DNA of 64,000 bases from Giardia intestinalis. Lineage: Eukaryota. Every line of letters starts with the position of its first letter. Positions within the stretch are counted from its first letter, which is position 1. The notes under the pieces were generated by a model, which did not search any database, was not told where the DNA came from, and saw only the letters and a list, made by a program, of their open reading frames with translations. A program made the position numbers and the translations under genes. Shown here piece after piece: positions 1 to 64,000 of this stretch. Location of the stretch: assembly GCA_000002435.2 (NCBI GenBank), contig CM018792.1. The stretch is one strand, 5' to 3'.

Positions 1-59
1 TGCTCGACTATAACGGCGCAAGGGAGGCGAAGGCTCTTCGCTCGTTTGTCCTCTATAAC

Positions 60-404
60 ATGAAGAAGCCGTTCAGGGACCATAGGACTCCAAAGGCCTT
101 CCTGGAAGCCGTGAAAGCAGCGAAGGAGGACGGAAAGCTGCACCTGTTTATAGTCACTGAGAGCAAGGCAGCCAGCAGCTATCTCTTCAAGCTGGCCAAG
201 AAGGTGTCCGAGAAGATGTCTATTCACGTGCTCCTCAACAGTACGGCGGACAAGATCAAAGAGCTCACCGAGGGCGGCTTGGAGAAGCACATCTCTGCTG
301 GAAAGCTCTCCCTCTTCACTGTCAAGAAGAGTGCCACGGAGTCCTTCAGCGGGGCCAACACACCTGGCGAGATAGAGAAGTGGCTCCATAACCACGCCAA
401 GTGA
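60..404 (+). CDS. hypothetical protein (114 aa). ATG at 60, and the TGA stop is embedded in AGTGAAT.
   Basis: Clean ORF with no internal stops. The Giardia-type polyA motif AGTGAAT at 400-406 overlaps the stop. The protein is Lys-rich with no recognisable domain. Confidence 0.5.
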   Translation: MKKPFRDHRTPKAFLEAVKAAKEDGKLHLFIVTESKAASSYLFKLAKKVSEKMSIHVLLNSTADKIKELTEGGLEKHISAGKLSLFTVKKSATESFSGANTPGEIEKWLHNHAK

Positions 405-454
405 ATGTAAACGTTTACTGCGGGTCTAGTAGATTTGTTCCAGGACCTGTAAGG

Positions 455-1240
455 ATGACGCTACTCTGTCCGGAGGTGATGGCTGGGTCGCTGGGAATGG
501 CGGCTGTTTTGACCGACAGCATAGTCCAGTGTGCCTTGCTGGGCATTTCTGGAAGAGCGCTAGCCGACTTTCTGTTGTATCCCGGCGGGGCCCTCGAATA
601 TGCGTCACTGTTACACGCGTGCTTCTCCATCAGTAACCAGGTGTACAATATCCGCAAGAGAGATGGCAACAGCTGGGCCGATGTCACACGGCTAGGCCTC
701 CAGTTGTGTGTCAGTGCCCTGTCAACAGGAGTCAGTGCGCTGCTTGTAGGTGAGCGATACTCGATACAGTTGACCCTCTCCGCCGTCGCTTTTGCACTGA
801 TGATTGGGTTGCTAGGACTGACGGAGGCGCTATTCCAAAGGATGCTGCTGTGGAGGGCCGCAGTAGGGCTGCAAGTCGTCAGCCTACTGTACCGTCTGAT
901 AATGCACTCTGTGCTGTATGCAAAGCGTGTCCACTGGGAGCTGGATGTCGAGTACTATCACGTCCAGGAGTACAATCTGTGCATAGCCATTTTTGTGACC
1001 TGTAGCACGCTCATATCCATTTCAACGAGCAACCCTGGGGCTGCAGTCTGCGCTGTCGCAGTATTGCTTGGCTTAACGATTCGAAGTACGCTGAAATGGC
1101 AGTTGGGGGCTTTTAGAAACATGTGCATTGGCTGCCTAGTCCTTGCTATTGTCAATGCCGCCCAAGTAGTCTATAACACGGAGGTCCGACACCCTGTCCA
1201 AAAATCGCAGCAAAGCAAATTAATTAAAAATGGCACGTGA
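455..1240 (+). CDS. multi-pass membrane protein (hypothetical). The start is uncertain: the ORF opens at 401 with GTG, and the first ATG is at 455.
   Basis: Long ORF containing several hydrophobic helices. Its 3' end overlaps the NDK start by 11 bp. No AT-rich initiator lies upstream, so the start and authenticity are uncertain. Confidence 0.4.
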
Positions 1241-1685
1241 ACGCACCTTTCTCATGGTGAAGCCGGACGGTGTCCAGCGCGGCCTCGTCGGCGAGATAAT
1301 CTCCCGCTTCGAGCGCAGGGGCTTCAAGCTGGTCGCCATGAAGTTCTTTGTGCCTTCGAAGAACCTTGTCGAGGAGCACTACAAGGAGCACGCCGCCAGG
1401 CCTTTCTTCGCCGGGCTCTGCAAGTTCTTGTCCAGCGGCCCCGTCTGCGCCATGGTCTGGGAGGGCGCCAATGTGGTGAGCATATCCCGCACCATGATGG
1501 GGGTCACGAAGCCGGCCGAGTCTGCTCCCGGCACGATACGCGGGGACTTCGGCATTGACGTCGGGAGGAACATCATTCACGGCTCTGCCAATCTCGATGA
1601 TGCGGCGCGTGAGATAGCTCTCTGGTTCAAGCCAGAGGAGGTGGCCTCGTGGAGCTGCTCTCTCGAGAGCCACATCTATGAGTGA
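1230..1685 (+). CDS. NDK: nucleoside diphosphate kinase
   Basis: The translation [39 protein letters not shown]...NIIHGS is a canonical NDK, including the catalytic-His region. A perfect initiator aattaattaaaaATG lies upstream. The TGA stop is embedded in AGTGAAC at 1681-1687. Confidence 0.95.
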
Positions 1686-1687
1686 AC
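1681..1687 (+). promoter_or_regulatory. polyadenylation signal AGTGAAC overlapping the NDK stop codon. The same arrangement occurs at 400-406, 23233-23239, 51789-51795 and 54329-54335 (minus strand).
   Basis: The 7-mer AGTRAAY embedding TGA recurs at five independent gene ends. Two of these are inside the GC-rich island. Confidence 0.65.
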
Positions 1688-2208
1688 CCATTTGGCCGTT
1701 CCTAATTAGTGACCAGAAACTCTCATTGTGGTTTTGGTATTTCTCCAAAACCAAAGATTGGACTGGGTGAGTGTGTATTAGAACTTACGCACGACGCGCT
1801 CCTCGCTCCTGCGGCCCACTTATTTATCTGCTCATAACTAGAACACCGCGTGGGATGCTCCTTTCGGCCGGCATTCTCCCTTCGCTTATCTCAAGTTACG
1901 TTGGACAGACTCTACGACCGACGTCCCTGAAAAGGCCAGTCAATCAGCCTATTATGGGCATCAAGTGCTGGGGCCTGGCGTCAAGCTGCTCCTTCTTGAG
2001 TCTCAGCGGAGATGCGCTTTACTGTAGTGGAGTTGTCGGTCAATATTTTTCTGTAGGTACACTGAAAGCTATTGACTAGAGAGGATCCTTATCTGGGGGT
2101 TCTGATTCCAGCCACACCTCAGCGTGGGTTTTGAGAAAACACTGCGGGGGCGTCTTTTTCCGCCGGTCAACATTTTCACAGAGCTCGTTTTAAAATATCA
2201 AGGTATAC

Positions 2209-3978
2209 ATGCAAGTCGAAGACCCTGGTGCGCGTAGCACAGTTCTCACAGAGGTATCCGTGCAGGGCGCCGTGGAGGATGGATCTGCAGCCCAGCAGCA
2301 GGCCGCCAAATCTGCACCTCCGAAGAAGGCTGGATCGCATCTCTATTCGTACGGGACGATGATCGGCATCGCTATAAACTACATTATAGGAACTGGCGCT
2401 CTATCTCTTTCTGTTACCATGGGGAGTGCAGGCGTTCTCATGACAGTCATAATCCTCATCATTGGCTCGGGAATCACTCTCTTTCTTGCGATCTACTTCA
2501 CAGAGGTTTTGGCGCGTGCGTATGCTCTGGCCAGAGGCGGATTTGCTCCCGAAGACATCCTTAACAAGCTGCACGAGTACGAAAATCCCGTCTCGGCCAC
2601 TGCCTCTGCCGAGGGCTCCAACGCAAGCGCTGCCATTGGGAACGCTACTATTGAGGGCGGTAAGGCCTGCAACACACTCTCTCCCGATTACTCTCTTTCC
2701 ACAGAATGCGAGTTTTGCATTTCTGAGCTCATGAAGATGTTCTATGGGAAGCCAGGCTTCTACATCTATCAGGTTTCTAATTTGATCTACTTCTTCGGGA
2801 CGGTCTGGAGCTACGGAAACGTCGTCGCATCGTCTCTGACTTCCATTATTCCGATGTACAGTCTTCCGGGTAGTCCTAAGACGTGGGAGTGTGATGTTAA
2901 TAAGATGAGTAAGTTAGGTGATCCTTGTTATACCGCTTACTGGATTTGGCTGTGTATTGCCATGGTCATCGCTTGTATTCTGATATTCTTTGATTTGAGT
3001 CAGCAAAAGGTCCTGCAAACAATCTTCACTGGGTGCCGATTTGCTACCATTGCACTGGTTCTTCTTTTTACGATTGTGGGATATTCCAGGGGGCCATATT
3101 CTAAAACCTATTCTAAAGGAAATGCTAGCTCAGCCATAAGAATATTGGAAACGGATATATACTGGATTGCTAATCAGTTTTCATCCATTGTATTCTGCCA
3201 GGTTTGCCACCATTCCATTCCGGAAATCATCCGACCAGTCAAGAAGGAGCACCACGGGAAAATTAACTTCGGATTCACAATCACCTATATGGTCATCTTT
3301 GTCATAACGTCGCTTATTTTGTTCATGTGTGGATCGTACTTTGGGACGCTTGGTGAGGGGTTATTGACGCTGAACTTTGGTCAATGGCACGGTACAGACT
3401 GGAATCTCTGTGCTAAAGACAAAACAGGTGGTGCAGAGATGGTTCTTGGCTATATTGTGCGTGTGCTGCCGCCTATATACGTGACGACAGCAATCCCCAT
3501 CAATGCGCTTACAATGTCCAATAATCTTTTGTCGCTTTTCCCTCTGAGGCTCCAAAAGCATCTTGCTTTGGTCGTTTTTGCTAAGCTCATCTCTATCATT
3601 CCGGCTATGATGATGGCTGGGCTCGTTAAGGACCTGAACAAGATTGTCGGCTTCTCTGGACTGACGGGTTTTGTTATTATCAGCGTGTCTGCTCTCATGA
3701 TCATCAAGGGTAGAAAGCTTTGCAAGCAGCACTTTGGAGACGCCAACCTAAGAACGCCGTTCAACTCGTGGTCTTCCCACATCGCTATAATATATACGAT
3801 ACTTGTGATAACTGGCGTTGGGTTCATATTGACAACTTATTCCGTCGTTGCGGATGCAATAGGTAAGGCAAGTCCAAGGTATGTTAGTGAATACCCTGAT
3901 TGCAAAAATAACACGGGTACCACGTCCTTGTCTCTTGTTTCCACTACTGTTGATAATTGTCCGTACAATAAAAAATAA
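2209..3978 (+). CDS. polytopic amino-acid/auxin permease (AAAP)-like transporter, 589 aa
   Basis: About 11 predicted transmembrane helices. The N-terminal IGTGALSL region is typical of amino-acid transporter family members. An AT-rich initiator aaaatatcaaggtatacATG lies upstream. Confidence 0.75.
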   Translation: MQVEDPGARSTVLTEVSVQGAVEDGSAAQQQAAKSAPPKKAGSHLYSYGTMIGIAINYIIGTGALSLSVTMGSAGVLMTVIILIIGSGITLFLAIYFTEVLARAYALARGGFAPEDILNKLHEYENPVSATASAEGSNASAAIGNATIEGGKACNTLSPDYSLSTECEFCISELMKMFYGKPGFYIYQVSNLIYFFGTVWSYGNVVASSLTSIIPMYSLPGSPKTWECDVNKMSKLGDPCYTAYWIWLCIAMVIACILIFFDLSQQKVLQTIFTGCRFATIALVLLFTIVGYSRGPYSKTYSKGNASSAIRILETDIYWIANQFSSIVFCQVCHHSIPEIIRPVKKEHHGKINFGFTITYMVIFVITSLILFMCGSYFGTLGEGLLTLNFGQWHGTDWNLCAKDKTGGAEMVLGYIVRVLPPIYVTTAIPINALTMSNNLLSLFPLRLQKHLALVVFAKLISIIPAMMMAGLVKDLNKIVGFSGLTGFVIISVSALMIIKGRKLCKQHFGDANLRTPFNSWSSHIAIIYTILVITGVGFILTTYSVVADAIGKASPRYVSEYPDCKNNTGTTSLSLVSTTVDNCPYNKK

Positions 3979-4003
3979 ATAGTCAAGACGTTTTTCTTTT
4001 GCT

Positions 4004-5776
4004 ATGACGACCCTCCGCATCGATAACCTTACGCAGGAGGAGGCGGAACTCGTGCTGGCCACTGTCATGCAGGCACTACGGCCAGTGAAGGAGCTGCGCT
4101 CATATTGTGCGGTTGCCCTTTTCACCCCGTGCTCGTCGTCCCAGAGCCGCCTTTTGGCATTTTCCATGGACCTCACTGCCACCATTGTTTCTCAGGATGG
4201 TTCGACGCCCCCTGTGGTGCTGGCCATTCCACCACTTCCGCACTATCTGCTGGGCGGCGTCAAGTACGCAACGGCTATTTCGTGCATGGCGTTTACCACA
4301 CTTCTGCACCAAGATGGCCCTCCAGTGTTAATTATTGGGCTGAGCAACGGTGCCTGGGGCGTGTTTGACCTCGGCGGCTGCCTGCTTTTTCCATACATAG
4401 GAGACTCGAGATCTGGCTTATCAATTACAGCCGAACCTGTGATTGAGATTGTAACCCCAGAGAGCTACGATCTCTCGCCATCTGTTCACTTAACGGTCCG
4501 TCAGTATAGTCGCGTGCTCCATGTCACTCTTGAGGACCTCACTGCAGCCATTGCACGGAACATAGAAGCGGCTGGCTTTCAAGCTTGTTCATTTAGAGAC
4601 GCAGATCTTGAAACTAGCCAGCTTCCAGTCTCCGTTCACGACCAGAACCTATTCGCAATTGAACTGATGGACTCTGTAACTATGGAGGCGTTGCGTCCCA
4701 TTGGAAAGCTTAAGATAACCTATAAGTCTGTGGTGTACTACTACTCTGATGCCGTGTCCTTTATCGTGGTAGACCTTACCCAGTTCCATCCGTCGTGCAA
4801 TCTGAATCTGAAAGAGCCGCGAATACTTAGCGTCCCTGAGGATCAAGACACACAGAAGTTACTTGCATGTCCACTTCGAATAAATAGTATGCTTATTGAT
4901 GGGAGTCACTGCCTCATTGTAGGCCCCAATCCGTTTATTGTCCGCATCTCACCGGTCACTGTCGATATAGGCGCCATCAATCTACCAAGGGCCTTTCTGG
5001 ACACCATGGCCACCACTGTACTGCTACCAGACCAGGTGATATCCTTTTCTTCTAACGTCTTCAAAGTGGAGGTGCACGGATGTACACGCGAGCAAGCGGC
5101 GGTGTATGCCGCGCAATACATAGGTGGTAGCCTAGTAGATCAGGTCAACTACAGCATGGGATATCTCCGCGGCGATTTCAGAGCTGATGACCAAGACGTA
5201 GGTTGTGCCAGTGCCTGGGCATTGACAACAATGGATAACGTAGTACCGGAAATATGTAGCCCCATCTCAGACTTGGCTCTGGTACTCGACAAGGCAAAGG
5301 ATGCTATGGAGGAATTTGCTTCAAATAGATCAAAAGAGATTCAGAATGTATTTAGCTCGTATTTCCGTGTCCCATTCAGCATTTGGTGTGACAGCATGGA
5401 AGCCCCACACATCGTTGCACTGAGTGATGCCGGGCAAGTACTGTGCATGTCCCTTCGCTCCTTTGAAATCTGCGGGTCGCGATTTTTGTCCTTGCCTGCC
5501 ACCTCCTCTGATCTGTCCGGAGAACACTCATTCACTATCGCGGTGACCAGAGATGCTGGAGGGGCGCGCCTCCGTGTGTGGGCGTGGAAGCCAGACTTAT
5601 CCAATTTCTCCCAGACATATGAATGGGTCATTGCGTTACCGGGCCTAGAAATAATATCGGAAGGCATTCCTGATGGTCAGTGTCTGGTCCAGTCCAGAAG
5701 AACTGCTTATGCTGTTAAGGTAATACCCCAGGGTACACTCTACTCTTTAGAGTGGACCGTATTGGATAAGGGTTGA
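4004..5776 (+). CDS. hypothetical protein, 590 aa
   Basis: Long clean ORF with the AT-rich leader ttttcttttgctATG. No domain recognised. Confidence 0.6.
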   Translation: MTTLRIDNLTQEEAELVLATVMQALRPVKELRSYCAVALFTPCSSSQSRLLAFSMDLTATIVSQDGSTPPVVLAIPPLPHYLLGGVKYATAISCMAFTTLLHQDGPPVLIIGLSNGAWGVFDLGGCLLFPYIGDSRSGLSITAEPVIEIVTPESYDLSPSVHLTVRQYSRVLHVTLEDLTAAIARNIEAAGFQACSFRDADLETSQLPVSVHDQNLFAIELMDSVTMEALRPIGKLKITYKSVVYYYSDAVSFIVVDLTQFHPSCNLNLKEPRILSVPEDQDTQKLLACPLRINSMLIDGSHCLIVGPNPFIVRISPVTVDIGAINLPRAFLDTMATTVLLPDQVISFSSNVFKVEVHGCTREQAAVYAAQYIGGSLVDQVNYSMGYLRGDFRADDQDVGCASAWALTTMDNVVPEICSPISDLALVLDKAKDAMEEFASNRSKEIQNVFSSYFRVPFSIWCDSMEAPHIVALSDAGQVLCMSLRSFEICGSRFLSLPATSSDLSGEHSFTIAVTRDAGGARLRVWAWKPDLSNFSQTYEWVIALPGLEIISEGIPDGQCLVQSRRTAYAVKVIPQGTLYSLEWTVLDKG

Positions 5777-5811
5777 CGTTTTCGTTACACCTTTAAAAAT
5801 AAACAAACATT

Positions 5812-8800
5812 ATGAGCATAAGTCAAGGGGCAAGCGCCTTCAGCGATCAACCTAGTGATCTTCCTGCTGTGCTGCGCAAGAATGAAGTGAGCGCAGAGCA
5901 CCCCAAGATTAGCGTGTTCTATGACTCTTTACGGCTACGCGAGGGCTATCAAAGCAACCCGGTTCAGCGCGAGGTCCATATCCTCTTTAACAGTTGGGTT
6001 GGAATCTCTAAGCCGCCCCCCTTGCTTCCCCCATCGAAAGATCTTTCTCAACCATTTGGGTGCGACGTTCTTTTCGACTCTATCTCCAGCTCACCGTCCA
6101 CCCCTGTTATGTCCTCTGATCTCTCAACCCCGGGGTGTACATCGTTTAACACAGGATATTGTGAGCTTTCGTATTTGGACAGTCTGAACGAGTCTAGCCA
6201 AAGTGCATCTATAAATGCTGACCCCCACTCCAAAGACCTCACATTTCCTGGCCCTGCTCTTATCCAGCCACTGACACGGGACACCCTCACACGTACTAAT
6301 ACTTCCGGCCTGACTGCTGTTCCTGATTTGCCAACGCTCCCAGGTCTGTCTAATCTGCAGACTCTAAAAGTAGTTCCGAGTGACCTCACGCCACCTATAG
6401 TCTCTATACAATCGGCGCCTGTTCTAAACACTTGGGCTGCCCGGTCTCGTTCAGAAGTGACCAGTGGCGTCTCTCACACCGGCACGGCAAATCCATCCCA
6501 GGCCGACTCACAGACGACAAGTTCCTCCGGCACACGGCGTCAAAAGACTATGGAGCTCACCAACGCAGAAACGGGGATGCATGTTGTTGTTATCAAACCA
6601 GCAGTCAAGTCGCGTACCAAAAAACAGAAGAGAGAGACTGCACAAAACAGAAGCGGCAGCGAGAAGTTACATGCCAACCCCGAAGACGCTCCTCGACGGG
6701 TTGTCCAATCTTCTTCGGATACAACACAGATATTTCTTCCTGCCACTGTTACTCCAACTGCTCAATCATGTGCAGATTCTAAGAGTGATCCCCGCACAGT
6801 TATAGGTCTGACGTTTGAGTCAGAGCACAACAGATGTGAAGCTGATTTTGAGCCGTCCCCACGGAAAAGCAATCCCGATGGCTCATCCCCGGACACATCG
6901 CCCCTCAGTGCTATTGCAGACGATTTGAATCCCCCAATTTTCAATGGCCTGCTTAATGATGCTCTTCTAGATCCGAGGGAGCTGGAAGCAAATTATCTCA
7001 TCTCAAAGAATGACATCGCACTCGACATGGGAGGAGACGGTACCTACTCTGCTACTGATCCAGCGCACTTGCTGGGCTCTCCCCAAAACTGCACGGAGGT
7101 CATCTCAGACTTTTCAAGCACTGAAGTTACATATGAAACACCCCTAAGCGACCGACACCTCAAGTGGCGCAAGTCTGCGACGAAGGACGCTGTTCTTCTC
7201 CATCATACTCAAAGGACCCTGCTGTCTACTTCGGAGGGAAAGGGCTATACATACCAAGGCCGCACCAATTCAAGCACTCATGAACATTGCTTTATGGCTG
7301 ACTTCGACATTTTTCAACCATACAATGCTGCAGGCGTAGAGAGTGTTCTGCAGGCAAAGCGTACACGTAGGGACATTCTGAGTTTGTTGCTCTCTACTGG
7401 CTGTGGCGTAGCGATGAGACTAGGTTCATGGATGGTTACCATCTTATTGTTTGTAGCTTACCTTTTTGCTACGGGGGTGCTATTTGCCGTCAATAGGCTT
7501 TCATCGTTCATGCTCATGTCTCTTAGGGATCCTGTCCGTATCCTGCTACCCTTTGTATTGGTCACTTTCCTTAAGCGCTTGCTGTTTATCATTCCCTTTA
7601 TTTCTCATTATGTGGTGGAGTGGTTCTACCCCAGCATTATCGACGAAGCCCTGCTGGCCAATGGAAGCTACTACGGAGAGGGCAAAGTGCCAGATAAACG
7701 AGTGCTACCCACATATCTTTCATTGGATAGATCGTACAAAGACTTCTTCCCACCCATCTTTGTTCACTCCTCCAAAAAGAAAACAGGTTTTCTCGAGTAT
7801 CTCAAAGTGGTGATGGGGTCCATCCCAGTGAGCGATGTCCTACATAATATGCTCGACCAGACGTTTCAGTTGCGCCTTTACGCCCTCTATGGACAACCGG
7901 GACTGCGCCACGATGTTGGACTGTCCTCCAGCCTGAGCATAGCAACTCAAGACTATTTCGAGGTTCCTCTCAGCAGTTACAAGCTTTTTCATGACACCCC
8001 TAATGGAAGATTGCCACACAGTGGGAAGCAGCAGCTTAGTCGCTACTTTAACAGCTACCTCCCGATACAGGAGCACCATGTGAAGCCAATGACTTTTAGT
8101 TCCGAATACACTCTGGTCGGTAATGACCACTTAACTGAGAATGAGTATCGTCGAGCAAGTCTAAAGATGTACGATGTTGGTGAAAGGTTTAGACAGCCAG
8201 AAGGCAAGGATTATCAGGATATTTATTCTCACTACGGATTGCTAGCCGATCCCCATTCTATATATGAGCGACCGGGGGATGACATACGCTCTAAGAACTA
8301 TCGCTACAGAAGAATCATGGCCGGAGAGTACTTAGTTGTCGTTTCAGGGTCTGTTTCGGACTCCTTCTCGCCCACAGGTACGTCCGCAGATGCAGCAACG
8401 GTCCGGAAGTGGTTGGCCTATGGCTTTGTTCTTTTCGGCAGATCCAGCGTCTATGGGCCATTTATGGCCAAGGACACACATTACATAGTTAACCGAAGAA
8501 TCATTAATAATGACCATACAACGCTAACGGTCTCAGACAATACTGGAAACATTGTACGAATAACGTTGGAAGATCCTAACTTCACCCTTTACTGCCGCTC
8601 TCTGACACCAAGGCATTTGGAGATATCCAAGACTGCTAATGCAAGGGGCGACAACGACTCTATTCATGGAACCTTTGATAATTGTAATTTCAACGATTTA
8701 ATCATTTACTATAATCGCCCATTTACGTTTGATGAGAAGCCAGCGTTTATAAAGTTTGACACATTCGAGACTCTTGACGCCAGAGTGGCCCCCATTGCAG

Positions 8801-11800
8801 AGCGTAAGATCAAAGGCGAAGAGCGCTTGTTAACGGAGGACCTGCGGGTCACTCTTATAGACCCTACCTTCCCCCGCCTCTCCAAGGTCAACAACTCTGC
8901 CACACTGATCACCATCAACCCAAAAGTCCACATAAACGTGCTCTTTCAGAGCAGCAAGGTCCCCCTAGATAGAGTTGTAGAGTGCAGTGGTCGTGACTGC
9001 TCGAATAAGCTCTTGGCCGCGCCAGAGTATCTCCAATACTTTCGACCTGTGTCTGATGATTATCTCAGTTACCTTTCTATTAAGCCCCTTGTGGCGCCTG
9101 TGCCAGTGACACAGAACAGCCTATGGCCTTTCACAGATACTCAACTGGCATATTTCTATAAGGAATTAACGTTTTCCAGAGCACAGGTCACAAGGCAACT
9201 TGAAAGCTGCAGAAATAAAGATAAGAATAGCCACGGAGGCATCGACGAGTCCCAAAGGGATACGGGAATCTCCTCCATTCTCCAGCCGACTAAACATTCT
9301 CGGCATCGGTGCTCGCATTCATATATGGCTGACCTGCAGAACAACCTGAAGGTAATAGATTTGCAGATCCAGGACGTTGTTGCGTCTCAACAAGGCTATA
9401 CAGTCCTTACCTGTCTTTCAAACCGGAGCACAGACGAGCTGAAGACGACAACGCGGAGCCTGCGGACCATGGAGTGCACATTTCTTTTCCAGCGGATCGT
9501 CATTTCGCTTTTTTGTAGCTGGATTCTTTCGTGTGCGATCCACACTCATGCGAAGATTTTTTATGGTCTGGTTCATCAGGTGCAGAAGGGCACCTCACCT
9601 AAGAACAAGTCTAGTGCACATAGCGGCATTGCTGTGTCGTCGTATACGATGCTGTTTATTTCGCTGTGCTCTGGGATTCTCCGCCTCATCGACGCGTCAA
9701 GGAAGGGTGTTCGGAAGCGTACCGCCGTAGACTTTGCCACTTATCTTTTTGCACAAGCAATCAAGAGCTTCATCACCTTCTATCCGATGTACCTCATCTA
9801 TGTGAATGCGCCCAGATTGCTGGCGGCGCTGTACCTATCCAATCTACAGTATCGCTTGATAATAGCGTACGTCGTTGTGATGCTTCTTTCTGGTCAGTTC
9901 TTTGCCCACTTTGGGCTCTATAATCCTGCCAGCGGCCACCTCCCATATAGACTGCTCAAGAGCTTTAGTGAGAAGGTTGGCACGTTGACTCTGACCGTGG
10001 CCAAGAGTACAGCGTTTCGGTCCTTTTCGTTGTTATTATTGCGTGTACTTAACACAGAGCTTCTTCTTGTCGCCCCTGCGCTTATGTGGTTGTTCACTTC
10101 CGTTGTATTCCGGGTTATGTACCATCTTTCCATCGAGGGGATTTATGGGGGTGAGGAGCGGTTTTCGCACTCTCTCTACCGCGTGACTTTTAGTACTTTT
10201 GATTTTGTGATCCACCCTTCTCTATATTCCTCTTCGCTTTGTGTTTTACTGCTAAGTCTATTTCTGCTTCTTTCGTGTGATACGTTCGTTACTAACTGGA
10301 AGCTAACGTACTCTTTGCGACACATGCCCTCTTACACATCACCTGATCAGCAGCTGCCATCATCGTATCTTACTTCTACCTTTTCACAAAAGCCGTTTAT
10401 CCTTTTCGATACTGATTCCGCCCGCTTTGTTGACGAAGTGCGCAAGATCTATCCTGATCTGTTTAATGTGCAACTTGGGGCACAGCCCAAGCGGAAAAGC
10501 GCGCCATCTTCACGCCGGCATTCTGCAGCTTCACCAAGCACCTCCTCTGCCTCCAGCAGCGATGTCTTTTACTTCCGCCCCATCGAGGCTGTTACACCTA
10601 TTTATTATCTGGAAGAGTTGGGGCCTTGGTCACCCAAGATCTATCTTTACGGTAGCGCAGTGTATAAGAAGTTGTTTTCAGTGCCAGGCGTCTATGGATC
10701 CCTAGTTGCCACGACAATCTGGGTTTCTCCTCATGAACCTTATGTTTCGAGTGCGTGTCCAGCTAGTGATGCGTCCTGCACCTTTGCAAATGATATGTAT
10801 CAGGATATAAACTCTCTTCTGGCCCGGCCTCTTCGGTCATATCTCCAGGATTCGCGAAGGTTTTCGACAGTGATGTATGATCAGCCAGCAGATTTTCCGG
10901 GTAAGCATCAGCTGCAGAGCATATTGCATACTAGGGCAACTCTTTTCATTCGAACCACGAAGCGAATGGCGAGAACAGTGAGGCTGCAGTGCGCCACGCT
11001 CCCATGGTCTGTCTTTCTTCCAACCTATGAGTTTAAGATATCGCGATTTGTAATGCCATCCCAAATGCTTCATGCATTGGTATTCAACAATGCTCCTGGA
11101 CAGCCCATTGATCCTGTGATGAGCCTCGCCCTTTTCTTCAATGGAATAACTTTACCCTCGGCTCTGCTTCACCAAATGGTTCCGATGCAGTACACCTTCA
11201 CCGCTTCTCCTGAAGCAATACTCAAGTTGCAAAATTCTTTTGGGCACAGTCTTGTCAAGTATCTGCTTCTTCCTGTGAGTGGATATATGGTGACCAGAGG
11301 CTCGTCAGTTTCTCCGCCGAGCTTCCATTTGAACATTGTCGATCGCCCAGTCAGGCACGTTATCAATAGCGGAAGTGAGCAAGTGGAGACGGCCAGGTTC
11401 TTGTTAACTGACGACGAGGTGAACAGGGCAGTCAGCCTGGGAAACAACTTACTCGGAGGGCTCAAGGAGGTGCTCACTATTGACCAAGGAGAGCAACTGA
11501 GCAAGACCTCCGCTCCTCTGGGTGCCATAGTTCGTGACGACATGATTCCGAGGCTTACGCCACAAGATCTGCTGTTTGTGCTCTCGGTGTCGTTTTTGGA
11601 TTACTTTACAGTCGGCCACTTGCATCAAAGTCCTGATTCTCTGTCGCAAGATTTTCTACTACATTGCCCCAGCGACCTTGTACGCGCGAAGGACACAAGC
11701 CGGCACCGTGAGCATTCTGGAACCACAGACTCGCTGGGGAATCATATACCTTCTATCCGTGGTGGTATATATAATAATTATTTTCGACACGAGCTGAAGT

Positions 11801-13173
11801 GCTTGCGCTCAGACTATTCTCGACTTTTGCAGTACATCTGCCGGAAGGATGCCACCGAGTGTGGATATCTTCCTTTAGATCTCAGTGTGTATCGCCTCGT
11901 CTCCATCTTGGGGCGTCTGCCTCTTTTCAATCAGGGTTCTGTGTTAAGCCAGGGCACCCTATTCAACTTCAATCACTGCAATCTGCTGACCTGGATCGAT
12001 GGAGTGCTAGAGAAGGTTGCGGGTCATCGGGAAGTTCACAGCTGCTGTGCAGGGTTTGCTTCTGTGGTTTTCGAGGCATCCTCTGCGAGTCTCAGGTTCT
12101 TCGGACTAAATAAGAAAACAGTATCTGCCTTTCTTAGTAGGTTGGAACAGCCAGAGGAATACGTAGATACGGAGTTAGAGCGTGCCACATTTACTGAAGA
12201 TAAAGACTTAGATAGTACCTTGCTGGATTCCATTAACTTCGTCATCAACAGAATATATTTGCGCGTGCTGGAGCTTTCTGTCCTCAGCGTAGTTAGTCGT
12301 GCTGTCAGCACCATGTACCACTTTGTTCTTCAGGCATCCGGTTACACCACTGGTTCTTTGGAGCATCTCGCAGACGGGTTTAGGCGTGGAGAGGTCTACA
12401 CATCCTTCTTTATGGCGCTCCCGTCTTCTGTACGTCAGCTTTATAACGAAGAGCACAACCTGTTTTGCAATACATGTAACAGGGAGCTTCTAGAAATGTT
12501 TCGGCTTTCAGACGCGCACAGACTTGTAGCAGACTATGCCATGCAGAACCAGCTTTGTTCCTCGTGCTTTGCAAGCTATTACACCAACATTGTCTATCCT
12601 CTTGCTTCTTATGAGAGCGACATCACTTCGTTTCTCTTTAAGCGAATTGCAAAACAATTTACCAAGGCTTGGTGCTGTGAAGATGTGCTTTCGCTAATAT
12701 ATCATGCTGGCTTTGTTTCCGATGAGTACTTCCTCAAGCAGCTGTGCCACGAAGCTAATGCATTCATCAAAAAGGCACCTCCAAGCGCATATGCAATCAC
12801 CACCAGTGGATGCGTAGTAATAAGCTCTGGTGAGCTAAGTGAGGAGACACGCATTCTGAGACTGCATAAAGTATCCGAGGCCCTCTTGAGTGCGTTGCTG
12901 CAGATCCAAAGGATGCGTCATGTCTGCATGTTTAAGGCGCAGACATATCAAACTTGTGTCCCGTATGCTACATATTGCGAGTCTCGGTTATACGTCGAGG
13001 ACTCGCAACACCTAGCCTTGTTACACACTCTCTTAAACAACGAGAAGGAGCATGCGGGTGCTAAGGATATGTTCCTATATTCATCTAAACATGAACCACT
13101 AGGTCGTGCATGTAAGCAAGGGCTACGCACAGATTGGTATTATGCTCTCATCCAAAGCTGTAGCAAATCTTAG
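5812..13173 (+). CDS. giant hypothetical protein, 2453 aa, with internal clusters of transmembrane helices
   Basis: An uninterrupted 7.4 kb ORF preceded by the initiator aaaaataaacaaacattATG. Hydrophobic helical clusters occur around residues about 500-560 and about 1250-1500. All antisense ORFs inside it are short. Confidence 0.7.
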   Translation: MSISQGASAFSDQPSDLPAVLRKNEVSAEHPKISVFYDSLRLREGYQSNPVQREVHILFNSWVGISKPPPLLPPSKDLSQPFGCDVLFDSISSSPSTPVMSSDLSTPGCTSFNTGYCELSYLDSLNESSQSASINADPHSKDLTFPGPALIQPLTRDTLTRTNTSGLTAVPDLPTLPGLSNLQTLKVVPSDLTPPIVSIQSAPVLNTWAARSRSEVTSGVSHTGTANPSQADSQTTSSSGTRRQKTMELTNAETGMHVVVIKPAVKSRTKKQKRETAQNRSGSEKLHANPEDAPRRVVQSSSDTTQIFLPATVTPTAQSCADSKSDPRTVIGLTFESEHNRCEADFEPSPRKSNPDGSSPDTSPLSAIADDLNPPIFNGLLNDALLDPRELEANYLISKNDIALDMGGDGTYSATDPAHLLGSPQNCTEVISDFSSTEVTYETPLSDRHLKWRKSATKDAVLLHHTQRTLLSTSEGKGYTYQGRTNSSTHEHCFMADFDIFQPYNAAGVESVLQAKRTRRDILSLLLSTGCGVAMRLGSWMVTILLFVAYLFATGVLFAVNRLSSFMLMSLRDPVRILLPFVLVTFLKRLLFIIPFISHYVVEWFYPSIIDEALLANGSYYGEGKVPDKRVLPTYLSLDRSYKDFFPPIFVHSSKKKTGFLEYLKVVMGSIPVSDVLHNMLDQTFQLRLYALYGQPGLRHDVGLSSSLSIATQDYFEVPLSSYKLFHDTPNGRLPHSGKQQLSRYFNSYLPIQEHHVKPMTFSSEYTLVGNDHLTENEYRRASLKMYDVGERFRQPEGKDYQDIYSHYGLLADPHSIYERPGDDIRSKNYRYRRIMAGEYLVVVSGSVSDSFSPTGTSADAATVRKWLAYGFVLFGRSSVYGPFMAKDTHYIVNRRIINNDHTTLTVSDNTGNIVRITLEDPNFTLYCRSLTPRHLEISKTANARGDNDSIHGTFDNCNFNDLIIYYNRPFTFDEKPAFIKFDTFETLDARVAPIAERKIKGEERLLTEDLRVTLIDPTFPRLSKVNNSATLITINPKVHINVLFQSSKVPLDRVVECSGRDCSNKLLAAPEYLQYFRPVSDDYLSYLSIKPLVAPVPVTQNSLWPFTDTQLAYFYKELTFSRAQVTRQLESCRNKDKNSHGGIDESQRDTGISSILQPTKHSRHRCSHSYMADLQNNLKVIDLQIQDVVASQQGYTVLTCLSNRSTDELKTTTRSLRTMECTFLFQRIVISLFCSWILSCAIHTHAKIFYGLVHQVQKGTSPKNKSSAHSGIAVSSYTMLFISLCSGILRLIDASRKGVRKRTAVDFATYLFAQAIKSFITFYPMYLIYVNAPRLLAALYLSNLQYRLIIAYVVVMLLSGQFFAHFGLYNPASGHLPYRLLKSFSEKVGTLTLTVAKSTAFRSFSLLLLRVLNTELLLVAPALMWLFTSVVFRVMYHLSIEGIYGGEERFSHSLYRVTFSTFDFVIHPSLYSSSLCVLLLSLFLLLSCDTFVTNWKLTYSLRHMPSYTSPDQQLPSSYLTSTFSQKPFILFDTDSARFVDEVRKIYPDLFNVQLGAQPKRKSAPSSRRHSAASPSTSSASSSDVFYFRPIEAVTPIYYLEELGPWSPKIYLYGSAVYKKLFSVPGVYGSLVATTIWVSPHEPYVSSACPASDASCTFANDMYQDINSLLARPLRSYLQDSRRFSTVMYDQPADFPGKHQLQSILHTRATLFIRTTKRMARTVRLQCATLPWSVFLPTYEFKISRFVMPSQMLHALVFNNAPGQPIDPVMSLALFFNGITLPSALLHQMVPMQYTFTASPEAILKLQNSFGHSLVKYLLLPVSGYMVTRGSSVSPPSFHLNIVDRPVRHVINSGSEQVETARFLLTDDEVNRAVSLGNNLLGGLKEVLTIDQGEQLSKTSAPLGAIVRDDMIPRLTPQDLLFVLSVSFLDYFTVGHLHQSPDSLSQDFLLHCPSDLVRAKDTSRHREHSGTTDSLGNHIPSIRGGIYNNYFRHELKCLRSDYSRLLQYICRKDATECGYLPLDLSVYRLVSILGRLPLFNQGSVLSQGTLFNFNHCNLLTWIDGVLEKVAGHREVHSCCAGFASVVFEASSASLRFFGLNKKTVSAFLSRLEQPEEYVDTELERATFTEDKDLDSTLLDSINFVINRIYLRVLELSVLSVVSRAVSTMYHFVLQASGYTTGSLEHLADGFRRGEVYTSFFMALPSSVRQLYNEEHNLFCNTCNRELLEMFRLSDAHRLVADYAMQNQLCSSCFASYYTNIVYPLASYESDITSFLFKRIAKQFTKAWCCEDVLSLIYHAGFVSDEYFLKQLCHEANAFIKKAPPSAYAITTSGCVVISSGELSEETRILRLHKVSEALLSALLQIQRMRHVCMFKAQTYQTCVPYATYCESRLYVEDSQHLALLHTLLNNEKEHAGAKDMFLYSSKHEPLGRACKQGLRTDWYYALIQSCSKS

Positions 13174-13252
13174 TTTTCTACCTGGACAAGTATTCATTAC
13201 TTCATTAGATGGCCATAGAAATAACTACTTGTACACAAATGGACCTAGAAGT

Positions 13253-13375
13253 GGTGCTGAAAGACGCGCCCGCCCGGCCCTTGACCCTCGTGGCCCCGTC
13301 GTCGGTGTTGGGCACGACGCGCCGCTGGGCCCTCTTGATGGGCGACTCGTCCGGAGGCTCTCCCGTCCACGTACT
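13253..13375 (-). pseudogene. about 120-bp, about 70% GC coding-like remnant in an intergenic region, with GC3 periodicity on the minus strand
   Basis: The minus-strand reading ACG TGG ACG GGA GAG CCT CCG GAC GAG TCG CCC ATC AAG AGG GCC CAG CGG CGC GTC GTG CCC AAC ACC GAC GAC GGG GCC ACG AGG GTC AAG GGC CGG GCG GGC GCG has G/C at almost every third position. It is flanked by normal-composition DNA. Confidence 0.3.
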
Positions 13376-13733
13376 TAGCACTATCCACGAGTTCACTTGT
13401 GATAAGAGGGCAAACAGTGAGGCTTGGTCATAAAAATGGAAATTCATGTGGTTATCGATAGTGGACAGGCATACCTAGAGCCGTCACGCAAGTATTCTGC
13501 CTCATATAGGAAAGATCCTAGGCCAGAAATGGCCGAATGCGAGGGCTGGTCTGTATTTGCGGAACTGTCTCAGTTGTTGCGGAAAGCTGAGGAAGACGGC
13601 TTTCCTCTGCTCTAAAAAGTCCCCTTAGTGGCTATGGGCGGCATAGACAACTATCCTTTCAGCGACAACTAGGTTTTAGTAAATCTTTGAGCTCAACACC
13701 GGGAATCTTGACTTCAGTAAAATTTCCAGGTAA

Positions 13734-15398
13734 ATGCACAAGCCGCACACAACGTCCAAGTACAGGAAGGAAAGTGCTAGGCGTGTAGGGGAGGGAGGTA
13801 CTGGGGGAATATATATGGCACGGAACATAGCCACTGGGGAGCGCGTTATTCTTAAGGAAATAAAGTTAAGCAGTGCCGACGAGGGACTAGCAATATCAGG
13901 TCTTCGGGAGAGCTGCATATTATCTTCGTGCAGACACGAAAACATCATCAGAATTATCGAGACCTATTACTGGCGGAAAAACATCATCCTTGTGTTAGAG
14001 CTCTGTGAAAGGGACATCGGCGCTGTACTGAACGATGGATATACCATTCCAAAGGAGTTCCGCCAGTCCATTTTCTTTATGGCTCTACGGGGGTTGCATT
14101 ACCTCCACAGTAAGTGGATTTTGCACCGTGACATAAAACTGTCGAACATCTTGATTGCACACGACGGAACAATAAAGCTGACTGACTTTGGTCTGAGCAG
14201 GTATTACAAATATAATGGCTTTGACACTGGCAATGTAGGAACACAGACATATAGAGCACCCGAGCTAATTTTGAAGGGGCAGCAATCCACACCTGCATCC
14301 GATGTGTGGAGCATGGGCATCTGCTTCTGTGAAATCATTTTTGGGTGCGATGGATCAAACTACACGTTCTATGATATGGTCTCTTACGAGTTGAGCATGA
14401 TGACGCATGAACCTGGCGGCAGCGGCTGCCAGCGCCATAAGGCAATCAACGCCAAAGATTTTAGGGAAGAAATACCGAAGTCTCACGGGGACGTACGCGA
14501 CACAACAATGCTCACTACTCTAAAGGAAGCCCTTGGCTATCCATCTTTGGAGGAGCGACAAGGTCTTTCACAAAATGACATTTATCGTGTGATATTCCCG
14601 GACGAGAAACATAACAAGGAAAGCAACCATGCGCCGAGCAATCCTTCCAGACTACTTAGAGATATACTGCACAAACATGGCGGGTCTGAAGAGGAAATAG
14701 ACCTCATTCTTCACATGCTGAATTGGTCGCCCTATATAAGGTACACCTCAGATCAGTGTCTTAGTCACCACATGTTCGCTAATATTTACTCCAGTTCCAA
14801 AGTAGATTGTACAAATAAAGTTGATAGCCAAATTATTCACAGTAGCCCTTCTGTTGTGAAGCACAGATTATCAGAGTTTCCTCGCAACAACCACCTAACC
14901 ACACGGCCAGATCAGAAACACAAGCAAGTCGCTATACCACGACTCAATACGCACAGCATAGTTCAAGACCATGTCCTCGACTTTGACGCACAGGTGCAGT
15001 TTCATAGTATTGACGGTCAGCGAGACCTTTCGTATTCCTTTTTGCTTGGTGCCTCTATGCTTGGTGAAAACTCTAACACGCCCCACTGTGGTCGGCACGA
15101 GTCTAACAAGCAGGAGAACGGTGTGCTCTCCAGGTTGCCCCTTCCACTAGAGTGTTCGGACGACAGTTCATGCGTAGTGTCATCAAAGAGATCCCACCCG
15201 CCGGTATGTCGCGAACAGGACCAAGAAGACCCAGTGCTACTCAACATGCTCAACAGCCTTACAGGTGGGTGTAATGAAGATCAGCTAGAAAGCGTGCATC
15301 GAAGTAGTCCTTTTGGATGTTTGTCTAGAAATTGGCAACAGAGCGCGTTTCATCAAGAAGCCACCAATGTAGACAATTCTTGGGATGATGCTAGTTAG
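13734..15398 (+). CDS. CMGC/CDK-like serine/threonine protein kinase, 554 aa
   Basis: Contains GEGGTGGIY, VILKEI, HRDIKLSNILI, DFGLSR and YRAPE motifs plus a PSTAIRE-like segment, followed by a long non-kinase C-terminal extension. An AT-rich leader lies upstream. Confidence 0.85.
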   Translation: MHKPHTTSKYRKESARRVGEGGTGGIYMARNIATGERVILKEIKLSSADEGLAISGLRESCILSSCRHENIIRIIETYYWRKNIILVLELCERDIGAVLNDGYTIPKEFRQSIFFMALRGLHYLHSKWILHRDIKLSNILIAHDGTIKLTDFGLSRYYKYNGFDTGNVGTQTYRAPELILKGQQSTPASDVWSMGICFCEIIFGCDGSNYTFYDMVSYELSMMTHEPGGSGCQRHKAINAKDFREEIPKSHGDVRDTTMLTTLKEALGYPSLEERQGLSQNDIYRVIFPDEKHNKESNHAPSNPSRLLRDILHKHGGSEEEIDLILHMLNWSPYIRYTSDQCLSHHMFANIYSSSKVDCTNKVDSQIIHSSPSVVKHRLSEFPRNNHLTTRPDQKHKQVAIPRLNTHSIVQDHVLDFDAQVQFHSIDGQRDLSYSFLLGASMLGENSNTPHCGRHESNKQENGVLSRLPLPLECSDDSSCVVSSKRSHPPVCREQDQEDPVLLNMLNSLTGGCNEDQLESVHRSSPFGCLSRNWQQSAFHQEATNVDNSWDDAS

Positions 15399-15420
15399 CG
15401 TGCCTCACTTACTCACGTTA

Positions 15421-17718
15421 TTATTCAGATAACTTCTGCTCTATCGCAGCCTGCCGCACGTCATCATAAAATATTCTTACTTTCTTCCATGTGTCAAAGC
15501 GGGTGAACTCACAGTCGTTGAATAGCTCTGATAGATTGCACGTTTCCCATATTTCCTTGCAGTTCATGATACTATAGGGATAGCCCTGGTTGTAGCTAAG
15601 GTATGTGCGACGCTCAGCCGCGGTGTGTTGCTCATTTGTGTCCTCAGAAACCAAAATGTAAAAGTACGCGTTCTGGTCACCTGATTTCGGCCGTGATATC
15701 CTTCCCATTCGCTGGGCTTCTTGACGTCTGCTTCTTTCCTGCCAATCCAACTCGATAATTACATTGGCGTCAGGTAAGTCGAGGGATGTATCTCCAACGG
15801 ATGATAGCATGAGACAGCTGATCGTTCTGGTGGCAAACGCATTTACAAGGCACTCCCTCTCATCGTCACTGCAAGCGCCCATGATAAACGGGACATCGAA
15901 CATACGTGCGTACATCTTTGCCGCCATAATAGTATCGCAGAAGAGAAGCACTTGATCTCCCCGCCGGGTGTGGTACTCCTTCAGGTACCACGCAGTTTGG
16001 ACCTTGTACGGATTGAGGATCGTCAAGTACTTCATGTACGTCTTGCGTGTGATCATCACGTCGTTGACGCACACAGTAGTTCTGTCTTGATTGGTCGCCT
16101 GAGCTGTGTTTTGGTCTAGCCAGTCATCGTAAAAGATATGGTGCATTGGACAACGTATTTCAGCGCACTGCAATTTTGCGATAAAGCCGCGCTTTGCAAG
16201 ATCAGACCAGTTGGATTCGTAGAGCTTATTCCCGAGGAGATACAGATTTGTCATCTCGTCATCTTCTCGAAGAGGCGTCGCAGTGAGCCCTATTTTGCAG
16301 TATGACCGCAGGAAAAGATTTGCCTTGGTGTTAACATTGTCTGTAACAAACAAGGTCCTGTAGGTCTCTGCCATCACCTGATGCGCCTCATCAAACAAAA
16401 CAATCCCCCACATAAGTGAATGCACCTTGTTGAGCGTTTCTTTACTCTTAGCGCTCTTTGCATTAGTGAGCATCTGGTAGGTGCTTATGAATACGATATG
16501 GTACCCTGGGATAAACTCAGTCTCCTCGTCTTTGTTTGCCGAAAAAATATAGACACGATCGCTCTCGACTGTGGAGAATTGCAGAAACTGACTCTTCCAC
16601 TGTTTAGACGACAGATTTCCGTTAGTGACTACTATGCAGGAGTGCCCAAGACGACACGCACAAGCAACACCCAAGAGAGACTTTCCTGCGCCACATGGCA
16701 GAACGACTAACCCAGAATTACAGCGCTTAACGATCTGCGACGTGTCTAGCTGCACCTCAGATATGACTTTCTTTGAAGCATGGTCTTGGTAATCCCGTAG
16801 GTCGGTAGTGGGTTTTAGCTGTGCATTGATTTGAGGTGCTTTTACTTGGTATGCCTTTGCAAACTCCTCTTTGATCTTCTTAAGTTCGCACATTTCTGCC
16901 TCTGTATTGATCTCCGCGGCCATAAGAGACTGTAACCGCTGAACTTGCTCATTGCGAACGGCATCGATGCCCTCGTCAAGAAGAAGATATTCCTCTATGG
17001 TAATTAAAGAGCGCGTACCGCTCAGTGGGTCCCGCATTTCTTTTAGCTTCTTTCGAATACTAGTGAGTGCTTCGAGTGGAAAAAAGTATCGCTTCAATTT
17101 AGGAATGCTTGCGATCTTAAACGACTGTGTGTACCACAACGATTGGTCAGATTGCACACCTTGCTCGTGAGTCTTAAGCTCGCGTTTCTGCAGCTCCTCT
17201 GCAGTATCGTTCCGCTTTTTGCGCAGGAGCTCTTCGAAAAGCGTGTCAGCCACATTGTCAGAGGCATCCTCCAGAAGGTCCTTGATATCAGGGGTCAGGT
17301 CTAGGGTCTGGGGAACACGTAAAAGGAATCGGTTGCTGTCATAAATGGAAAAGCTAATGGTGCCTTGATTGTTAGCTAAGCGTCGCAGCGCAGAGAGAAG
17401 CGTGGGGGGAAGGCGGCGATACTTAGAGTAGTAGCCGAGCCGGATCTCTATCTCCGTTGCCGTGTATCCCAGAGAGAGACCTATGTGGAGTGACTCTTCT
17501 GTGATTCGATACTCGTGTACATAGGTCGGCCGTGTTTCGGCTTCTGCAAGGCTAACAAGGAAGTTGTAAGCCTCATCATACATCGGGGAAAACGTCTCCA
17601 AGAGTACAACATGATCGGCACTTAAAGCATTCGTTGAATAAGGAAAGACCGAAAGAGGCCTTTTGTGGTGATCGGGCTTTAGGTCTTCGAACGAGAGAGG
17701 AGCATCTTTGCTGCTCAT
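15421..17718 (-). CDS. XPB: TFIIH helicase XPB/ERCC3/SSL2, about 765 aa
   Basis: Walker A motif VLPCGAGKSLLGV, a DEAH-type helicase core and the C-terminal block LDLPDANVIIELDWQERSRRQEAQRMGRI...AYFYILVSEDT all match XPB closely. The ATG is taken at 17716-17718; the ORF tool extended it by one TTG codon. Confidence 0.93.
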   Translation of the reverse strand: MSSKDAPLSFEDLKPDHHKRPLSVFPYSTNALSADHVVLLETFSPMYDEAYNFLVSLAEAETRPTYVHEYRITEESLHIGLSLGYTATEIEIRLGYYSKYRRLPPTLLSALRRLANNQGTISFSIYDSNRFLLRVPQTLDLTPDIKDLLEDASDNVADTLFEELLRKKRNDTAEELQKRELKTHEQGVQSDQSLWYTQSFKIASIPKLKRYFFPLEALTSIRKKLKEMRDPLSGTRSLITIEEYLLLDEGIDAVRNEQVQRLQSLMAAEINTEAEMCELKKIKEEFAKAYQVKAPQINAQLKPTTDLRDYQDHASKKVISEVQLDTSQIVKRCNSGLVVLPCGAGKSLLGVACACRLGHSCIVVTNGNLSSKQWKSQFLQFSTVESDRVYIFSANKDEETEFIPGYHIVFISTYQMLTNAKSAKSKETLNKVHSLMWGIVLFDEAHQVMAETYRTLFVTDNVNTKANLFLRSYCKIGLTATPLREDDEMTNLYLLGNKLYESNWSDLAKRGFIAKLQCAEIRCPMHHIFYDDWLDQNTAQATNQDRTTVCVNDVMITRKTYMKYLTILNPYKVQTAWYLKEYHTRRGDQVLLFCDTIMAAKMYARMFDVPFIMGACSDDERECLVNAFATRTISCLMLSSVGDTSLDLPDANVIIELDWQERSRRQEAQRMGRISRPKSGDQNAYFYILVSEDTNEQHTAAERRTYLSYNQGYPYSIMNCKEIWETCNLSELFNDCEFTRFDTWKKVRIFYDDVRQAAIEQKLSE

Positions 17719-17738
17719 CAAAAGCTTTTTAAAAAGAA
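17719..17738. promoter_or_regulatory. 20 bp bidirectional initiator between XPB and SNU13, containing the perfect 12-bp palindrome CTTTTTAAAAAG
   Basis: The two divergent ATGs are 20 bp apart. The spacer is caaaagctttttaaaaagaa, and CTTTTTAAAAAG is self-complementary. Confidence 0.6.
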
Positions 17739-18107
17739 ATGCAAATTGACCCCAGAGCCATTCCGTTTGCCAATGAAGAGCTGTCGCTAGAGCTTTTGAA
17801 TTTAGTAAAGCACGGGGCTAGCTTACAGGCAATAAAGCGTGGGGCCAATGAGGCGTTAAAACAGGTGAATAGAGGAAAGGCAGAGCTTGTAATCATCGCT
17901 GCCGATGCAGATCCCATTGAAATAGTTTTGCACTTACCACTTGCATGTGAAGATAAGGGGGTACCATATGTTTTTATCGGGTCAAAGAACGCGCTTGGAC
18001 GTGCCTGCAATGTATCTGTCCCTACCATAGTGGCCAGCATTGGTAAGCACGATGCTCTCGGCAATGTGGTGGCAGAGATAGTAGGGAAAGTGGAGGCACT
18101 GGTATGA
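17739..18107 (+). CDS. SNU13: Snu13 / NHP2-like / L7Ae-family RNA-binding protein (U4 snRNP 15.5K, box C/D snoRNP)
   Basis: A 122 aa protein containing LRKGANEA.K..NRG...L.IIAADA.P.EI..HLP..CEDK.VPYVF..SK.ALGRAC, which aligns end to end with Snu13/NHP2L1. Confidence 0.93.
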   Translation: MQIDPRAIPFANEELSLELLNLVKHGASLQAIKRGANEALKQVNRGKAELVIIAADADPIEIVLHLPLACEDKGVPYVFIGSKNALGRACNVSVPTIVASIGKHDALGNVVAEIVGKVEALV

Positions 18108-18146
18108 CGGGAGTGCGTTTACAGTGCAAGCATCACTAGTAAATGC

Positions 18147-21100
18147 TCACCGGTACATGCTACACACTACTAGTATTTGGAGTGCACTATATACGAAGGC
18201 TAGGTTCTGCAGGCATGCATTTCTAGACAAGTCGGCTTCCAAATTCTTAAGGCCGAGACAAGCTGCGACATGCCGGCCAGAAAGCCCAGACGCCAACAAT
18301 CCGTTAATTCTATCGATGAGGTCACGAAAAGGCACGTCCTTTAAAGAGATCACTTCGCCGTGTTGAGAATTAGGAACTGAGACCGTTGATGAGTCCGGAA
18401 TGCCTTGCTTAGCTACGATGACTGCTATCTTCGGGAACGAACCACACGTGGCTTTCAGGCTGTCGAAGAAGGAGCAAACTCCGCCCGGAAGTAACCTGAG
18501 TAGAGTGACGCAGGATGGATGAAGACCTATGGCCCGAACCATGAGTTCAAGAAGCTCCTGCTGATCAGCTGTTAAATCTGTAGCTGTATTGGCATCATTA
18601 CTACGTAAATATGCCACAGGGTCAACGTATTCTAAACTTAAACCTAATAGCTCAAAGAGGTTCTCTGGCAAGTAGGCTAAGATATCTTCCAAAATACGTG
18701 TGGATAGAAGCTGATGAAAAATGGGGTATTGAAGACACATCTCCAGGTACAGCTTGTTCGAAAAGGTGTGGCAGATTGATGCCCCTGTGCACGCTATCAA
18801 CAGAAGCAATAAATCACCAGCCGGAAGATGTGATAAAAAGCACTGTACTAGCAGCGCAAATGAGATTGCGACAGGTGTATAGTCAGCGTCCTCCAAACCT
18901 ACGACGTAGCGGGCCTGACCTAATTCAGAAATAGCAGTCAACAGAAGAGACAGCTCATGTGGAAGGTAAAAGCCAGGAAAGAGTAGACACTTCAATGACA
19001 GGCTTTGCTGCTGGTGAAACGCAAGCAGGGTAGGGTCAACGAAATTGAGGTTCCACTGTGGCGCAGGATAGGGTTGTGAACACTGGGCAAAGTGTTTGAA
19101 AACAAACGAGGGAAGATCAGCCTTATGTAATGACTGGAGGGAGTCCAAGACTACGGCAAGACTCAGGATATCGTCGCTTGCAACAGGATGGTCCTCGTTA
19201 CTTGGGAAAGAGCTTGGTGTAACACTGTTCTCCTCTAAAGTGGTGCTGCCTACATCGTCTCGGCGGCTCTCTATTTTAGAGTCTACCTCCTCCGCAGTAT
19301 TATCTGAGGAATGCTGCATGATTAGGTCTCCACCAAAGACATAAGGTTCTTCTTGGATATCTCTAGGCAACACAGACGCATCTTTCTTGGAGGGAGATTT
19401 AGCCCAAAGGGGAGAGAAATCCAAGGTTGAAAGGTCTGCATCAAAAAGAGTTATCAATCGTAGCATAAGGGCGCGCAGAACTGCGCTTCTTACACAGTCC
19501 TTGAATGTAAAGTCAACAGCAACTGGAAGCAAGCTCTGTGAAAAGAGGTCTAGTATGCCAAGTGAGCACGACTTGTATGTGCGCTGGACACGAAGCTCTA
19601 GCTCGTCTGCCAGCCGATTGGATTCAGCAATGTACTTGCGTATGTATGCAAAGTCAATTGAGTTAAAAAGCTGATTGTTATGAAGATACTTGTCTGGGAG
19701 GACTTTTGAGGTGAGTATTTTCTCTATTACTGATATGTTCCCGTGAGCACGACATATAACCATGTTGTACACTACACGATAAAGAAGATAGATGGCGAGA
19801 TTTTCTTCGCGGATGGGATCTAGAGTATAAATGCTTTTGTGTCGCAGATAGATGCATGTCCATGACTGCTGTACTTCCTTGAGAACTGACCACCTTGAAG
19901 AAATGTCTTCAAGGGGTACACTGTCTTTATTTGCTGGGGCTGATTGTGCCTGTGATATGCGATAAGCAAAGCGAGCAGAGGCTTTATTGGAACCATCAAG
20001 GGGGAGGGGTAGAGGAACGATCAAGGTCTTGGCAGCACTTACTGCATAAATACAGGATTCCACATCATGTGGTCCTGCTGTCTGTTTATAGAACTTAACG
20101 TCAGGTAGCAAGCTCTGCAAATATTTCACAACATAAGGGAGGTCTGAAGAAGGGATACTCTTTGAAATAATTGGCTTTGTAGAGTCTTGTTCATATGCAC
20201 GTAAAAGAACTGTTAGATTATAAAAGTAGAATATGACAGGGTGAGAGCTGTGTAAGATATGCACGAGCTGATCAAGCTTGCGTGTCGGGACTCCTCTTTG
20301 AATGGCCCACTGTGCCTCTTCGCGCATAAATTGGGTGTAGAAAATCTGGAGTGTGCGTGTAAGGATGAGCTTAGTAAGGTCTTGAGCATTTTTTGCAGCC
20401 TCCGGTGAAATTACTGCATCTTCCTCGAAGACGGAATCTAATTCAAAAGTGTCCACACAATCTTTGTAATTCATATGCGTGATAAAGAACATATCCAAGA
20501 CATCTACCTTTAGTTGACCCGATGCTAAAAACCTAGCAAAACTGTCAACTACAAGAAGGAACATACGCCATGACGGGGTGTGAGACAAGCGTGCCGTCAT
20601 TCTCGAGAATGTTGTCGACGGGTCTGACATCAGTGGTTCTGGGGTATTAACGTACAGTTGATAGTCAGCGATAACCCGTAAATACACCATGAAAGATATA
20701 GCTATGTGCAAGAGCAACTTAACCAGTACTTTGGAGTGTGCTGGTAGGCGAGAAAGCACGCCGCGAACAATCAACGTTGAAAAATACCTGCTGGCATTTG
20801 CTGGAATAGCTAGAGGCTGAGATTGGGGAGATTGCTTAAAATAAATCTTTTCTTTAAAGATCTCTAGATTGAAGATGTCATTTAGTTGAGCTTCGAAGAT
20901 ATCATCTAGCTGCTCGGGACTCTTGTTCTGGCAGTTGCTGACCTCTTTCAGACACTGCTCATAGAATTGCATGAATCTATTATAGATTGCAGAATAGACC
21001 AGCCCCTTGTTAACGTCTCGAACTATTATATAATCCAGTACATGCCTTATGAGGATGTATATCGACTGGTCCCAGTGGAGGCCTGGAGCCGAGGATGGAC

Positions 21101-22721
21101 TTAAAAACGTTAACATCTCATAAGGAACATATGAATATGCGCATGTTCTCCTCTTCGTTGCAGTAGAAGAAGGTTGTGGGCCCACTAAATAGATGCTTTC
21201 AAGGAGCACTCGAATGAAGATGACTTCCGACGAGAGAGGGAGGATGGAGCGTTGCACAACAGTTAGCTGTGTCTGTAGGTCGCGTCCTATTATGTTCTTA
21301 ACAGGCGGAAAGGCCTCAATGACATCTTTGTACGGGCTTTGATTGATGAATGGATTCTTCTCTAGGAATTCTAACAGCTCGTGGGTCATGACAGCGTCGG
21401 CAGCTGCTCCGCGCCAATAGTAACCGGAAATCATAACAATGTTAGTATCCCTCTCTGCTTCTGCTTCTGCTTCTGCCGCTTCCTCAACCTCTGTTTCTGC
21501 CCTCAGTCTTACTTCAGTTCCCAGATCAGTAGTCACGCAGTTGGTAAGACACAGAGCTGCGTAGTCCTCAAGCGTAAGCGGTGATAGTGTCGCCAACGTA
21601 GGAGATGACCAGTCAGCAATGGAGGAATACTCATTGAAAATGCCCGAACTAAGAAACCAGATAAAGAGGGGATGTATAGACGTGTGTAGCTCATCGATGG
21701 GTGGCACAGAAAATGTGATATTCTGTATCATGTACATAATTAGCTTAGAGAAGAGGGCGTCGACATTCGAGGCACGGATTGTTGAAAGCTGGCCAGTCTG
21801 AAGCGAACTGAGTGGTAAGGTGGGGGGTAGACTAAAGAGCCAGTCCAAATATGCTAGCGATAGAATAAATTCATCTCCAATGGAGCACACAGGTTGAGCA
21901 TCGAGAACGGCCATCTCCGCTGACAGAAAGAGTCTGTTGAGCTCTGTATGAGAATTAGAGCGTAGAATGCTTTTCTGGATAAATGGTAATAGCTTTTCGG
22001 TTAGGTTATCAAGTAGATTTCTGCCCGAGTTGATACGTGAAAACAAATCCATCACAAAGCTCTTCTCTTTTGGCCTTTTGGACACAGGTAGTTCTTCCAG
22101 TGCTTTTTCAATGATATAAACCTCATAAATTTCCTGATAAAGGGGAAGCATGTGGCCCATATCACGGAGAGACTTAACTCCTTTCAGATTGATGTGGAGA
22201 TCTTCCTCGTAAAGCACACTTAAGACATCATCTGATCGCACACTGTATAAGAAATCTTTGTGAGACTTTGGGAGCCTCTTATAGTAGGTGAGGAGTAGCT
22301 TTTCTGAATAGTAGAAGGTGCCCCAGTCAGAAAGCTCACCAGAGGGGGTCCCCAATTCATTAGTTTGGAGCATCATGCCATCATCGAAATGCGCATTTAT
22401 CGGTGAAAACTCTGGCTTTTCTCCGCCAACAACTGTCCTCATCAGATGTTTAAACCATTTTCTAAATGATATCTCGTACATGGTGTCACTAGTTAAGGAA
22501 CGCATGGGGAGCTTCATATCCGTATCATGAAGATGCTGAGATCCACTAAGAACAGATTTGTCCAGTTCAACTAGGTTATTAAAAATGAGGTCGGCTGCAA
22601 TCTTTTTTAGCTTGGGGCTTGGCAACCTATCTACTTGCTCTGGTTCTGATGCTACTATATTGAGCTGAGGGTTATCTAAGGGAGTACTAGAGGGCACAGC
22701 TATCGGGGAGTCTGGGTTCAT
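18147..22721 (-). CDS. giant hypothetical protein, 1524 aa
   Basis: An uninterrupted 4.6 kb ORF with the initiator caaaaaATG. The protein is Leu-rich and helical, with an EAEAEAE stretch. No domain recognised. Confidence 0.7.
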   Translation of the reverse strand: MNPDSPIAVPSSTPLDNPQLNIVASEPEQVDRLPSPKLKKIAADLIFNNLVELDKSVLSGSQHLHDTDMKLPMRSLTSDTMYEISFRKWFKHLMRTVVGGEKPEFSPINAHFDDGMMLQTNELGTPSGELSDWGTFYYSEKLLLTYYKRLPKSHKDFLYSVRSDDVLSVLYEEDLHINLKGVKSLRDMGHMLPLYQEIYEVYIIEKALEELPVSKRPKEKSFVMDLFSRINSGRNLLDNLTEKLLPFIQKSILRSNSHTELNRLFLSAEMAVLDAQPVCSIGDEFILSLAYLDWLFSLPPTLPLSSLQTGQLSTIRASNVDALFSKLIMYMIQNITFSVPPIDELHTSIHPLFIWFLSSGIFNEYSSIADWSSPTLATLSPLTLEDYAALCLTNCVTTDLGTEVRLRAETEVEEAAEAEAEAERDTNIVMISGYYWRGAAADAVMTHELLEFLEKNPFINQSPYKDVIEAFPPVKNIIGRDLQTQLTVVQRSILPLSSEVIFIRVLLESIYLVGPQPSSTATKRRTCAYSYVPYEMLTFLSPSSAPGLHWDQSIYILIRHVLDYIIVRDVNKGLVYSAIYNRFMQFYEQCLKEVSNCQNKSPEQLDDIFEAQLNDIFNLEIFKEKIYFKQSPQSQPLAIPANASRYFSTLIVRGVLSRLPAHSKVLVKLLLHIAISFMVYLRVIADYQLYVNTPEPLMSDPSTTFSRMTARLSHTPSWRMFLLVVDSFARFLASGQLKVDVLDMFFITHMNYKDCVDTFELDSVFEEDAVISPEAAKNAQDLTKLILTRTLQIFYTQFMREEAQWAIQRGVPTRKLDQLVHILHSSHPVIFYFYNLTVLLRAYEQDSTKPIISKSIPSSDLPYVVKYLQSLLPDVKFYKQTAGPHDVESCIYAVSAAKTLIVPLPLPLDGSNKASARFAYRISQAQSAPANKDSVPLEDISSRWSVLKEVQQSWTCIYLRHKSIYTLDPIREENLAIYLLYRVVYNMVICRAHGNISVIEKILTSKVLPDKYLHNNQLFNSIDFAYIRKYIAESNRLADELELRVQRTYKSCSLGILDLFSQSLLPVAVDFTFKDCVRSAVLRALMLRLITLFDADLSTLDFSPLWAKSPSKKDASVLPRDIQEEPYVFGGDLIMQHSSDNTAEEVDSKIESRRDDVGSTTLEENSVTPSSFPSNEDHPVASDDILSLAVVLDSLQSLHKADLPSFVFKHFAQCSQPYPAPQWNLNFVDPTLLAFHQQQSLSLKCLLFPGFYLPHELSLLLTAISELGQARYVVGLEDADYTPVAISFALLVQCFLSHLPAGDLLLLLIACTGASICHTFSNKLYLEMCLQYPIFHQLLSTRILEDILAYLPENLFELLGLSLEYVDPVAYLRSNDANTATDLTADQQELLELMVRAIGLHPSCVTLLRLLPGGVCSFFDSLKATCGSFPKIAVIVAKQGIPDSSTVSVPNSQHGEVISLKDVPFRDLIDRINGLLASGLSGRHVAACLGLKNLEADLSRNACLQNLAFVYSALQILVVCSMYR

Positions 22722-22727
22722 TTTTTG

Positions 22728-23237
22728 ATGGGCACCTTTGATACTTGCTACGGAGACTTACTGGACTATGCTGCCAAGGGATGTTTTGATGTGATTGTTC
22801 ACGGGTGCAATTGCTTCTGTACAATGGGCGGTGGAATCGCAGCCTCTATTAGTTCCCGCTTTCCGGCTGCACTGAAGGCCGACAGTGAGACTGCTGAGGG
22901 GGATAGGAGCAAGCTGGGATCATATACTTCGGCCACCGTTGCTATAGGCTCCACAACAAAGACAAATCGAATGGCTCTTACCGTCGTGAATGCTTATACG
23001 CAATACATGTACAGGCCAACCAGAGAAACGCCCATTCCATGCGACTATGATGCAATTGATAAGGTAATGGCGCGCATCAATCAAGATTTTGCCGGAAAGT
23101 CCATCGGTCTACCACAGTTAGGGGCAGGGCTCGCGGGTGGCGACTGGAAGACAATTGAGGAAATTATTAGGAAGCGATTGCATTCCTGTCACATAACTAT
23201 TGTGTTGTTTAAAGCGTCGCAGACGCCCTCTGAGTGA
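22728..23237 (+). CDS. macro-domain (ADP-ribose-binding/processing) protein, about 169 aa
   Basis: DVIVHGCNCFCTMGGGIAASI and IGLPQLGAGLAGG match the macro-domain motifs (VVNAAN...GGGV and ISTGIYG). The TGA stop is embedded in AGTGAAC at 23233-23239. The ATG lies only 6 bp from the divergent start of the 1524 aa gene. Confidence 0.7.
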   Translation: MGTFDTCYGDLLDYAAKGCFDVIVHGCNCFCTMGGGIAASISSRFPAALKADSETAEGDRSKLGSYTSATVAIGSTTKTNRMALTVVNAYTQYMYRPTRETPIPCDYDAIDKVMARINQDFAGKSIGLPQLGAGLAGGDWKTIEEIIRKRLHSCHITIVLFKASQTPSE

Positions 23238-23304
23238 ACTTCTGCTGAGTTTCTGGTTTGAAGAATTCAAAAAGTTTAGCTTTGATCGGTACTTGTACTT
23301 TCCA

Positions 23305-25353
23305 ATGGGCAACCTTACTCTCGATGACTGGTTCGATGCAGTTACCAATGCAGATATCTTCAAGATCAATGTCATGTTTGGTAAGTACGCTTGTAGCCGT
23401 GACGCTAATGGAGACACTGCACTTCTGCGGGCTGTCCGGGCAGGAAATGAGACGCTTGTGAAACTATTGTTAGCAAAGGAGGGTGAGATGGTCGATAAGA
23501 ACGGCTTTGGCGCTTTACTTTTGGCTGCGCAGCTGGACCGCGCCCGCATAGCGATTCTTTTAGCGAAAGTAATACCTGACCAGACAACACCGGATGGGAT
23601 GAATGCGTTAATGGTTGCTGCAGCCAATTCATCCATGAACACTGCTCAGGCCATTCTGCCGCATTTCGCCAACGTAGCAGATGACAATGGTTTGTTTGCC
23701 GTGAACCACGCAGTATCATCCGGCTCTCTGGAGATGGTTAAGCTTATCTGCAAGCGGTTTCCCCCAGCAGGTGATGCTCTACACAGAGCACTTAATCTTG
23801 CACGTACAGCGGCATACATTGAAATTACACACTACTTAGAAGGATTTGTACAATCAAGTACAGCCTCGTCTATCGGCCCCAGTGTTTGCTTGTCATCTAG
23901 CAATGTCTCAATGCCATTTGGGACCGTTATCAACGGGGTATATGATGCAAGTCAACCCAGTGTAATTAATGATATGAGAGACCAGTTGAATCACATGAAC
24001 GTCAGCATTTCCAGACTTGCCGAGCCGAACTCTGTCTCAGAAAGCTCTCTACTATCCACTCTTCTTCTCTCGACTGGTGGTGCACCCGTGGATGCGTGGG
24101 CCTCTCTCAACACTGCTCCACAGTTTCTGGATGCACTCACTGGCGCAGCTGTGCTTACCACTGATAATGGGACAGTCATAACAGCGGGGGAGCTCTTAAA
24201 GGAGCTAAATTCACTGCATATGGAGCTCGAAAAAAAGGACCTGGCACTAGCACGACAGGGTATGGAGGTAGAGTCTCTACGAGAGCAGCTTAATCAACTT
24301 GCGACCAAAACGGGGTCCGCTGACCTTTCAGAGTTTTTGTCGCACTTTGACCAGAGACTTTTTCAGGAGTCTGCTGAAGGAACGCTTCCATTGTCAACTG
24401 AACAAGAACTTTTATCGGAACTGAAGCAGCACATTAATAGTCTTGCAGTGTCAGCTGACTCATTGGCCTTGAAGTACGTATCAACTAAGCTTCCGGGTCA
24501 TATGAAGGAAGAATCCAATCAGGAGCTTGATAAAGATATGCACGAGCTCAACCAGCACACAGCAGAAGCCTTAGAGGCCATCGATATGTTGCAGTGTAGT
24601 CCTGGTTCCAGACACGGTAGCTCCCTGCTTGGTATCGATGGAACTTGTCTTAGAGCCTCCGGGCTTACACCTCTCATGCGAGCAGTTATTTCTGGTAAAG
24701 ATCTCGACCCGATAAAAATGCAAGAGTTTGCAGGAAAGGTCACTAGCGACGGAACCACTGCACTCATGCTTGCCGTGCAGTGTGGCAACATAGGCGCTGT
24801 GACAGCGTTAGCTTCCTTAGAAGCAGGCATGGTGCGTGCAGATAAAAAGACTGCTCTGGCGTTAGCTATTCAGAATGACTTCTATGAAGCAATCAAAATA
24901 CTTCTGCCTTTGGAAGGCATAGACATTTCGCAAAACAATGTAATAGCGACTGATAACCAGAAGAATCCACTGACGCTTGCTGCAGAGCAAGGGGACATTA
25001 TAGCAGTCTATTGCTATCGAAGCCTATTCGCTCGTCTGCACGATGAGTATGGTCAGACAGCTCTCATGCATGCAGCCAGTGTCGGAGAAGAGAGGGTAAT
25101 AGATTTGCTTATTGACTATGAGTGCGGAATGCAGACACCAGAGGGCATCACTGCACTGATGTTAGCTGCTCAGCGCGGGCACATCGGCTGTGTCGAAAGG
25201 CTTCTTCCGCATGAGCGTAATTTGCGTGACAATAATGGTAATACTGCTTTACACTACGCCACGAAGTTGGCTCAGTATGACAGGACAGACGCTGAGCTAC
25301 ACAGTTCCTTAGTGAGTCTCCTGAGCGAGAATACTGATTCCACCGTAAATTAG
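23305..25353 (+). CDS. ankyrin-repeat protein (Giardia protein 21.1-like) with a central coiled coil, about 682 aa
   Basis: Repeated ankyrin units (GDTALLRAVRAGN, TALMLAVQCGN, TALMHAASVGE, TALMLAAQRGH and others). The first ATG is at 23305; the ORF tool started at an upstream TTG. Confidence 0.85.
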   Translation: MGNLTLDDWFDAVTNADIFKINVMFGKYACSRDANGDTALLRAVRAGNETLVKLLLAKEGEMVDKNGFGALLLAAQLDRARIAILLAKVIPDQTTPDGMNALMVAAANSSMNTAQAILPHFANVADDNGLFAVNHAVSSGSLEMVKLICKRFPPAGDALHRALNLARTAAYIEITHYLEGFVQSSTASSIGPSVCLSSSNVSMPFGTVINGVYDASQPSVINDMRDQLNHMNVSISRLAEPNSVSESSLLSTLLLSTGGAPVDAWASLNTAPQFLDALTGAAVLTTDNGTVITAGELLKELNSLHMELEKKDLALARQGMEVESLREQLNQLATKTGSADLSEFLSHFDQRLFQESAEGTLPLSTEQELLSELKQHINSLAVSADSLALKYVSTKLPGHMKEESNQELDKDMHELNQHTAEALEAIDMLQCSPGSRHGSSLLGIDGTCLRASGLTPLMRAVISGKDLDPIKMQEFAGKVTSDGTTALMLAVQCGNIGAVTALASLEAGMVRADKKTALALAIQNDFYEAIKILLPLEGIDISQNNVIATDNQKNPLTLAAEQGDIIAVYCYRSLFARLHDEYGQTALMHAASVGEERVIDLLIDYECGMQTPEGITALMLAAQRGHIGCVERLLPHERNLRDNNGNTALHYATKLAQYDRTDAELHSSLVSLLSENTDSTVN

Positions 25354-25555
25354 CGACATCACTTGCATTTTCACATTCATGTAAACTGTCCTAGGTAGTG
25401 AAGGAAGAAGTTCGCATGGACGGTAGCTAGGACTATGTGCTGAGGGGTCTGACTACTCAGGGTGCTTTTCTGATCCTCTCGTCCATCAACGATGCGGCAG
25501 CCACCCTTCCTACCCTTTGCTTCCCGAGAGAAAATTCAAAAATACAACAATTCGC

Positions 25556-28500
25556 ATGCAGTCATCAAACTACACAGAGCCAAACATAGACAGTTGTGAT
25601 GAGGTCTCTATGGAGGGTGACGATAGCACTACCGAATATGTTTCGTATCGCGACGAAGAGACTTTACAAGAGTCGCGCTTTAGCACAGAGGGATATGAAG
25701 TCAGTCCCAGCCGCCAGCAGCCAGAGAGTTTATTGACATCCTTGTGCCCATATAGTGCAGCTGCGCTCGATATCTCTGGAAGCTGCGCAACCCACTCGGT
25801 AACAAACACATATCTGGACGCGCCCATGACCTCGATTCTCGAAAAACTGCAGCAAGTATCTCATGAATATTCTATACCAGAGCTACCCTTACTACTAGAT
25901 GCATATACTATGCACATTCTCGCAGAAGATAGAAGCTCTGGCTCTTATTCGGAACTCAGAGCTCTGCAGGAGGAAAACGAGGCGCTTAAACGGCAGCTTG
26001 AGGCACCATTCAATTCGCGACATACTGAAGAATTAGCACTTATAGTTGCCTTTAAGCAGGTGATGGAAGAGAAGGATAATGAGATAAGTGCCTTGAAGTT
26101 GAGACTTAGCGAGTTAAGTAGCCAGGCTATTAGCTCAAACGGTTGTGCTCCAAGTGCAGTGAAGGAGGATCCTTCTATTACTTCTGTTAACTATATCTCT
26201 CCGCCGGGTTTACTAGCAGACGAGCAGAGCTCAGCGGTGTTGCTGAGCGCCCTTGAACAACTGGCTTTTGTGCAATCTGATATCATTGGGTGGATGGATT
26301 CCATTCCGCAGCAATTTGCAGACACAGTAGCTGACCCTCTTAAGTCAAGCGTTGAGGCATTGCTCCATAGTTTGAATCTGTCATGTGAAGGCACCAATTC
26401 CATGATGGGTCTAATCGCCCTTTTGCTCGACACTGTTTCGCAGAAGCCACAAGGCGTAACTATGGAAGAAATAGCGCATGGATTTGAGCAGTATATTAGC
26501 GCGTCCAGAGCCCTGACGCAACATCTTCGGGTGTTCACGAACGTCTCAAATGCATCCTCGCCTATTCCAACGAATGCTGATGTAGAAAGGGAGATGGACG
26601 AGGCCAAGCACCTTAAAAAGATGGCAATTATGGCACTAGTAGAAGCGCAGAATGCTAGGAAGGCCATTGAGGATAAACAAAAGGAGTTGGCCACAAAGGA
26701 AGAAGAGCTCGAGGCTGCCCACGCATCTGCGTCTGCACTGCTCCAGGCCGCACAGTTAAAGCAGCCTTCTGAGATGCCGTTACCAACACCACCACTAGAA
26801 CAGACAGCGGCAAGTGACAGAGAAAATTGCAAGACGCCTACTGAGGATAACTGGGTAGAAAAAGCTGCTGAGGGTTCACTGACTGAATCTGAACAGTATT
26901 CTGGCTACCTCAAAGACATGGATGTCATTCTGGACTTGATACTCTGTATTCGAGATGCACTTTTCTCAGATAATGCTGTGCAGGCCCGGCTATCCGAAGC
27001 TTCTATTGTAGACCAATCTTACTCTAAAGATCCTCTGCAGCAATCTATTGATTCTGCATCAGCCATGCTCCTGTCTATTTTTAAGGCCCTTACTTCCGAT
27101 ATACCTGACCAACGCTCTACGCAAAGCAGCAGTGCCTCTGAGATAGATGAGGAGTGCATGCAGTCACTTGGAAAGAGGCCTACAATGGCGTCCGAAATGA
27201 TCTCAACTATCTCTAAGGTTTCTCAACAAAACCTAGAGGTTGCCGTGCCTTACACATGCGCCGCTAAGCCTGAGACAGTTAGCGAAGAGCTAGACGAGGT
27301 TATTCTATTGAAGAAGGAGCTTCTATCACGTAACGAGGTTATCCAATTAATGATACAAAAGCTTGAACAAAAGGACAGAGATATTAGTCGACTAACGCAG
27401 CAACTAACAGCCTCTGCTGATGGGCTAACACGGAGTCTCAGTGTTGAGCGCTTTGGGGAGCCCATTTCGCTAGAACCCAACAAAAGCACTGATGACTTAA
27501 TCAATGAATTTACTCTTGCCACAGACACGGCCTCTACCAGTTCTACACTAGTGAAACTACGGTTTGATGTGACGGCCAAGCTATCTATGATGGAAAAGCT
27601 GATGAATTCTCAGGGTATAACGGATAAGGGCTCTCTATTTTCACTGGTTAACCACTATCTGAGTCTAATAGAGGCGTCTGATAACCCTCAGTATGCTCTT
27701 CCTATAGATGGTGGGCTAGATAAAGCCACTGAAAAGCAGCCTCTTGACAATTTTGTGTGCTGGACTGAAGTTGAATCTCCAGTGGCTTCTATTCCAACAA
27801 ACTTCAGGGCCGCGCTGGGTCCAGCAAATGAGCATACCATTGATGAAGTAGGATATGCAGCCCTTAACTCCAGAGTTGGGAAGATGCACGAATGGCACAT
27901 TCCTATCCGCTGTGACAAAGGTACAGACCCTGACGGAGACTTTGTCGATGCCGATACACCAATCTCTACAAACCCCACTGTGGACTGGCAAACACATCAG
28001 AAGCAGCTTAGCGATTTGAAAGAACAAATTGCTCTACTCCAAGGAAAGGTTGACTCTGCAAACGAACGGGCCCATCAGGCAGAGCTTAAACTAGAGAGCG
28101 ATTCTCGATTTGTTGACACAGCCACATCTGATCTTATATCTTCCTCCATTGACAATTATAAGAGAGAAATTGAACAGAAAAATGCACGAATACATTACCT
28201 TCAAGCAGCATTGGCTGAATTTACGAGCAAAGAGACTAACAAGACACCCAATCCTGACAGTGGACTACTAGTACAACTAGAAACGATGAAGCAGCTCTTG
28301 GCAACGCAAACAGCGGATTTGAAGAAAGCAAATACAATGTTGGAGATGGAGCAAGAGAAGGCAGCGGACTTATCTGCTAAATTGGTTGCAGCCGAGTTAC
28401 TATCCAGTGAAAAGGAGGACGAATTGGCTAAACACAGATTAAATGAAGATAAATTATTAACGAAGCTTCACGAAAGTGAGGAGCGTGAACTGCTCATTGA

Positions 28501-30385
28501 GAAGCAGACAGCTGAGATAGCTGACCAACGAACAGACCTTTGTGAGCAGACTCGTGAAGTGCAACGTCTGAAGCTTTTGCTATTAGATAGAGACAGTCAA
28601 ATTCAGCGGGTAAGAGATATCAACGAACGACTTGCCGAGAATATTGCTGCTTTAAGAATAGATTTGGAACAGCAGAGACACCTTGGTGGGCCGCAGACGT
28701 CCGAGTCAAGACTCGACTCTTCATACAGGTTGACCTCACAAATCGAAGACTTGAAGCTTGATATTCAGAGGGTTCAAATGGAGCTTACCAGAATGGATAG
28801 AAGCACACAAAACGGTGCCCTGCCTGGGGAGTCTAACGATGATTCTTGGAACAGTGACTTTGTCTCTCGTGAACAGCTGATACAGATGTTAGTTGAGCGT
28901 GATATGAAGATTGCCGCAATATTAGAGGAAAAGGCATCTCAAGAAACACCCAATACCATAGAGCCATCCGACGTGCAGATCAATAAACCAAAAATACGTT
29001 CTCGCCCCCAAAGCTCCAAACGCCCGCTCCAAAACACTCAATTGTCCCAGACCCTGAAGCAGCGGCCTGTATCCTCAAGTTCAACTGCTAATCTATCTCT
29101 AACACAACACGGTAAAAAGGATGCAACAATTAATTCATTAAAGCACCAGCTAATAGCAGCAGAGAAGTCTATTTTTTCTCTAAAGCAGGAGCTGACATCT
29201 GTGAACACCAAGCTTTCACAGGCAAAGGCAGCAGAAATAGCTCTCAAGAAGCTGTTGCATGAAAAGCAGAAGGAAATAGAGGACTTGAAGATTCAGAATA
29301 CAACATTAACTCAAAGGTTGGATAAATGTGACAGGAAAGTAGCTGCTCTGGAAAGCGATAAGTGTGATTTAATGGCGAGGTTAGTCAACGCTACTGACAA
29401 CAGCGATAGCTCACCCCAGGCGCGCCTTCAAAAGCTTCTGAATTCTACGCTCAATAGCAAGGAGGAGCACTTCAGAAGTGAAGGAGGCACGGCGGGGACA
29501 GAAGCGACTGACACTACGCGCCGTGCTAAGATTGGATTCACCCCGCTGATGCACGCGATAACAACGGGCAATCCCGATGAAGTGACGTCTAATCTGGCTT
29601 ATGCCGGATACCATACAACTAACGGAACGACTGCACTAATGTTAGCAGTTGAGTATAATAACGTACAGGCCATTAAGCTATTGTCTCGGATAGAAGCACG
29701 GATGACTCGGGAAGCAGGGGAAACTGCACTTGCAATCGCTCTGGCTAAGGGTAACCTCGCAGCCGCTAAGCTCCTCACGGAAACAGAAGGTTTAAACACA
29801 AGTCACATCAGTCGAACAGGAGGAACAATAACTGAGCTCATGAAGGCGGCGGCAGATAATAATCTCGTCGCAACGTGGTGTTATCTCCCTATTCAGGGAG
29901 GTCTGCATGATCAAGATGGATGTACGGCCCTTATGCATGCTGCAAAAAAGGGAAGCGTAGGAGCTGCACGGTTACTTTGTGATAAGGAGGCAAGAGCACA
30001 GTCAAAACAAGGAGAGACTGCACTGATGTTTGCTGCGATTAACGGGTATACGGAACTGGTTAGAATGCTAAAGGACAGAGAGTGGGGGATGTATAATATT
30101 CACGGAACTACTGCGCTAATGTTCGCGGCACAGTATAATAGGCCACAAATTGTTTCTCTACTCATTGATAAAGAGGCAAGGATGCTAACAAAACGCATTC
30201 ATGAGCACGGCGCCGGGTTCTGTGCCCTAATGGCAGCGAGTCATTACGGAAACATAGAGTGCGCGAAGCTCTTGCTGCCGAAAGAAGCGGATATGAAGCA
30301 GCCAAACGGCAAGACTGCGCTGTCGTATGCCCAAAGTGATGAAATGTGGAACCTGATTAAACATTATAGAAAAGCCCAGATTTGA
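25556..30385 (+). CDS. large coiled-coil protein with a C-terminal ankyrin-repeat array (21.1-like), about 1609 aa
   Basis: Extensive heptad-like Glu/Lys/Leu-rich segments, then TPLMHAITTGN, TALMLAVEYNN, TALMHAAKKGS, TALMFAAINGY and TALMFAAQYNR repeats. The AT-rich leader gagaaaattcaaaaatacaacaattcgcATG lies upstream. Confidence 0.85.
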   Translation: MQSSNYTEPNIDSCDEVSMEGDDSTTEYVSYRDEETLQESRFSTEGYEVSPSRQQPESLLTSLCPYSAAALDISGSCATHSVTNTYLDAPMTSILEKLQQVSHEYSIPELPLLLDAYTMHILAEDRSSGSYSELRALQEENEALKRQLEAPFNSRHTEELALIVAFKQVMEEKDNEISALKLRLSELSSQAISSNGCAPSAVKEDPSITSVNYISPPGLLADEQSSAVLLSALEQLAFVQSDIIGWMDSIPQQFADTVADPLKSSVEALLHSLNLSCEGTNSMMGLIALLLDTVSQKPQGVTMEEIAHGFEQYISASRALTQHLRVFTNVSNASSPIPTNADVEREMDEAKHLKKMAIMALVEAQNARKAIEDKQKELATKEEELEAAHASASALLQAAQLKQPSEMPLPTPPLEQTAASDRENCKTPTEDNWVEKAAEGSLTESEQYSGYLKDMDVILDLILCIRDALFSDNAVQARLSEASIVDQSYSKDPLQQSIDSASAMLLSIFKALTSDIPDQRSTQSSSASEIDEECMQSLGKRPTMASEMISTISKVSQQNLEVAVPYTCAAKPETVSEELDEVILLKKELLSRNEVIQLMIQKLEQKDRDISRLTQQLTASADGLTRSLSVERFGEPISLEPNKSTDDLINEFTLATDTASTSSTLVKLRFDVTAKLSMMEKLMNSQGITDKGSLFSLVNHYLSLIEASDNPQYALPIDGGLDKATEKQPLDNFVCWTEVESPVASIPTNFRAALGPANEHTIDEVGYAALNSRVGKMHEWHIPIRCDKGTDPDGDFVDADTPISTNPTVDWQTHQKQLSDLKEQIALLQGKVDSANERAHQAELKLESDSRFVDTATSDLISSSIDNYKREIEQKNARIHYLQAALAEFTSKETNKTPNPDSGLLVQLETMKQLLATQTADLKKANTMLEMEQEKAADLSAKLVAAELLSSEKEDELAKHRLNEDKLLTKLHESEERELLIEKQTAEIADQRTDLCEQTREVQRLKLLLLDRDSQIQRVRDINERLAENIAALRIDLEQQRHLGGPQTSESRLDSSYRLTSQIEDLKLDIQRVQMELTRMDRSTQNGALPGESNDDSWNSDFVSREQLIQMLVERDMKIAAILEEKASQETPNTIEPSDVQINKPKIRSRPQSSKRPLQNTQLSQTLKQRPVSSSSTANLSLTQHGKKDATINSLKHQLIAAEKSIFSLKQELTSVNTKLSQAKAAEIALKKLLHEKQKEIEDLKIQNTTLTQRLDKCDRKVAALESDKCDLMARLVNATDNSDSSPQARLQKLLNSTLNSKEEHFRSEGGTAGTEATDTTRRAKIGFTPLMHAITTGNPDEVTSNLAYAGYHTTNGTTALMLAVEYNNVQAIKLLSRIEARMTREAGETALAIALAKGNLAAAKLLTETEGLNTSHISRTGGTITELMKAAADNNLVATWCYLPIQGGLHDQDGCTALMHAAKKGSVGAARLLCDKEARAQSKQGETALMFAAINGYTELVRMLKDREWGMYNIHGTTALMFAAQYNRPQIVSLLIDKEARMLTKRIHEHGAGFCALMAASHYGNIECAKLLLPKEADMKQPNGKTALSYAQSDEMWNLIKHYRKAQI

Positions 30386-30408
30386 AAGCTTGGTCTACAA
30401 TCAATGCT

Positions 30409-31653
30409 TTAGTAGGCTTTATTGATATTGTCAACTAAATCTTTGCTGTAATTGGCCGTTAATTCTGACAGCATTGTAGGGAAAAATTTAATCGATGTAT
30501 TATCAACTTTTAATGCTTCTGTCACGATGCTTGCTCCGTCATGCTCCTTGTTTCTTCGCCTCCATGAGACAAAAGAGTCAAGGCCAGTAACATTCTTTTG
30601 AATGTCACAATTCTTTTCCAGGGGCGCTATGTCCCTCTTTGTAATTACCTCACCCATAGCAAGCTCATCATATACCTGTATTTTATCTACTGAGCCCACT
30701 ATTTGGTGTGTCTCTCCATATGAATCCTTTTTCCGCGGTATTGCACTATTAACTGCAAACTCATGATCAATAAGCGTGCTTGCAGGTTGACGCACAAAGG
30801 ATAATCCAGTGTAAAGACTCTTGCTATTTGGATACTCTTCTAAATCTAGCCCGGCCAAATTGGTCAAAGGAGTGCACGTCGTGGTGGGTGCGTTGTTGAA
30901 CTTGTGTTCAGCGGTAACCACTGACTTGAGTGACCTAATTATTGGCCTTGCAGATCCATGGGCAACATACTTACTAAAAGGTAATAGCCTCTTCGTGGAT
31001 TCCTGAGTCATTTTGCTAGGAAAATATGCATCAGGCGATGTGCACGAGTCATTTTGTGAAGAAGGACTTTCACGTAACTTGGTCAGAAGTCGTGAAAATG
31101 GTGCTTTTCGAGTTTTAGGCCCATTTGGAGAGTCGAAGCCAGTCTCGTCAAGTACTTCTAGGGTCTTTTTTACCTCTTTATCAATAGAATCGTTTATTGC
31201 GGCTGCAGCAGCTGCTAGGGACTTCTTTTCAGCAGTGAGATAATCGCTGGGCGCTAAGCTGCCCTTTAATCTTATTAAAAGCGACGGCTTTAGAGCAGGA
31301 ACAGAAAGAGAAGTATCTGCCGAGGCCGACTGCTCAATGGTGAATTGTGTGGTGTCAGATACTCTTCGCTGTCTAATAGCGTTTTCTAAGCCTTTGGTCG
31401 GAGCCTTATTTTCAATAAAGGGCTTGCAGGGGCCTTTCTGTCGCAGCATAGCTACACTCTTCTTCCACTCTGCTGGCGGTTCTTGCGGGTTTAGCAAACG
31501 AAGGATGTCTGTCGAAAGGTCTGCGGACATCTGGGATATCTCGGATTGTATTGGAGGCGCGCTTGGTGATGCTGCTTTAGGGGATGCAAGAGAGCTTTTC
31601 AGTTTCCTTCCTACCGTTCTAAGAAGCTGTAGTGTCACAGGAGGAGACTCCAT
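30409..31653 (-). CDS. hypothetical Ser/Pro-rich, probably disordered protein, 414 aa
   Basis: Clean ORF of low-complexity composition. No strong initiator or polyA motif was found, so support is moderate. Confidence 0.5.
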   Translation of the reverse strand: MESPPVTLQLLRTVGRKLKSSLASPKAASPSAPPIQSEISQMSADLSTDILRLLNPQEPPAEWKKSVAMLRQKGPCKPFIENKAPTKGLENAIRQRRVSDTTQFTIEQSASADTSLSVPALKPSLLIRLKGSLAPSDYLTAEKKSLAAAAAAINDSIDKEVKKTLEVLDETGFDSPNGPKTRKAPFSRLLTKLRESPSSQNDSCTSPDAYFPSKMTQESTKRLLPFSKYVAHGSARPIIRSLKSVVTAEHKFNNAPTTTCTPLTNLAGLDLEEYPNSKSLYTGLSFVRQPASTLIDHEFAVNSAIPRKKDSYGETHQIVGSVDKIQVYDELAMGEVITKRDIAPLEKNCDIQKNVTGLDSFVSWRRRNKEHDGASIVTEALKVDNTSIKFFPTMLSELTANYSKDLVDNINKAY

Positions 31654-31826
31654 AGAGTCTGGAGGAAAGGAAATGCCGCGTGTTTTTTACCAATCTCGCG
31701 GAGAAGGAAGTGGTAGATCAGCAATAGTTATTCACTTTATGCACCACATGATTGACTTCTAATCTTCTTCAAGCGTGCCAAGCAAGAAGAAATAAGCATA
31801 ATGTGCCGCAAAATGCAGGATACAGG

Positions 31827-33533
31827 CTATTCTGGAATTATATCTGTATGGATCATCAGATAACCATTGAGTTCCTGCATAGCACAGGTGAACTGCTCAT
31901 CAACGTTCTGGTTATCTCCTAATGGATCCACCTTTGCTTCTGGGGCAGGAAGAGAATCCGAAGATATCACTTTGGGGGCATCCTCCTTATCGAGTGCGGG
32001 ATCAACAACAGATTTATCAATCATATTCTCGTCAAGGAATTGCTGAAGCCTAACCAGGAGCTCCTCTCTATACAACCCTACATTGTCATGGACCATTTCC
32101 AACTCATCGACAATCTCCACCGGTTTGTCCATCAGAGAAAGTACGTAGACAAAAGATACTTGATTCGGAAGAGAAATTTCAACGTTGATGCGAGACGTGA
32201 GACTAGACTTGGTTGGTCTGCGCTTAATTACAACTGAAGAGGCTGTATCTAAATTGGCAGGAACATGGAGAATAGAGCCTGACTGATCAGTGGACACAGT
32301 CTCAGAAGCAAGCACATGGCTCAAAGAGTTTGTCACTGCTGTAGTGGGCACAGCAACATTAACAACACTAACGCCCATGCTCGCCGGGCACACAGGCTTA
32401 GATAAAGACTGTGGAATGTGGGACTGCTGAGGACCACGTGGCGAAGAAATTGGTAGAGAGGATTGCTGTGGAAGTTTTAGAGCTGTCTGAGCCGCGTTAA
32501 CAGCAGTATGGCCTGTTGACTGCATAGTTTGTTCATGTGTTCCAAGAGATACTTGTGCAGAGGGTCCATGGTCCTTTGCATCGGTGGTGAGCTTTCCTGT
32601 GTCGGACATATTTGACAGAAAGGGCTTGCTTAGCAACTCGCGTGCACTCGGGCGAGCAGAGGGATCCTTATTAATACATAGCAATATAAGGTCCTTCATC
32701 TCCTTGTGAACAACTTTATTTAGCCCGTTCGGTGGGATATTGCCCTCGACCTTCTTGAGCACATCAACTATATTCGCACACTCTAGGTATGGGGTATCGC
32801 GCGTAATAAGTTCCAACAGCAACATACCGAATGCATAGATATCCACCTTCTCATCATAGTGTGCATTGCTGTATGTTTCAGGCGCCATAAACTCAGGTGT
32901 CCCTATGCAACTGACTGCTGTAGATTGAAGGCCTAGCGAAGCGCACAGACCCAGATCCCCGACCTTAACAACACCAGTGGCCCCGTTAATAAATATATTT
33001 TGTGCCTTAATGTCGCGATGGATTATCTTTGGTTGACACGTGTGCATGTAGTTTAGGGCTTCTAAGATCTGAAGGGCCCAACTCTTAAGCACAGGGGTTG
33101 TCAGGGCTGTGGGGTTCTTCTTCAAGTACTTCTTTAGGCACCCAGACGGCATGAGCTCAGTCGTGAAGATGAGCAGATTGCTACCTTCGAACCAATGATC
33201 ATAGAGCTTAATTATATTCTCGTGGTCAACATCTTTGAGAGCCTTGATCTCCTGAAATAGCTTGCTTGATGCCATTGGCTCCAGAGTGTCGAGGACGACC
33301 TCGTTCCAAGCCACCTCTCGGCCTGCTATCAAATCAAACGCCCTATAGACAGTTTTGAACGCGCCTTTTCCCAAAACATCCCCCGAGTACTTCAAGTAAC
33401 GGTCGGACGGCCCAAGAGTATCGGAGAATGGATTGTAATAAACGCCTTCGTTACGGAGCGGAGAGGATTCTACCTCAGGATACGGCTGATTCTGGGTGCC
33501 CGCAAATACACTGAGTGGAGCAACAATCTCCAT
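31827..33533 (-). CDS. WNK-like (with-no-lysine) protein kinase, 568 aa
   Basis: The Gly-loop GKGAFKTVYRAF carries the displaced catalytic Lys. Subdomain II reads EVAWNEV in place of VAIK. IIHRDIKAQNIFINGATGVVKVGDLGL is WNK-diagnostic. Confidence 0.8.
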   Translation of the reverse strand: MEIVAPLSVFAGTQNQPYPEVESSPLRNEGVYYNPFSDTLGPSDRYLKYSGDVLGKGAFKTVYRAFDLIAGREVAWNEVVLDTLEPMASSKLFQEIKALKDVDHENIIKLYDHWFEGSNLLIFTTELMPSGCLKKYLKKNPTALTTPVLKSWALQILEALNYMHTCQPKIIHRDIKAQNIFINGATGVVKVGDLGLCASLGLQSTAVSCIGTPEFMAPETYSNAHYDEKVDIYAFGMLLLELITRDTPYLECANIVDVLKKVEGNIPPNGLNKVVHKEMKDLILLCINKDPSARPSARELLSKPFLSNMSDTGKLTTDAKDHGPSAQVSLGTHEQTMQSTGHTAVNAAQTALKLPQQSSLPISSPRGPQQSHIPQSLSKPVCPASMGVSVVNVAVPTTAVTNSLSHVLASETVSTDQSGSILHVPANLDTASSVVIKRRPTKSSLTSRINVEISLPNQVSFVYVLSLMDKPVEIVDELEMVHDNVGLYREELLVRLQQFLDENMIDKSVVDPALDKEDAPKVISSDSLPAPEAKVDPLGDNQNVDEQFTCAMQELNGYLMIHTDIIPE

Positions 33534-33666
33534 GATGGGGTAGTAGTAGTCTTACTAAAGAGGTAGGCTGTACGGATGTCCGCTCTTTTGTACCAACTTA
33601 ATTTTTCGCATTAAATGTTAGTATTTTTTAATTTCTATACTTCAGCCCTCTGATTTACACGTCAAC

Positions 33667-34068
33667 ATGTGCATATTCTGCTCCATTGTTGCCCGCGATG
33701 TCCCTTCTGAAGCCGTTTATGAAGACGAGCACGTTCTTGCCTTTTTGGATATTATGCCGAGCGCCCCGGGTCACTGTGTAGTCATACCGAAGTATCACGC
33801 GGCCCTTTTCCATGAGCTCCCCCCTGCCTCCGCAGCTGCTCTAGGCGCTGCTCTTGTCAAGGTGTCTGGCGCGTTAATTAAGGCCATGGAATGCTCGTGT
33901 TACAATATTGTCAACAATAACGGGCCAGAGGCAGGACAGGAGGTTCCACATGTTCATTTCCACATCATTCCTCGTAAGGCCGGCGACGGTCTTGGGTACA
34001 AGTTCTCTCCGCAGAGTGGAGGAGACCTCTCTAAGATTGCAGCTCGCATAAGAGAATGTATGGAGTGA
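33667..34068 (+). CDS. HINT: histidine triad (HIT/HINT) nucleotide-binding protein, 133 aa
   Basis: CIFC...HVLAFLD..P.APGHCVVIPKYH...HVHFHIIPR contains the HxHxHxx triad. The TGA stop is embedded in AGTGACT. Confidence 0.9.
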   Translation: MCIFCSIVARDVPSEAVYEDEHVLAFLDIMPSAPGHCVVIPKYHAALFHELPPASAAALGAALVKVSGALIKAMECSCYNIVNNNGPEAGQEVPHVHFHIIPRKAGDGLGYKFSPQSGGDLSKIAARIRECME

Positions 34069-34153
34069 CTCAGCTGTCGCTAATTCCTGTCTACTATGAG
34101 CTCCAGTAATAACCAGGACTGCAGACGATCACTGAGCATCTGTAGAGCTGTGA

Positions 34154-35617
34154 CTAAAAGAGGAGCATAGCTGTTTCTACCAACTTAATGTATATAGGCT
34201 CTATGAGATCAATCTGATCGTTTATCCGCTGCACCTGATTGCTGGCTAATAGGGTAAATTGGAGTTCTTCAATTTGTTTCAATTTGCTCCTCATGTTATA
34301 GAGACAAGTAAAGGCTGCGTTGGCAGCCACGGAGGAGAAATTGGGGTTAGTGCTATACAGGAAGTAGCTCGTTTCAACCTTTGGTTCTGCACTGGTGGAC
34401 AGCATGGTTATCTGCAGGTACCCCTCTGTGCATAGTGTTGTGAGGAGCGAGACGGCCTGAGACCGTGGAATCATCCCCTCGGCAGCCACAACTGACGCCT
34501 CCATCATCCCTCTTGCTCGTATGATGTTGAACATGCGACGGGCCATGGGGCCATGGCGCTCCGCAACGATGCGTAGAAGCACTGCCATCTGCATGCGCTC
34601 TATTGCTGCATCTATGTCTACAATGTATTGCCCATCACTGGTCATGTGCATCATGGCTTTAGGTTCTGAAACGTACAGCTTGAGCACTGACGCACAAAAG
34701 GAAAGCGTGAAGTTGCTTCCTGTAGCATTTAGACTGTATTGTGCATTCATCAATGCGTCGTGCAGTTGCTCCAAGTTAAAAGAGCGCGTACTGGGTCGCA
34801 CATCTGCTGGAGAAAATGGACAAAATCCTAGAGCCTGAAAGGAGTTGGAGATGAAAAGGGCTGCACGAAAAACAGTGCCCATATCTCTGTCATAGACAGT
34901 ACAGACGTAGTCTGCCAGCTCCTCTTCCTGAAAGAGCGCGATAAGCTGCTCAACGCTCACGCAGTATGACTCTCCACTATCAGATACATTATCAGACTCC
35001 AGACTGTGCAAGCCATGGGAATGCTTCCGTGGGGGCTCTGTGGACTCGGGACCTTTGACGTTGTGACTCTGATGGTGATGTGCATAGTAAACCGAGGTAA
35101 GAAGATTCTGACAGCGTTCTCTGAGTTCTGAACTGCGTTGAACGACTCCGCGAGATAAGAGAGTGGATAAGGTTTCCAACAGACGTGGAAGCCCTACGTC
35201 TACGCCCATGGTGCGAAGAACCTCCAAGATCTCTGGTGCTGTCATGGAGCCACCCAGAGTGAGGGCGGCTAGTAGCTGATCCCCCAGACCATCAAGGTCA
35301 GAAACCCGGGGCAGAACAATGGGGCAGAACATTCGCACCATTGCTTGCTCAGAAAAAACACCATAGACCATGTGCTTTCTGCTCAACTCATGTCCATTGC
35401 GAATAACCGGAAGTTCCACAAAAAAAGCGATATTGTGCCTCAAGAGGGCCATCATGGATGTCTTGATGATGTCAGGCGGCAATCTAACGGCGGTAACAAG
35501 GTCATTGAGCGTGCCGAAAGCCACCTCCATGAGATATTGCACAATAGCGACCGCTGTGGTGTCAAAGTACTCCTCGACGCAGGAGAGGACAACACTTTTG
35601 AATCCTGAAAAGTGCAT
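34154..35617 (-). CDS. RNA polymerase III subunit RPC82/RPC3-like winged-helix protein (tentative), about 487 aa
   Basis: The N-terminus VLSCVEEYFDTTAVAIVQYLMEVAFGTLNDLV...ALLRHNIAFF parallels the RPC3 N-terminal winged-helix pattern (LC..LL.EHFG..V..IG..L...G...L..I......VK..L.VLVQHN). The first ATG is at 35617; the ORF tool started at TTG 35680. Confidence 0.55.
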   Translation of the reverse strand: MHFSGFKSVVLSCVEEYFDTTAVAIVQYLMEVAFGTLNDLVTAVRLPPDIIKTSMMALLRHNIAFFVELPVIRNGHELSRKHMVYGVFSEQAMVRMFCPIVLPRVSDLDGLGDQLLAALTLGGSMTAPEILEVLRTMGVDVGLPRLLETLSTLLSRGVVQRSSELRERCQNLLTSVYYAHHHQSHNVKGPESTEPPRKHSHGLHSLESDNVSDSGESYCVSVEQLIALFQEEELADYVCTVYDRDMGTVFRAALFISNSFQALGFCPFSPADVRPSTRSFNLEQLHDALMNAQYSLNATGSNFTLSFCASVLKLYVSEPKAMMHMTSDGQYIVDIDAAIERMQMAVLLRIVAERHGPMARRMFNIIRARGMMEASVVAAEGMIPRSQAVSLLTTLCTEGYLQITMLSTSAEPKVETSYFLYSTNPNFSSVAANAAFTCLYNMRSKLKQIEELQFTLLASNQVQRINDQIDLIEPIYIKLVETAMLLF

Positions 35618-35683
35618 GTGTTTAGAGCCTGGCGCAGACCTGGGACGAAAAGGCAGACAACCCTCACCGACAGAATTCAAAAA

Positions 35684-36253
35684 ATGGATATACGTACACT
35701 TAACGTTTTACTCAAAGACGTCGTCTCTTTTGTGGAGCGTGTCCTACTACACGAGCCCTCTCTTTATCGTATACCGGGTCCAGACACAGAGGCACGAGCC
35801 ATGCTTAACAAATATTTGATGGGGGAGCGGCCTAATCTGGACACTGAGCTTGTCGATCCATTCACCGCCACAACACTGTTAAAGTATGCCATTAAGAACC
35901 TTGACAAACCCCTCATCGCGAGAGAATTTTATCCTGCCCTAAAAATGATCTTGTACTTTGAGGAAAAATTGGGGCACGCTCCGGAACGGGCCCTCACCCG
36001 TGTATACGATAGCTTTCTGGACCAGGATAGAAGAGAGTTCTTCGAAGTCTTTGCCAAGCATTTACTGAAAGTAGCTGGGGAGCCAGAAAATAACATGACA
36101 CTGATAAACCTTGTAACGGTATTTGGCCCAACATGCATCTTGCCGTACCGGGAGATGCAGCTTGAGCAGATGCGTACGGGCCCAGCAATCCTCTTGTACA
36201 TTATAAACTTTGCTGCCAAGAGAGCAGGCGTGGCACAAGTCTGCACTACATGA
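35684..36253 (+). CDS. RhoGAP-domain protein, about 189 aa
   Basis: LYRIPG carries the arginine finger, followed by LLKYAIKNLDKPLI, the classic RhoGAP core. The initiator aattcaaaaaATG lies upstream. The gene is divergent from the RPC82-like gene across a 66-bp spacer. Confidence 0.75.
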   Translation: MDIRTLNVLLKDVVSFVERVLLHEPSLYRIPGPDTEARAMLNKYLMGERPNLDTELVDPFTATTLLKYAIKNLDKPLIAREFYPALKMILYFEEKLGHAPERALTRVYDSFLDQDRREFFEVFAKHLLKVAGEPENNMTLINLVTVFGPTCILPYREMQLEQMRTGPAILLYIINFAAKRAGVAQVCTT

Positions 36254-36288
36254 TTAGTAGGGCTGGATCTGCGAGGAAACAGACAGAA

Positions 36289-36618
36289 TTAAAAGAATCC
36301 TTTCTTGCGTGCAACGTGAACAAGGATAGTCTTAATTACATAGCTGCCAAGCACCAATATATTAGCCACAAGCAGAGGTGTGTGCATGCGCAGAGATTGG
36401 CTCTTCTGAACGACCTTACTAGAGCCTAAGGTGTTGTGAATGTGTGTTATGTTTCTATTTGTATGACTTCGAAGATGAGATAGACGCCTTTCAGCCTCCT
36501 CTATAGACCGCTCCAGGGTGTTAATAGTAATTTCTAAGCGCCTATCCTCTCGAGCAAGCGCCAAGGCACGCGTGTAGCAGGCGTGTGCTTGGGTTGCTAT
36601 CTCTGCTAAAGTCTCCAT
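36289..36618 (-). CDS. small tail-anchored coiled-coil protein (SNARE-like topology), about 109 aa
   Basis: An N-terminal coiled coil is followed by a single C-terminal transmembrane helix, PLLVANILVLGSYVIKTILVHVA. The initiator cttaataaaaATG lies upstream. The ORF tool started at an upstream TTG. Confidence 0.55.
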   Translation of the reverse strand: METLAEIATQAHACYTRALALAREDRRLEITINTLERSIEEAERRLSHLRSHTNRNITHIHNTLGSSKVVQKSQSLRMHTPLLVANILVLGSYVIKTILVHVARKKGFF

Positions 36619-36726
36619 TTTTATTAAGATAAGTTGGGGCTGACGGACAGAGCAAGGGTCGTACCAGGTATCTAAGGGCCTGTGGATAAAGGTAGATAGA
36701 ACCAAGAAAGACAATAAGCTATTGCA

Positions 36727-37044
36727 TTATTGCATAATGCTCGATTGAAGAACTTGGAGGAGAAGAATGCACACTATTGCTACTAGCGAACAACAATTGA
36801 CAAACAACACAGTGCTGTGAGCAGCACCTGTGAGCTTGAGTCGAAGAAATATGACCTCGCCATTTTTGTCCCTCCGCACGACATCAGCTTCTGTTCTTTT
36901 CCTCAATTGGTTCAACCTTGTTGTAAACGTATCGATAAGCTCCTGCATCTCGCCTATTCGTTCGTCCAGCTGCTGTATTTCATTGTTGAGGCGAATGCCC
37001 TCCATATAAAGACTCTGTGCTTGGTCTTCGATCAACGCCAGCAT
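36727..37044 (-). CDS. small tail-anchored coiled-coil protein, a paralog of the neighbouring gene, 105 aa
   Basis: A coiled coil (LALIEDQAQSLY...) plus a C-terminal transmembrane helix, STVLFVNCCSLVAIVCILLL. It shares the pattern LA.I..QA...Y with the adjacent gene. The initiator gagaaaaaatagATG lies upstream. Confidence 0.6.
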   Translation of the reverse strand: MLALIEDQAQSLYMEGIRLNNEIQQLDERIGEMQELIDTFTTRLNQLRKRTEADVVRRDKNGEVIFLRLKLTGAAHSTVLFVNCCSLVAIVCILLLQVLQSSIMQ

Positions 37045-37063
37045 CTATTTTTTCTCTTAAGCA

Positions 37064-39121
37064 ATGATACAATTAACTCTACGAACAGATGCTATTGAAG
37101 GACTCTGTGCTGCTATCTCCTACTTCATAGATGCAATGGCTGTATTCAAAGAGATTAATATGTGCTTCCTCTTTGAAAAGGCTCCTGCAAACCAGGCTAT
37201 TCACATTTTTGCAGCCACCACTGGCATTGACCCAAGCGGCGGCACTGCCTCTTTCCTCATTGACTCACCATTCATTGACATTGTCAACACGCCAGATCCG
37301 GCTCGAAGAGGAGATAATTCGTCAATCTTATTATCTGTCTATTCCTCTACCTTGGTTCCTCTTAAAACTCTGTTGGAGCATCACGGGGAGTACCCTCTAG
37401 TGATAGAGTTTAATGTTGTTGACGGTACCAGCTATGCCGTTTTCTTGAGGTACCTCTCGTTAATGAAGTTCAAGCAAGCGTTTGACAGTATGTATGTTTC
37501 CTCTCAGATCCATCTGAGTCTGATCAGCGTTACATATGGACTTACGCCTCTACAATATTTAGTAGCTATTACATCTATTTTTCAATCTACTTACCCAATT
37601 AGATTGCACGCACAAAAAAATGGTGGGCAGAATCCGCTGGCAAGCGCTCTTACAATTCGGCTTTTAATGAATAGTTGCTGTAGTCTAGTCTATGGATTGC
37701 CAGCATTTTATCCTAGAGTGCATTTACCCATCTTTTCCGTTGACGCATCTGACGCAAGTTCATTCCTGCGTCTTTTACGCAAATCTAGTGGCCATTCTGA
37801 TGGAAATCACCTTTCACTATCAACAAGCATTTGTAGGACAGCAGAGGCAGAGTTTGAGCAGCTTCAAACGTCCATCAAAGACAAGGTACCAGAGGTGCTT
37901 GATTTACTACATTGTCCGCATACATCTCATGCACAACAACTGGCTGGCCTTGTTTGGGGTACACTCAATACATCCCTTCTGACTCTTATGCATTGCCCCA
38001 AGCTCCTTGTCCAGCTGGGAGGTGCCACAACCAAGGCGATGCTGAATGCAGTCACCACTCAGACCAAGCCAATGCTTCAAGCGTCAGTGGATGTGGACCA
38101 GATTGCATCGTGCATTGCAGCAGCTCAGGGCCCTGAAGAATGCTACTGTGCATCCGATCTTTTCACATACTTTCAGTCTTCGCTTAAGTATGCATCTGCG
38201 TGCATGTATCTTCAAGGAGAAACAGCGCTGCGGTCGTTTCTTGATCTACAAACGCAGTACCCATCCATCTCCTATGAAGTAGTATTGAGTGCTTCTAGCC
38301 AGGAGGTCCTGGCCAGAGATCTTCAAAGCACAACTGGGGTCTTTGCATCATCTCTACCTGGAGTAGAGCTTCATGTAATGCGGCGCCTGGGACCACAAAC
38401 ATATGCAGTGGTGACAACCAAAGACCTTGTCAATCAGTTTTTTTTCGCTTTTTCTGGTGCTTTCTTCCCCTCGTCACCTCCCACACAAAAGGATAAAGCG
38501 ACGATGGACTATAAGCAAGGGTACGATAATTATACAGTTCCATCTCTGAGTATGCAATGCACGTCCAGTGGCAGCGGTGGACAGCAGATTAGACTTAATG
38601 TCAATCCGCAGCCGATTAACTATGTACACTCGCAATCTCCTGTGGTTACCAGTATAGAGCTGCAGCGGACCAAAAATACTCCACAGGTAAAAGAGACTTC
38701 ACCAACCAGCATGTTTGGTGTCAGGACTCCACCTACCCCAAAGGATGGTTCACCCATCCTTGACGACGGTTCTGTCAAACTAGTGGACCAAACACCAATC
38801 TACCTATCGCAGCAAAGCCCCAGTTCTAAGGATATTTGTCTAGATGCCTCTGGGAGTATAGTTGCCACATGCTTGAACAGTGTTGCCCAAGTATCATTAG
38901 GGAAAACTGCGGATGATGGTAATAGTATGACCCCTTTTCAATCTACCCTCCTTACCAGAGACAAGTCATTGCCCTCAACCAATCAACAAGCAGGTTCTGT
39001 TGTATCGACCCACCTATCAGATTGTCAATCCGAACATAATCTTATTTCCTATATTCTAGGGACGGACAGCGACAGTGGCATTAGTGGGGATATTGAGTTC
39101 ATAATGGATGCACTGTTGTAG
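37064..39121 (+). CDS. hypothetical protein, 685 aa
   Basis: Clean ORF. It is divergent from the 105 aa gene across a 19-bp AT-rich spacer, ctattttttctcttaagca. Confidence 0.7.
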   Translation: MIQLTLRTDAIEGLCAAISYFIDAMAVFKEINMCFLFEKAPANQAIHIFAATTGIDPSGGTASFLIDSPFIDIVNTPDPARRGDNSSILLSVYSSTLVPLKTLLEHHGEYPLVIEFNVVDGTSYAVFLRYLSLMKFKQAFDSMYVSSQIHLSLISVTYGLTPLQYLVAITSIFQSTYPIRLHAQKNGGQNPLASALTIRLLMNSCCSLVYGLPAFYPRVHLPIFSVDASDASSFLRLLRKSSGHSDGNHLSLSTSICRTAEAEFEQLQTSIKDKVPEVLDLLHCPHTSHAQQLAGLVWGTLNTSLLTLMHCPKLLVQLGGATTKAMLNAVTTQTKPMLQASVDVDQIASCIAAAQGPEECYCASDLFTYFQSSLKYASACMYLQGETALRSFLDLQTQYPSISYEVVLSASSQEVLARDLQSTTGVFASSLPGVELHVMRRLGPQTYAVVTTKDLVNQFFFAFSGAFFPSSPPTQKDKATMDYKQGYDNYTVPSLSMQCTSSGSGGQQIRLNVNPQPINYVHSQSPVVTSIELQRTKNTPQVKETSPTSMFGVRTPPTPKDGSPILDDGSVKLVDQTPIYLSQQSPSSKDICLDASGSIVATCLNSVAQVSLGKTADDGNSMTPFQSTLLTRDKSLPSTNQQAGSVVSTHLSDCQSEHNLISYILGTDSDSGISGDIEFIMDALL

Positions 39122-39148
39122 TAAGCTCGTGTTCGTAAACAAAAAAGG

Positions 39149-39886
39149 ATGGGGTGGGATCTGCCAATTGATGGGCTTCCTTCACCAGCTACAAGTCCTG
39201 GCCGTAAGTATTTAGAAAGTGACTACAAAATGAACAATAGCTTTCTGTGCGAACCGGAGTGTGAGGCGCCAGAACCCCATGCTGGGTACCATACTAATAC
39301 TGATTCTAGACAGGCTCCTATTGACACACCCGTAGAATTTCGCTATGTAAATGTTACAAATCCGCGGCAAACAAGCATAGAAACAGGCACATTCACGGTT
39401 AACACCCCCTCTGTCCCATGTATTACGGAATCCATAATTGATGATCAGGAGCTGGAGGGCCCCGCTGTTTGGCAGAAAAAGCAGCACGTAGGTATTCACT
39501 CAAGTTGTGGCAGCGACGATGATCTGTCTTTGAAGAAACCTGATCAACCAAAGATGATCAAGCCAGACTACACGTATCAGACCATGTCGTCTAACTTGCC
39601 TAAGATACCCACGGACGAGGAGCTGAACACGCTGATAGCTACAGAGACACACAAAACCAATATTCCTAAAAAGCGCCCTGTAAGCAATTTTGCCAAGACT
39701 GTTGAGAAAAAGGCACAATTGGCCCCTAAATCTGGCGTAGGAAGGGACGTAATAATGCGGAAACTTGGAGCCCTTCTTACAGACACTCCAAGCGACGTTC
39801 CAGTTTACTCTATGGACGACAAGACTCTAGTTGCTCTCACCGAACAAGCTCTAATGAGCTTCAGTGACTCTCTTTATAAGTGGTAA
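39149..39886 (+). CDS. hypothetical protein, 245 aa
   Basis: Clean ORF with the leader caaaaaaggATG. No domain recognised. Confidence 0.55.
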   Translation: MGWDLPIDGLPSPATSPGRKYLESDYKMNNSFLCEPECEAPEPHAGYHTNTDSRQAPIDTPVEFRYVNVTNPRQTSIETGTFTVNTPSVPCITESIIDDQELEGPAVWQKKQHVGIHSSCGSDDDLSLKKPDQPKMIKPDYTYQTMSSNLPKIPTDEELNTLIATETHKTNIPKKRPVSNFAKTVEKKAQLAPKSGVGRDVIMRKLGALLTDTPSDVPVYSMDDKTLVALTEQALMSFSDSLYKW

Positions 39887-39984
39887 ACCATATCACCAAC
39901 GCATGCAGAGACGTCAAAGGTTTGAAGAGTCCGTAGAGTACTAGATTGCCCCAAAGACTAAAATTCAGAAATTAAAAACATTAA

Positions 39985-41307
39985 ATGGTCAAAGGACTGG
40001 CGAAGGAGCAGAAGGTGCGTCTCTACCTTGGTGGACTGAAGAATGTAGAGCAGCTAATGAAAGGGGATGTTTTGATGGGCGACGACGGGAATCCACGTAC
40101 CATCAGTGCTGTGCATTCGTCAATGTCCAAAACGTACACCATTACCTATTCGTCCTATTTGGATGTTAAGGACGACCGGAGTTTTGTCTGTGGAGATGAT
40201 GCTGTTCTTATTTTAATCCCCGATGGGAACCGAGAGGTGAATAGAATTATTAATACCGGAGCAGACAACCAATATGTGGTTGAGTTTGTTGAGCCTGTCA
40301 CGGACGCAATGAAGTCCATCTCTGGCGTCAAGCTGCAGTGGAAAGTCTTTGCACAAGCTGACGACGCGCTTTCATATGTGGATCGTAGTCTCCCGAATTT
40401 TCTCTATGAATCTAAGTTGAGCGACTTCATCAAGTTAGAGCCTAAGCTTCAGCGCATGTTCAAGCTTGTTCGTCCGCTTCTTCCAATACGTTTTGTTGAC
40501 GCAGTAACGGTGATTCAAGATGAAACCAAAACAGACGTTGATATCTTGAAGAATATGGATATTCGCCCAACAGACCTGCCATGGTTGTGTGGCCTCTATC
40601 TGATTACCGGGATATGTATTGATGAGAGGTCGTTCCGCTTCCACTTGAAGGAGCTCAATAGTAACATTGCGGGAGAGGTTAAGCGTATATTCCGCTGTTT
40701 GAATTCCTATTATGAAATACAATTTGATGAGGCTTCGGAGAATTACACCATTAGGTTCCAAGGTGCCAGTGAGACAAACGACTTTTTCAAGCGGTTTATG
40801 ATCCAGTTTGGAATGTATGACGCTCGTACGAAGCGATACGTGAAGGATTCATTGAACCCACAGGTGTATCTTGAGAGCTTCAGTAGAATACGGGGCCCTT
40901 TTCTAGCAGGGATCCTCGATGGTAGCTCTGGGTACGGATTATCGGACATAAACCATGGACTGGAGTGTTATATTAGAGGGATCTCATCACCGGCGACACG
41001 GGAGGTGGTCGCTGACCTTGCCCGTTCGTGCTCTCTTAGCGCTGTTGTTGACCAGAGTGACAATAATACGCTAATCTTAGCAGGCGGAATGCTCTTCCGT
41101 GTACCGTGTGTCTCCACAATTCCTAAGGACTTTCCAGGGCTAGTGTCCCTCACATCCTACCCCAACCCAGACGGGAGCTCTGTTCTGCTTGGCATGCCTA
41201 TGCCATTCTCCATAAAAGAGTCTGGCACGCGCGAATGCTATTTCTTGGACATCCAGGAGCCGAACAAGCGGTGCCTTCTCTCCGACTACACCGTTGTTCA
41301 TCTCTAG
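39985..41307 (+). CDS. free-standing intein-like protein: a Hint domain plus two LAGLIDADG motifs, VMA1-intein/HO-endonuclease family, with degenerate catalytic residues, 440 aa
   Basis: The N-terminus GLAKEQKVRLYLGGLKNVEQLMKGDVLMGDDGNPRTI aligns with PI-SceI CFAKGTNVLMADGSIECIENIEVGNKVMGKDGRPREVI. The block-B-like SFVCGDDAVLIL aligns with KFTCNATHELVV. LAGLIDADG-like WLCGLYLITGI sits at about residue 200 and FLAGILDGSSGYG at about residue 306, the same spacing as in PI-SceI. The C-terminus is ...YTVVHL against PI-SceI ...VVVHNC. The gene has its own ATG behind the initiator aaattaaaaacattaaATG and its own stop, so it has no exteins. Confidence 0.75.
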   Translation: MVKGLAKEQKVRLYLGGLKNVEQLMKGDVLMGDDGNPRTISAVHSSMSKTYTITYSSYLDVKDDRSFVCGDDAVLILIPDGNREVNRIINTGADNQYVVEFVEPVTDAMKSISGVKLQWKVFAQADDALSYVDRSLPNFLYESKLSDFIKLEPKLQRMFKLVRPLLPIRFVDAVTVIQDETKTDVDILKNMDIRPTDLPWLCGLYLITGICIDERSFRFHLKELNSNIAGEVKRIFRCLNSYYEIQFDEASENYTIRFQGASETNDFFKRFMIQFGMYDARTKRYVKDSLNPQVYLESFSRIRGPFLAGILDGSSGYGLSDINHGLECYIRGISSPATREVVADLARSCSLSAVVDQSDNNTLILAGGMLFRVPCVSTIPKDFPGLVSLTSYPNPDGSSVLLGMPMPFSIKESGTRECYFLDIQEPNKRCLLSDYTVVHL

Positions 41308-41332
41308 AGGTTAGAAATCCATCAGAGTAAAT

Positions 41333-42880
41333 TTACTCACTATGAGGGACGGCTGAAGCAGTGGGTGGATGGAGGCTTGCGCTTGTGGATAAAGCGCTAC
41401 CAGTCACTTCCCGGTGCTTCTTCAGAGGAATATATTTGGCAGCATCCTCAATCTCGTCCTTCGTAAGAAACGTGAGATTCTGTGGTTTCTCGGGGACATC
41501 ACAGCGATCACACTCCGTGAGGTGCTCAACAAAGTTCACGTCTTCGTCAACTGGATTCATCTTCGAGATCATGCGCTCAAGCTCCTGGTTCACGCGCTTG
41601 GCTTCTAAGTCGTCATCATACCCTTGTCTCAGAGTGTTGCGTAGGTTACTTCTATTGAGCTCATCCTCCCTTCGCTGAGCCTCATCAAGCTCCTTTAATC
41701 GGGCAGCATTGGCACGCTCGCGCTCTATCTCCTCTCTACGCTGCCGCTCGGCTTGTTCCTTCTGGTTTTTGATTTCGTCCGCCAAGTCTTTCGCCATCTG
41801 CCTATTGTGCTTTCGTGTCTCCTCTGCCAGTCGTGCATTTTCAGCGGCTATTTGATCGTGTAGCTTCCTTGCTATTTCCTTTTCACGCTCGCGCTCCTCT
41901 GTCTCCTTGGCCAATTGCTCGTCTTTAAGACGTTTTTGTTCTGCAGCAAAGTCATTTAGTTCAGCGAGTTTTCTAAGTCTCTCAGCTTCAGTTTCTTCCT
42001 GCCTTCCTACGGGCCCAATATAATCGTTTATCGCTGCCTTCTCCTCCTCGCGTCGCCTATCAGCCTCCTCCTTGCGCCTACGGATGTCAGCCTCGTGGTC
42101 ACGTTTCTGTTGGTCGGCAAAAGCACGCTGGCGTTCCAGTTCTCGCTGAGCATACTCCTGTGCCTCTCGACGTGCAGCCTCTTGTTGTTCCTTTTCGCGT
42201 TCTAACTCGCGCTGCATAGCCTCCCGTGCAGCTTGACGTGCCTTCTCACTCGCTCTAATTGCGGCCTGGGCATCATCTTGCACCCGCTTTCTCTGCAAAC
42301 GTTCAAGAGCAGCCTCGATATCAGCCAACTTTTTAGCATCATCTGCCTGTTGCTTGGCCGTCTTCTTTTCTTTGTCGCGTTCCATCTCTTCCAATAGCTT
42401 CCTCTTCGCCATATTTAGCTCATTGATGCATGTTGGACACCATGCATCCTCGCAGCGATCAACAACAATTCCAGATTTCATTGGATCATTGTGCCTGCAG
42501 TGAAGCGCCTTCTGCTCATTATAGTCTTTCATAGCAGCAAGAAGGTCCTTCTTTTCATCCAAGCTCATTGCTGCTAGTTGTGCAGTGGTGACGTAGGGTG
42601 CTGCTTTGGGCTGAATCCGAGAGCTGCCAGCAGAACCAGTGCTTGATCGAAGACAGCCTTCTTGTGGAGTCCTCTTTGCAGACGAGTTACCCACTGGAGT
42701 CATGGAGCCAGAGGGCGCCAAATCGTCCAACTTCAGATCACGCGGCTTAGCAGCTGGACTCACCACAGGTGGCTTCTCGCGGGGAGCCACAACCTTAAGC
42801 TCAGTGGAGCGGCTGATGGGATGGATGGGCTCGCTGGGAATGCTAACACCCAGGCTTCCCAGAATATCAAAGTCTGTCAT
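41333..42880 (-). CDS. highly charged E/R/K-rich coiled-coil protein, 515 aa
   Basis: The ORF carries long REEEK/ERQR repeats. The initiator cgataaaaaaATG lies upstream. Confidence 0.75.
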   Translation of the reverse strand: MTDFDILGSLGVSIPSEPIHPISRSTELKVVAPREKPPVVSPAAKPRDLKLDDLAPSGSMTPVGNSSAKRTPQEGCLRSSTGSAGSSRIQPKAAPYVTTAQLAAMSLDEKKDLLAAMKDYNEQKALHCRHNDPMKSGIVVDRCEDAWCPTCINELNMAKRKLLEEMERDKEKKTAKQQADDAKKLADIEAALERLQRKRVQDDAQAAIRASEKARQAAREAMQRELEREKEQQEAARREAQEYAQRELERQRAFADQQKRDHEADIRRRKEEADRRREEEKAAINDYIGPVGRQEETEAERLRKLAELNDFAAEQKRLKDEQLAKETEEREREKEIARKLHDQIAAENARLAEETRKHNRQMAKDLADEIKNQKEQAERQRREEIERERANAARLKELDEAQRREDELNRSNLRNTLRQGYDDDLEAKRVNQELERMISKMNPVDEDVNFVEHLTECDRCDVPEKPQNLTFLTKDEIEDAAKYIPLKKHREVTGSALSTSASLHPPTASAVPHSE

Positions 42881-42911
42881 TTTTTTATCGAGTTTTGCGG
42901 ATCATTTTTGC
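42881..42911. promoter_or_regulatory. 31-bp AT-rich bidirectional promoter, ttttttatcgagttttgcggatcatttttgc
   Basis: It lies between the divergent ATGs at 42880 (minus) and 42912 (plus). Confidence 0.5.
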
Positions 42912-43634
42912 ATGACGGGCGGAACAGATCTTCCGCGACGCGACTGGCGAGAAAGCGAAGACGAGGTGCGGCTCCCTTCTTTGTCTTTTCACGTGAGCGA
43001 CGAATACTTAGGAAGCGCTAGTGTCCAAGCTTCAGAGATATCGATTATTGCATTAGTCTCGAAACCGCTAATCAACACATTTCTAGAGGACGGACGAAAA
43101 GGGCAATTGGTTGTCATTATTCCATCGCAATATACGTCTGCCACATCATTTCTTTCTCTCTTACAGAGGATGCTTGAGTCTATGGTTCTCTTGGAGGCAC
43201 TCACAGCGACTCGTGTGATACTGCGCATACTCCCGTTGTCTCTCAATGGATCGGAACTTTCATGGCTTCATCTGGCCGGCATGTTGGCCTTAGTTGATTC
43301 AGGAATTCCATTACGTTATCTCAGCACGATGGTAGGAGTTGGACTGTCATACAATAAGCACGATGCATCCCAGAAGATAGTCCTTGATCCATACGGTGGA
43401 GAAGCAGACGCAACTCTCTATGTGGAGGCAGCCATAGATTCAATAGATGTAGAATGTAAGGAAGCTCCTGCAACAAGCGTTATAGCAAACCACACAAGAA
43501 GTACAGCTCCCAAGAATATCATTAGAACAGTGGCTAATGGTCCTCTTCTTGTTTCCCACCTTGACCTGTGTATATGCAAAGCCATGAGTGCTTTAGAGCC
43601 ACTTAACAGATGTATCCTACAAGCAATAGCTTAG
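42912..43634 (+). CDS. exosome RNase PH-like subunit (Rrp46/Rrp43/Mtr3-like), about 240 aa
   Basis: R.DWRESEDEVR...LGSASVQ...ISIIALVSKP near the N-terminus and LAGMLALVDSGIPLRYLSTMVGVGL near the C-terminus match the RNase PH domain I and II signatures. The first ATG is at 42912. The ORF tool began at 42639, inside the antisense gene. The gene shares a 31-bp AT-rich divergent promoter with the coiled-coil gene. Confidence 0.7.
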   Translation: MTGGTDLPRRDWRESEDEVRLPSLSFHVSDEYLGSASVQASEISIIALVSKPLINTFLEDGRKGQLVVIIPSQYTSATSFLSLLQRMLESMVLLEALTATRVILRILPLSLNGSELSWLHLAGMLALVDSGIPLRYLSTMVGVGLSYNKHDASQKIVLDPYGGEADATLYVEAAIDSIDVECKEAPATSVIANHTRSTAPKNIIRTVANGPLLVSHLDLCICKAMSALEPLNRCILQAIA

Positions 43635-43661
43635 CTACTCAACTAGGTATTAACCTCATCT

Positions 43662-46600
43662 TTAGATGAAGTTTCTATCGGTCATTTGTGTAAATTTGTC
43701 AATGTACCAGTGCGTCAAATTGTACTTTGCGGCAAAGGGCTGCTTTCGCAGTGCCCAGAAAACAGAGAGGCACAAAGGATTTCGCATAAATGACAGACTA
43801 TCCAAATCACTAATGGTATTAAAGGAGATTGCAGAGCGAATAGTCCTTATGAGAAAACCGGCGCAATAATGCTTGAGAATAATATGCTGAGCTGGAAGAC
43901 TCTCTGGGGGAAGAATAAAGTCTAGACGACCGTAAATATGTCGTATGTCATGCAGGAGGATATACGGTGGGACAAGTCCGTAGAGATCTTGAGACGGCGA
44001 AGCATAGATGCAGGTCAAGCCGTACTCACGCACTTCTGAATCCAGGTCCAGCTCTTTATCATCAAGAAAATACGGTAGCAGAAGAAGAAGCATGCGTATG
44101 CAGTAGCTTTGAAGACAGGTTAGATCGTAAATAGCCTCCTTAGTTTCTGGATTCATCTTCTCTGCGGTGCTAGAAAGCAAACTAAGCTTGAGTTGTTCTT
44201 GTGCTAGCTTCTTGTCCAACAGAATACCCAATATTGATCCTATTGCGTAAAGAAGATTGGTAACCAAAAATGGATCTTTAATACTTAGCTTACCAGACTT
44301 AAGCACGATAACTGGTTGAGGGTCTGTATACTCCTGAGTACCTGGAGTGTGTATGTTTGAGAGAACGTAGCCGTGTAATAAATGAATTAAAAGAATCAAT
44401 AGAAATTTCAATCGACGAAGATTGGAAAGTAAAATACTTATATGTGAATTTTGTATGAGAAGCCCAAGTGCCTCAAAAAGGCGAAAATCAATGGTTATTT
44501 GCAGACCGATGAGCCATTGAAAGGTGGTGAAATGGGTCCCGATAGAAGGGCTTGTTTCTGCATATTGCTCAGTAAACTGGATTGGAAGATCTGCAGTGAA
44601 AATCTCAAAGATGCTCCCAGTCTGCCAGTTAGGTGGCCCGGGGTGGGCAGATGATGCTGAAGGAGATGTCTCGGAAATTGAAGGGCTGTGTCTATCTTCG
44701 TAGCGTTTATATGTGCTAAGAAGAATATAGGTTGCTTCGTAGATAGAATAATTTAGAATCAGGGTATACAACAGGCTCTCTTTGCAGTCAATAATGTTGA
44801 ATATTCCATCAGCGCAACGGCCAGTGAATACAGCAAGGCTGATGAGGTAAGAAACGTCTCCATATGGTGTCCATGAAATGATGGGGTGACTATCCTCATT
44901 AGCAAAAAGGATACGATAACATAATTTGAAAGCTAACTCCCAGGAAAGACCTACTTCCCATATGTTAATATCACTGAATGAATCTGCAAAGGATTGAATC
45001 GTGAACAACATGTACAGATCAAAGAATCGCTTGTTGACACAGTCATTCAACACGGTAGCTGCTCTATCCATCAATCCGCTATTAGATAGATCTACAAATA
45101 GGCTGCGTATCTTTAAAATGGGGATTTCAGTCTTATTTATGACCGGGTTGTCTGCTGAAAGAATGCACGGAGGATCATTCATCAAGTCAAAAGTTGGTTG
45201 AGCTCGTTGTGAATGCTCCTGAAGCATAAGAGCTAGAACCTGGGGAAAGTATGTGTCCATGTCCAGATGAAAATCAACAATATACAGGAAGCTTCTGGCA
45301 AGAGATAATGTCTCAAACAATGTGCCCATGCGACACTCATGCAGAGAAGCGTTGCAGTATGAGATTATTGAATGAGATACACCGTAGCTGTGTGATACTG
45401 GTTGCTGAACATGTGTTAGGATTGCTTCTATCAAAGAGTAATCGTTGCTTTGTGTATTATAGTGTCCTCCTTCTTCGGCAATCTGGTATGGATAGGTGTT
45501 ATGGTGATGTATCCGTCTGAGGCCTCTGTATCTTCTAGTTGTATCCACTGCTTTACAATCGGCATAGTATTGTCTATACAAGAGAGTTAGCATATGCTGG
45601 GCTTCTTCGTTACTTAGATAAGTATGGGAACACTCTGCCTTGCACTGATTGCTAACTGAGCGTCCAATTGCTTCAACATATCCTAGCTTTTCATTAATAC
45701 TGTAGTATTCGTTTAGCTCTGATATCACCGAAACACTCTGTGACAAGGAGCTACTGGACTTGAAGCAGGAGAAATCGGGAATAAAATGTGTTACTTTTGA
45801 CTTTCGTCGTCGTGATGTTGAGAATTCTCCAAATGACCGGGCTTTCCTTAGTTTGGCATCTTTTGCCACTTGGCGCAGTTCGTGTTCTTCACAGACAAGG
45901 TTTAGTGGTTGAGATTTGTAATCAGAAGTAGCTTTTCGCGAAGGAGACACAAAAGATGATGGCGACGTTTTAGCTGTCATGCTTTCAAGCTTCAGTAAAG
46001 GCTGCTTATTGATACTTGGACCCTTTTTAGGAAGAGAAAACGATCGAGAGAATAACTCACGACGCTTTTGGACTAGAGAGTCAAAGTTTAGATCTAAATC
46101 GGAGGAAGAGCTTAGTTCTGACTCACTGCTAGACAGATCCTTTGGAGGAGGTAACGCTGCATCCAGCAGTCGATATTCTACATGTCTTTTTCTTGACAAT
46201 AAGCAACCTGTGGAAGAACTTTGCAAAAACCTATCTGATTGCAAGCGAGTCAGCGAAGCCTTCTCAGTCGCTACACATGTGACTGAAGATTTTGGCTGTG
46301 CTTTATTTGGCCAAACATGAGATAGTCTTTTCACATCCTTGAAAGCAGGTCCATCCAGGACGGTATCAGTGTTATCGGTTTCACTAAAGACGGGTGCAGA
46401 TAACTCTCGTATGACATGTGCTGGGGCTATTTCAGAAAATGTACTGCAGCTAAGGGATGTTGCTGATTCTTCTACGTTACAAGTAAGCCTTGCTGCATTA
46501 GGATTGATACTGGATCGATTCTTTTTATAGTGCTTCATCTCATTAGCTAGTATTCGTGGCGAAAATCCACCTATTTCTAGGAAGAGCATAGCGGCATTTT

Positions 46601-47255
46601 GTACCCTGCGAGAGTGATAGTTCTTGGATATGATGTTACAAAGAGCGCTATGCAAAATGTCAGACCGACTCCTTTGCGCATCAAGTGCAGCACACCTAAG
46701 CTCTACTGAGGGCTTAAATATCTGTGACACTTGTGACAGGGGAGATTGCATGATAAAGGCCTCATGCTCTTTGATCTTTTCCATGTTGGTCATGTGTGTA
46801 GCAAGAATAGTAGGCGCTGTTTGTTTTGAAATAGGTTGGCAGACGATAGAACTAGGAGATCGCTCATGACATTGAGCCTGCGGGCGAAGAGTTACTCCTA
46901 CGGGTGAAGCGTAAGTCTTGGGGAATACAGTCGCACGGTTAATTGGGGACGACTGTGCTGTCGGATCGATGCTATGATTTGCTTTAGATGGGCGCATTTT
47001 AATGGAGTTATACTCAGCTATGGCATCTGCTGAATATGGAACAACCGGGACACGGCCTTTTGTACTAGCTGCCAAGCGACTAGAAAAAAGATACCCGTGA
47101 GAACTGTGTTGCCTTCCATTTGATATCTCATGAGCTTTGTGTGACGAAGCTGTGGCTACAGTCGACCTGGCACAATTCAAAGGTGGCTCGTGGGCTGCAT
47201 TACGCCGGGAGAGCTTCTCTTCAACCTTTACTTTAATAAAAGGCACCGGCACCAT
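43662..47255 (-). CDS. large hypothetical protein, about 1198 aa
   Basis: An uninterrupted 3.6 kb ORF. The first ATG is at 47255; the ORF tool used GTG at 47300. No domain recognised. Confidence 0.65.
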   Translation of the reverse strand: MVPVPFIKVKVEEKLSRRNAAHEPPLNCARSTVATASSHKAHEISNGRQHSSHGYLFSSRLAASTKGRVPVVPYSADAIAEYNSIKMRPSKANHSIDPTAQSSPINRATVFPKTYASPVGVTLRPQAQCHERSPSSIVCQPISKQTAPTILATHMTNMEKIKEHEAFIMQSPLSQVSQIFKPSVELRCAALDAQRSRSDILHSALCNIISKNYHSRRVQNAAMLFLEIGGFSPRILANEMKHYKKNRSSINPNAARLTCNVEESATSLSCSTFSEIAPAHVIRELSAPVFSETDNTDTVLDGPAFKDVKRLSHVWPNKAQPKSSVTCVATEKASLTRLQSDRFLQSSSTGCLLSRKRHVEYRLLDAALPPPKDLSSSESELSSSSDLDLNFDSLVQKRRELFSRSFSLPKKGPSINKQPLLKLESMTAKTSPSSFVSPSRKATSDYKSQPLNLVCEEHELRQVAKDAKLRKARSFGEFSTSRRRKSKVTHFIPDFSCFKSSSSLSQSVSVISELNEYYSINEKLGYVEAIGRSVSNQCKAECSHTYLSNEEAQHMLTLLYRQYYADCKAVDTTRRYRGLRRIHHHNTYPYQIAEEGGHYNTQSNDYSLIEAILTHVQQPVSHSYGVSHSIISYCNASLHECRMGTLFETLSLARSFLYIVDFHLDMDTYFPQVLALMLQEHSQRAQPTFDLMNDPPCILSADNPVINKTEIPILKIRSLFVDLSNSGLMDRAATVLNDCVNKRFFDLYMLFTIQSFADSFSDINIWEVGLSWELAFKLCYRILFANEDSHPIISWTPYGDVSYLISLAVFTGRCADGIFNIIDCKESLLYTLILNYSIYEATYILLSTYKRYEDRHSPSISETSPSASSAHPGPPNWQTGSIFEIFTADLPIQFTEQYAETSPSIGTHFTTFQWLIGLQITIDFRLFEALGLLIQNSHISILLSNLRRLKFLLILLIHLLHGYVLSNIHTPGTQEYTDPQPVIVLKSGKLSIKDPFLVTNLLYAIGSILGILLDKKLAQEQLKLSLLSSTAEKMNPETKEAIYDLTCLQSYCIRMLLLLLPYFLDDKELDLDSEVREYGLTCIYASPSQDLYGLVPPYILLHDIRHIYGRLDFILPPESLPAQHIILKHYCAGFLIRTIRSAISFNTISDLDSLSFMRNPLCLSVFWALRKQPFAAKYNLTHWYIDKFTQMTDRNFI

Positions 47256-47543
47256 CCACTTATAGCTGGTAAATATGAAAACCAAATATGCTCTGAACAC
47301 GAAGACTTAAAATGTAACTCATATTTACCAATCACAGTATAGCCATCTTACTCATTACAAGTTCTCCAATATCTTAATTGTTATTGTGTGCTATTAAGGT
47401 AAGCAGCTGCTTCACTCATCGTTCGAGAGTATGCCATTTACCAACCAAAGGACTGCTTCTTTATGCCCGCAAAAGTGCACACTGGAGCCACAAGCGGCGG
47501 GAACAGTAACTATGGCTGATGCCCCCATGTGATAACTTTAAAA

Positions 47544-49673
47544 ATGCAGCTACCTAAGGTTTATCGGAAGTGCAAAACATGTCTAGTAGGAAATAGTCTG
47601 CTCCATTGCGTCGCCGAATCACTCACTGTACAAGGTCTGACTCCTGAAAAACTAATCTCACTAGCCAAGCGGCTAGTAAGCAAGTGCTCTGGGGTGGGTC
47701 ACGCTTTGATTTCATACTATAGCGTGACTATAAAAGGTGTTAGCACAATAGAGTTTATATCTCCATATGTAGGATGGTCCATAGAAGACTATCTCATGCT
47801 TACACTATATGAGGGAAGGACCATTCCAGAGGAACAAGTATATAGATTTATGGCCGCCATCATTTGGATACTTAACCAGCTCGTGCACATATGCAGAACC
47901 TCACTTCTTATGTGGATCTTTCTTGGATACGCCAATCTATCACTAAATAATTTCTGCCTAGATGAGTTTGGAGCAATACGTTTCCGCTTAGATCTAGGTC
48001 ACACGCTAAAGAACATGATACTGGTCGATGAACGACTTGCGGACTGGCCACGGATCAAAGGGAGTGAGTTAGGTGTTCATCTTAAACTGCATATAATACA
48101 GTGCATCTTACGTCTAGCGTTTCCCCTTAACAATTTAGAAATAAATGGAATTGATCCGTACTCGGGCGCATTTTCTCGAGTATTTAAAGACTCGGAACGA
48201 AGCAAGGTGTTTTGCAGTCGCATGGAGCGTTTAATTTATTTATTTCAAAAAGAAGACATAACGTTAAGTCATATATTACATACAAACTTATTCAAAACAG
48301 AATTAGAAAAGTACTGGCAATCCTTGGGCATAACAGCAGATGACGATGCATCAACGCCTCTCATCGACTCTGTGCGTGCAAACGATATACAAAAAATATA
48401 CAATTTTTATGGACGGCAGGCTGGAATGATGACTTCTTCTGGTAAAACTGCACTTATGATAGCAGCTTCCAGAGGAGACACACGCGTGACCACACTCTTA
48501 GCGACACGGGAAGCTAACTACAGAGACATTTATGGAAACTATGCAACTCTGCTGGCAATCAAGAATGGATACAAAAATGTGGCGTTGCACCTTGCAGCGT
48601 ATGAGTCCATGGTTCTTCAAGAGGATGGTATCACCCCGTTAATGCTTCACGTTATCGGCAAAAATCTACAAGTCCCATTTCAAGAACTGATACAGGATGC
48701 GGGGAAGCAAATGAAAAATGGATTTTCTGCTCTTATGATTGCTTCCTTGACTAATGATCTGGACTATTCAATGGTACTCGCAAAGAAAGAGGCAGGATTG
48801 TGTAACGCAGAAGGGAAGACAGCAGGAACACTAGCTAACGAGCAAGGAAATACACAAATTTCACAATTCTTGGCTCGTTATGAAATAGTAATGGGAGTTG
48901 ATGGAGAAACACAGCTTCATCAAGCAGTATTAGCGGGTGATCTGCGCGCAGTGGAAGCTTATGTACATGCTGCACGTTCATATAATAAGGCTGGCTATAC
49001 AGCGTTAGGATTAGCAGCAAAGTTCAATCATACTGATATCATAAAAACTCTGATTCCCCACGAAGCTGGGATGCGGTGTAAAGTTAGCTTCGAGGCATGC
49101 GGCAGGACGTTTCAGGATCCAACGGCTTTGGCCATAGCAGTCTATCATAATAACGAGCAGGCAGTGAATCTTTTAAAACGGTATGAGGCAGGATTGGGAA
49201 TGAAGCCCCTCCAAACTACTGCCATGATGCTTGCAGCAGCGTGCGGATATAGCGGACTTATATCTCTTCTGCGAACTCGAGAAGAAAAGATGCAAGACAC
49301 ACACGGCAACACCGCGCTGATGTACGCCGTGAATAGCTCTTCCCTAGACGCAGTTTATAAACTAATGAAATACGAATCTCGAATACAAAATACAGAAGGA
49401 TACACTGCACTTATGTATGCTGCCTTCCACAATAAGGTACAAATTGTTGCTGCTCTTATGAAACTGGAAGAGGGGATGATCAATGTGCAAGGCGAACCGG
49501 CTATTATCTGTGCTATCAAGGCAGAAGCTAAAGAGTGTATAAGTATACTTGTTCGAGGATCAGAGGTGTCGTATTCTAAACAGTGTATTGAAATGATTAA
49601 ATCCAGTGCTACACTGACTTGCGCTATGAAGAGAGTTATGTTGAGGTATTTTAAAGAGGAGAAATTTCATTGA
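47544..49673 (+). CDS. degenerate NEK-like pseudokinase domain fused to an ankyrin-repeat array (Giardia 21.1/NEK family), about 709 aa
   Basis: The N-terminal about 300 aa show a kinase-like fold with degenerate motifs (LSLNNFCLDEFGAIRFRLDLG, with no HRD or DFG). The C-terminal repeats are TALMIAASRGD, TPLMLHVIG, TALMYAVNSS and TALMYAAFHN. The initiator gataactttaaaaATG lies upstream. Confidence 0.8.
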   Translation: MQLPKVYRKCKTCLVGNSLLHCVAESLTVQGLTPEKLISLAKRLVSKCSGVGHALISYYSVTIKGVSTIEFISPYVGWSIEDYLMLTLYEGRTIPEEQVYRFMAAIIWILNQLVHICRTSLLMWIFLGYANLSLNNFCLDEFGAIRFRLDLGHTLKNMILVDERLADWPRIKGSELGVHLKLHIIQCILRLAFPLNNLEINGIDPYSGAFSRVFKDSERSKVFCSRMERLIYLFQKEDITLSHILHTNLFKTELEKYWQSLGITADDDASTPLIDSVRANDIQKIYNFYGRQAGMMTSSGKTALMIAASRGDTRVTTLLATREANYRDIYGNYATLLAIKNGYKNVALHLAAYESMVLQEDGITPLMLHVIGKNLQVPFQELIQDAGKQMKNGFSALMIASLTNDLDYSMVLAKKEAGLCNAEGKTAGTLANEQGNTQISQFLARYEIVMGVDGETQLHQAVLAGDLRAVEAYVHAARSYNKAGYTALGLAAKFNHTDIIKTLIPHEAGMRCKVSFEACGRTFQDPTALAIAVYHNNEQAVNLLKRYEAGLGMKPLQTTAMMLAAACGYSGLISLLRTREEKMQDTHGNTALMYAVNSSSLDAVYKLMKYESRIQNTEGYTALMYAAFHNKVQIVAALMKLEEGMINVQGEPAIICAIKAEAKECISILVRGSEVSYSKQCIEMIKSSATLTCAMKRVMLRYFKEEKFH

Positions 49674-50611
49674 ATACCAAACCTTTGTGATAGTTTTCTT
49701 GCCCGTTCCATGTCCATGCTTAGTACAGTTGATAGTCCTTTCCAAATGACAGGGTCGAACTCATGTTGGTAAGCAGAATCTACTTGATCATCTGATTGCT
49801 GCGTATCCGAAAAACAAATTGTTGACCTAACATATAAAGACTCATATTCGTGCTTATTAAGGTCTATTTGTAGACCATGAATTGCGTAAAGTCGTTGCTG
49901 TTCTATCTTATCTGTGTATCTTCTTATCGTAATTAATCCTTCTGCATACAATTGCGCTATATCAAAGATAGCATGCACCGTTCGAGTAAAGTCTGTTGGG
50001 CTGAGAAATACGAAGGCCAGGGGGTAGAAGCCGCGGCGCGAGAGCTCCGTGACCCGCGCGAGGAGCCCCTGCTTCCGGCGCTCCTGGAGCTCGGCGCCGC
50101 ACATCGCGAGGGCCTCGTAGCGCCGCCGCTCGACGGCCTGCGCGCCGGAGGGCTCTGCCTCCCGGGGCCGCGGGGGAGCCCTGGGGGCTGCGGGCCCTGC
50201 GGTGCCGGCGGCGCACCCCGCGTACAGCGAGGCCGCGAGCTCGGGCGGGAAGCGGGCGGCGTACCCGGCCTGGAACGCGTCGGCGAGGAGGCGCAGGTCG
50301 ACGCGCGGCGGGTCTGCAGGGGCCCCGGCCCGGGGGAGGAGCCGCAGCTGGCCGCGGAGGAAGCCGGCGCCCTGGTCCTCGGCCGCCCGGGCCACCCGCG
50401 CCTCCAGGCTCCGGGCAGACAGGCGCACCGTGGCGGACAGCGCGGCCTCCGTCTGCAGCATCAGGCCGACGTCCCCCCGGGGCTGGGCGGCGTAGGACTC
50501 GTAGCCGTCCCGGAGCTCGGCCAGGAGCGCCGTGACCGCCGCGTGGTCCCGGGCCTGCGCGGCCGCCTGCACCCGGGCGGAGACGCTCGCGAGGCGCGCA
50601 CGGGGCTCCAT
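49667..50611 (-). CDS. hypothetical protein, 315 aa, spanning the island boundary: the N-terminal about 200 aa are encoded in about 80% GC DNA and the C-terminal about 110 aa in normal-composition DNA
   Basis: An in-frame ATG at 50609-50611 is preceded by an AT-rich patch inside the island. GC3 periodicity is strong up to ...GGC TTC TAC CCC CTG GCC TTC and then becomes GTA TTT CTC AGC CCA ACA... The upstream extension in the six-frame track (to 52009) is Arg/Pro/Gly junk. Confidence 0.55.
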   Translation of the reverse strand: MEPRARLASVSARVQAAAQARDHAAVTALLAELRDGYESYAAQPRGDVGLMLQTEAALSATVRLSARSLEARVARAAEDQGAGFLRGQLRLLPRAGAPADPPRVDLRLLADAFQAGYAARFPPELAASLYAGCAAGTAGPAAPRAPPRPREAEPSGAQAVERRRYEALAMCGAELQERRKQGLLARVTELSRRGFYPLAFVFLSPTDFTRTVHAIFDIAQLYAEGLITIRRYTDKIEQQRLYAIHGLQIDLNKHEYESLYVRSTICFSDTQQSDDQVDSAYQHEFDPVIWKGLSTVLSMDMERARKLSQRFGIQ

Positions 50612-50653
50612 CGGACGGGGCGGAATTTTGCCGGCCGGCCAAAAATTCACTCG
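50612..50653. promoter_or_regulatory. 42-bp divergent promoter inside the GC island, with two AT-rich initiator patches flanking GCCGGCCGGCC (aattttgccggccggccaaaaatt)
   Basis: These are the only AT-rich nucleotides for kilobases. They sit exactly between two divergent ATGs, at 50611 on the minus strand and 50654 on the plus strand. Confidence 0.55.
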
Positions 50654-51793
50654 ATGGACTGCATCGGCCGCGGCGTCCTCCTCCCCCCGGGCGGGGCGTG
50701 CTCGTGCGGGGCGCTTCTGGCGGAGCTGCAGCGGGTCTGCCCCCTCCTCGCCGCCTCCCCGGGGGTCTGCGCCGCGCCCCGGGCCCTTGCGTGCTGCCAC
50801 CAGCCCCCGTGCCTCGAGATCGCGCCGGCGCCGGCCACCCCGCGCAGCGCCGTCCGGGTCCCTGGGTCCGCGTGCACGGCTCCACCGCCCGCCGCAGGGC
50901 CCCCGGAGGCCGCCCCGGCCGAGAGCGTCCAGGTGACCCTCAGCGCCCAGCGCGAGTCGTTCGTGATGCAGACGATGCGGCAGGCGCACTACGGCGGCGG
51001 AGAGGCCCCCGCGAGGGCGGAGAGCGCCCGCCTGCCCGCCCCGCAGGCCTCGGACCCGAGGGAGGCCCGGCGGAGCCACGCGTCCCGCCCGCGGACGGCC
51101 GGCCCCCGCCTCCCCGCCTGCCCCGAGGAGCCCCCCGGCAGGGTCCAGTTCCGGGGCGCCCCCGAGGCCCCGCCCCTGCGCTGCGAGCCGGCCCCGCCCT
51201 CCGAGTTCAGCGACTTCGGGTGCGAGCTGCTCGCGGCGGGCCAGCCCGAGGACCGGCGGGTCTGCGGCGCCCCGTGGGTGGACGCGCAGGACCTGCTGAG
51301 CGACGGCTCCGAGCACAGCGAGTTCTACCGCCTCGTCGAGAGGGAGCTCGCGCGGCTTCCGGAGCCCGCGGCCCCGGCCCTCCCGGAGAGCGAGCCCTCG
51401 CTGGACGCGCTGCCCGTGCACGCCTCGCCCCGGGGCCCGCAGATCATCGAGCCCACGCCGGCCGCCCTGCAGGAGCCAGAGGAGCCCGCGCCCCCGCAGC
51501 CCCCCACGCCGGGCCGCTCCGACAGCGTCTCGGCAGACATCACGGAGTCGCTCCTCGTGGAGGGCCGGCCCCTGCCCGACCGCCCCCCGGGCCCGGAGCC
51601 GTCCGAGGGCAGCGCCGGGTACAGCGGAGAGGCCTTCGACAGCTCCGGCTCGCCCCGGGGCCTGACCGACGAGGCCGCGGGGTCTGCGGGCCTGGACGAG
51701 GAGGACCTGCTGGGGTCCGTCGGCGGGGACCTGCGGGCGCTGCTCATGGACAGCGGGTCCGGGTCGCTGTCTGCGGGGGCCTGGCCGGAGTGA
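50654..51793 (+). CDS. GC-island gene: Cys-containing N-terminus and an acidic Pro/Glu/Ser-rich disordered C-terminus, about 379 aa
   Basis: Strong GC3 periodicity in this frame. The ATG follows ccaaaaattcactcgATG. The TGA stop is embedded in AGTGAAC at 51789-51795. The upstream part of the tool ORF (49952-50653) is antisense to the previous gene and is rejected. Confidence 0.55.
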   Translation: MDCIGRGVLLPPGGACSCGALLAELQRVCPLLAASPGVCAAPRALACCHQPPCLEIAPAPATPRSAVRVPGSACTAPPPAAGPPEAAPAESVQVTLSAQRESFVMQTMRQAHYGGGEAPARAESARLPAPQASDPREARRSHASRPRTAGPRLPACPEEPPGRVQFRGAPEAPPLRCEPAPPSEFSDFGCELLAAGQPEDRRVCGAPWVDAQDLLSDGSEHSEFYRLVERELARLPEPAAPALPESEPSLDALPVHASPRGPQIIEPTPAALQEPEEPAPPQPPTPGRSDSVSADITESLLVEGRPLPDRPPGPEPSEGSAGYSGEAFDSSGSPRGLTDEAAGSAGLDEEDLLGSVGGDLRALLMDSGSGSLSAGAWPE

Positions 51794-51816
51794 ACTCGGG
51801 AGAGCCTTTTTATTGA

Positions 51817-54327
51817 ATGGATTCTGCGCCACTCGCCGTCGCGATCCGGGAGCACGTCCCGGGCCCGAGGCCCCCGCCGCGGCCGTCCGGGGGGCGGTCC
51901 CTCTTCGCGCAGGCCGTGGCCGCCGGGGCCGGACAGACCGGGAGGCCCTTCGCCCTCGGGCAGCCCCCGCCGCGCGCCCCGGCCCCAGCGCCGCCCCGGG
52001 GCCCCCCACCGCCCCCCGCCGCAGAGGACCCGGGCGGGCCCCTCCTCGGGTACGGGGGCGCCGCAGACCCGGAGGCCGTCCCGTTCTGCAGCGCGGCGGA
52101 CATCGGGCTCCTCTGCCGGTCGACGAACCCCGCCCAGCGCGAGTACGGGCTCCGGATGCTCGCGAACGCCGTCGCGCTCCGGCGCGTCCGGGACGGCGGC
52201 GCCCCCGACCCCGTCCTCGAGGCCCTGCTCTGCCTCCCCGCCGACCCGCACGCGTGCCCCTCGTCTGCCGGCCACCTCCTCCTCCTGGGCCTGCGGGACG
52301 CCCTGGAGTCCGGGAGCCCCGGCCTCCTCGACGCCGCCCTCTCCGGCCTCGCCACGGTCTTCGTCGCCGACGAGGGCTTCCTCAGCGAGACCGTCCACGT
52401 CGGGGCCGCGCTGCTCGGGCTGACGTCCAGCTCGGTCGCCTTCCCCCTCGGCTCCCTGCTGCGGCGGCTCGTCGAGCACGGGCTCCCGGGGCTCCTGGGC
52501 CAGGCCCTCGACGCCGCCGCGCGCGCAGACGAGCGGCGCCGGGAGCGGCTCGCCCACAGCGCGTACCTGCTGGCCGAGCGCGTGCTCATCGGCTGCTGCC
52601 CCGCAGACGAGCCCCCGGAGACCGCCGCCGGCCTGCGGGCCCTCGCGGAGCGGCTCCTCGCGGCGCTCCTGGGCGAGCTCGCCGGGCTGGCGGAGACGGG
52701 GGCCTTCCTGACGACCGCCTCCCGCGTCGCCCTCCGGACGCTCTGCTACGACCACGTCCTCGACGGCCACGCGCTCGGCCGGGACGCCGTCGCCCTCCTC
52801 GTCGAGTCCCTCGAGGCGTTCGTCGGGGCGCTCCCCGGCCAGGACGAGGCGGTCCGCACAGAGCTCCTCTCGGCCGCCACGCTCCACTACCTCCTCGTCG
52901 CCCGGGTCCTGCGGGGGAGCCCCGAGCTCTGCGCCCTGCACGCGGCCGTCTCTGCGACGTGCGCCGCCGCCCTGGAGCGCCACGCCCCGGCCGCCCCCGC
53001 GGAGCTCAGCGCGCTCCTCGTCCTGCTCCGGATCCTCCGGGCCCGGGCCGCCGTCCCCCGCGCGCGCCTGGGGCTCTCGGAGGCATGCTTCCGGCGGCTG
53101 GTCGACTGGCGGGCCCCGCCCGAGGCCGGGGGCTTCGCGCTGCCCCAGGGGCCCTCCGCGGCGTTCGCCCCGTTCTACGCCCTCGCGGCCGTCCAGTGGC
53201 GCGGCCCGGGCGAGTGGGGCGCGGCGGAGGCCTGGGTCGGCTGCGTGATGGACGTCCTCGCCAGCGGGCCCCCGGTCGCGCGCTGGGCGCCCCCGGCCGT
53301 CGACGCCCACCGGCGGGCAGGCGTGCTCCCGTGCGCGGTGACCGACGCAGGGGTCGCCCTCGCGCTCCTCGTCGCGGCCCTGGCGGCCGTCTGGGGCCCC
53401 GGGCTCCCGTTTGCCGCCGGCCTCGCCGAGCGGGTCGGGGAGCGCCTGGCAGGGCTCCCGGCCGAGTTCCGGTTCGTCGTCGCGTTCCCGCTCGCCCGGC
53501 TCCTCCCCCCGCTGCCCGCTATCGAGTGCGGGCTCTACCCGAACGCGGCGCTCCTCGGGGCGCTCCGGGCCGTCACGGGCCACCCGGGCTACGACCCCGC
53601 GGCAGAGGCGCTTGCGCACGTCGACGCCCGCTGCCCGTGCCCCGCGCTCGCGGCCCTCCACGCGGCGTGCGTGCTCGCCTCGGACGGGATGCGGCGCGAC
53701 GGGGCGTGGCGGCTCGCGGTCCTCCGGCTCGCGCTGCAGCGCCTGGCCGGGCTGGAGACCGCAGGGGCCGCCCGGGGCCGCGTCCTCGCGTACGGGCTCC
53801 TCTGCGTCCTCGACACGCTGACGGGCGTCTGTCGCCTCCCCCCGGACGCCGCGGCCCTCCTCGCGGAGACGCTCGCCGGGGTCCTCCGCCTCGCCCGCGC
53901 AGGCCCCGCCCCCGCCGCCGAGCTCCTCTACGCAGCGCCCGCCGGGGGGCTCCGGACGCTCGACGCCGCCGCCGGCGCGTTTGTCGAGGGCCTCCACGGG
54001 GGCGCGGCGGTGCTCCCCGAGGCCCCGCTCGTCTACCTCGCGCTCCTCCACCCGCAGCTCGTCCCGGACCCCCGCCGCCGGGCAGAGCTCTGGTCCGGGC
54101 TCGCGCTCCTGCGGCTCGACTTCGCGGCGCTCGACGGGGGCCTCCTCGCGGGGCTCTGCGAAGACGACCCCGCGCCCGTCCTCGCGTGCCTCGCGTGCTA
54201 CGAGCGCCGCGCAGAGACCGCCCTGTCGCGCCGCGTCCTCGCCCGGTACGCAGAGGCCCACCGGGGGCAGAGGCCCGACCGGGTCGTCGTCGCGGCCGTC
54301 GAGGAGGCCCTCCGACCAGCGGGCTAG
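51817..54327 (+). CDS. GC-island gene: Leu/Ala-rich alpha-helical repeat protein, 836 aa
   Basis: Of the overlapping frames, only this one shows codon-position asymmetry (GC3 about 95%, GC2 mixed) and a protein-like composition (L, A, E, D, V). The competing frames translate to Arg/Pro/Gly strings. The AT-rich leader ctttttattgaATG lies upstream. Confidence 0.7.
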   Translation: MDSAPLAVAIREHVPGPRPPPRPSGGRSLFAQAVAAGAGQTGRPFALGQPPPRAPAPAPPRGPPPPPAAEDPGGPLLGYGGAADPEAVPFCSAADIGLLCRSTNPAQREYGLRMLANAVALRRVRDGGAPDPVLEALLCLPADPHACPSSAGHLLLLGLRDALESGSPGLLDAALSGLATVFVADEGFLSETVHVGAALLGLTSSSVAFPLGSLLRRLVEHGLPGLLGQALDAAARADERRRERLAHSAYLLAERVLIGCCPADEPPETAAGLRALAERLLAALLGELAGLAETGAFLTTASRVALRTLCYDHVLDGHALGRDAVALLVESLEAFVGALPGQDEAVRTELLSAATLHYLLVARVLRGSPELCALHAAVSATCAAALERHAPAAPAELSALLVLLRILRARAAVPRARLGLSEACFRRLVDWRAPPEAGGFALPQGPSAAFAPFYALAAVQWRGPGEWGAAEAWVGCVMDVLASGPPVARWAPPAVDAHRRAGVLPCAVTDAGVALALLVAALAAVWGPGLPFAAGLAERVGERLAGLPAEFRFVVAFPLARLLPPLPAIECGLYPNAALLGALRAVTGHPGYDPAAEALAHVDARCPCPALAALHAACVLASDGMRRDGAWRLAVLRLALQRLAGLETAGAARGRVLAYGLLCVLDTLTGVCRLPPDAAALLAETLAGVLRLARAGPAPAAELLYAAPAGGLRTLDAAAGAFVEGLHGGAAVLPEAPLVYLALLHPQLVPDPRRRAELWSGLALLRLDFAALDGGLLAGLCEDDPAPVLACLACYERRAETALSRRVLARYAEAHRGQRPDRVVVAAVEEALRPAG

Positions 54328-54334
54328 CGTTCAC

Positions 54335-55264
54335 TCAATCAGGGGCACCTGACCCCAGGGCGGCCCGCAGGCCCGCGACCTCCCCCCGGAGCCGGGCGAC
54401 CTCGTCCTCCAGGGCCTTGAAGCGCAGGGCCGTCGCGACCGCAGGCGCCCCGCCCTCTGCGTCGAGGAGCTCCACGAGGGCCGCGGCGGTGAGGCGGCGC
54501 TCCGGCTCCAGGACGAGGAGGTGGGCGAGGACGCCCCGGACGACGGGGTCCCCGACCGCGCCCAGGTCCGGCCGCCAGCCCGCGACGTAGACCTCCGCGG
54601 GGGCCCGCCCGGAGAGGAACGGGGGCCTGCCGCCCGCCGCGAGCTCGTAGGCGACCATCCCGAGGCTCCACATGTCCGCGGCCGGCGTGTGGCTCCCGCC
54701 CCGCAGGACCTCCGGCGCGGCGTAGACGGGGACGGCCATGGAGGCGAGCCCCCCGGGGCCCTCCCTGCAGAGCCCGAAGTCGGAGATGGCGAACTCCGCC
54801 CCGGCCTCGTCGAGGAGGACGTTCGCGGGCCGCAGGTCGCAGTGCGTGAGGGCGGGGAGCGGGGCGCCCGCGGCGTCGGTCTTCCCGGGCCGGTGGAGGT
54901 AGGCGAGCCCCGCGCCCACCTGGCGGAGGACGGCGACGACCATCTCGCGCGGGGCGAGCTGCCTTCTGCGGCGGAGGCTCCGGATGGCCCCGTCGAGGGA
55001 GCCTGCGTAGCGCCGCATCTCGACGTAGATGTAGCCCTCGTGCCGGACGACGCGCCCGTACTCGACGACGTTCGGGTGGCGGAGGCGCGGGAGGGTCCGG
55101 AGCTCGAGCTCGAGCGAGGCCTGCGCGTCGGGGGGCAGCCCGTCGGTCGGGATCTCCTTGACCGCCCTGTCGGGGGCGCTCTTCAGGCCGTAGACGGTCC
55201 CGTGGGCCCCGCTCCCGAGCTCTGCGCCCAGGTCTTCGAGGAGGGCGTCGATGGCCTCGGACAT
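54335..55264 (-). CDS. GC-island gene: protein kinase with an intact catalytic core and a C-terminal coiled coil, 309 aa
   Basis: Contains GSGAHGTVY, VKEI, HCDLRPANVLL, SDFGL and APE motifs, with GC3 near 100%. The initiator gattaaaaagATG sits in the AT-rich flank. The TGA stop is embedded in AGTGAAC on the minus strand (54335-54329). Confidence 0.85.
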   Translation of the reverse strand: MSEAIDALLEDLGAELGSGAHGTVYGLKSAPDRAVKEIPTDGLPPDAQASLELELRTLPRLRHPNVVEYGRVVRHEGYIYVEMRRYAGSLDGAIRSLRRRRQLAPREMVVAVLRQVGAGLAYLHRPGKTDAAGAPLPALTHCDLRPANVLLDEAGAEFAISDFGLCREGPGGLASMAVPVYAAPEVLRGGSHTPAADMWSLGMVAYELAAGGRPPFLSGRAPAEVYVAGWRPDLGAVGDPVVRGVLAHLLVLEPERRLTAAALVELLDAEGGAPAVATALRFKALEDEVARLRGEVAGLRAALGSGAPD

Positions 55265-55268
55265 CTTT

Positions 55269-55595
55269 TTAATCCGCGACTGGGCGATTGGGTGGGCTCA
55301 ATCGCTTGGGCTCAGATCGGGGCCTGTATAGATTCACCGAACAGATATGACAATTAGCGCACTTACTACCTAAGTTACGTCTTCCTGCAGCAGAAAAATC
55401 CAATGAGACCACCGCGCTCTTAGTAATATTAGAATTTGCGCATTTTGTCTTATCGTTATTAGAGTCAAAGATTTTTATCCTGGCACAATTATTGGATCTG
55501 TCCTTGTAGTTAGTAGTGGAAAATCCCACTCCACATGATGTTTGTGCCCATATAAACTGGATAATTAAGGCAACAAACACAAATCTGCCAAGCAT
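55269..55595 (-). CDS. possible small secreted Cys-containing protein, 108 aa, with a signal-peptide-like N-terminus (MLGRFVFVALIIQFIWAQTSCG)
   Basis: An ORF in the AT-rich gap next to the island. No initiator or polyA motif was found, so this is speculative. Confidence 0.25.
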   Translation of the reverse strand: MLGRFVFVALIIQFIWAQTSCGVGFSTTNYKDRSNNCARIKIFDSNNDKTKCANSNITKSAVVSLDFSAAGRRNLGSKCANCHICSVNLYRPRSEPKRLSPPNRPVAD

Positions 55596-56034
55596 TAAGG
55601 GATAAGCTGCTGCACAAAGGCCTTAGCTTAAAAGGAATGAAGTTGCTCTCCGTAAATCTCTGACTGAGAGTCTCTCTACCGCGGTCGATCATATCGCTCA
55701 TTTTCGAAGGTCTGCTTTCCCTATAAATATGTTAATGATACCGTGAAAATTTAGTTTGTTGCAAAATTTGCTTTGAGAGATATGCTGGTCAGGTTCCTTA
55801 TTCCTTAATTAATCTGTAGCTCAATATCGTATGAATTGCGGGTTAGTAATAAAGCTGATCAAGTGGTAAAATGCATGCATAATCAAGGGAAGCTGTTACG
55901 ATAGAATCCTGAAAAAAGTGTTATTACACCGTAAGCACCCGATGAAACCAACCAAAGTAGAGAACAACTTGGCTATTTGCTAAATAAAATAGAGGGAGTT
56001 CTAAATACATTTAGGTCAGTAACGGATGGAGCTG

Positions 56035-56508
56035 CTACTCAGAAAAGGGTAGTGATCCCGGGCGCAAAGCTGACAACATAGCTAAAAGTAAAAACGAGGG
56101 AAACGTTATTGAAACTGTCGCCGCATACGTTATGATAATGAAGACGCCACCCCCACGTATCATGGCCATGTACTCCAGTCCGGCTATGTCGACCATGAAA
56201 ATCAAGCTTCCTGTGGAGACAACGCAAAAGGTGCTTCCATTATAAAGGTAGAACCTTTTCTGTGCTTCAGGACCCTGTTGAAAACATCGAAGCAGAGCAA
56301 GGATAGATTCTTCAGAGGTCTCCCTTGGTGGCTTGATGACTGATATTCTCACATTTGTTGCGTGGTCTGCATCTGGACCTTCACTCTTTACAAGCTGCTT
56401 AGAGGTGTAAACTGGAACCTCCGTCACTATACAGAGCGATGTGAGGAATATACAATGATCCAGAAAGCTCTGGACAAACTTATTATAAACATGACTGACA
56501 GATGCCAT
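56035..56508 (-). CDS. hypothetical protein, 157 aa, with a hydrophobic C-terminus
   Basis: An ORF with the good initiator ctaatgaaaaATG. Composition is unremarkable and no homology was seen. Confidence 0.35.
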   Translation of the reverse strand: MASVSHVYNKFVQSFLDHCIFLTSLCIVTEVPVYTSKQLVKSEGPDADHATNVRISVIKPPRETSEESILALLRCFQQGPEAQKRFYLYNGSTFCVVSTGSLIFMVDIAGLEYMAMIRGGGVFIIITYAATVSITFPSFLLLAMLSALRPGSLPFSE

Positions 56509-56547
56509 TTTTCATTAGCCAAAAACAACAACTAATTCACAGAACCA

Positions 56548-58578
56548 TTAGCGTCTATCACGAGCCTGGCCGGAGATCTTACCAGAAAGGAGATGCTTCT
56601 GACGTGTTACGGCCGGTTTCTTATAGTCGAAGCGGCCCTTGCCCGTGTAGTGCCTATCCTGGTAGTCAATCTTCCGCATTTGTTCAACAGATACTCCGTC
56701 TCTACGTGCCTGCTCCTCCATGCGCTCTTGGAGAGTTCGCCATTTATCCTTCATCGGTCTGTTGGGGTTCGGGAATACAGTCCTTGCCACGCTACTATTG
56801 AACTTCTGACCAGTCTTTTTCATGACAAACCTATCCAGTTTTGCACCAGCTGCTGTTCCATGGATCTGAGCTAAGCGCGGCATGGAAGAGCCCAGAAGAT
56901 CCATTCCCTTGAGAGTTGCTTTTTTAATGCGGCGATTATCAGTCAGCTCGCGGTACAAAGCAAGCTTTTCGAATAACCCTTTGTCATCAAACGCGCTTTC
57001 TGCTGCGACCAGTCGCTCTTCTTCTTCCTCAAGTAGCCGGAGCTTTTCATCTATATCCTCGTCAACGGTGATAAAGTCCAGAATGTTTTTACCCTTGTAG
57101 AAATATGGAATAGCGTCATATTTCCAGTCGTCATTGCTGAGAAGCCAATTCTTTCGTTCATCAGGCTTGTAAACGCGTGCGCCTCCATTCTCCAATTCAA
57201 GAACGCGCTCGCTAATAAACCCATCTTCTATTGTGTGGGCCCGCACAGGCATATGGGCCTCTTGGAGAGCCTTAACTGATTCGGGAATATAAGTGCCTCT
57301 CTGCTTACTATCACGCTGGACGGGATTAGCAACGTACTGCCTATCAGCTAGCAGCTCCTGTTTCCTGGCTGTGAACAGCTGAGCTTCTCTAATCCGGAGA
57401 AGCTGCTCACACGCGATAGCCATGGCACGCTCAACGCCTTGCATGTTGACTGTGGAGGCTGGGATAAAGAGTGGATCACCTGATGCTGCTTGTGCAAGAA
57501 TCCTCTGACGCAACTCGTCTTCTTCCTTTACCCGACCCTGGATATTCAGTGAAAGCTCTCCACCACGTGCCAAACAGTCATCGATTTCTGCCTTACTGGG
57601 ATACAAGACGTCGTATAGCTTCAAAGCTTCTAGGAAGGAGACAGCGGGGGACATGGACTGGAGCAGTTGGATGTCGTCAGCAGAAAGCTGATCAGGTGTC
57701 CATGTATCTGCCTTTGAGAGCACAATTACTGTTGGCTTGTTTTGAAAGAAGAGCTTCATCGACTGAAACAGATGAACTTGTTTTTGCAGGTAGTCTCCTC
57801 CACAAGAGATATCGATAAGGAAGAGGATGGCAGCGTTTAGGTATGCCAATGCTGCGACAGCTTGGAGCTCTATGTTGTTACGCTCTTCCAGGGGGTGGTC
57901 CAGCAGACCTGGGGTATCGATTAGCTGATAGCTGAGCCCCTTATAGTCGGAGTGTCCAACAAAAAGGGACTGGGTCGTGAAATCCCAAGACTCCACCTCC
58001 ACATTGGCACGGGTTAAAGCATTGAGAAAGCTAGATTTTCCAACAGAAGGGTATCCCGTGAGAAGTAGAGTGCGTGTCGACGGATCGATGGACGGCAACC
58101 TACTCATGTGCTGGCGGACCTGTTCCAGATATGCGAGATACTCGTTCTGCTTCCTTAGAAGGGAGATCATTCTTCCAAGGGCTGCACGCTTCAGAGTCTT
58201 GCACTGAAAAAGTGAATCTGCGTGCTTAAGAAGCTTTACGTAGTGCTGCCCTACCTTGTCAGTGAGATTCTTACACTGGTGAAGCTGTCCAAGGGCAATC
58301 TTGAAATGGTCCTTATCATACATAATGTTGAACCAGTAACGGTAAAATGGGTGGATCTCATCTATCTTTGGAAACTCGTCTACGATAGCACTTATCTTTT
58401 GCCCAATAGTGTTCTGGGTAAACTTTACCTTGAGCATATAAAAGGCACGGATGCGGCATATCTTCATGGTTTTTCGAATGACAGTTGGAGTCTTCCTCTG
58501 CGTCTTTGAAAGGACAATGTCAACCAGGTCTTTGCCGCTGGGTATAGACCCGATGGTCCGAAAGTCATAGATGGGCAT
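56548..58578 (-). CDS. NOG1: nucleolar GTP-binding protein NOG1, 676 aa
   Basis: The N-terminus MPIYDFRTIGSIPSGKDLVDIVLSKTQRKTPTVIRKTMKICRIRAFYMLKVKFTQ is near-identical in pattern to NOG1. The G1-G4 motifs (GYPSVGKSS, DTPG) are present. The initiator gaaataattcaaATG lies upstream. Confidence 0.93.
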   Translation of the reverse strand: MPIYDFRTIGSIPSGKDLVDIVLSKTQRKTPTVIRKTMKICRIRAFYMLKVKFTQNTIGQKISAIVDEFPKIDEIHPFYRYWFNIMYDKDHFKIALGQLHQCKNLTDKVGQHYVKLLKHADSLFQCKTLKRAALGRMISLLRKQNEYLAYLEQVRQHMSRLPSIDPSTRTLLLTGYPSVGKSSFLNALTRANVEVESWDFTTQSLFVGHSDYKGLSYQLIDTPGLLDHPLEERNNIELQAVAALAYLNAAILFLIDISCGGDYLQKQVHLFQSMKLFFQNKPTVIVLSKADTWTPDQLSADDIQLLQSMSPAVSFLEALKLYDVLYPSKAEIDDCLARGGELSLNIQGRVKEEDELRQRILAQAASGDPLFIPASTVNMQGVERAMAIACEQLLRIREAQLFTARKQELLADRQYVANPVQRDSKQRGTYIPESVKALQEAHMPVRAHTIEDGFISERVLELENGGARVYKPDERKNWLLSNDDWKYDAIPYFYKGKNILDFITVDEDIDEKLRLLEEEEERLVAAESAFDDKGLFEKLALYRELTDNRRIKKATLKGMDLLGSSMPRLAQIHGTAAGAKLDRFVMKKTGQKFNSSVARTVFPNPNRPMKDKWRTLQERMEEQARRDGVSVEQMRKIDYQDRHYTGKGRFDYKKPAVTRQKHLLSGKISGQARDRR

Positions 58579-58657
58579 TTGAATTATTTCTCTGGTTTGT
58601 TAAGCATTTTTTATCAAAACATTGAAAGTATCGGTTGAAAAACACTTTGCGATTCAT

Positions 58658-60061
58658 ATGCTCCCCAAGACAGATGTTACAGGTACAAAAACGAAGCCCT
58701 TGAGACCTATGGACCCGGGGCTTCGATACATCCAAGTATCAGCTTTGCCCCTGAGCACACCGATTATTCATTGTGCGCGGCCATTTTCCGCTGATACTAA
58801 CAGACATCGCATGTCTCCTCTAGCCTTTCATTCCTACCGACATAGTACGCCTCCATCCTCGCGGCAAGTACTCAACATTTCTGCTCCAACGGCGTCTACA
58901 AAACCCGATTTACCATACTTTATAGATCCATGCATAGACCAATATGCCAATTTAGATTTGACAGAGCCGTCAAGCCCGCGCCCTTCAAGGACTCCGACTA
59001 CAAGTGAGGAGCCGATAAGATACAATACATATATCCCACACCCTCGGTTCAGAGGCCCTAATAAGCTAACTCATAACATCAGTGAACCCCGTGACCCTGT
59101 TTTAGGAGAGTCTGTACTTTTTAACGAGATTAGTTTGGAGCGAGCACGGATAAATCCGGTAGTCATAACTGGCACCTTTCCATTCAATGAAGATTTGACA
59201 GTTTCTCAGTCCCTGCCAACACGAATTCTATCTGCTTCCACCTCCACTGCAGCAGCCCCAAGTCCATATAAAAATTTAGCCACCGCGCGCTCTATACCCA
59301 TCATTACATTCCCAAAGAAGGAGAATAAGAGCGCCCACCTTGGTGCCTTTCTAGATGTGCCTTTGCTGACAGTAGAGGCAAGCATTTCTAAAGCTCCAAA
59401 CCCCAAGAGTTATATAGAGCAGGAGATGCTTGGCCTTAAACTAAGCCATACTCCAGATATTCTCCACAAGGAACCTATTAATGAAGTGATTCAACGACGA
59501 CGTACCCAACTGAAAAAGACCGTCATTGAGACAGTTAGTGACATGAGTCTACACAATGCAAAGTCGCCTCATCTTGATCATCTATCTATCAACAGCGTCA
59601 GCAGCCCACAAGAGCAATCCATAATCAAGGAGCAACGAGGGGGGATTCCATCACGCATCACAAACGACACTAGGAGGTATAGAAACGGGTATAGCAGTCA
59701 ACTATCGCACCGCTCGTTCGCAACAGCTACAGATATATATAGTTCTGAGAGTCTTGCACCAGAAATATCGGTGGATTCGCCACTAACTAAAAACCACATC
59801 GATACAGAGGATGATATTAAAATATTCACCACTCGTGCTTCTCCGATTAATGATGAGCTTTCCGGATGTGTAATTGACCAGAAGCAAGTGTCGAGTTCTT
59901 ATGAACCAAGTAGCGACACACGGCCAAAAACATCTCCAAACATCTGCTGTTTATCTGTCAAGCCATTAACTCAAACAAGTAACATTGATAAATCGCAACG
60001 AGAATTGTCTAGTATGCTAGAATTATTAGATAATCGCATGTATCCGCAAAAAAGGCAGTGA
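58658..60061 (+). CDS. hypothetical Ser/Thr/Pro-rich disordered protein, about 467 aa
   Basis: Clean ORF. The first ATG is at 58658; the tool started at TTG 58622. No domain recognised. Confidence 0.5.
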   Translation: MLPKTDVTGTKTKPLRPMDPGLRYIQVSALPLSTPIIHCARPFSADTNRHRMSPLAFHSYRHSTPPSSRQVLNISAPTASTKPDLPYFIDPCIDQYANLDLTEPSSPRPSRTPTTSEEPIRYNTYIPHPRFRGPNKLTHNISEPRDPVLGESVLFNEISLERARINPVVITGTFPFNEDLTVSQSLPTRILSASTSTAAAPSPYKNLATARSIPIITFPKKENKSAHLGAFLDVPLLTVEASISKAPNPKSYIEQEMLGLKLSHTPDILHKEPINEVIQRRRTQLKKTVIETVSDMSLHNAKSPHLDHLSINSVSSPQEQSIIKEQRGGIPSRITNDTRRYRNGYSSQLSHRSFATATDIYSSESLAPEISVDSPLTKNHIDTEDDIKIFTTRASPINDELSGCVIDQKQVSSSYEPSSDTRPKTSPNICCLSVKPLTQTSNIDKSQRELSSMLELLDNRMYPQKRQ

Positions 60062-60072
60062 GCTTGTCTTCG

Positions 60073-63000
60073 CTAGGGATACTGCTCTGTTGGTGTAAGA
60101 ATATACTGTTGGAGTATTTGAATTATGCGGTTTTTGCAAGTAGGATCCACACTCTTATGACAATTGATCGCCCAGTCTAATGCAGTTAGACCGTTTTTAT
60201 CCACGAGGCTGTGTTCCCTTGGAGCAAGGAGACTAACACACATACCGTACCCATAATAAGCTGCGTACATTAATGCCGTTACGCGGGAGCCGACCAGCCC
60301 TGCAGTCTCTACACACATACCGCCTTCTAATTCAATGAGGGCCTCGACAATCATTGGATGGTTGGCTCTTGTTGCAAGCATCAGGGCAGTATGATGCTCC
60401 TGATTCCGCATTCGTGCCTCTGCTCCCTTTAGCATGTTGACTGCATCTACCTTGTTGTTCACCGCAGCCAACATAAGTGCTGTAGCTCCTTGAGTATTTG
60501 TTATTTTCTTTTCGATGTCTAGTAGGATTCTTATCGTATCTGCATGACCCCTCTCAGCTGCATACATTAGAGCAGTGCACCCACTCATGTCTCGCAATCC
60601 GCCTTGTACATGTCTAAAGCAATATACCCGAACTATATCATTGCGCATTGCAGCTTCCATTAGTTCAGTTTTTCTGCCACCAATCCGGACTAATTCTTCT
60701 GACGAGTATCCTTCGTATGGAATAAGCATGTCTGCAATAGCATAGTTCTGTGCAGAAATGGCAATATCAATTGCTCTTCGCCCATCTGCACGACTCAGTC
60801 CAGCTTCACACTGGATCAGAAGACGCGCAAACTCTGGCTCATTATGCTCAGCTGCAAGCATTAAAGCCGTGACTCCATTCTCCATTGCTTCTCCAGCTAA
60901 GCTTAGGTTAGCATAAAATTTCTCTCGGTCACCGTTCACAACCGATGTCATGAGATCTGTAGGCACATTAGATGCATACACCATCGACTTGGTTAGCTTC
61001 TCCGACAAGATAGATTCCAATTTGCTCGGAGAAGTGGATACTATTGGCATAGTTGGAAGAGAGCTTATCTGATGATCAAAAGAATTTCTACCAACAGGTT
61101 GATAACTACGTGGTATCTGAACAGACTTGACTCCTCTCTCTCTACCACTCCCGCTTGATTGCTTGGCTGAATAGTGTCCACGCTGTACTAGTGGACTAGG
61201 GGATCCATCAAGAGAAGGGCTACGCCAAGCTGATGCAACTGTGTGGCTTCTATGTACGTCGCCTTGATTGCCGTCGAGGTTTTCAACTGGTAGAGATATC
61301 AGATCAGACATGTTCAGAGATTCTTGCGTAAGCTGCGCAGATCTAGTGACATGTGAACGCGCAAAGGGGTTTATAACTGGTGGTCTGTGAGTTGAATTAA
61401 TAGTAGACTGGAAGGTTCTATAAGCACGACATGTATTTAGTTCTTTTTCCACCAGCTGATGCTTTAGTTCCAGTTGGGTATAAGCAGCACGTATGGATTC
61501 GTATTTATGTAGTAGTACTTTATATTTATTGGCAATATTTTCTTGCTCTATTCTATAACTGCGTTCCACGGATCCATATGAAATCAGGGATCGCTTGATA
61601 CTCTGCATCTGAGACTCTAGAGCTCTATTCTTCTTTTGTAACAGACTCACTTCTGCATTTGCCGTCTTCATCGTGCGCTCTTCTGATAGAGTACTTTCTA
61701 GTGCGGCAATTCTCTCCTGGTAACCAGCAAGCTCTCCCATCATTCTTTTGTTGCTTTCTTCTGCGTTTGCTAGCTTTTGCATTAGTACATTTTGCTCCAT
61801 CTCCATGGCTACGTACTTTGGCTCGGATTCCATGGCTTTTTTGAGATTTTGTGCTAACAAGGCATTGGAAGACTTCAGCTTGCTTAGCTCATATTCCATA
61901 ACGCGGACACTTGTCTCTAATACACCATCAGCGGCCGCGTCACGTGTGGAATGTTCTAAATTAGATAATTGTTCCTTCAATGCGGCATTTCTCTGCGACG
62001 ATTCTGCTAGGCGAGTAGTAAGCTCTTCTATTGTGGCCTTAGATATATTGAGATTTTCCATCAAGTTATCTTCTATGCAATCATGCACCTGTACCCCAGT
62101 ATTGACATAGGTGATAGAGGTTAATGCATCATCTAGGTTATATTGTGTTGTGACATCTCTTCCTGGTGTGTCTGCCTTTTTCTCTAACATAGAAATCTTA
62201 TTCTGCTTTTCTCGCAGCCGTTCCTCTAACATAGCAATTTGTACGTCCTTTTCAACGCCTGTGTCATCGCCTACGTATTTTGTGCGTTCCATAATAGTTA
62301 GTAGGTCTTCAACATTGTTAATACTCAGCTCTTCATCTCCCATGGAAATTACATTGTTAGACACACTCTCATCAGTACCCTCTGTGATGGCAGCTATCTT
62401 GGCCCGAAGGGCTACTCTAAGAACGTAAATTTCCCTTTTCTGATCTTCGATTGTGGACAGTGAGAGCTGCAGCTTTTCACGCATTTCGGCCTTGATTCGT
62501 TGGAAGTCCGACAGGTGCTGTTGCATCGTTTCTATAAGATTCTTCTCCTCAGTCTGCTTACTCTTTAGCTCACTGTTTTGGAGCTGTAGTTTGTCAACTA
62601 AATCTGACGTGGACGTGCTTGCTATTATCTTTACCAAAGAAGGAGCTCTATCAGGCTTAGGCAAGGGGGCAGACGTCTGGACTTGTAACTTAACGGATGT
62701 ATCTGTGATTGGAGGAGATATTGTGTCCAATTGTGGGGTCAAATTGTCAGAAAAAATATCAAAAGAGTCTACAGAAGAGTGAGTGTCTGATGCCTCTGGA
62801 TTAGGTGATTCATTAGTCACCGTAAAGATATGTCCGTTACTATTTTTCTTAATGTATTCTGGCAGTGCTTCACCAAAATGTCGAACAACAAGCTCTTCAA
62901 ATTCAGCTAAGTTTTGTCGCTTGACAAAAAGGGAAGCTTTGTTTAAGGATTGCCAACTGTATGTAAATTTGCTCATAAGTATCCTTACGGCTTTAAAATG

Positions 63001-63414
63001 ACCTCGTGTTAGAGCTAACTCAAGGGCTGTCTTTCCATCTGCACCACGTACGTCCTCCATGTATTCATTTTCAAGTAAAAAGCGAAGGCAGCGGGGCGCA
63101 TTATAGGTAATCGATAGAGTTGTAAGGCTTTGGCCTTTAGAAGATAGTTTCTGTTCTAAAGGATACAGGTGAACGAAAATATCTATGTAGTCATTTTTCA
63201 AGGAGGCAACCAAGGCCGTCATGCCGTCATTAGAGATAAGTCCTACCTCGTCTGGAAGAAGTAACTCTAGAATTTCTGAGTGTCCCGCCCTGGCCGCATA
63301 CATCAGTGCCGTTCTACCCCATCTATCAACTGTCTTCCTGAACTTGTTCCGATTAAGTCGTATAAATTCTGTGTCGCCTGAGTATGCTGCTTCGAACCAC
63401 GCAAGTTTGTCCAT
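60073..63414 (-). CDS. ankyrin-repeat protein with N-terminal and C-terminal ankyrin arrays around a long central coiled coil (21.1-like), about 1113 aa
   Basis: TALMYAARAGH and MTALVASL repeats at the N-terminus, a heptad-rich middle, and TALMLAAEHNE, TALMYAAERGH, TALMLAAVNN, TALMLATRAN and TALMYAAYYG repeats at the C-terminus. The first ATG is at 63414. Confidence 0.85.
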   Translation of the reverse strand: MDKLAWFEAAYSGDTEFIRLNRNKFRKTVDRWGRTALMYAARAGHSEILELLLPDEVGLISNDGMTALVASLKNDYIDIFVHLYPLEQKLSSKGQSLTTLSITYNAPRCLRFLLENEYMEDVRGADGKTALELALTRGHFKAVRILMSKFTYSWQSLNKASLFVKRQNLAEFEELVVRHFGEALPEYIKKNSNGHIFTVTNESPNPEASDTHSSVDSFDIFSDNLTPQLDTISPPITDTSVKLQVQTSAPLPKPDRAPSLVKIIASTSTSDLVDKLQLQNSELKSKQTEEKNLIETMQQHLSDFQRIKAEMREKLQLSLSTIEDQKREIYVLRVALRAKIAAITEGTDESVSNNVISMGDEELSINNVEDLLTIMERTKYVGDDTGVEKDVQIAMLEERLREKQNKISMLEKKADTPGRDVTTQYNLDDALTSITYVNTGVQVHDCIEDNLMENLNISKATIEELTTRLAESSQRNAALKEQLSNLEHSTRDAAADGVLETSVRVMEYELSKLKSSNALLAQNLKKAMESEPKYVAMEMEQNVLMQKLANAEESNKRMMGELAGYQERIAALESTLSEERTMKTANAEVSLLQKKNRALESQMQSIKRSLISYGSVERSYRIEQENIANKYKVLLHKYESIRAAYTQLELKHQLVEKELNTCRAYRTFQSTINSTHRPPVINPFARSHVTRSAQLTQESLNMSDLISLPVENLDGNQGDVHRSHTVASAWRSPSLDGSPSPLVQRGHYSAKQSSGSGRERGVKSVQIPRSYQPVGRNSFDHQISSLPTMPIVSTSPSKLESILSEKLTKSMVYASNVPTDLMTSVVNGDREKFYANLSLAGEAMENGVTALMLAAEHNEPEFARLLIQCEAGLSRADGRRAIDIAISAQNYAIADMLIPYEGYSSEELVRIGGRKTELMEAAMRNDIVRVYCFRHVQGGLRDMSGCTALMYAAERGHADTIRILLDIEKKITNTQGATALMLAAVNNKVDAVNMLKGAEARMRNQEHHTALMLATRANHPMIVEALIELEGGMCVETAGLVGSRVTALMYAAYYGYGMCVSLLAPREHSLVDKNGLTALDWAINCHKSVDPTCKNRIIQILQQYILTPTEQYP

Positions 63415-63470
63415 GGGCTCCAAGAGGACGATAAGGTTATCAAGCCAATGTGTAGAATTTATTCCTCATC

Positions 63471-64000
63471 TCATTTGTCTCCTTTGGACGGAAGAAGAAG
63501 GTCCAGATAGTCGTCTCTCGTCATACGTCGCACATTAGTCTTGCTAGGCTGGTTATCATAGGCATCCACATGCACCAGATTTCCGAATTCATCACGTCTC
63601 TGTCCTCGAAGGACCAACTCTTGGACAATCTCCTTGCTTCTTGCTTTTTCCAATATCTTCTCGTCAATGCTGCCTTCTGTGACAAGCCGATAGATAACGA
63701 CTGACTTCTTCTGACCTAAACGATGAACCCGGTCCATTGCCTGGGCATCTTGTGTGGGGTTCCAATCATTTTCATAGAAGATAACAGTGCTTGCCCTTGT
63801 CAAGTTAAGACCTAAAGATGCTGCCCTTGTGCTCAGTAGGAAAACAAAGATGGTGTCATCCGTCATAAAGCGCTCTACAATCTGCCCTCGCTTATTTACC
63901 GCATCACCTCCGTCCAAGCGCACGTAGTTGTAGCGCCTGAAAACTAGGTAGTCCTCTAGAAGATCAAGCATTTTGGTCATCTGACAATAGATCAAAACAG
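63471..64000 (-). CDS. SNF2/SWI2-family ATPase, C-terminal helicase domain only; the gene continues beyond the window end
   Basis: IYCQMTKMLDLLEDYL...RLDG...FLLSTRAASLGLNLTRASTVIFYENDWNPTQDAQAMDRVHRLGQKKSVVIYRLVTEGSIDEKIL is the SNF2 helicase-C block, including motif VI. Confidence 0.85.
   Translation of the reverse strand, partial: VLIYCQMTKMLDLLEDYLVFRRYNYVRLDGGDAVNKRGQIVERFMTDDTIFVFLLSTRAASLGLNLTRASTVIFYENDWNPTQDAQAMDRVHRLGQKKSVVIYRLVTEGSIDEKILEKARSKEIVQELVLRGQRRDEFGNLVHVDAYDNQPSKTNVRRMTRDDYLDLLLPSKGDK

Follow-up and report, generated by a model that had tools for sequence, protein, structure and literature searches.

A sharply bounded, GC-saturated patch in a Giardia intestinalis spacer, tentatively read as a GC-biased, conversion-like tract of assemblage A

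The spacer between a giant ORF and a CMGC kinase of Giardia intestinalis WB contains a short patch (13253–13375) with an anomalous base composition. All coordinates refer to the window, i.e., the whole 64,000-nt stretch of contig CM018792.1 that was analysed. The patch is sharply bounded, shows a three-base periodicity, is restricted to assemblage A, and differs from the corresponding stretch of assemblage E mostly by G/C in A over A/T in E. We read it, with a probability of roughly 45%, as an in-situ, GC-biased (conversion-like) tract that arose after the split of assemblages A and E. It is not a fragment of the genes in the GC-rich island at 50–55 kb. The features of the locus and of the island are as follows (coordinates, strand where assigned, description).

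5812–13173: giant ORF, 2453 aa, "membrane spanning protein" XP_001706101
13205–13447, minus strand: 80-codon ORF, former GL50803_90329 (XP_001706102), a hypothetical protein of 2007; the patch is its middle
13209–13433, plus strand: 74-codon ORF with the same third positions, present in gene calls on Logan/ENA contigs; three TTG Leu codons
13253–13375, no strand: GC-rich patch, 71.5% GC, borders 10–20 nt wide
13256–13263, plus strand: left anchor GCTGAAAG (ACTGAAAG in P15), kept in A and E; bounds the divergent stretch
13269–13297, minus strand: G-quadruplex-type motif GGGGCCACGAGGGTCAAGGGCCGGGCGGG
13278–13352, no strand: saturated core, 25 of 25 G/C at coordinate mod 3 = 2; other phases 0.52 and 0.64 GC
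13373–13381, plus strand: right anchor ACTTAGCAC, kept in A and E; opens a conserved block that runs into the 59-codon gene
13436–13615, plus strand: conserved 59-codon gene, apparently unannotated, in the same gap as the patch
13734–15398: CMGC CDK kinase, XP_001706103; kinase confirmed by Pfam
49667–50611, minus strand: 314-codon ORF with a weak Nse4_C match; spans the left edge of the island, with the border near 50012–50020
50–55 kb: island with GL50803_23876, GL50803_60704, a NEK kinase and the 5' two-thirds of the weakly Nse4-like ORF

Exact protein look-ups assign the window to WB (ATCC 50803, assemblage A), on a 2.76-Mb chromosome. The gap that holds the patch measures 560 nt, from the end of the giant ORF (13173) to the start of the kinase (13734). 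Pfam also recognised an XPB helicase and L7Ae near the locus. The first-pass annotation had described a 120-bp patch of about 70% GC in this gap, and both the measured GC content and the minus-strand sequence of 13253–13375 agree with that description. In 60-nt windows, the GC content reached 0.73, against a background of 0.42–0.50 (about 46%). Outside the island, 100-nt windows with at least 66% GC were found only in the patch (maximum 0.76) and in a weaker set at 1367–1554 (maximum 0.69), which overlaps the nucleoside diphosphate kinase (NDK) ORF at 1230–1685. The observed/expected ratio of CpG was 1.09 in the patch and 0.76 in the background. The G-quadruplex-type motif is the sole one in the 58 kb outside the island, and it is probably a by-product of composition. 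An assembly artefact was rejected, given that three assemblage-A lineages, assembled independently, all contain the patch. One-strand, editing-type hypermutation was rejected informally, as there is no strong G-vs-C skew in the patch.

The claim of a coding-like saturation with G/C at third codon positions was borne out as well. The GC content per codon phase over 13253–13375 was 0.90/0.66/0.59 (permutation p = 0.004). A scan statistic with block shuffles also gave p = 0.004 after correction for scanning, with the complete G/C phase of the core at 13278–13352. Both the minus-strand ORF 13205–13447 and the plus-strand ORF 13209–13433 have their third codon positions at the saturated phase, so the strand is not fixed by composition alone. 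Four of the six frames are open across the patch.

In WB, each of the two ORFs runs intact from a start codon to a stop codon. The minus-strand ORF, whose frame is the one quoted in the first-pass annotation, was apparently dropped from the 2020 re-annotation, where the flanking genes KAE8304010 and KAE8304011 are consecutive. The codon log-likelihood was highest for this frame, and Pfam had no match to either ORF. The ATG of GL50803_90329 sits antisense within the conserved 59-codon gene. Position 13207 is A in WB and G in P15 and the remaining A lineages; the stop of the minus-strand ORF is therefore WB-specific, and G would turn this TAA into CAA and lengthen the ORF. In P15, the plus-frame ORF is broken by a stop, and a 1-nt indel puts the ATG of the minus-strand ORF out of frame. 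In assemblage B, the minus-strand ORF has no start codon, stops lie upstream, and indel polymorphism is present. The minus frame is the only one that is stop-free in both WB and P15 between the anchors. The anchor-to-anchor lengths of WB and P15 differ by 36 nt, which is a multiple of three. These two observations leave some room for past coding constraint. At the protein level, the similarity between A and E was weak (p = 0.076 in the minus frame and 0.013 in the plus frame). A reading frame conserved between A and B was rejected by manual reading, since the 8-mer common to both, CTCTCCCG, lies in different frames on both strands.

The 59-codon gene in the same gap encodes the protein MEIHVVIDSGQAYLEPSRKYSASY...DGFPLL and has an A-rich start context, typical of Giardia. 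It is kept not only in assemblages A, E and B but also in two other lineages, probably C and D; its changes fall mostly on third positions, and 30 residues are invariant across the lineages. The gene is known only from automatic Logan/ENA gene calls, has no NCBI or UniProt accession, and appears to be unannotated in the reference genomes. At its site, the old annotation called the antisense ORF GL50803_90329 instead. Searches of Pfam and the PDB gave no match to the protein. We also considered the patch as a tandem paralogue of this gene, on account of a 19-nt repeat that likens MDLEVVL to MEIHVVI, and rejected it at an hhalign probability of 0.7%. In G. muris (CM016928.1), a 415-aa minus-strand gene (2725–3972 of the piece examined) lies between the giant ORF and the CDK kinase; it has no Pfam match, and nothing that corresponds to the 59-codon gene appears among the G. 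muris gene calls for this interval. The content of the giant ORF–kinase interval thus differs among Giardia species. The patch as a relic of the 415-aa gene was rejected, as tblastn detected no similarity between them.

The island at 50017–55265 is 5.2 kb long, with 79% GC and a GC3 of 0.96. Its GC1/GC2/GC3 values are about 0.8/0.58/0.96, none of its 242 Leu codons is TTG, and TTA is also unused. The encoded proteins are almost devoid of K, N and I, with K and N at about 0.3% each. The CpG observed/expected ratio is 1.05, compared with 0.76 in the background, and the genes are separated by short AT-rich promoters of the Giardia type. The island genes have 'd'-tagged loci (the convention is described in PMC7000408) and near-identical second accessions on the same chromosome, with a third one for the NEK kinase, which indicates that the island is duplicated in WB. 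The 314-codon ORF crosses the island border: its GC3 is 0.85–1.0 over codons 1–200 (at least 0.90 in 9 of 10 bins of 20 codons) and 0.2–0.45 over codons 201–300, and the switch takes place within about 20 codons. The exact model of this protein was absent from the protein collection searched. A GC3 switch inside one ORF implies that, in this genome, extreme GC belongs to tracts with sharp limits and not to genes, and the patch looks like a miniature of an island-type tract.

The first-pass annotation had seen the same signature in the patch as in the island genes. This holds for the saturation of third positions (GC3 of 0.84–1.0 in the patch and 0.96 in the island), and two further likenesses are that CpG is depleted in neither and that both have sharp borders which ignore gene limits. 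The rest of the signature differs. GC1 is 0.57–0.67 in the patch against 0.78–0.85 in the island genes, and the second codon position is also lower in GC. The patch uses TTG three times if read in the plus frame, or encodes K, K, N and I if read in the minus frame, all of which are almost never used in the island genes; under the island codon model, the score is negative for every one of the six frames. The two regions also differ in size (0.12 kb vs 5.2 kb). When the patch was compared with the whole window, including the island genes, blastn with a word size of 7 returned matches of 10–12 nt, and tblastx returned E-values of at least 0.005, calculated without composition correction; we attributed these weak matches to shared composition. 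Neither program found a second copy of the patch in the 64-kb window. The proposal that it is a piece of the island genes therefore fails on nucleotide and translated similarity as well as on codon and amino-acid usage.

The related idea of debris from a dispersed or mobile family was not supported either. We found no target-site duplications or terminal repeats at the patch, and the flanking repeats were short and at chance level. The spacer has gained no net length to speak of (WB 560 nt, P15 550 nt), and between the same anchors assemblage E carries a stretch that is weakly alignable with the patch. When the 48-aa minus-frame peptide was run through HMMER exhaustively against 1.84 billion representative proteins, only its own ORF and one spurious match were returned. 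The latter, an animal-type protein in which eight HYR-like tandem repeats matched over about 22 residues each at 39% identity, was rejected because repetition had inflated its score. An exact 30-mer of the patch was absent from the JGI metagenomes, and pattern scans of metagenome and prokaryote collections gave no real match. The homologue test for the plus-frame peptide was a pattern-seeded scan of prokaryotic genomes. A Vibrio match with 10 identical residues, LKDAPARPLT (11 of 12 over VVLKDAPARPLT), was dismissed as chance; the surrounding stretch had no ORF of at least 60 aa, and the match came from more than 600 pattern-seeded candidates.

The spacer was compared among orthologues from DH (A2), A2-like contigs and a third A lineage, from P15 (assemblage E), and from GS and many other assemblage-B assemblies. 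Two additional lineages, with kinase identities of 75–76% and probably representing assemblages C and D, were also included. The patch was present in all the assemblage-A lineages compared. Within A, five sites are variable (13266, 13294, 13310, 13311 and 13370), and all the changes are from G/C to A/T. They fall on codon positions 1/2/3 in a 1/2/2 ratio, without a third-position excess among these five sites, which agrees with the neutral expectation. The density of variants in the patch is about twice the local value, which is not significant. The variation within A is thus neutral-looking.

Between the two anchors, WB has 109 nt with 74% GC, whereas P15 has 73 nt with 45% GC. The two stretches align better than shuffled sequences (p = 0.006–0.016), although the alignment is weak. 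Its mismatches comprise 15 with G/C in WB over A/T in P15 and two of the reverse kind. In a MAFFT alignment, the ratio of G/C-in-A over A/T-in-E to the reverse was 25:6, against a background of 2:1 over 4.6 kb. The bias was highest at the saturated phase (8/23 vs 7/43). The GC jump from P15 to WB is limited to 13250–13399 (0.67 vs 0.45), and the adjoining 150-nt bins differ by only 0.01–0.09. In the unconstrained spacer next to it, A and E share about 69% identity. The sequence of the patch itself is not conserved among A, E and B, and beyond the flanks, A and E are weakly alignable. Over the mostly coding 4.6 kb at 10734–15398, WB has 47.7% GC and P15 42.7%, with the G/C-in-A differences exceeding the reverse by about 2:1, which indicates a genome-wide compositional drift between the two assemblages. 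The presence in E of a positionally orthologous, AT-richer stretch, within a spacer of nearly equal length, argues for change in situ rather than for inserted debris.

The assemblage-B contigs that carry the kinase, whether short-read, 454 or metagenome-derived, essentially all end at or inside a GC-rich stretch at this site. The Logan contigs of B all start at exactly the same base. One contig from a B gut metagenome reaches 775 nt upstream of the 59-codon gene. Most of this extension has 55–78% GC, with a dip to 43–52% at about 241–360. It resembles neither the end of the WB giant ORF nor, apart from the right flank and the 8-mer, the WB patch. The lack of the 3' end of the giant ORF in these 775 nt suggests a large insertion or a break of synteny. 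In the GC stretch (490–720 of the gut-metagenome contig), two B haplotypes disagree at 29 (15%) of 193 positions, compared with about 2.5% in the flanks. They also differ there by a 1-nt indel, which was seen on manual reading of the sequences and in their diverging ORF translations and was not reported by the aligner. The GC stretch of GS has a period-3 pattern of its own (0.92 vs 0.62 and 0.70, p = 0.045). To judge by these contigs, the B site is GC-rich, hypervariable and structurally different from that of A, and divergent B alleles probably explain why the contigs break here.

Giardia rDNA has a GC content of about 75%. The possibility that the patch and the island are pieces of it was rejected, as Rfam gave no SSU, LSU or 5.8S match in the window; this exclusion covers the parts of the rDNA that these three models represent. 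Accordingly, no rRNA was present in the island by Rfam. No Rfam model matched the window at the gathering score, and none matched 13100–13800 at E ≤ 10. No tRNA genes were found. The patch folded no better than its shuffles on either strand (z = +0.70 and +1.45). Known Giardia ncRNAs are followed downstream by a 12-nt 3' processing motif, [T/A/C]C[C/A]TT[T/C][A/T/C][C/T/A]T[C/T/A]AA, and are conserved in sequence among assemblages (PMC3510501). The motif had three matches in the 64 kb, as expected by chance, and none in 13100–13750.

On our preferred reading, GC would have been gained in the lineage of assemblage A, at some time between its separation from E and the divergence of its sublineages. 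Most likely, the mechanism would be a recombination- or repair-associated GC-biased fixation over a tract the size of a gene conversion, and the same regional process may have made the 5-kb island. This tract would have fallen on a short lineage-restricted ORF, most plausibly the 80-codon ORF of the minus strand, and such a placement could have completed G/C at one codon phase while A/T was left at the other two. The tract would now be decaying by G/C to A/T changes. We detected no constraint on the patch today, and on the sequence data it is probably non-functional. A recent or maintained GC-rich state in A would suit either a change in situ or a newly pasted fragment; the alignment with P15, the kept spacer length, and the lack of both a donor and an insertion signature all favour the former. 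The reading also draws on the GC3 switch at the island border, as a sign that such a regional process acts in this genome, and on the instability of the site in assemblage B. A neutral relic that predates the A/E split is unlikely, since A and E share only about 69% identity in the adjacent unconstrained spacer, and we estimate that a run of 25 of 25 would not survive neutral decay at that level.

We must also note what sits less easily with a GC-biased tract. Conversion hits all sites, and on its own it would not produce a three-base periodicity; past coding constraint is needed in addition, yet neither ORF is conserved. The periodicity is thus the main unexplained residue, and it needs either past constraint on a non-conserved ORF, which we infer, or a coincidence of about 0.4%. 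As for the direction of change, we infer a gain in A; the only outgroup, assemblage B, is also GC-rich and has the 8-mer in common with A, so a loss in E could account for the difference as well. Finally, all five variants within A run from G/C to A/T, and ongoing GC-biased fixation is therefore not visible.

The main competitor, which we consider rather unlikely, is a captured fragment. According to this explanation, about 110 nt of GC3-saturated sequence from an unknown donor gene or cDNA were pasted in during break repair in the ancestor of A, replaced the original stretch, and have been decaying since. It is the idea of the first-pass annotation without the link to the island genes. Such a fragment would account well for the strong period-3 signal with its complete G/C phase, the four open frames, the sharp borders, and the fact that, in the minus frame, most A/T bases occupy the first two positions of codons for K, N, I, D, E and T. 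The within-A variants, all from G/C to A/T and spread over the codon phases, are also what dead sequence would show, and the GC stretch of B has its own period-3 pattern. Against capture, no donor was found: the island and the rest of the window have no match, the minus-frame peptide has no real match among the 1.84 billion proteins, and the metagenome and prokaryote scans found nothing real. The patch also aligns with P15 above chance in a spacer whose length was kept, and neither target-site duplications nor terminal repeats accompany it. A small protein gene that evolves fast, functions today and has the patch as its middle, be it GL50803_90329 or the 74-codon plus-strand ORF, is improbable, more so than capture. 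This proposal draws on the once-annotated 80-codon run from ATG to stop in WB, on the minus frame as the sole one stop-free in WB and P15 with a length difference divisible by three, and on the best codon log-likelihood in that frame; by our estimate, such an open run in DNA of 38% GC has p of about 0.03 by chance, with the choice of frame allowed for. However, the start lies antisense within the 59-codon gene, is out of frame in P15 and absent in B, and the WB stop results from a WB-specific change at 13207. Three of the five within-A variants are off the third position, the B haplotypes differ by the 1-nt indel read manually in the GC stretch, neither a Pfam match nor a homologue was found, and GL50803_90329 is apparently absent from the 2020 re-annotation.

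A functional non-coding element, i.e., a small RNA gene, a G-quadruplex or another structural signal acting on the neighbouring genes, is very improbable. The sole G-quadruplex-type motif outside the island does sit in the patch, and A and B are both GC-rich just upstream of the 59-codon gene. The searches for Rfam matches (at E ≤ 10), tRNA genes, stable folds (z = +0.70 and +1.45) and the Giardia 3' processing motif in the spacer were negative, however, and the sequence is hypervariable within B and not conserved among A, E and B, unlike the known Giardia ncRNAs. Least credible of all is that base composition simply fluctuated here by chance. The stretch was picked by eye and is short, but it is the only such window in 58 kb of non-island sequence besides the weaker NDK region, its periodicity retains p = 0.004 after scan correction, and its GC jump relative to E is sharply local.

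Tracts of GC-biased gene conversion, seen as clusters of biased substitutions, occur in other eukaryotes at recombination hotspots and in multicopy genes such as those for rDNA and histones. The patch resembles them in its size of about 100 nt, in its sharp borders, and in its differences from the sister lineage E, which are overwhelmingly G/C in A over A/T in E and exceed the 2:1 background. It also diverges faster than its flanks, and it lies in a genome with larger GC-extreme regions. It differs from such tracts in that the change is not polarised, in that a three-base periodicity is not expected from conversion alone, and in that the polymorphism within A is all from G/C to A/T, with no excess of A/T to G/C. 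In Giardia, biased gene conversion has been proposed for the rDNA only (PMC10123126), and the paper on the assemblage-B genome speaks only of broad "high GC% islands" that surround VSP genes (PMC2723961). In the searchable literature, we found no description of sharply bounded GC-saturated tracts in Giardia.

GL50803_90329 also invites comparison with the over-predicted small ORFs of the 2007 WB annotation that were removed in the 2020 re-annotation (PMC7000408). Like them, it is short, lies antisense over the start of a real gene, has no homologue, and is gone from the newer annotation. Unlike ordinary spurious ORFs, it has a centre with a statistically supported codon-phase pattern.

On its own, the patch is a small curiosity, and it changes no gene model, save that GL50803_90329 is confirmed as doubtful. 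It also carries a practical warning, as its site breaks essentially every assemblage-B short-read assembly examined. Taken together, the patch and the island, whose saturation stops abruptly inside an ORF, show that in Giardia extreme GC goes with tracts and not with genes. A broader proposition, which we regard as speculative and less likely than not, is that Giardia chromosomes hold tracts with sharp limits, ranging in length from about 110 nt to over 5 kb, whose silent sites have been driven close to 100% G/C without respect for gene limits, and that GC-biased gene conversion left these footprints. In that case, the patch would be one such footprint of conversion-tract size, dated between the A/E split and the radiation of A, at a site that in assemblage B is hypervariable and differs in structure. 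To our knowledge, sex in Giardia has never been observed directly, and a sexual cycle is still debated. If the proposition is true, the tracts would map recombination or homologue-to-homologue conversion from sequence, and if they mark biased conversion, a cross-assemblage catalogue of them would be a cheap map of past recombination and conversion events.

Follow-up and report, generated by a model that had tools for sequence, protein, structure and literature searches.

An intein-derived, free-standing gene of Giardia intestinalis and other diplomonads: probable ancient domestication into a non-catalytic binding protein

The gene GL50803_4149 encodes a protein of 440 aa and is located at positions 39985..41307 (+) of the analysed window, a 64-kb stretch of Giardia intestinalis DNA; the list of open reading frames confirms the coordinates given in the initial annotation. 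An AT-rich initiator or promoter region, aaaattcagaaattaaaaacattaa (39960..39984, +), read directly from the sequence, precedes the ATG. It ends with an in-frame TAA (39982-39984) that abuts the start codon as codon -1, and therefore leaves no room for an N-extein. The stop codon TAG (41305..41307, +) follows right after the last Hint residue, without a C-extein, and a Giardia-type poly(A) signal, AGTAAAT (41326..41332, +), is found 19 nt 3' of it. The signal fits AGTRAAY, the Giardia poly(A) consensus. The initial annotation had described a free-standing gene with its own initiator, ATG and stop, and these signals bear it out: the protein is not embedded in a host protein with N- and C-exteins. 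All diplomonad orthologs and fragments likewise start with a methionine and two to three residues, followed by intein block A. In base composition (GC and GC3) the gene is the same as its neighbours, and no paralog was found within the 64 kb. Rfam gave no matches, neither over the entire window nor over 49-57 kb; the GC-rich block of the window is not rDNA.

The domain content was characterized by profile searches, pairwise profile alignment and structure prediction. Pfam PF05203 (Hom_end_hint) matches aa 15-439 up to the end of the profile (E 4.2e-9, 37.2 bits, gathering cut-off 32.1 bits). With a score above this threshold and a Hint fold, the protein belongs to the HINT superfamily, and the Hint domain that had been predicted is recovered. 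The best PDB matches in phmmer are all PI-SceI, and a profile of seven orthologs finds PI-SceI with E 3e-7 and PRP8 inteins with about 1e-4. In hhalign, aa 5-366 align to PI-SceI 2-374 (94%, E 1.4e-7); the PI-SceI reference sequence was verified at 454/454 positions against 1dfa/1vde. Collinearity with PI-SceI had been claimed for the whole length. It is confirmed by direct sequence alignment up to about aa 366, where these alignments end, but not beyond; support for the C-terminal blocks comes from other inteins, the Pfam profile and the fold match. The predicted fold is that of PI-SceI and not an unrelated one. The Pfam models LAGLIDADG_3 and Hom_end do not match even at E<=10; the LAGLIDADG domain is assigned on the basis of hhalign, the conserved motif glycines and the fold match. 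A search of NCBIfam gave no match. Repeating the homolog search with the ortholog alignment added one distant intein; the alignment available for modelling stayed shallow, and pLDDT is below 50 over aa 300-400, exactly the most conserved stretch of the protein. There is very little doubt that the gene is intein-derived and free-standing.

The protein can be divided into seven parts. The N-terminal part of the Hint domain (aa 4-90; 39994..40254, +) contains intein blocks A and B, with Gly4 in place of Cys1 and Gly70..Ala73 in place of Asn76..His79. It is followed by an insert (aa 91-160; 40255..40464, +) that was matched to the DNA-recognition region of PI-SceI by hhalign, conservation and charge analysis; its PNFLYE motif is invariant, and in the orthologs it has a net charge of -1 to -4. 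The middle strand of the Hint domain with a linker (aa 161-195; 40465..40569, +), delimited by the ortholog alignment, is 43% invariant and conserves LVRPLLPIRF..T.IQ..TK. LAGLIDADG subdomain 1 (aa 196-300; 40570..40884, +), placed by hhalign, carries motif 1, LPWLCGLYLITGI, at aa 198-210, with Thr208 for Asp218. Subdomain 2 (aa 301-365; 40885..41079, +) corresponds to PI-SceI 312-374 in HMMER alignments and has motif 2, RGPFLAGILDGSSGYG, followed by a nearly invariant hairpin, YGLSDINHGLECYIRG; 48% of its residues are invariant, and model confidence is low. The most conserved segment, LAGGMLFRVPCVSTIPKDFPGLVSLTSYPNPDGSSVLLGMP (aa 366-405; 41080..41199, +), is located where the endonuclease domain ends and the chain returns to the Hint domain. 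According to the conservation statistics it is 70% invariant, although the orthologs are only 44% identical overall; its pLDDT is 32-41, and dN reaches its minimum over aa 300-400. The C-terminal part of the Hint domain (aa 406-440; 41200..41304, +) comprises blocks F/G, to which the Pfam profile is matched up to the last position. It ends with ..DYTVVHL, where inteins have ..VVHN followed by Cys, Ser or Thr.

Aligned to the verified PI-SceI sequence, the splicing sites read C1 to G4, N76 to G70, H79 to A73, H453 to H439 and N454 to L440. The substitutions noted initially (Gly at Cys1, Gly..Ala in block B, Leu for the terminal Asn) are thus correct, except that block B of PI-SceI had been read as Thr..His and is Asn..His. 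As a control set, about 150 related inteins recovered by the same profile were compared at the corresponding profile positions. Cys1 is present in 162 of 174 related inteins and in no diplomonad. Position 1 is Gly4 in 5/5 Giardia-type sequences, Ser in two named Hexamitinae, with only three residues upstream of it, and Thr in other Hexamitinae-like fragments; the nucleophile expected of inteins at this position was judged to be missing. The block B histidine (His79 in PI-SceI) is Ala73 here and Ala or Thr in the orthologs. The C-terminal His-Asn, followed by T/S/C, is found in 101 of 107 related inteins and again in no diplomonad, the orthologs ending with HL, NV, GM or SV directly before the stop codon.

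The nuclease site shows a similar picture. Both catalytic acids of PI-SceI are replaced, D218 by T208 and D326 by S314 (S315 in hhalign), as had been stated, so that the acidic metal-binding residue is missing from both LAGLIDADG helices. At the first acid, 24 of 30 related inteins have Asp or Glu (23 Asp, one Glu), versus Ala, Thr or Cys in 10/10 diplomonads. At the second (profile position 314), 25 of 36 related inteins have Asp, and eight of eight diplomonads have Ser (seven) or Cys (one). The structural glycines Gly203 and Gly209 are kept in related inteins and diplomonads alike; the equivalents of PI-SceI K301, D229 and T341 are not conserved in the diplomonad orthologs. Two residues past the second acid site, an Asp (DGSSDYG) is found in P0004, Spironucleus, Hexamita and most Hexamitinae-like fragments, and in lineages with this residue a residual nuclease half-site is formally conceivable. 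Judged from the sequences, splicing and DNA cleavage have very probably both been lost.

Orthologs of GL50803_4149 are present in every sampled diplomonad lineage, including G. muris, Spironucleus salmonicida, Hexamita inflata and several further lineages, which answers the question about homologs in other diplomonads that the initial annotation had raised. The 440-codon frame is unbroken in at least seven lineages, between which synonymous divergence is saturated. For an ortholog pair, pN is 0.037, pS 0.705 and dN/dS 0.018, and amino acid identity in the same pair is 92.7%, compared to 61-85% for neighbouring genes. Relative to G. muris, the identity is 67%, compared to 26-43% for the neighbours, making GL50803_4149 the best-conserved gene of its neighbourhood. 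Synteny is maintained within Giardia: two G. intestinalis lineages share the neighbouring genes, and G. muris shares part of them. Patchy distribution, presence/absence polymorphism and decay, the behaviour of a mobile element, are not observed. At the protein level, the product is among 187 proteins identified from 2-D gel spots of the soluble fraction, and the peptides VFAQADDALSYVDR and DSLNPQVYLESFSR from this proteome match aa 121-134 and 288-301 exactly. In TMT proteomes of trophozoites it was detected with 20-36% coverage and at a steady level between lines; it is absent from secretome tables. The gene is under very strong purifying selection, and these findings are evidence that it is functional.

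The preferred reading, to which we assign a probability of roughly 0.6, is an ancient domestication of an entire intein into a non-catalytic binding protein. GL50803_4149 would derive from a complete PI-SceI-type intein, in which a two-lobed LAGLIDADG endonuclease domain is inserted into a Hint splicing domain, and had probably turned into a nuclear gene of its own by the time the sampled diplomonads diverged. The domesticated intein would act as a non-catalytic binding module on the reused scaffold, neither splicing nor cutting DNA. The domestication of a Hint and LAGLIDADG intein, as first proposed from the sequence of this locus, is supported, and a functional binding protein is its reasonably probable outcome. 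Evidence for function comes from dN/dS of about 0.02, orthologs throughout the diplomonads, synteny and the detection of the protein. Its functional surface is predicted at the second LAGLIDADG lobe (aa 301-365) and the adjoining 40-residue box (aa 366-405), given the 48-70% invariance of these segments.

By analogy with WhiA and the maturases, the ligand of this binding protein may be a specific nucleic acid (DNA or RNA) that is bound and left uncleaved, a tentative assignment whose odds stay somewhat below even. Ancestry makes a nucleic acid the most likely ligand; acidic charge makes a protein almost as likely. WhiA and the maturases are precedents for dead LAGLIDADG scaffolds kept for binding (PMC3384342). 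All seven orthologs are acidic, with pI 5.2-5.8 and a net charge of -4 to -8, compared to pI 8.1 for PI-SceI, and the charge analysis finds that regions positive in PI-SceI are neutral or negative in the diplomonad orthologs. Both features fit poorly with a classical DNA saddle. Of the initial proposal, the domestication itself is supported; the suggestion of a DNA-binding role is weakened by the charge data.

The same charge pattern, including the loss of positive charge from the DNA-contact regions of PI-SceI, argues for an alternative in which the scaffold was repurposed away from nucleic acids, as a protein-protein adaptor, a chaperone-like subunit or a small-molecule or metal site. The latter could have arisen anew from the invariant segment aa 366-405 together with three invariant cysteines, C328, C349 and C375. 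The protein is soluble, steady across trophozoite lines and abundant enough for the 2-D gel set, and its conservation peaks in a Pro/Gly-rich box of low predicted order that has no counterpart motif in PI-SceI, all of which is consistent with such a role; a role outside nucleic acids has also been raised for the LAGLIDADG domain of WhiA (PMC3384342). However, the characterised domesticated LAGLIDADG proteins all still act on or with nucleic acids (PMC3384342), the pI of a whole protein predicts nucleic-acid binding only weakly, and GL50803_4149 has no added domain. A function away from nucleic acids is thus considered unlikely, at about one chance in three or slightly less.

It is very unlikely that the protein still cuts or nicks DNA at specific sites, as the database name 'Homing endonuclease' implies, be it as a free-standing homing element or as a host nuclease like HO with a non-canonical active site. 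In favour of activity, the LAGLIDADG helices are intact together with their structural Gly/Asp residues, Lys381 is invariant and close to where PI-SceI has K402/K403, the Hexamitinae-type orthologs have the Asp past the second acid site, and elsewhere intact acids occur in free-standing intein-like ORFs (P0045, P0075, P0118 and a Klosneuvirus 'Homing endonuclease'). Against this stand the replacement of both acids in all diplomonad sequences compared, a change that abolishes LAGLIDADG catalysis (PMC3384342), and the non-conservation of the D229, K301 and T341 equivalents. In addition, a syntenic gene that is single-copy in the window, present in all sampled diplomonads and constrained to this degree shows the reverse of what homing genes do, which invade and decay in a patchy pattern, and the zinc finger needed by HO (PMC7282813) is missing. 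A decaying relic or pseudogene, an intein with missed exteins, or a contaminant or recent horizontal transfer can be dismissed as extremely improbable: the loss of every catalytic residue resembles that in decaying inteins, and the Pfam endonuclease models do not match, but the intact frame, dN/dS, conservation above the neighbourhood, synteny and peptides in two independent proteomes refute a relic, the TAA next to the ATG and the TAG that closes the Hint domain refute exteins, and the neighbour-like GC and GC3 and the conserved flanks (in another G. intestinalis lineage and partly in G. muris) refute foreign DNA.

The gene product is already labelled "Hom_end_hint" and "Homing endonuclease" in databases. 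Literature searches on inteins and homing endonucleases in Giardia and other diplomonads found no analysis of GL50803_4149, only the table entry 'GL50803_4149 / Hom_end_hint' in a proteomics study. The novelty is one of interpretation only, the domain having been flagged before in databases and in that table; as a functional description, "Homing endonuclease" is almost certainly wrong. Inteins are mostly regarded as purely selfish elements. The textbook case of an intein taken over by its host is HO with its WHO relatives in yeasts, in which the nuclease persisted and the protein gained a zinc finger. In diplomonads, a whole intein has been kept throughout the history of the group without splicing residues, nuclease acids or an added domain, and it is conserved above the level of neighbouring genes. 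The case suggests that the intein fold itself can be converted to a new cellular function. The result is a soluble, expressed protein specific to the group of the human parasite Giardia, for which no human homolog is expected. A bolder version is doubtful: a second, independent and much older eukaryotic intein domestication after HO/WHO, and the first in which a whole intein was kept with both activities discarded, for a new and probably essential function in the diplomonad ancestor, centred on aa 366-405 and maybe without nucleic acids.

Among known systems, PI-SceI (VDE, the Saccharomyces VMA1 intein; PDB 1vde, 1dfa, 1lws) is about 17% identical to GL50803_4149. The diplomonad protein differs in having no host protein, Cys1, His79, His453-Asn454 or +1 Cys; its D218 and D326 are replaced, it is acidic instead of basic, and it is vertically inherited and immobile. 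The specific kinship to the VMA1 intein and HO that had been proposed is not found. With the family profile, PI-SceI scores 31-33 bits, compared to 58-77 bits for inteins in Rpb1, ResIII helicase, eIF2-gamma-like GTPases and AAA ATPases, so that VDE and HO are not the closest relatives as judged by the PI-SceI score. The relation to HO, for which no structure is known, was assessed via VDE, published as the closest relative of HO (PMC7282813).

HO is a domesticated cellular gene (PMC7282813). Like GL50803_4149, HO and WHO of budding yeasts are stand-alone proteins of intein origin that have no exteins and do not splice (PMC7282813), and the diplomonad gene shares with them a stand-alone intein-like region. 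HO and WHO, however, have a C-terminal zinc finger, lack intein motif G, keep the LAGLIDADG acids, cut DNA (MAT or FBA1) and are known from few yeast genera only (PMC7282813). The diplomonad protein, in contrast, keeps the motif-G-like strand DYTVVHL and has neither the nuclease acids nor a zinc finger: it ends at the Hint C-terminus, contains no zinc finger or CxxC motif, and has Hom_end_hint as its only Pfam domain. WhiA/DUF199, which lacks a Hint domain, binds DNA through an added helix-turn-helix; LAGLIDADG maturases such as bI3 are located within introns and bind their own intron RNA (PMC3384342). GL50803_4149 has a dead LAGLIDADG domain but no helix-turn-helix and is not a member of WhiA/DUF199, so that any likeness to WhiA would be functional only; unlike WhiA and the maturases, it keeps the entire Hint domain, without an added domain or a known cognate intron.

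Free-standing intein-like ORFs are also found in giant viruses and metagenomes (Klosneuvirus A0A1V0SK08, Bodo saltans virus A0A2H4UV68, P0045, P0075, P0118, P0026, P0081 and P0152). Scans of viral contigs for P0015 and P0045 found nothing, and an origin of the gene from a giant-virus intein is a conjecture from BFVD fold hits and host-gene types. Like GL50803_4149, these ORFs start at block A without Cys1 and end without His-Asn, and in P0026, P0081 and P0152 the LAGLIDADG acids are degenerate as well. They are nevertheless distant from the diplomonad protein (45-60 bits), the nuclease motifs are intact in several of them, and the DNA around them looks mobile or viral. The conserved box and the long-term vertical inheritance seen in diplomonads set GL50803_4149 apart from all of them.

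GL50803_4149 is an unbroken ORF of 440 aa at 39985..41307 on the plus strand, exactly the coordinates and length proposed in the initial annotation. A TAA codon (39982-39984, +) is located immediately 5' of the ATG, and the stop codon TAG (41305-41307, +) directly follows ..DYTVVHL, so that exteins have no room in this gene. The 25 bases upstream are AT-rich, as is typical of Giardia initiators, and AGTAAAT at 41326-41332 (+) fits the Giardia polyadenylation consensus. The suggested free-standing gene, with its own AT-rich initiator, ATG and stop and without exteins, is thus borne out. Two 2-D gel peptides of a 'hypothetical protein GL50803_4149', VFAQADDALSYVDR (aa 121-134) and DSLNPQVYLESFSR (aa 288-301), match exactly and thereby identify the gene, and the window as Giardia lamblia WB. 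Its product is one of only 187 proteins that 2-D gel spots yielded, and comes from the soluble fraction; TMT proteomes of drug-resistant versus drug-sensitive lines quantify it with a coverage of 20-36% and at an unchanged level. It is absent from secretome tables and appears to be fairly abundant.

The intein resemblance of GL50803_4149 is real. Hom_end_hint (PF05203), a Pfam family built on VMA1-type inteins and HO, matches aa 15-439, through the final profile position, with 37.2 bits (E 4.2e-9) over the curated cut-off of 32.1, confirming the Hint domain. PI-SceI entries alone occupy the top ranks of a phmmer search of PDB sequences, and a profile of seven orthologs recovers PI-SceI (up to E 3e-7) together with PRP8 inteins. 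With hhalign, aa 5-366 align to positions 2-374 of PI-SceI (reference sequence identical 454/454 to 1dfa/1vde) at a probability of 94% and E 1.4e-7. An AlphaFold2 model of moderate quality (pLDDT 69.7, pTM 0.59) is good over the Hint part and LAGLIDADG lobe 1 and poor over aa 300-400. Its best 11 Foldseek matches in the PDB are without exception chains of PI-SceI (E 1e-16 to 1e-20, TM ~0.6). The LAGLIDADG_3 and Hom_end models of Pfam do not match GL50803_4149 even at E<=10. The Hint half of the expected profile evidence was therefore recovered, and the endonuclease domain rests on the hhalign result, the PI-SceI-like fold and the structural residues G203, G209, G309 and D312 of the LAGLIDADG motifs, which are kept exactly as in related inteins.

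In the alignment to PI-SceI, the splicing nucleophile C1 corresponds to G4, N76 and H79 of block B to G70 and A73, and N454 of block G to L440, while H453 is retained as H439. The LAGLIDADG acids D218 and D326 are replaced by T208 and S314 (S315 in hhalign), and the nuclease-site residues D229, K301 and T341 by H220, N291 and G332. The loss of Cys1 (to Gly) and the terminal Asn (to Leu) and the replacement of both acids by Thr and Ser had been read correctly from the sequence, as had Gly..Ala in block B, whose PI-SceI counterpart is N76..H79 and not Thr..His. As a control set, 1,353 proteins (E<=1e-3) were obtained by an exhaustive family-profile search of 1.8 billion representatives. The best 150 of these matches are mostly internal to longer proteins. 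Ten of the 150, picked mainly for long alignments, were run through Pfam; eight contain host domains (Rpb1, ResIII helicase, eIF2-gamma/EF-Tu-type and other GTPases, AAA ATPase), P0054 is host-embedded and P0154 Hint-only. Intein position 1 is Cys in 162/174 N-terminal matches of related inteins versus Gly, Ser or Thr in diplomonads, and the final two residues are His-Asn in 101/107, then Thr/Ser/Cys, versus HL, NV, GM or SV, then stop. The first LAGLIDADG acid is Asp/Glu in 24/30 related inteins and Ala/Thr/Cys in 10/10 diplomonad sequences, the second Asp in 25/36 and Ser/Cys in 8/8. Hence, the profile detects inteins of the ordinary, competent kind, from which the diplomonad family departs at each catalytic position. 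Two residues past the acid-2 position, an Asp (DGSSDYG) is found in the ortholog P0004, Spironucleus, Hexamita and most Hexamitinae-like fragments, and Gly in G. intestinalis and G. muris. If ever important, this Asp would have become dispensable within Giardia.

Other intein derivatives were met in these searches. The metagenomic ORFs P0045, P0075, P0118, P0026, P0081 and P0152 are intein-like and extein-less and lack Cys1 and the terminal His-Asn; the LAGLIDADG acids are intact in the first three and degenerate in the last three. Such ORFs are carried by loci L006 (1302-2570) and L007 (541-1581), and a DUF5886 gene adjoins P0045. In P0079, another ORF of this extein-less group, a dual-specificity-phosphatase-like N-terminus (HCTTGKS) is fused to a splicing-dead intein. 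In BFVD, Klosneuvirus and Bodo saltans virus contribute matches that span whole proteins named 'Homing endonuclease'. Stand-alone intein derivatives may be commoner than the HO/WHO literature suggests. Two intein-bearing GTPases unite, in a single polypeptide, domains that belong to different eIF2 subunits (P0041: GTP_EFTU, eIF2_C and eIF-5_eIF-2B; P0062: S1, GTP_EFTU and eIF-5_eIF-2B), which could reflect an alpha/gamma/beta subunit fusion or a gene-calling merge. The intein of P0067 lies within the P-loop of a eukaryote-type eIF5B, with Cys1 and THN followed by T intact and both LAGLIDADG motifs degenerate, and by these motifs exemplifies an intermediate state with splicing kept and the nuclease decayed.

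Homologs in other diplomonads, a check proposed at the outset, were found. The orthologs are full-length (426-440 aa), with identities of 93% and 84% in two further G. intestinalis-like lineages, 67% in G. muris, 56% in a Giardia-like organism, 46% in Spironucleus salmonicida and 44% in Hexamita inflata. About 12 assembly ORF fragments, including P0007-P0013, P0017, P0048, P0049 and P0063, represent more Hexamitinae-like copies. In the Hexamitinae code, TAA and TAG specify Gln; the orthologs at L008 5001-6299 and L009 5001-6281 contain 22 and 5 such in-frame codons (22 in the Spironucleus gene) and stop at TGA. The Hexamitinae gene is seen only as short ORF fragments in metagenome/SRA assemblies, probably because these codons break standard-code gene calling, and the family is consequently under-represented in database counts.

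Relative to the closest ortholog, synonymous sites of GL50803_4149 are near saturation (pS 0.705), with pN 0.037, dN/dS 0.018 and a dN minimum over aa 300-400. It is the most conserved gene locally: in the same genome pair its identity is 92.7% and that of five neighbours 61-85%, and its identity to G. muris exceeds the 26-43% of neighbouring genes. The other G. intestinalis lineage has the same genes on either side, and G. muris keeps the downstream pair. GC and GC3 resemble those of the neighbours, and no paralog is found within the window. GL50803_4149 is a working gene under strong selection; a mere relic is rejected by dN/dS, the diplomonad orthologs, synteny and the protein's detection in proteomes.

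The convergent downstream gene (41333-42880, -) encodes a Lys/Glu/Arg-rich, coiled-coil-like protein of 515 aa without Pfam match. It is second in local conservation (85%, same genome pair) and also a neighbour in G. muris. Only 25 nt (41308-41332) separate its end from the GL50803_4149 stop, so that the 3' ends and poly(A) signals of both genes nearly touch. Further downstream, a 5.3 kb block at 50015-55290 has ~79% GC and razor-sharp boundaries, compared to ~46% GC in the rest of the window. Its left boundary falls inside an ORF (49667..52009, -) whose C-terminal 115 codons are of normal composition, and at its right end a protein-kinase domain is encoded (54338-55264, -; Pkinase E 4e-32, GC3 0.96). 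The block is not rDNA, as an Rfam scan of it gave no match, and its surroundings are an ordinary Giardia gene neighbourhood.

Invariance across orthologs is uneven along the protein. LAGLIDADG lobe 1, the DNA-recognition-region-like insert and the two terminal parts of the Hint domain have only 14-21% invariant alignment columns, whereas the middle Hint strand (LVRPLLPIRF..) has 43%, lobe 2 has 48% and the 40 residues after lobe 2 (LAGGMLFRVPCVSTIPKDFPGLVSLTSYPNPDGSSVLLGMP) have 70%. Both faces of the lobe 2 hairpin YGLSDINHGLECYIRG are nearly invariant; the corresponding hairpin of homing endonucleases is half of the DNA-binding saddle. Given a retained intein scaffold, the loss of the splicing and nuclease residues and strong selection on the protein, we infer a binding module without catalysis that would work through lobe 2 and the following 40-residue box, where the AlphaFold2 model is unreliable. 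By ancestry and analogy to WhiA and maturases, it could bind a specific DNA or RNA. Binding of a protein, or another new function, is only slightly less probable, since the seven orthologs are uniformly acidic (pI 5.2-5.8 versus 8.1 for PI-SceI), the positively charged regions of PI-SceI (Hint-N +5, DNA-recognition region +2, lobe 2 +3) carry 0 to -5 in the orthologs, and the protein is seemingly abundant. The suggested role in DNA binding is weakened by the acidic pI and charge loss.

GL50803_4149 is not a new detection: Pfam matches are recorded for all orthologs, the gene was tagged 'Hom_end_hint' in a 2016 proteomics table, and the G. muris, Spironucleus and Hexamita proteins bear the NCBI name 'Homing endonuclease', which is probably misleading on function. 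In the literature searched, no paper links inteins with any diplomonad and none discusses GL50803_4149. The new part appears to be the interpretation as a complete intein that was domesticated in ancient times, has lost both activities and is kept diplomonad-wide. It belongs among domesticated intein and homing-endonuclease scaffolds, would surprise intein specialists and is directly testable.

Judging from the alignments, GL50803_4149 descends from a PI-SceI-type intein. In contrast to inteins, it has no exteins, no Cys1, no block B His and no terminal His-Asn with +1 nucleophile, and it falls outside the inteins by all defining tests. The likeness to VMA1 and HO emphasized in the initial annotation holds as PI-SceI-type homology (hhalign, Foldseek) but, as far as profile scores indicate, includes no special kinship to VDE. 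The family profile gives PI-SceI 31-33 bits and inteins of transcription, replication and translation genes 58-77 bits, and in a BFVD fold search giant-virus inteins match as well as PI-SceI. A stand-alone gene and an intein origin are shared with HO/WHO. HO/WHO proteins have a C-terminal zinc finger as their defining feature, are devoid of motif G and act as nucleases (PMC7282813); GL50803_4149 shows none of these features. The closest functional analogue is WhiA, likewise a LAGLIDADG scaffold stripped of catalytic residues. WhiA, however, has an extra HTH domain and lacks a Hint domain (PMC3384342), whereas GL50803_4149 has the Hint domain and no added HTH.
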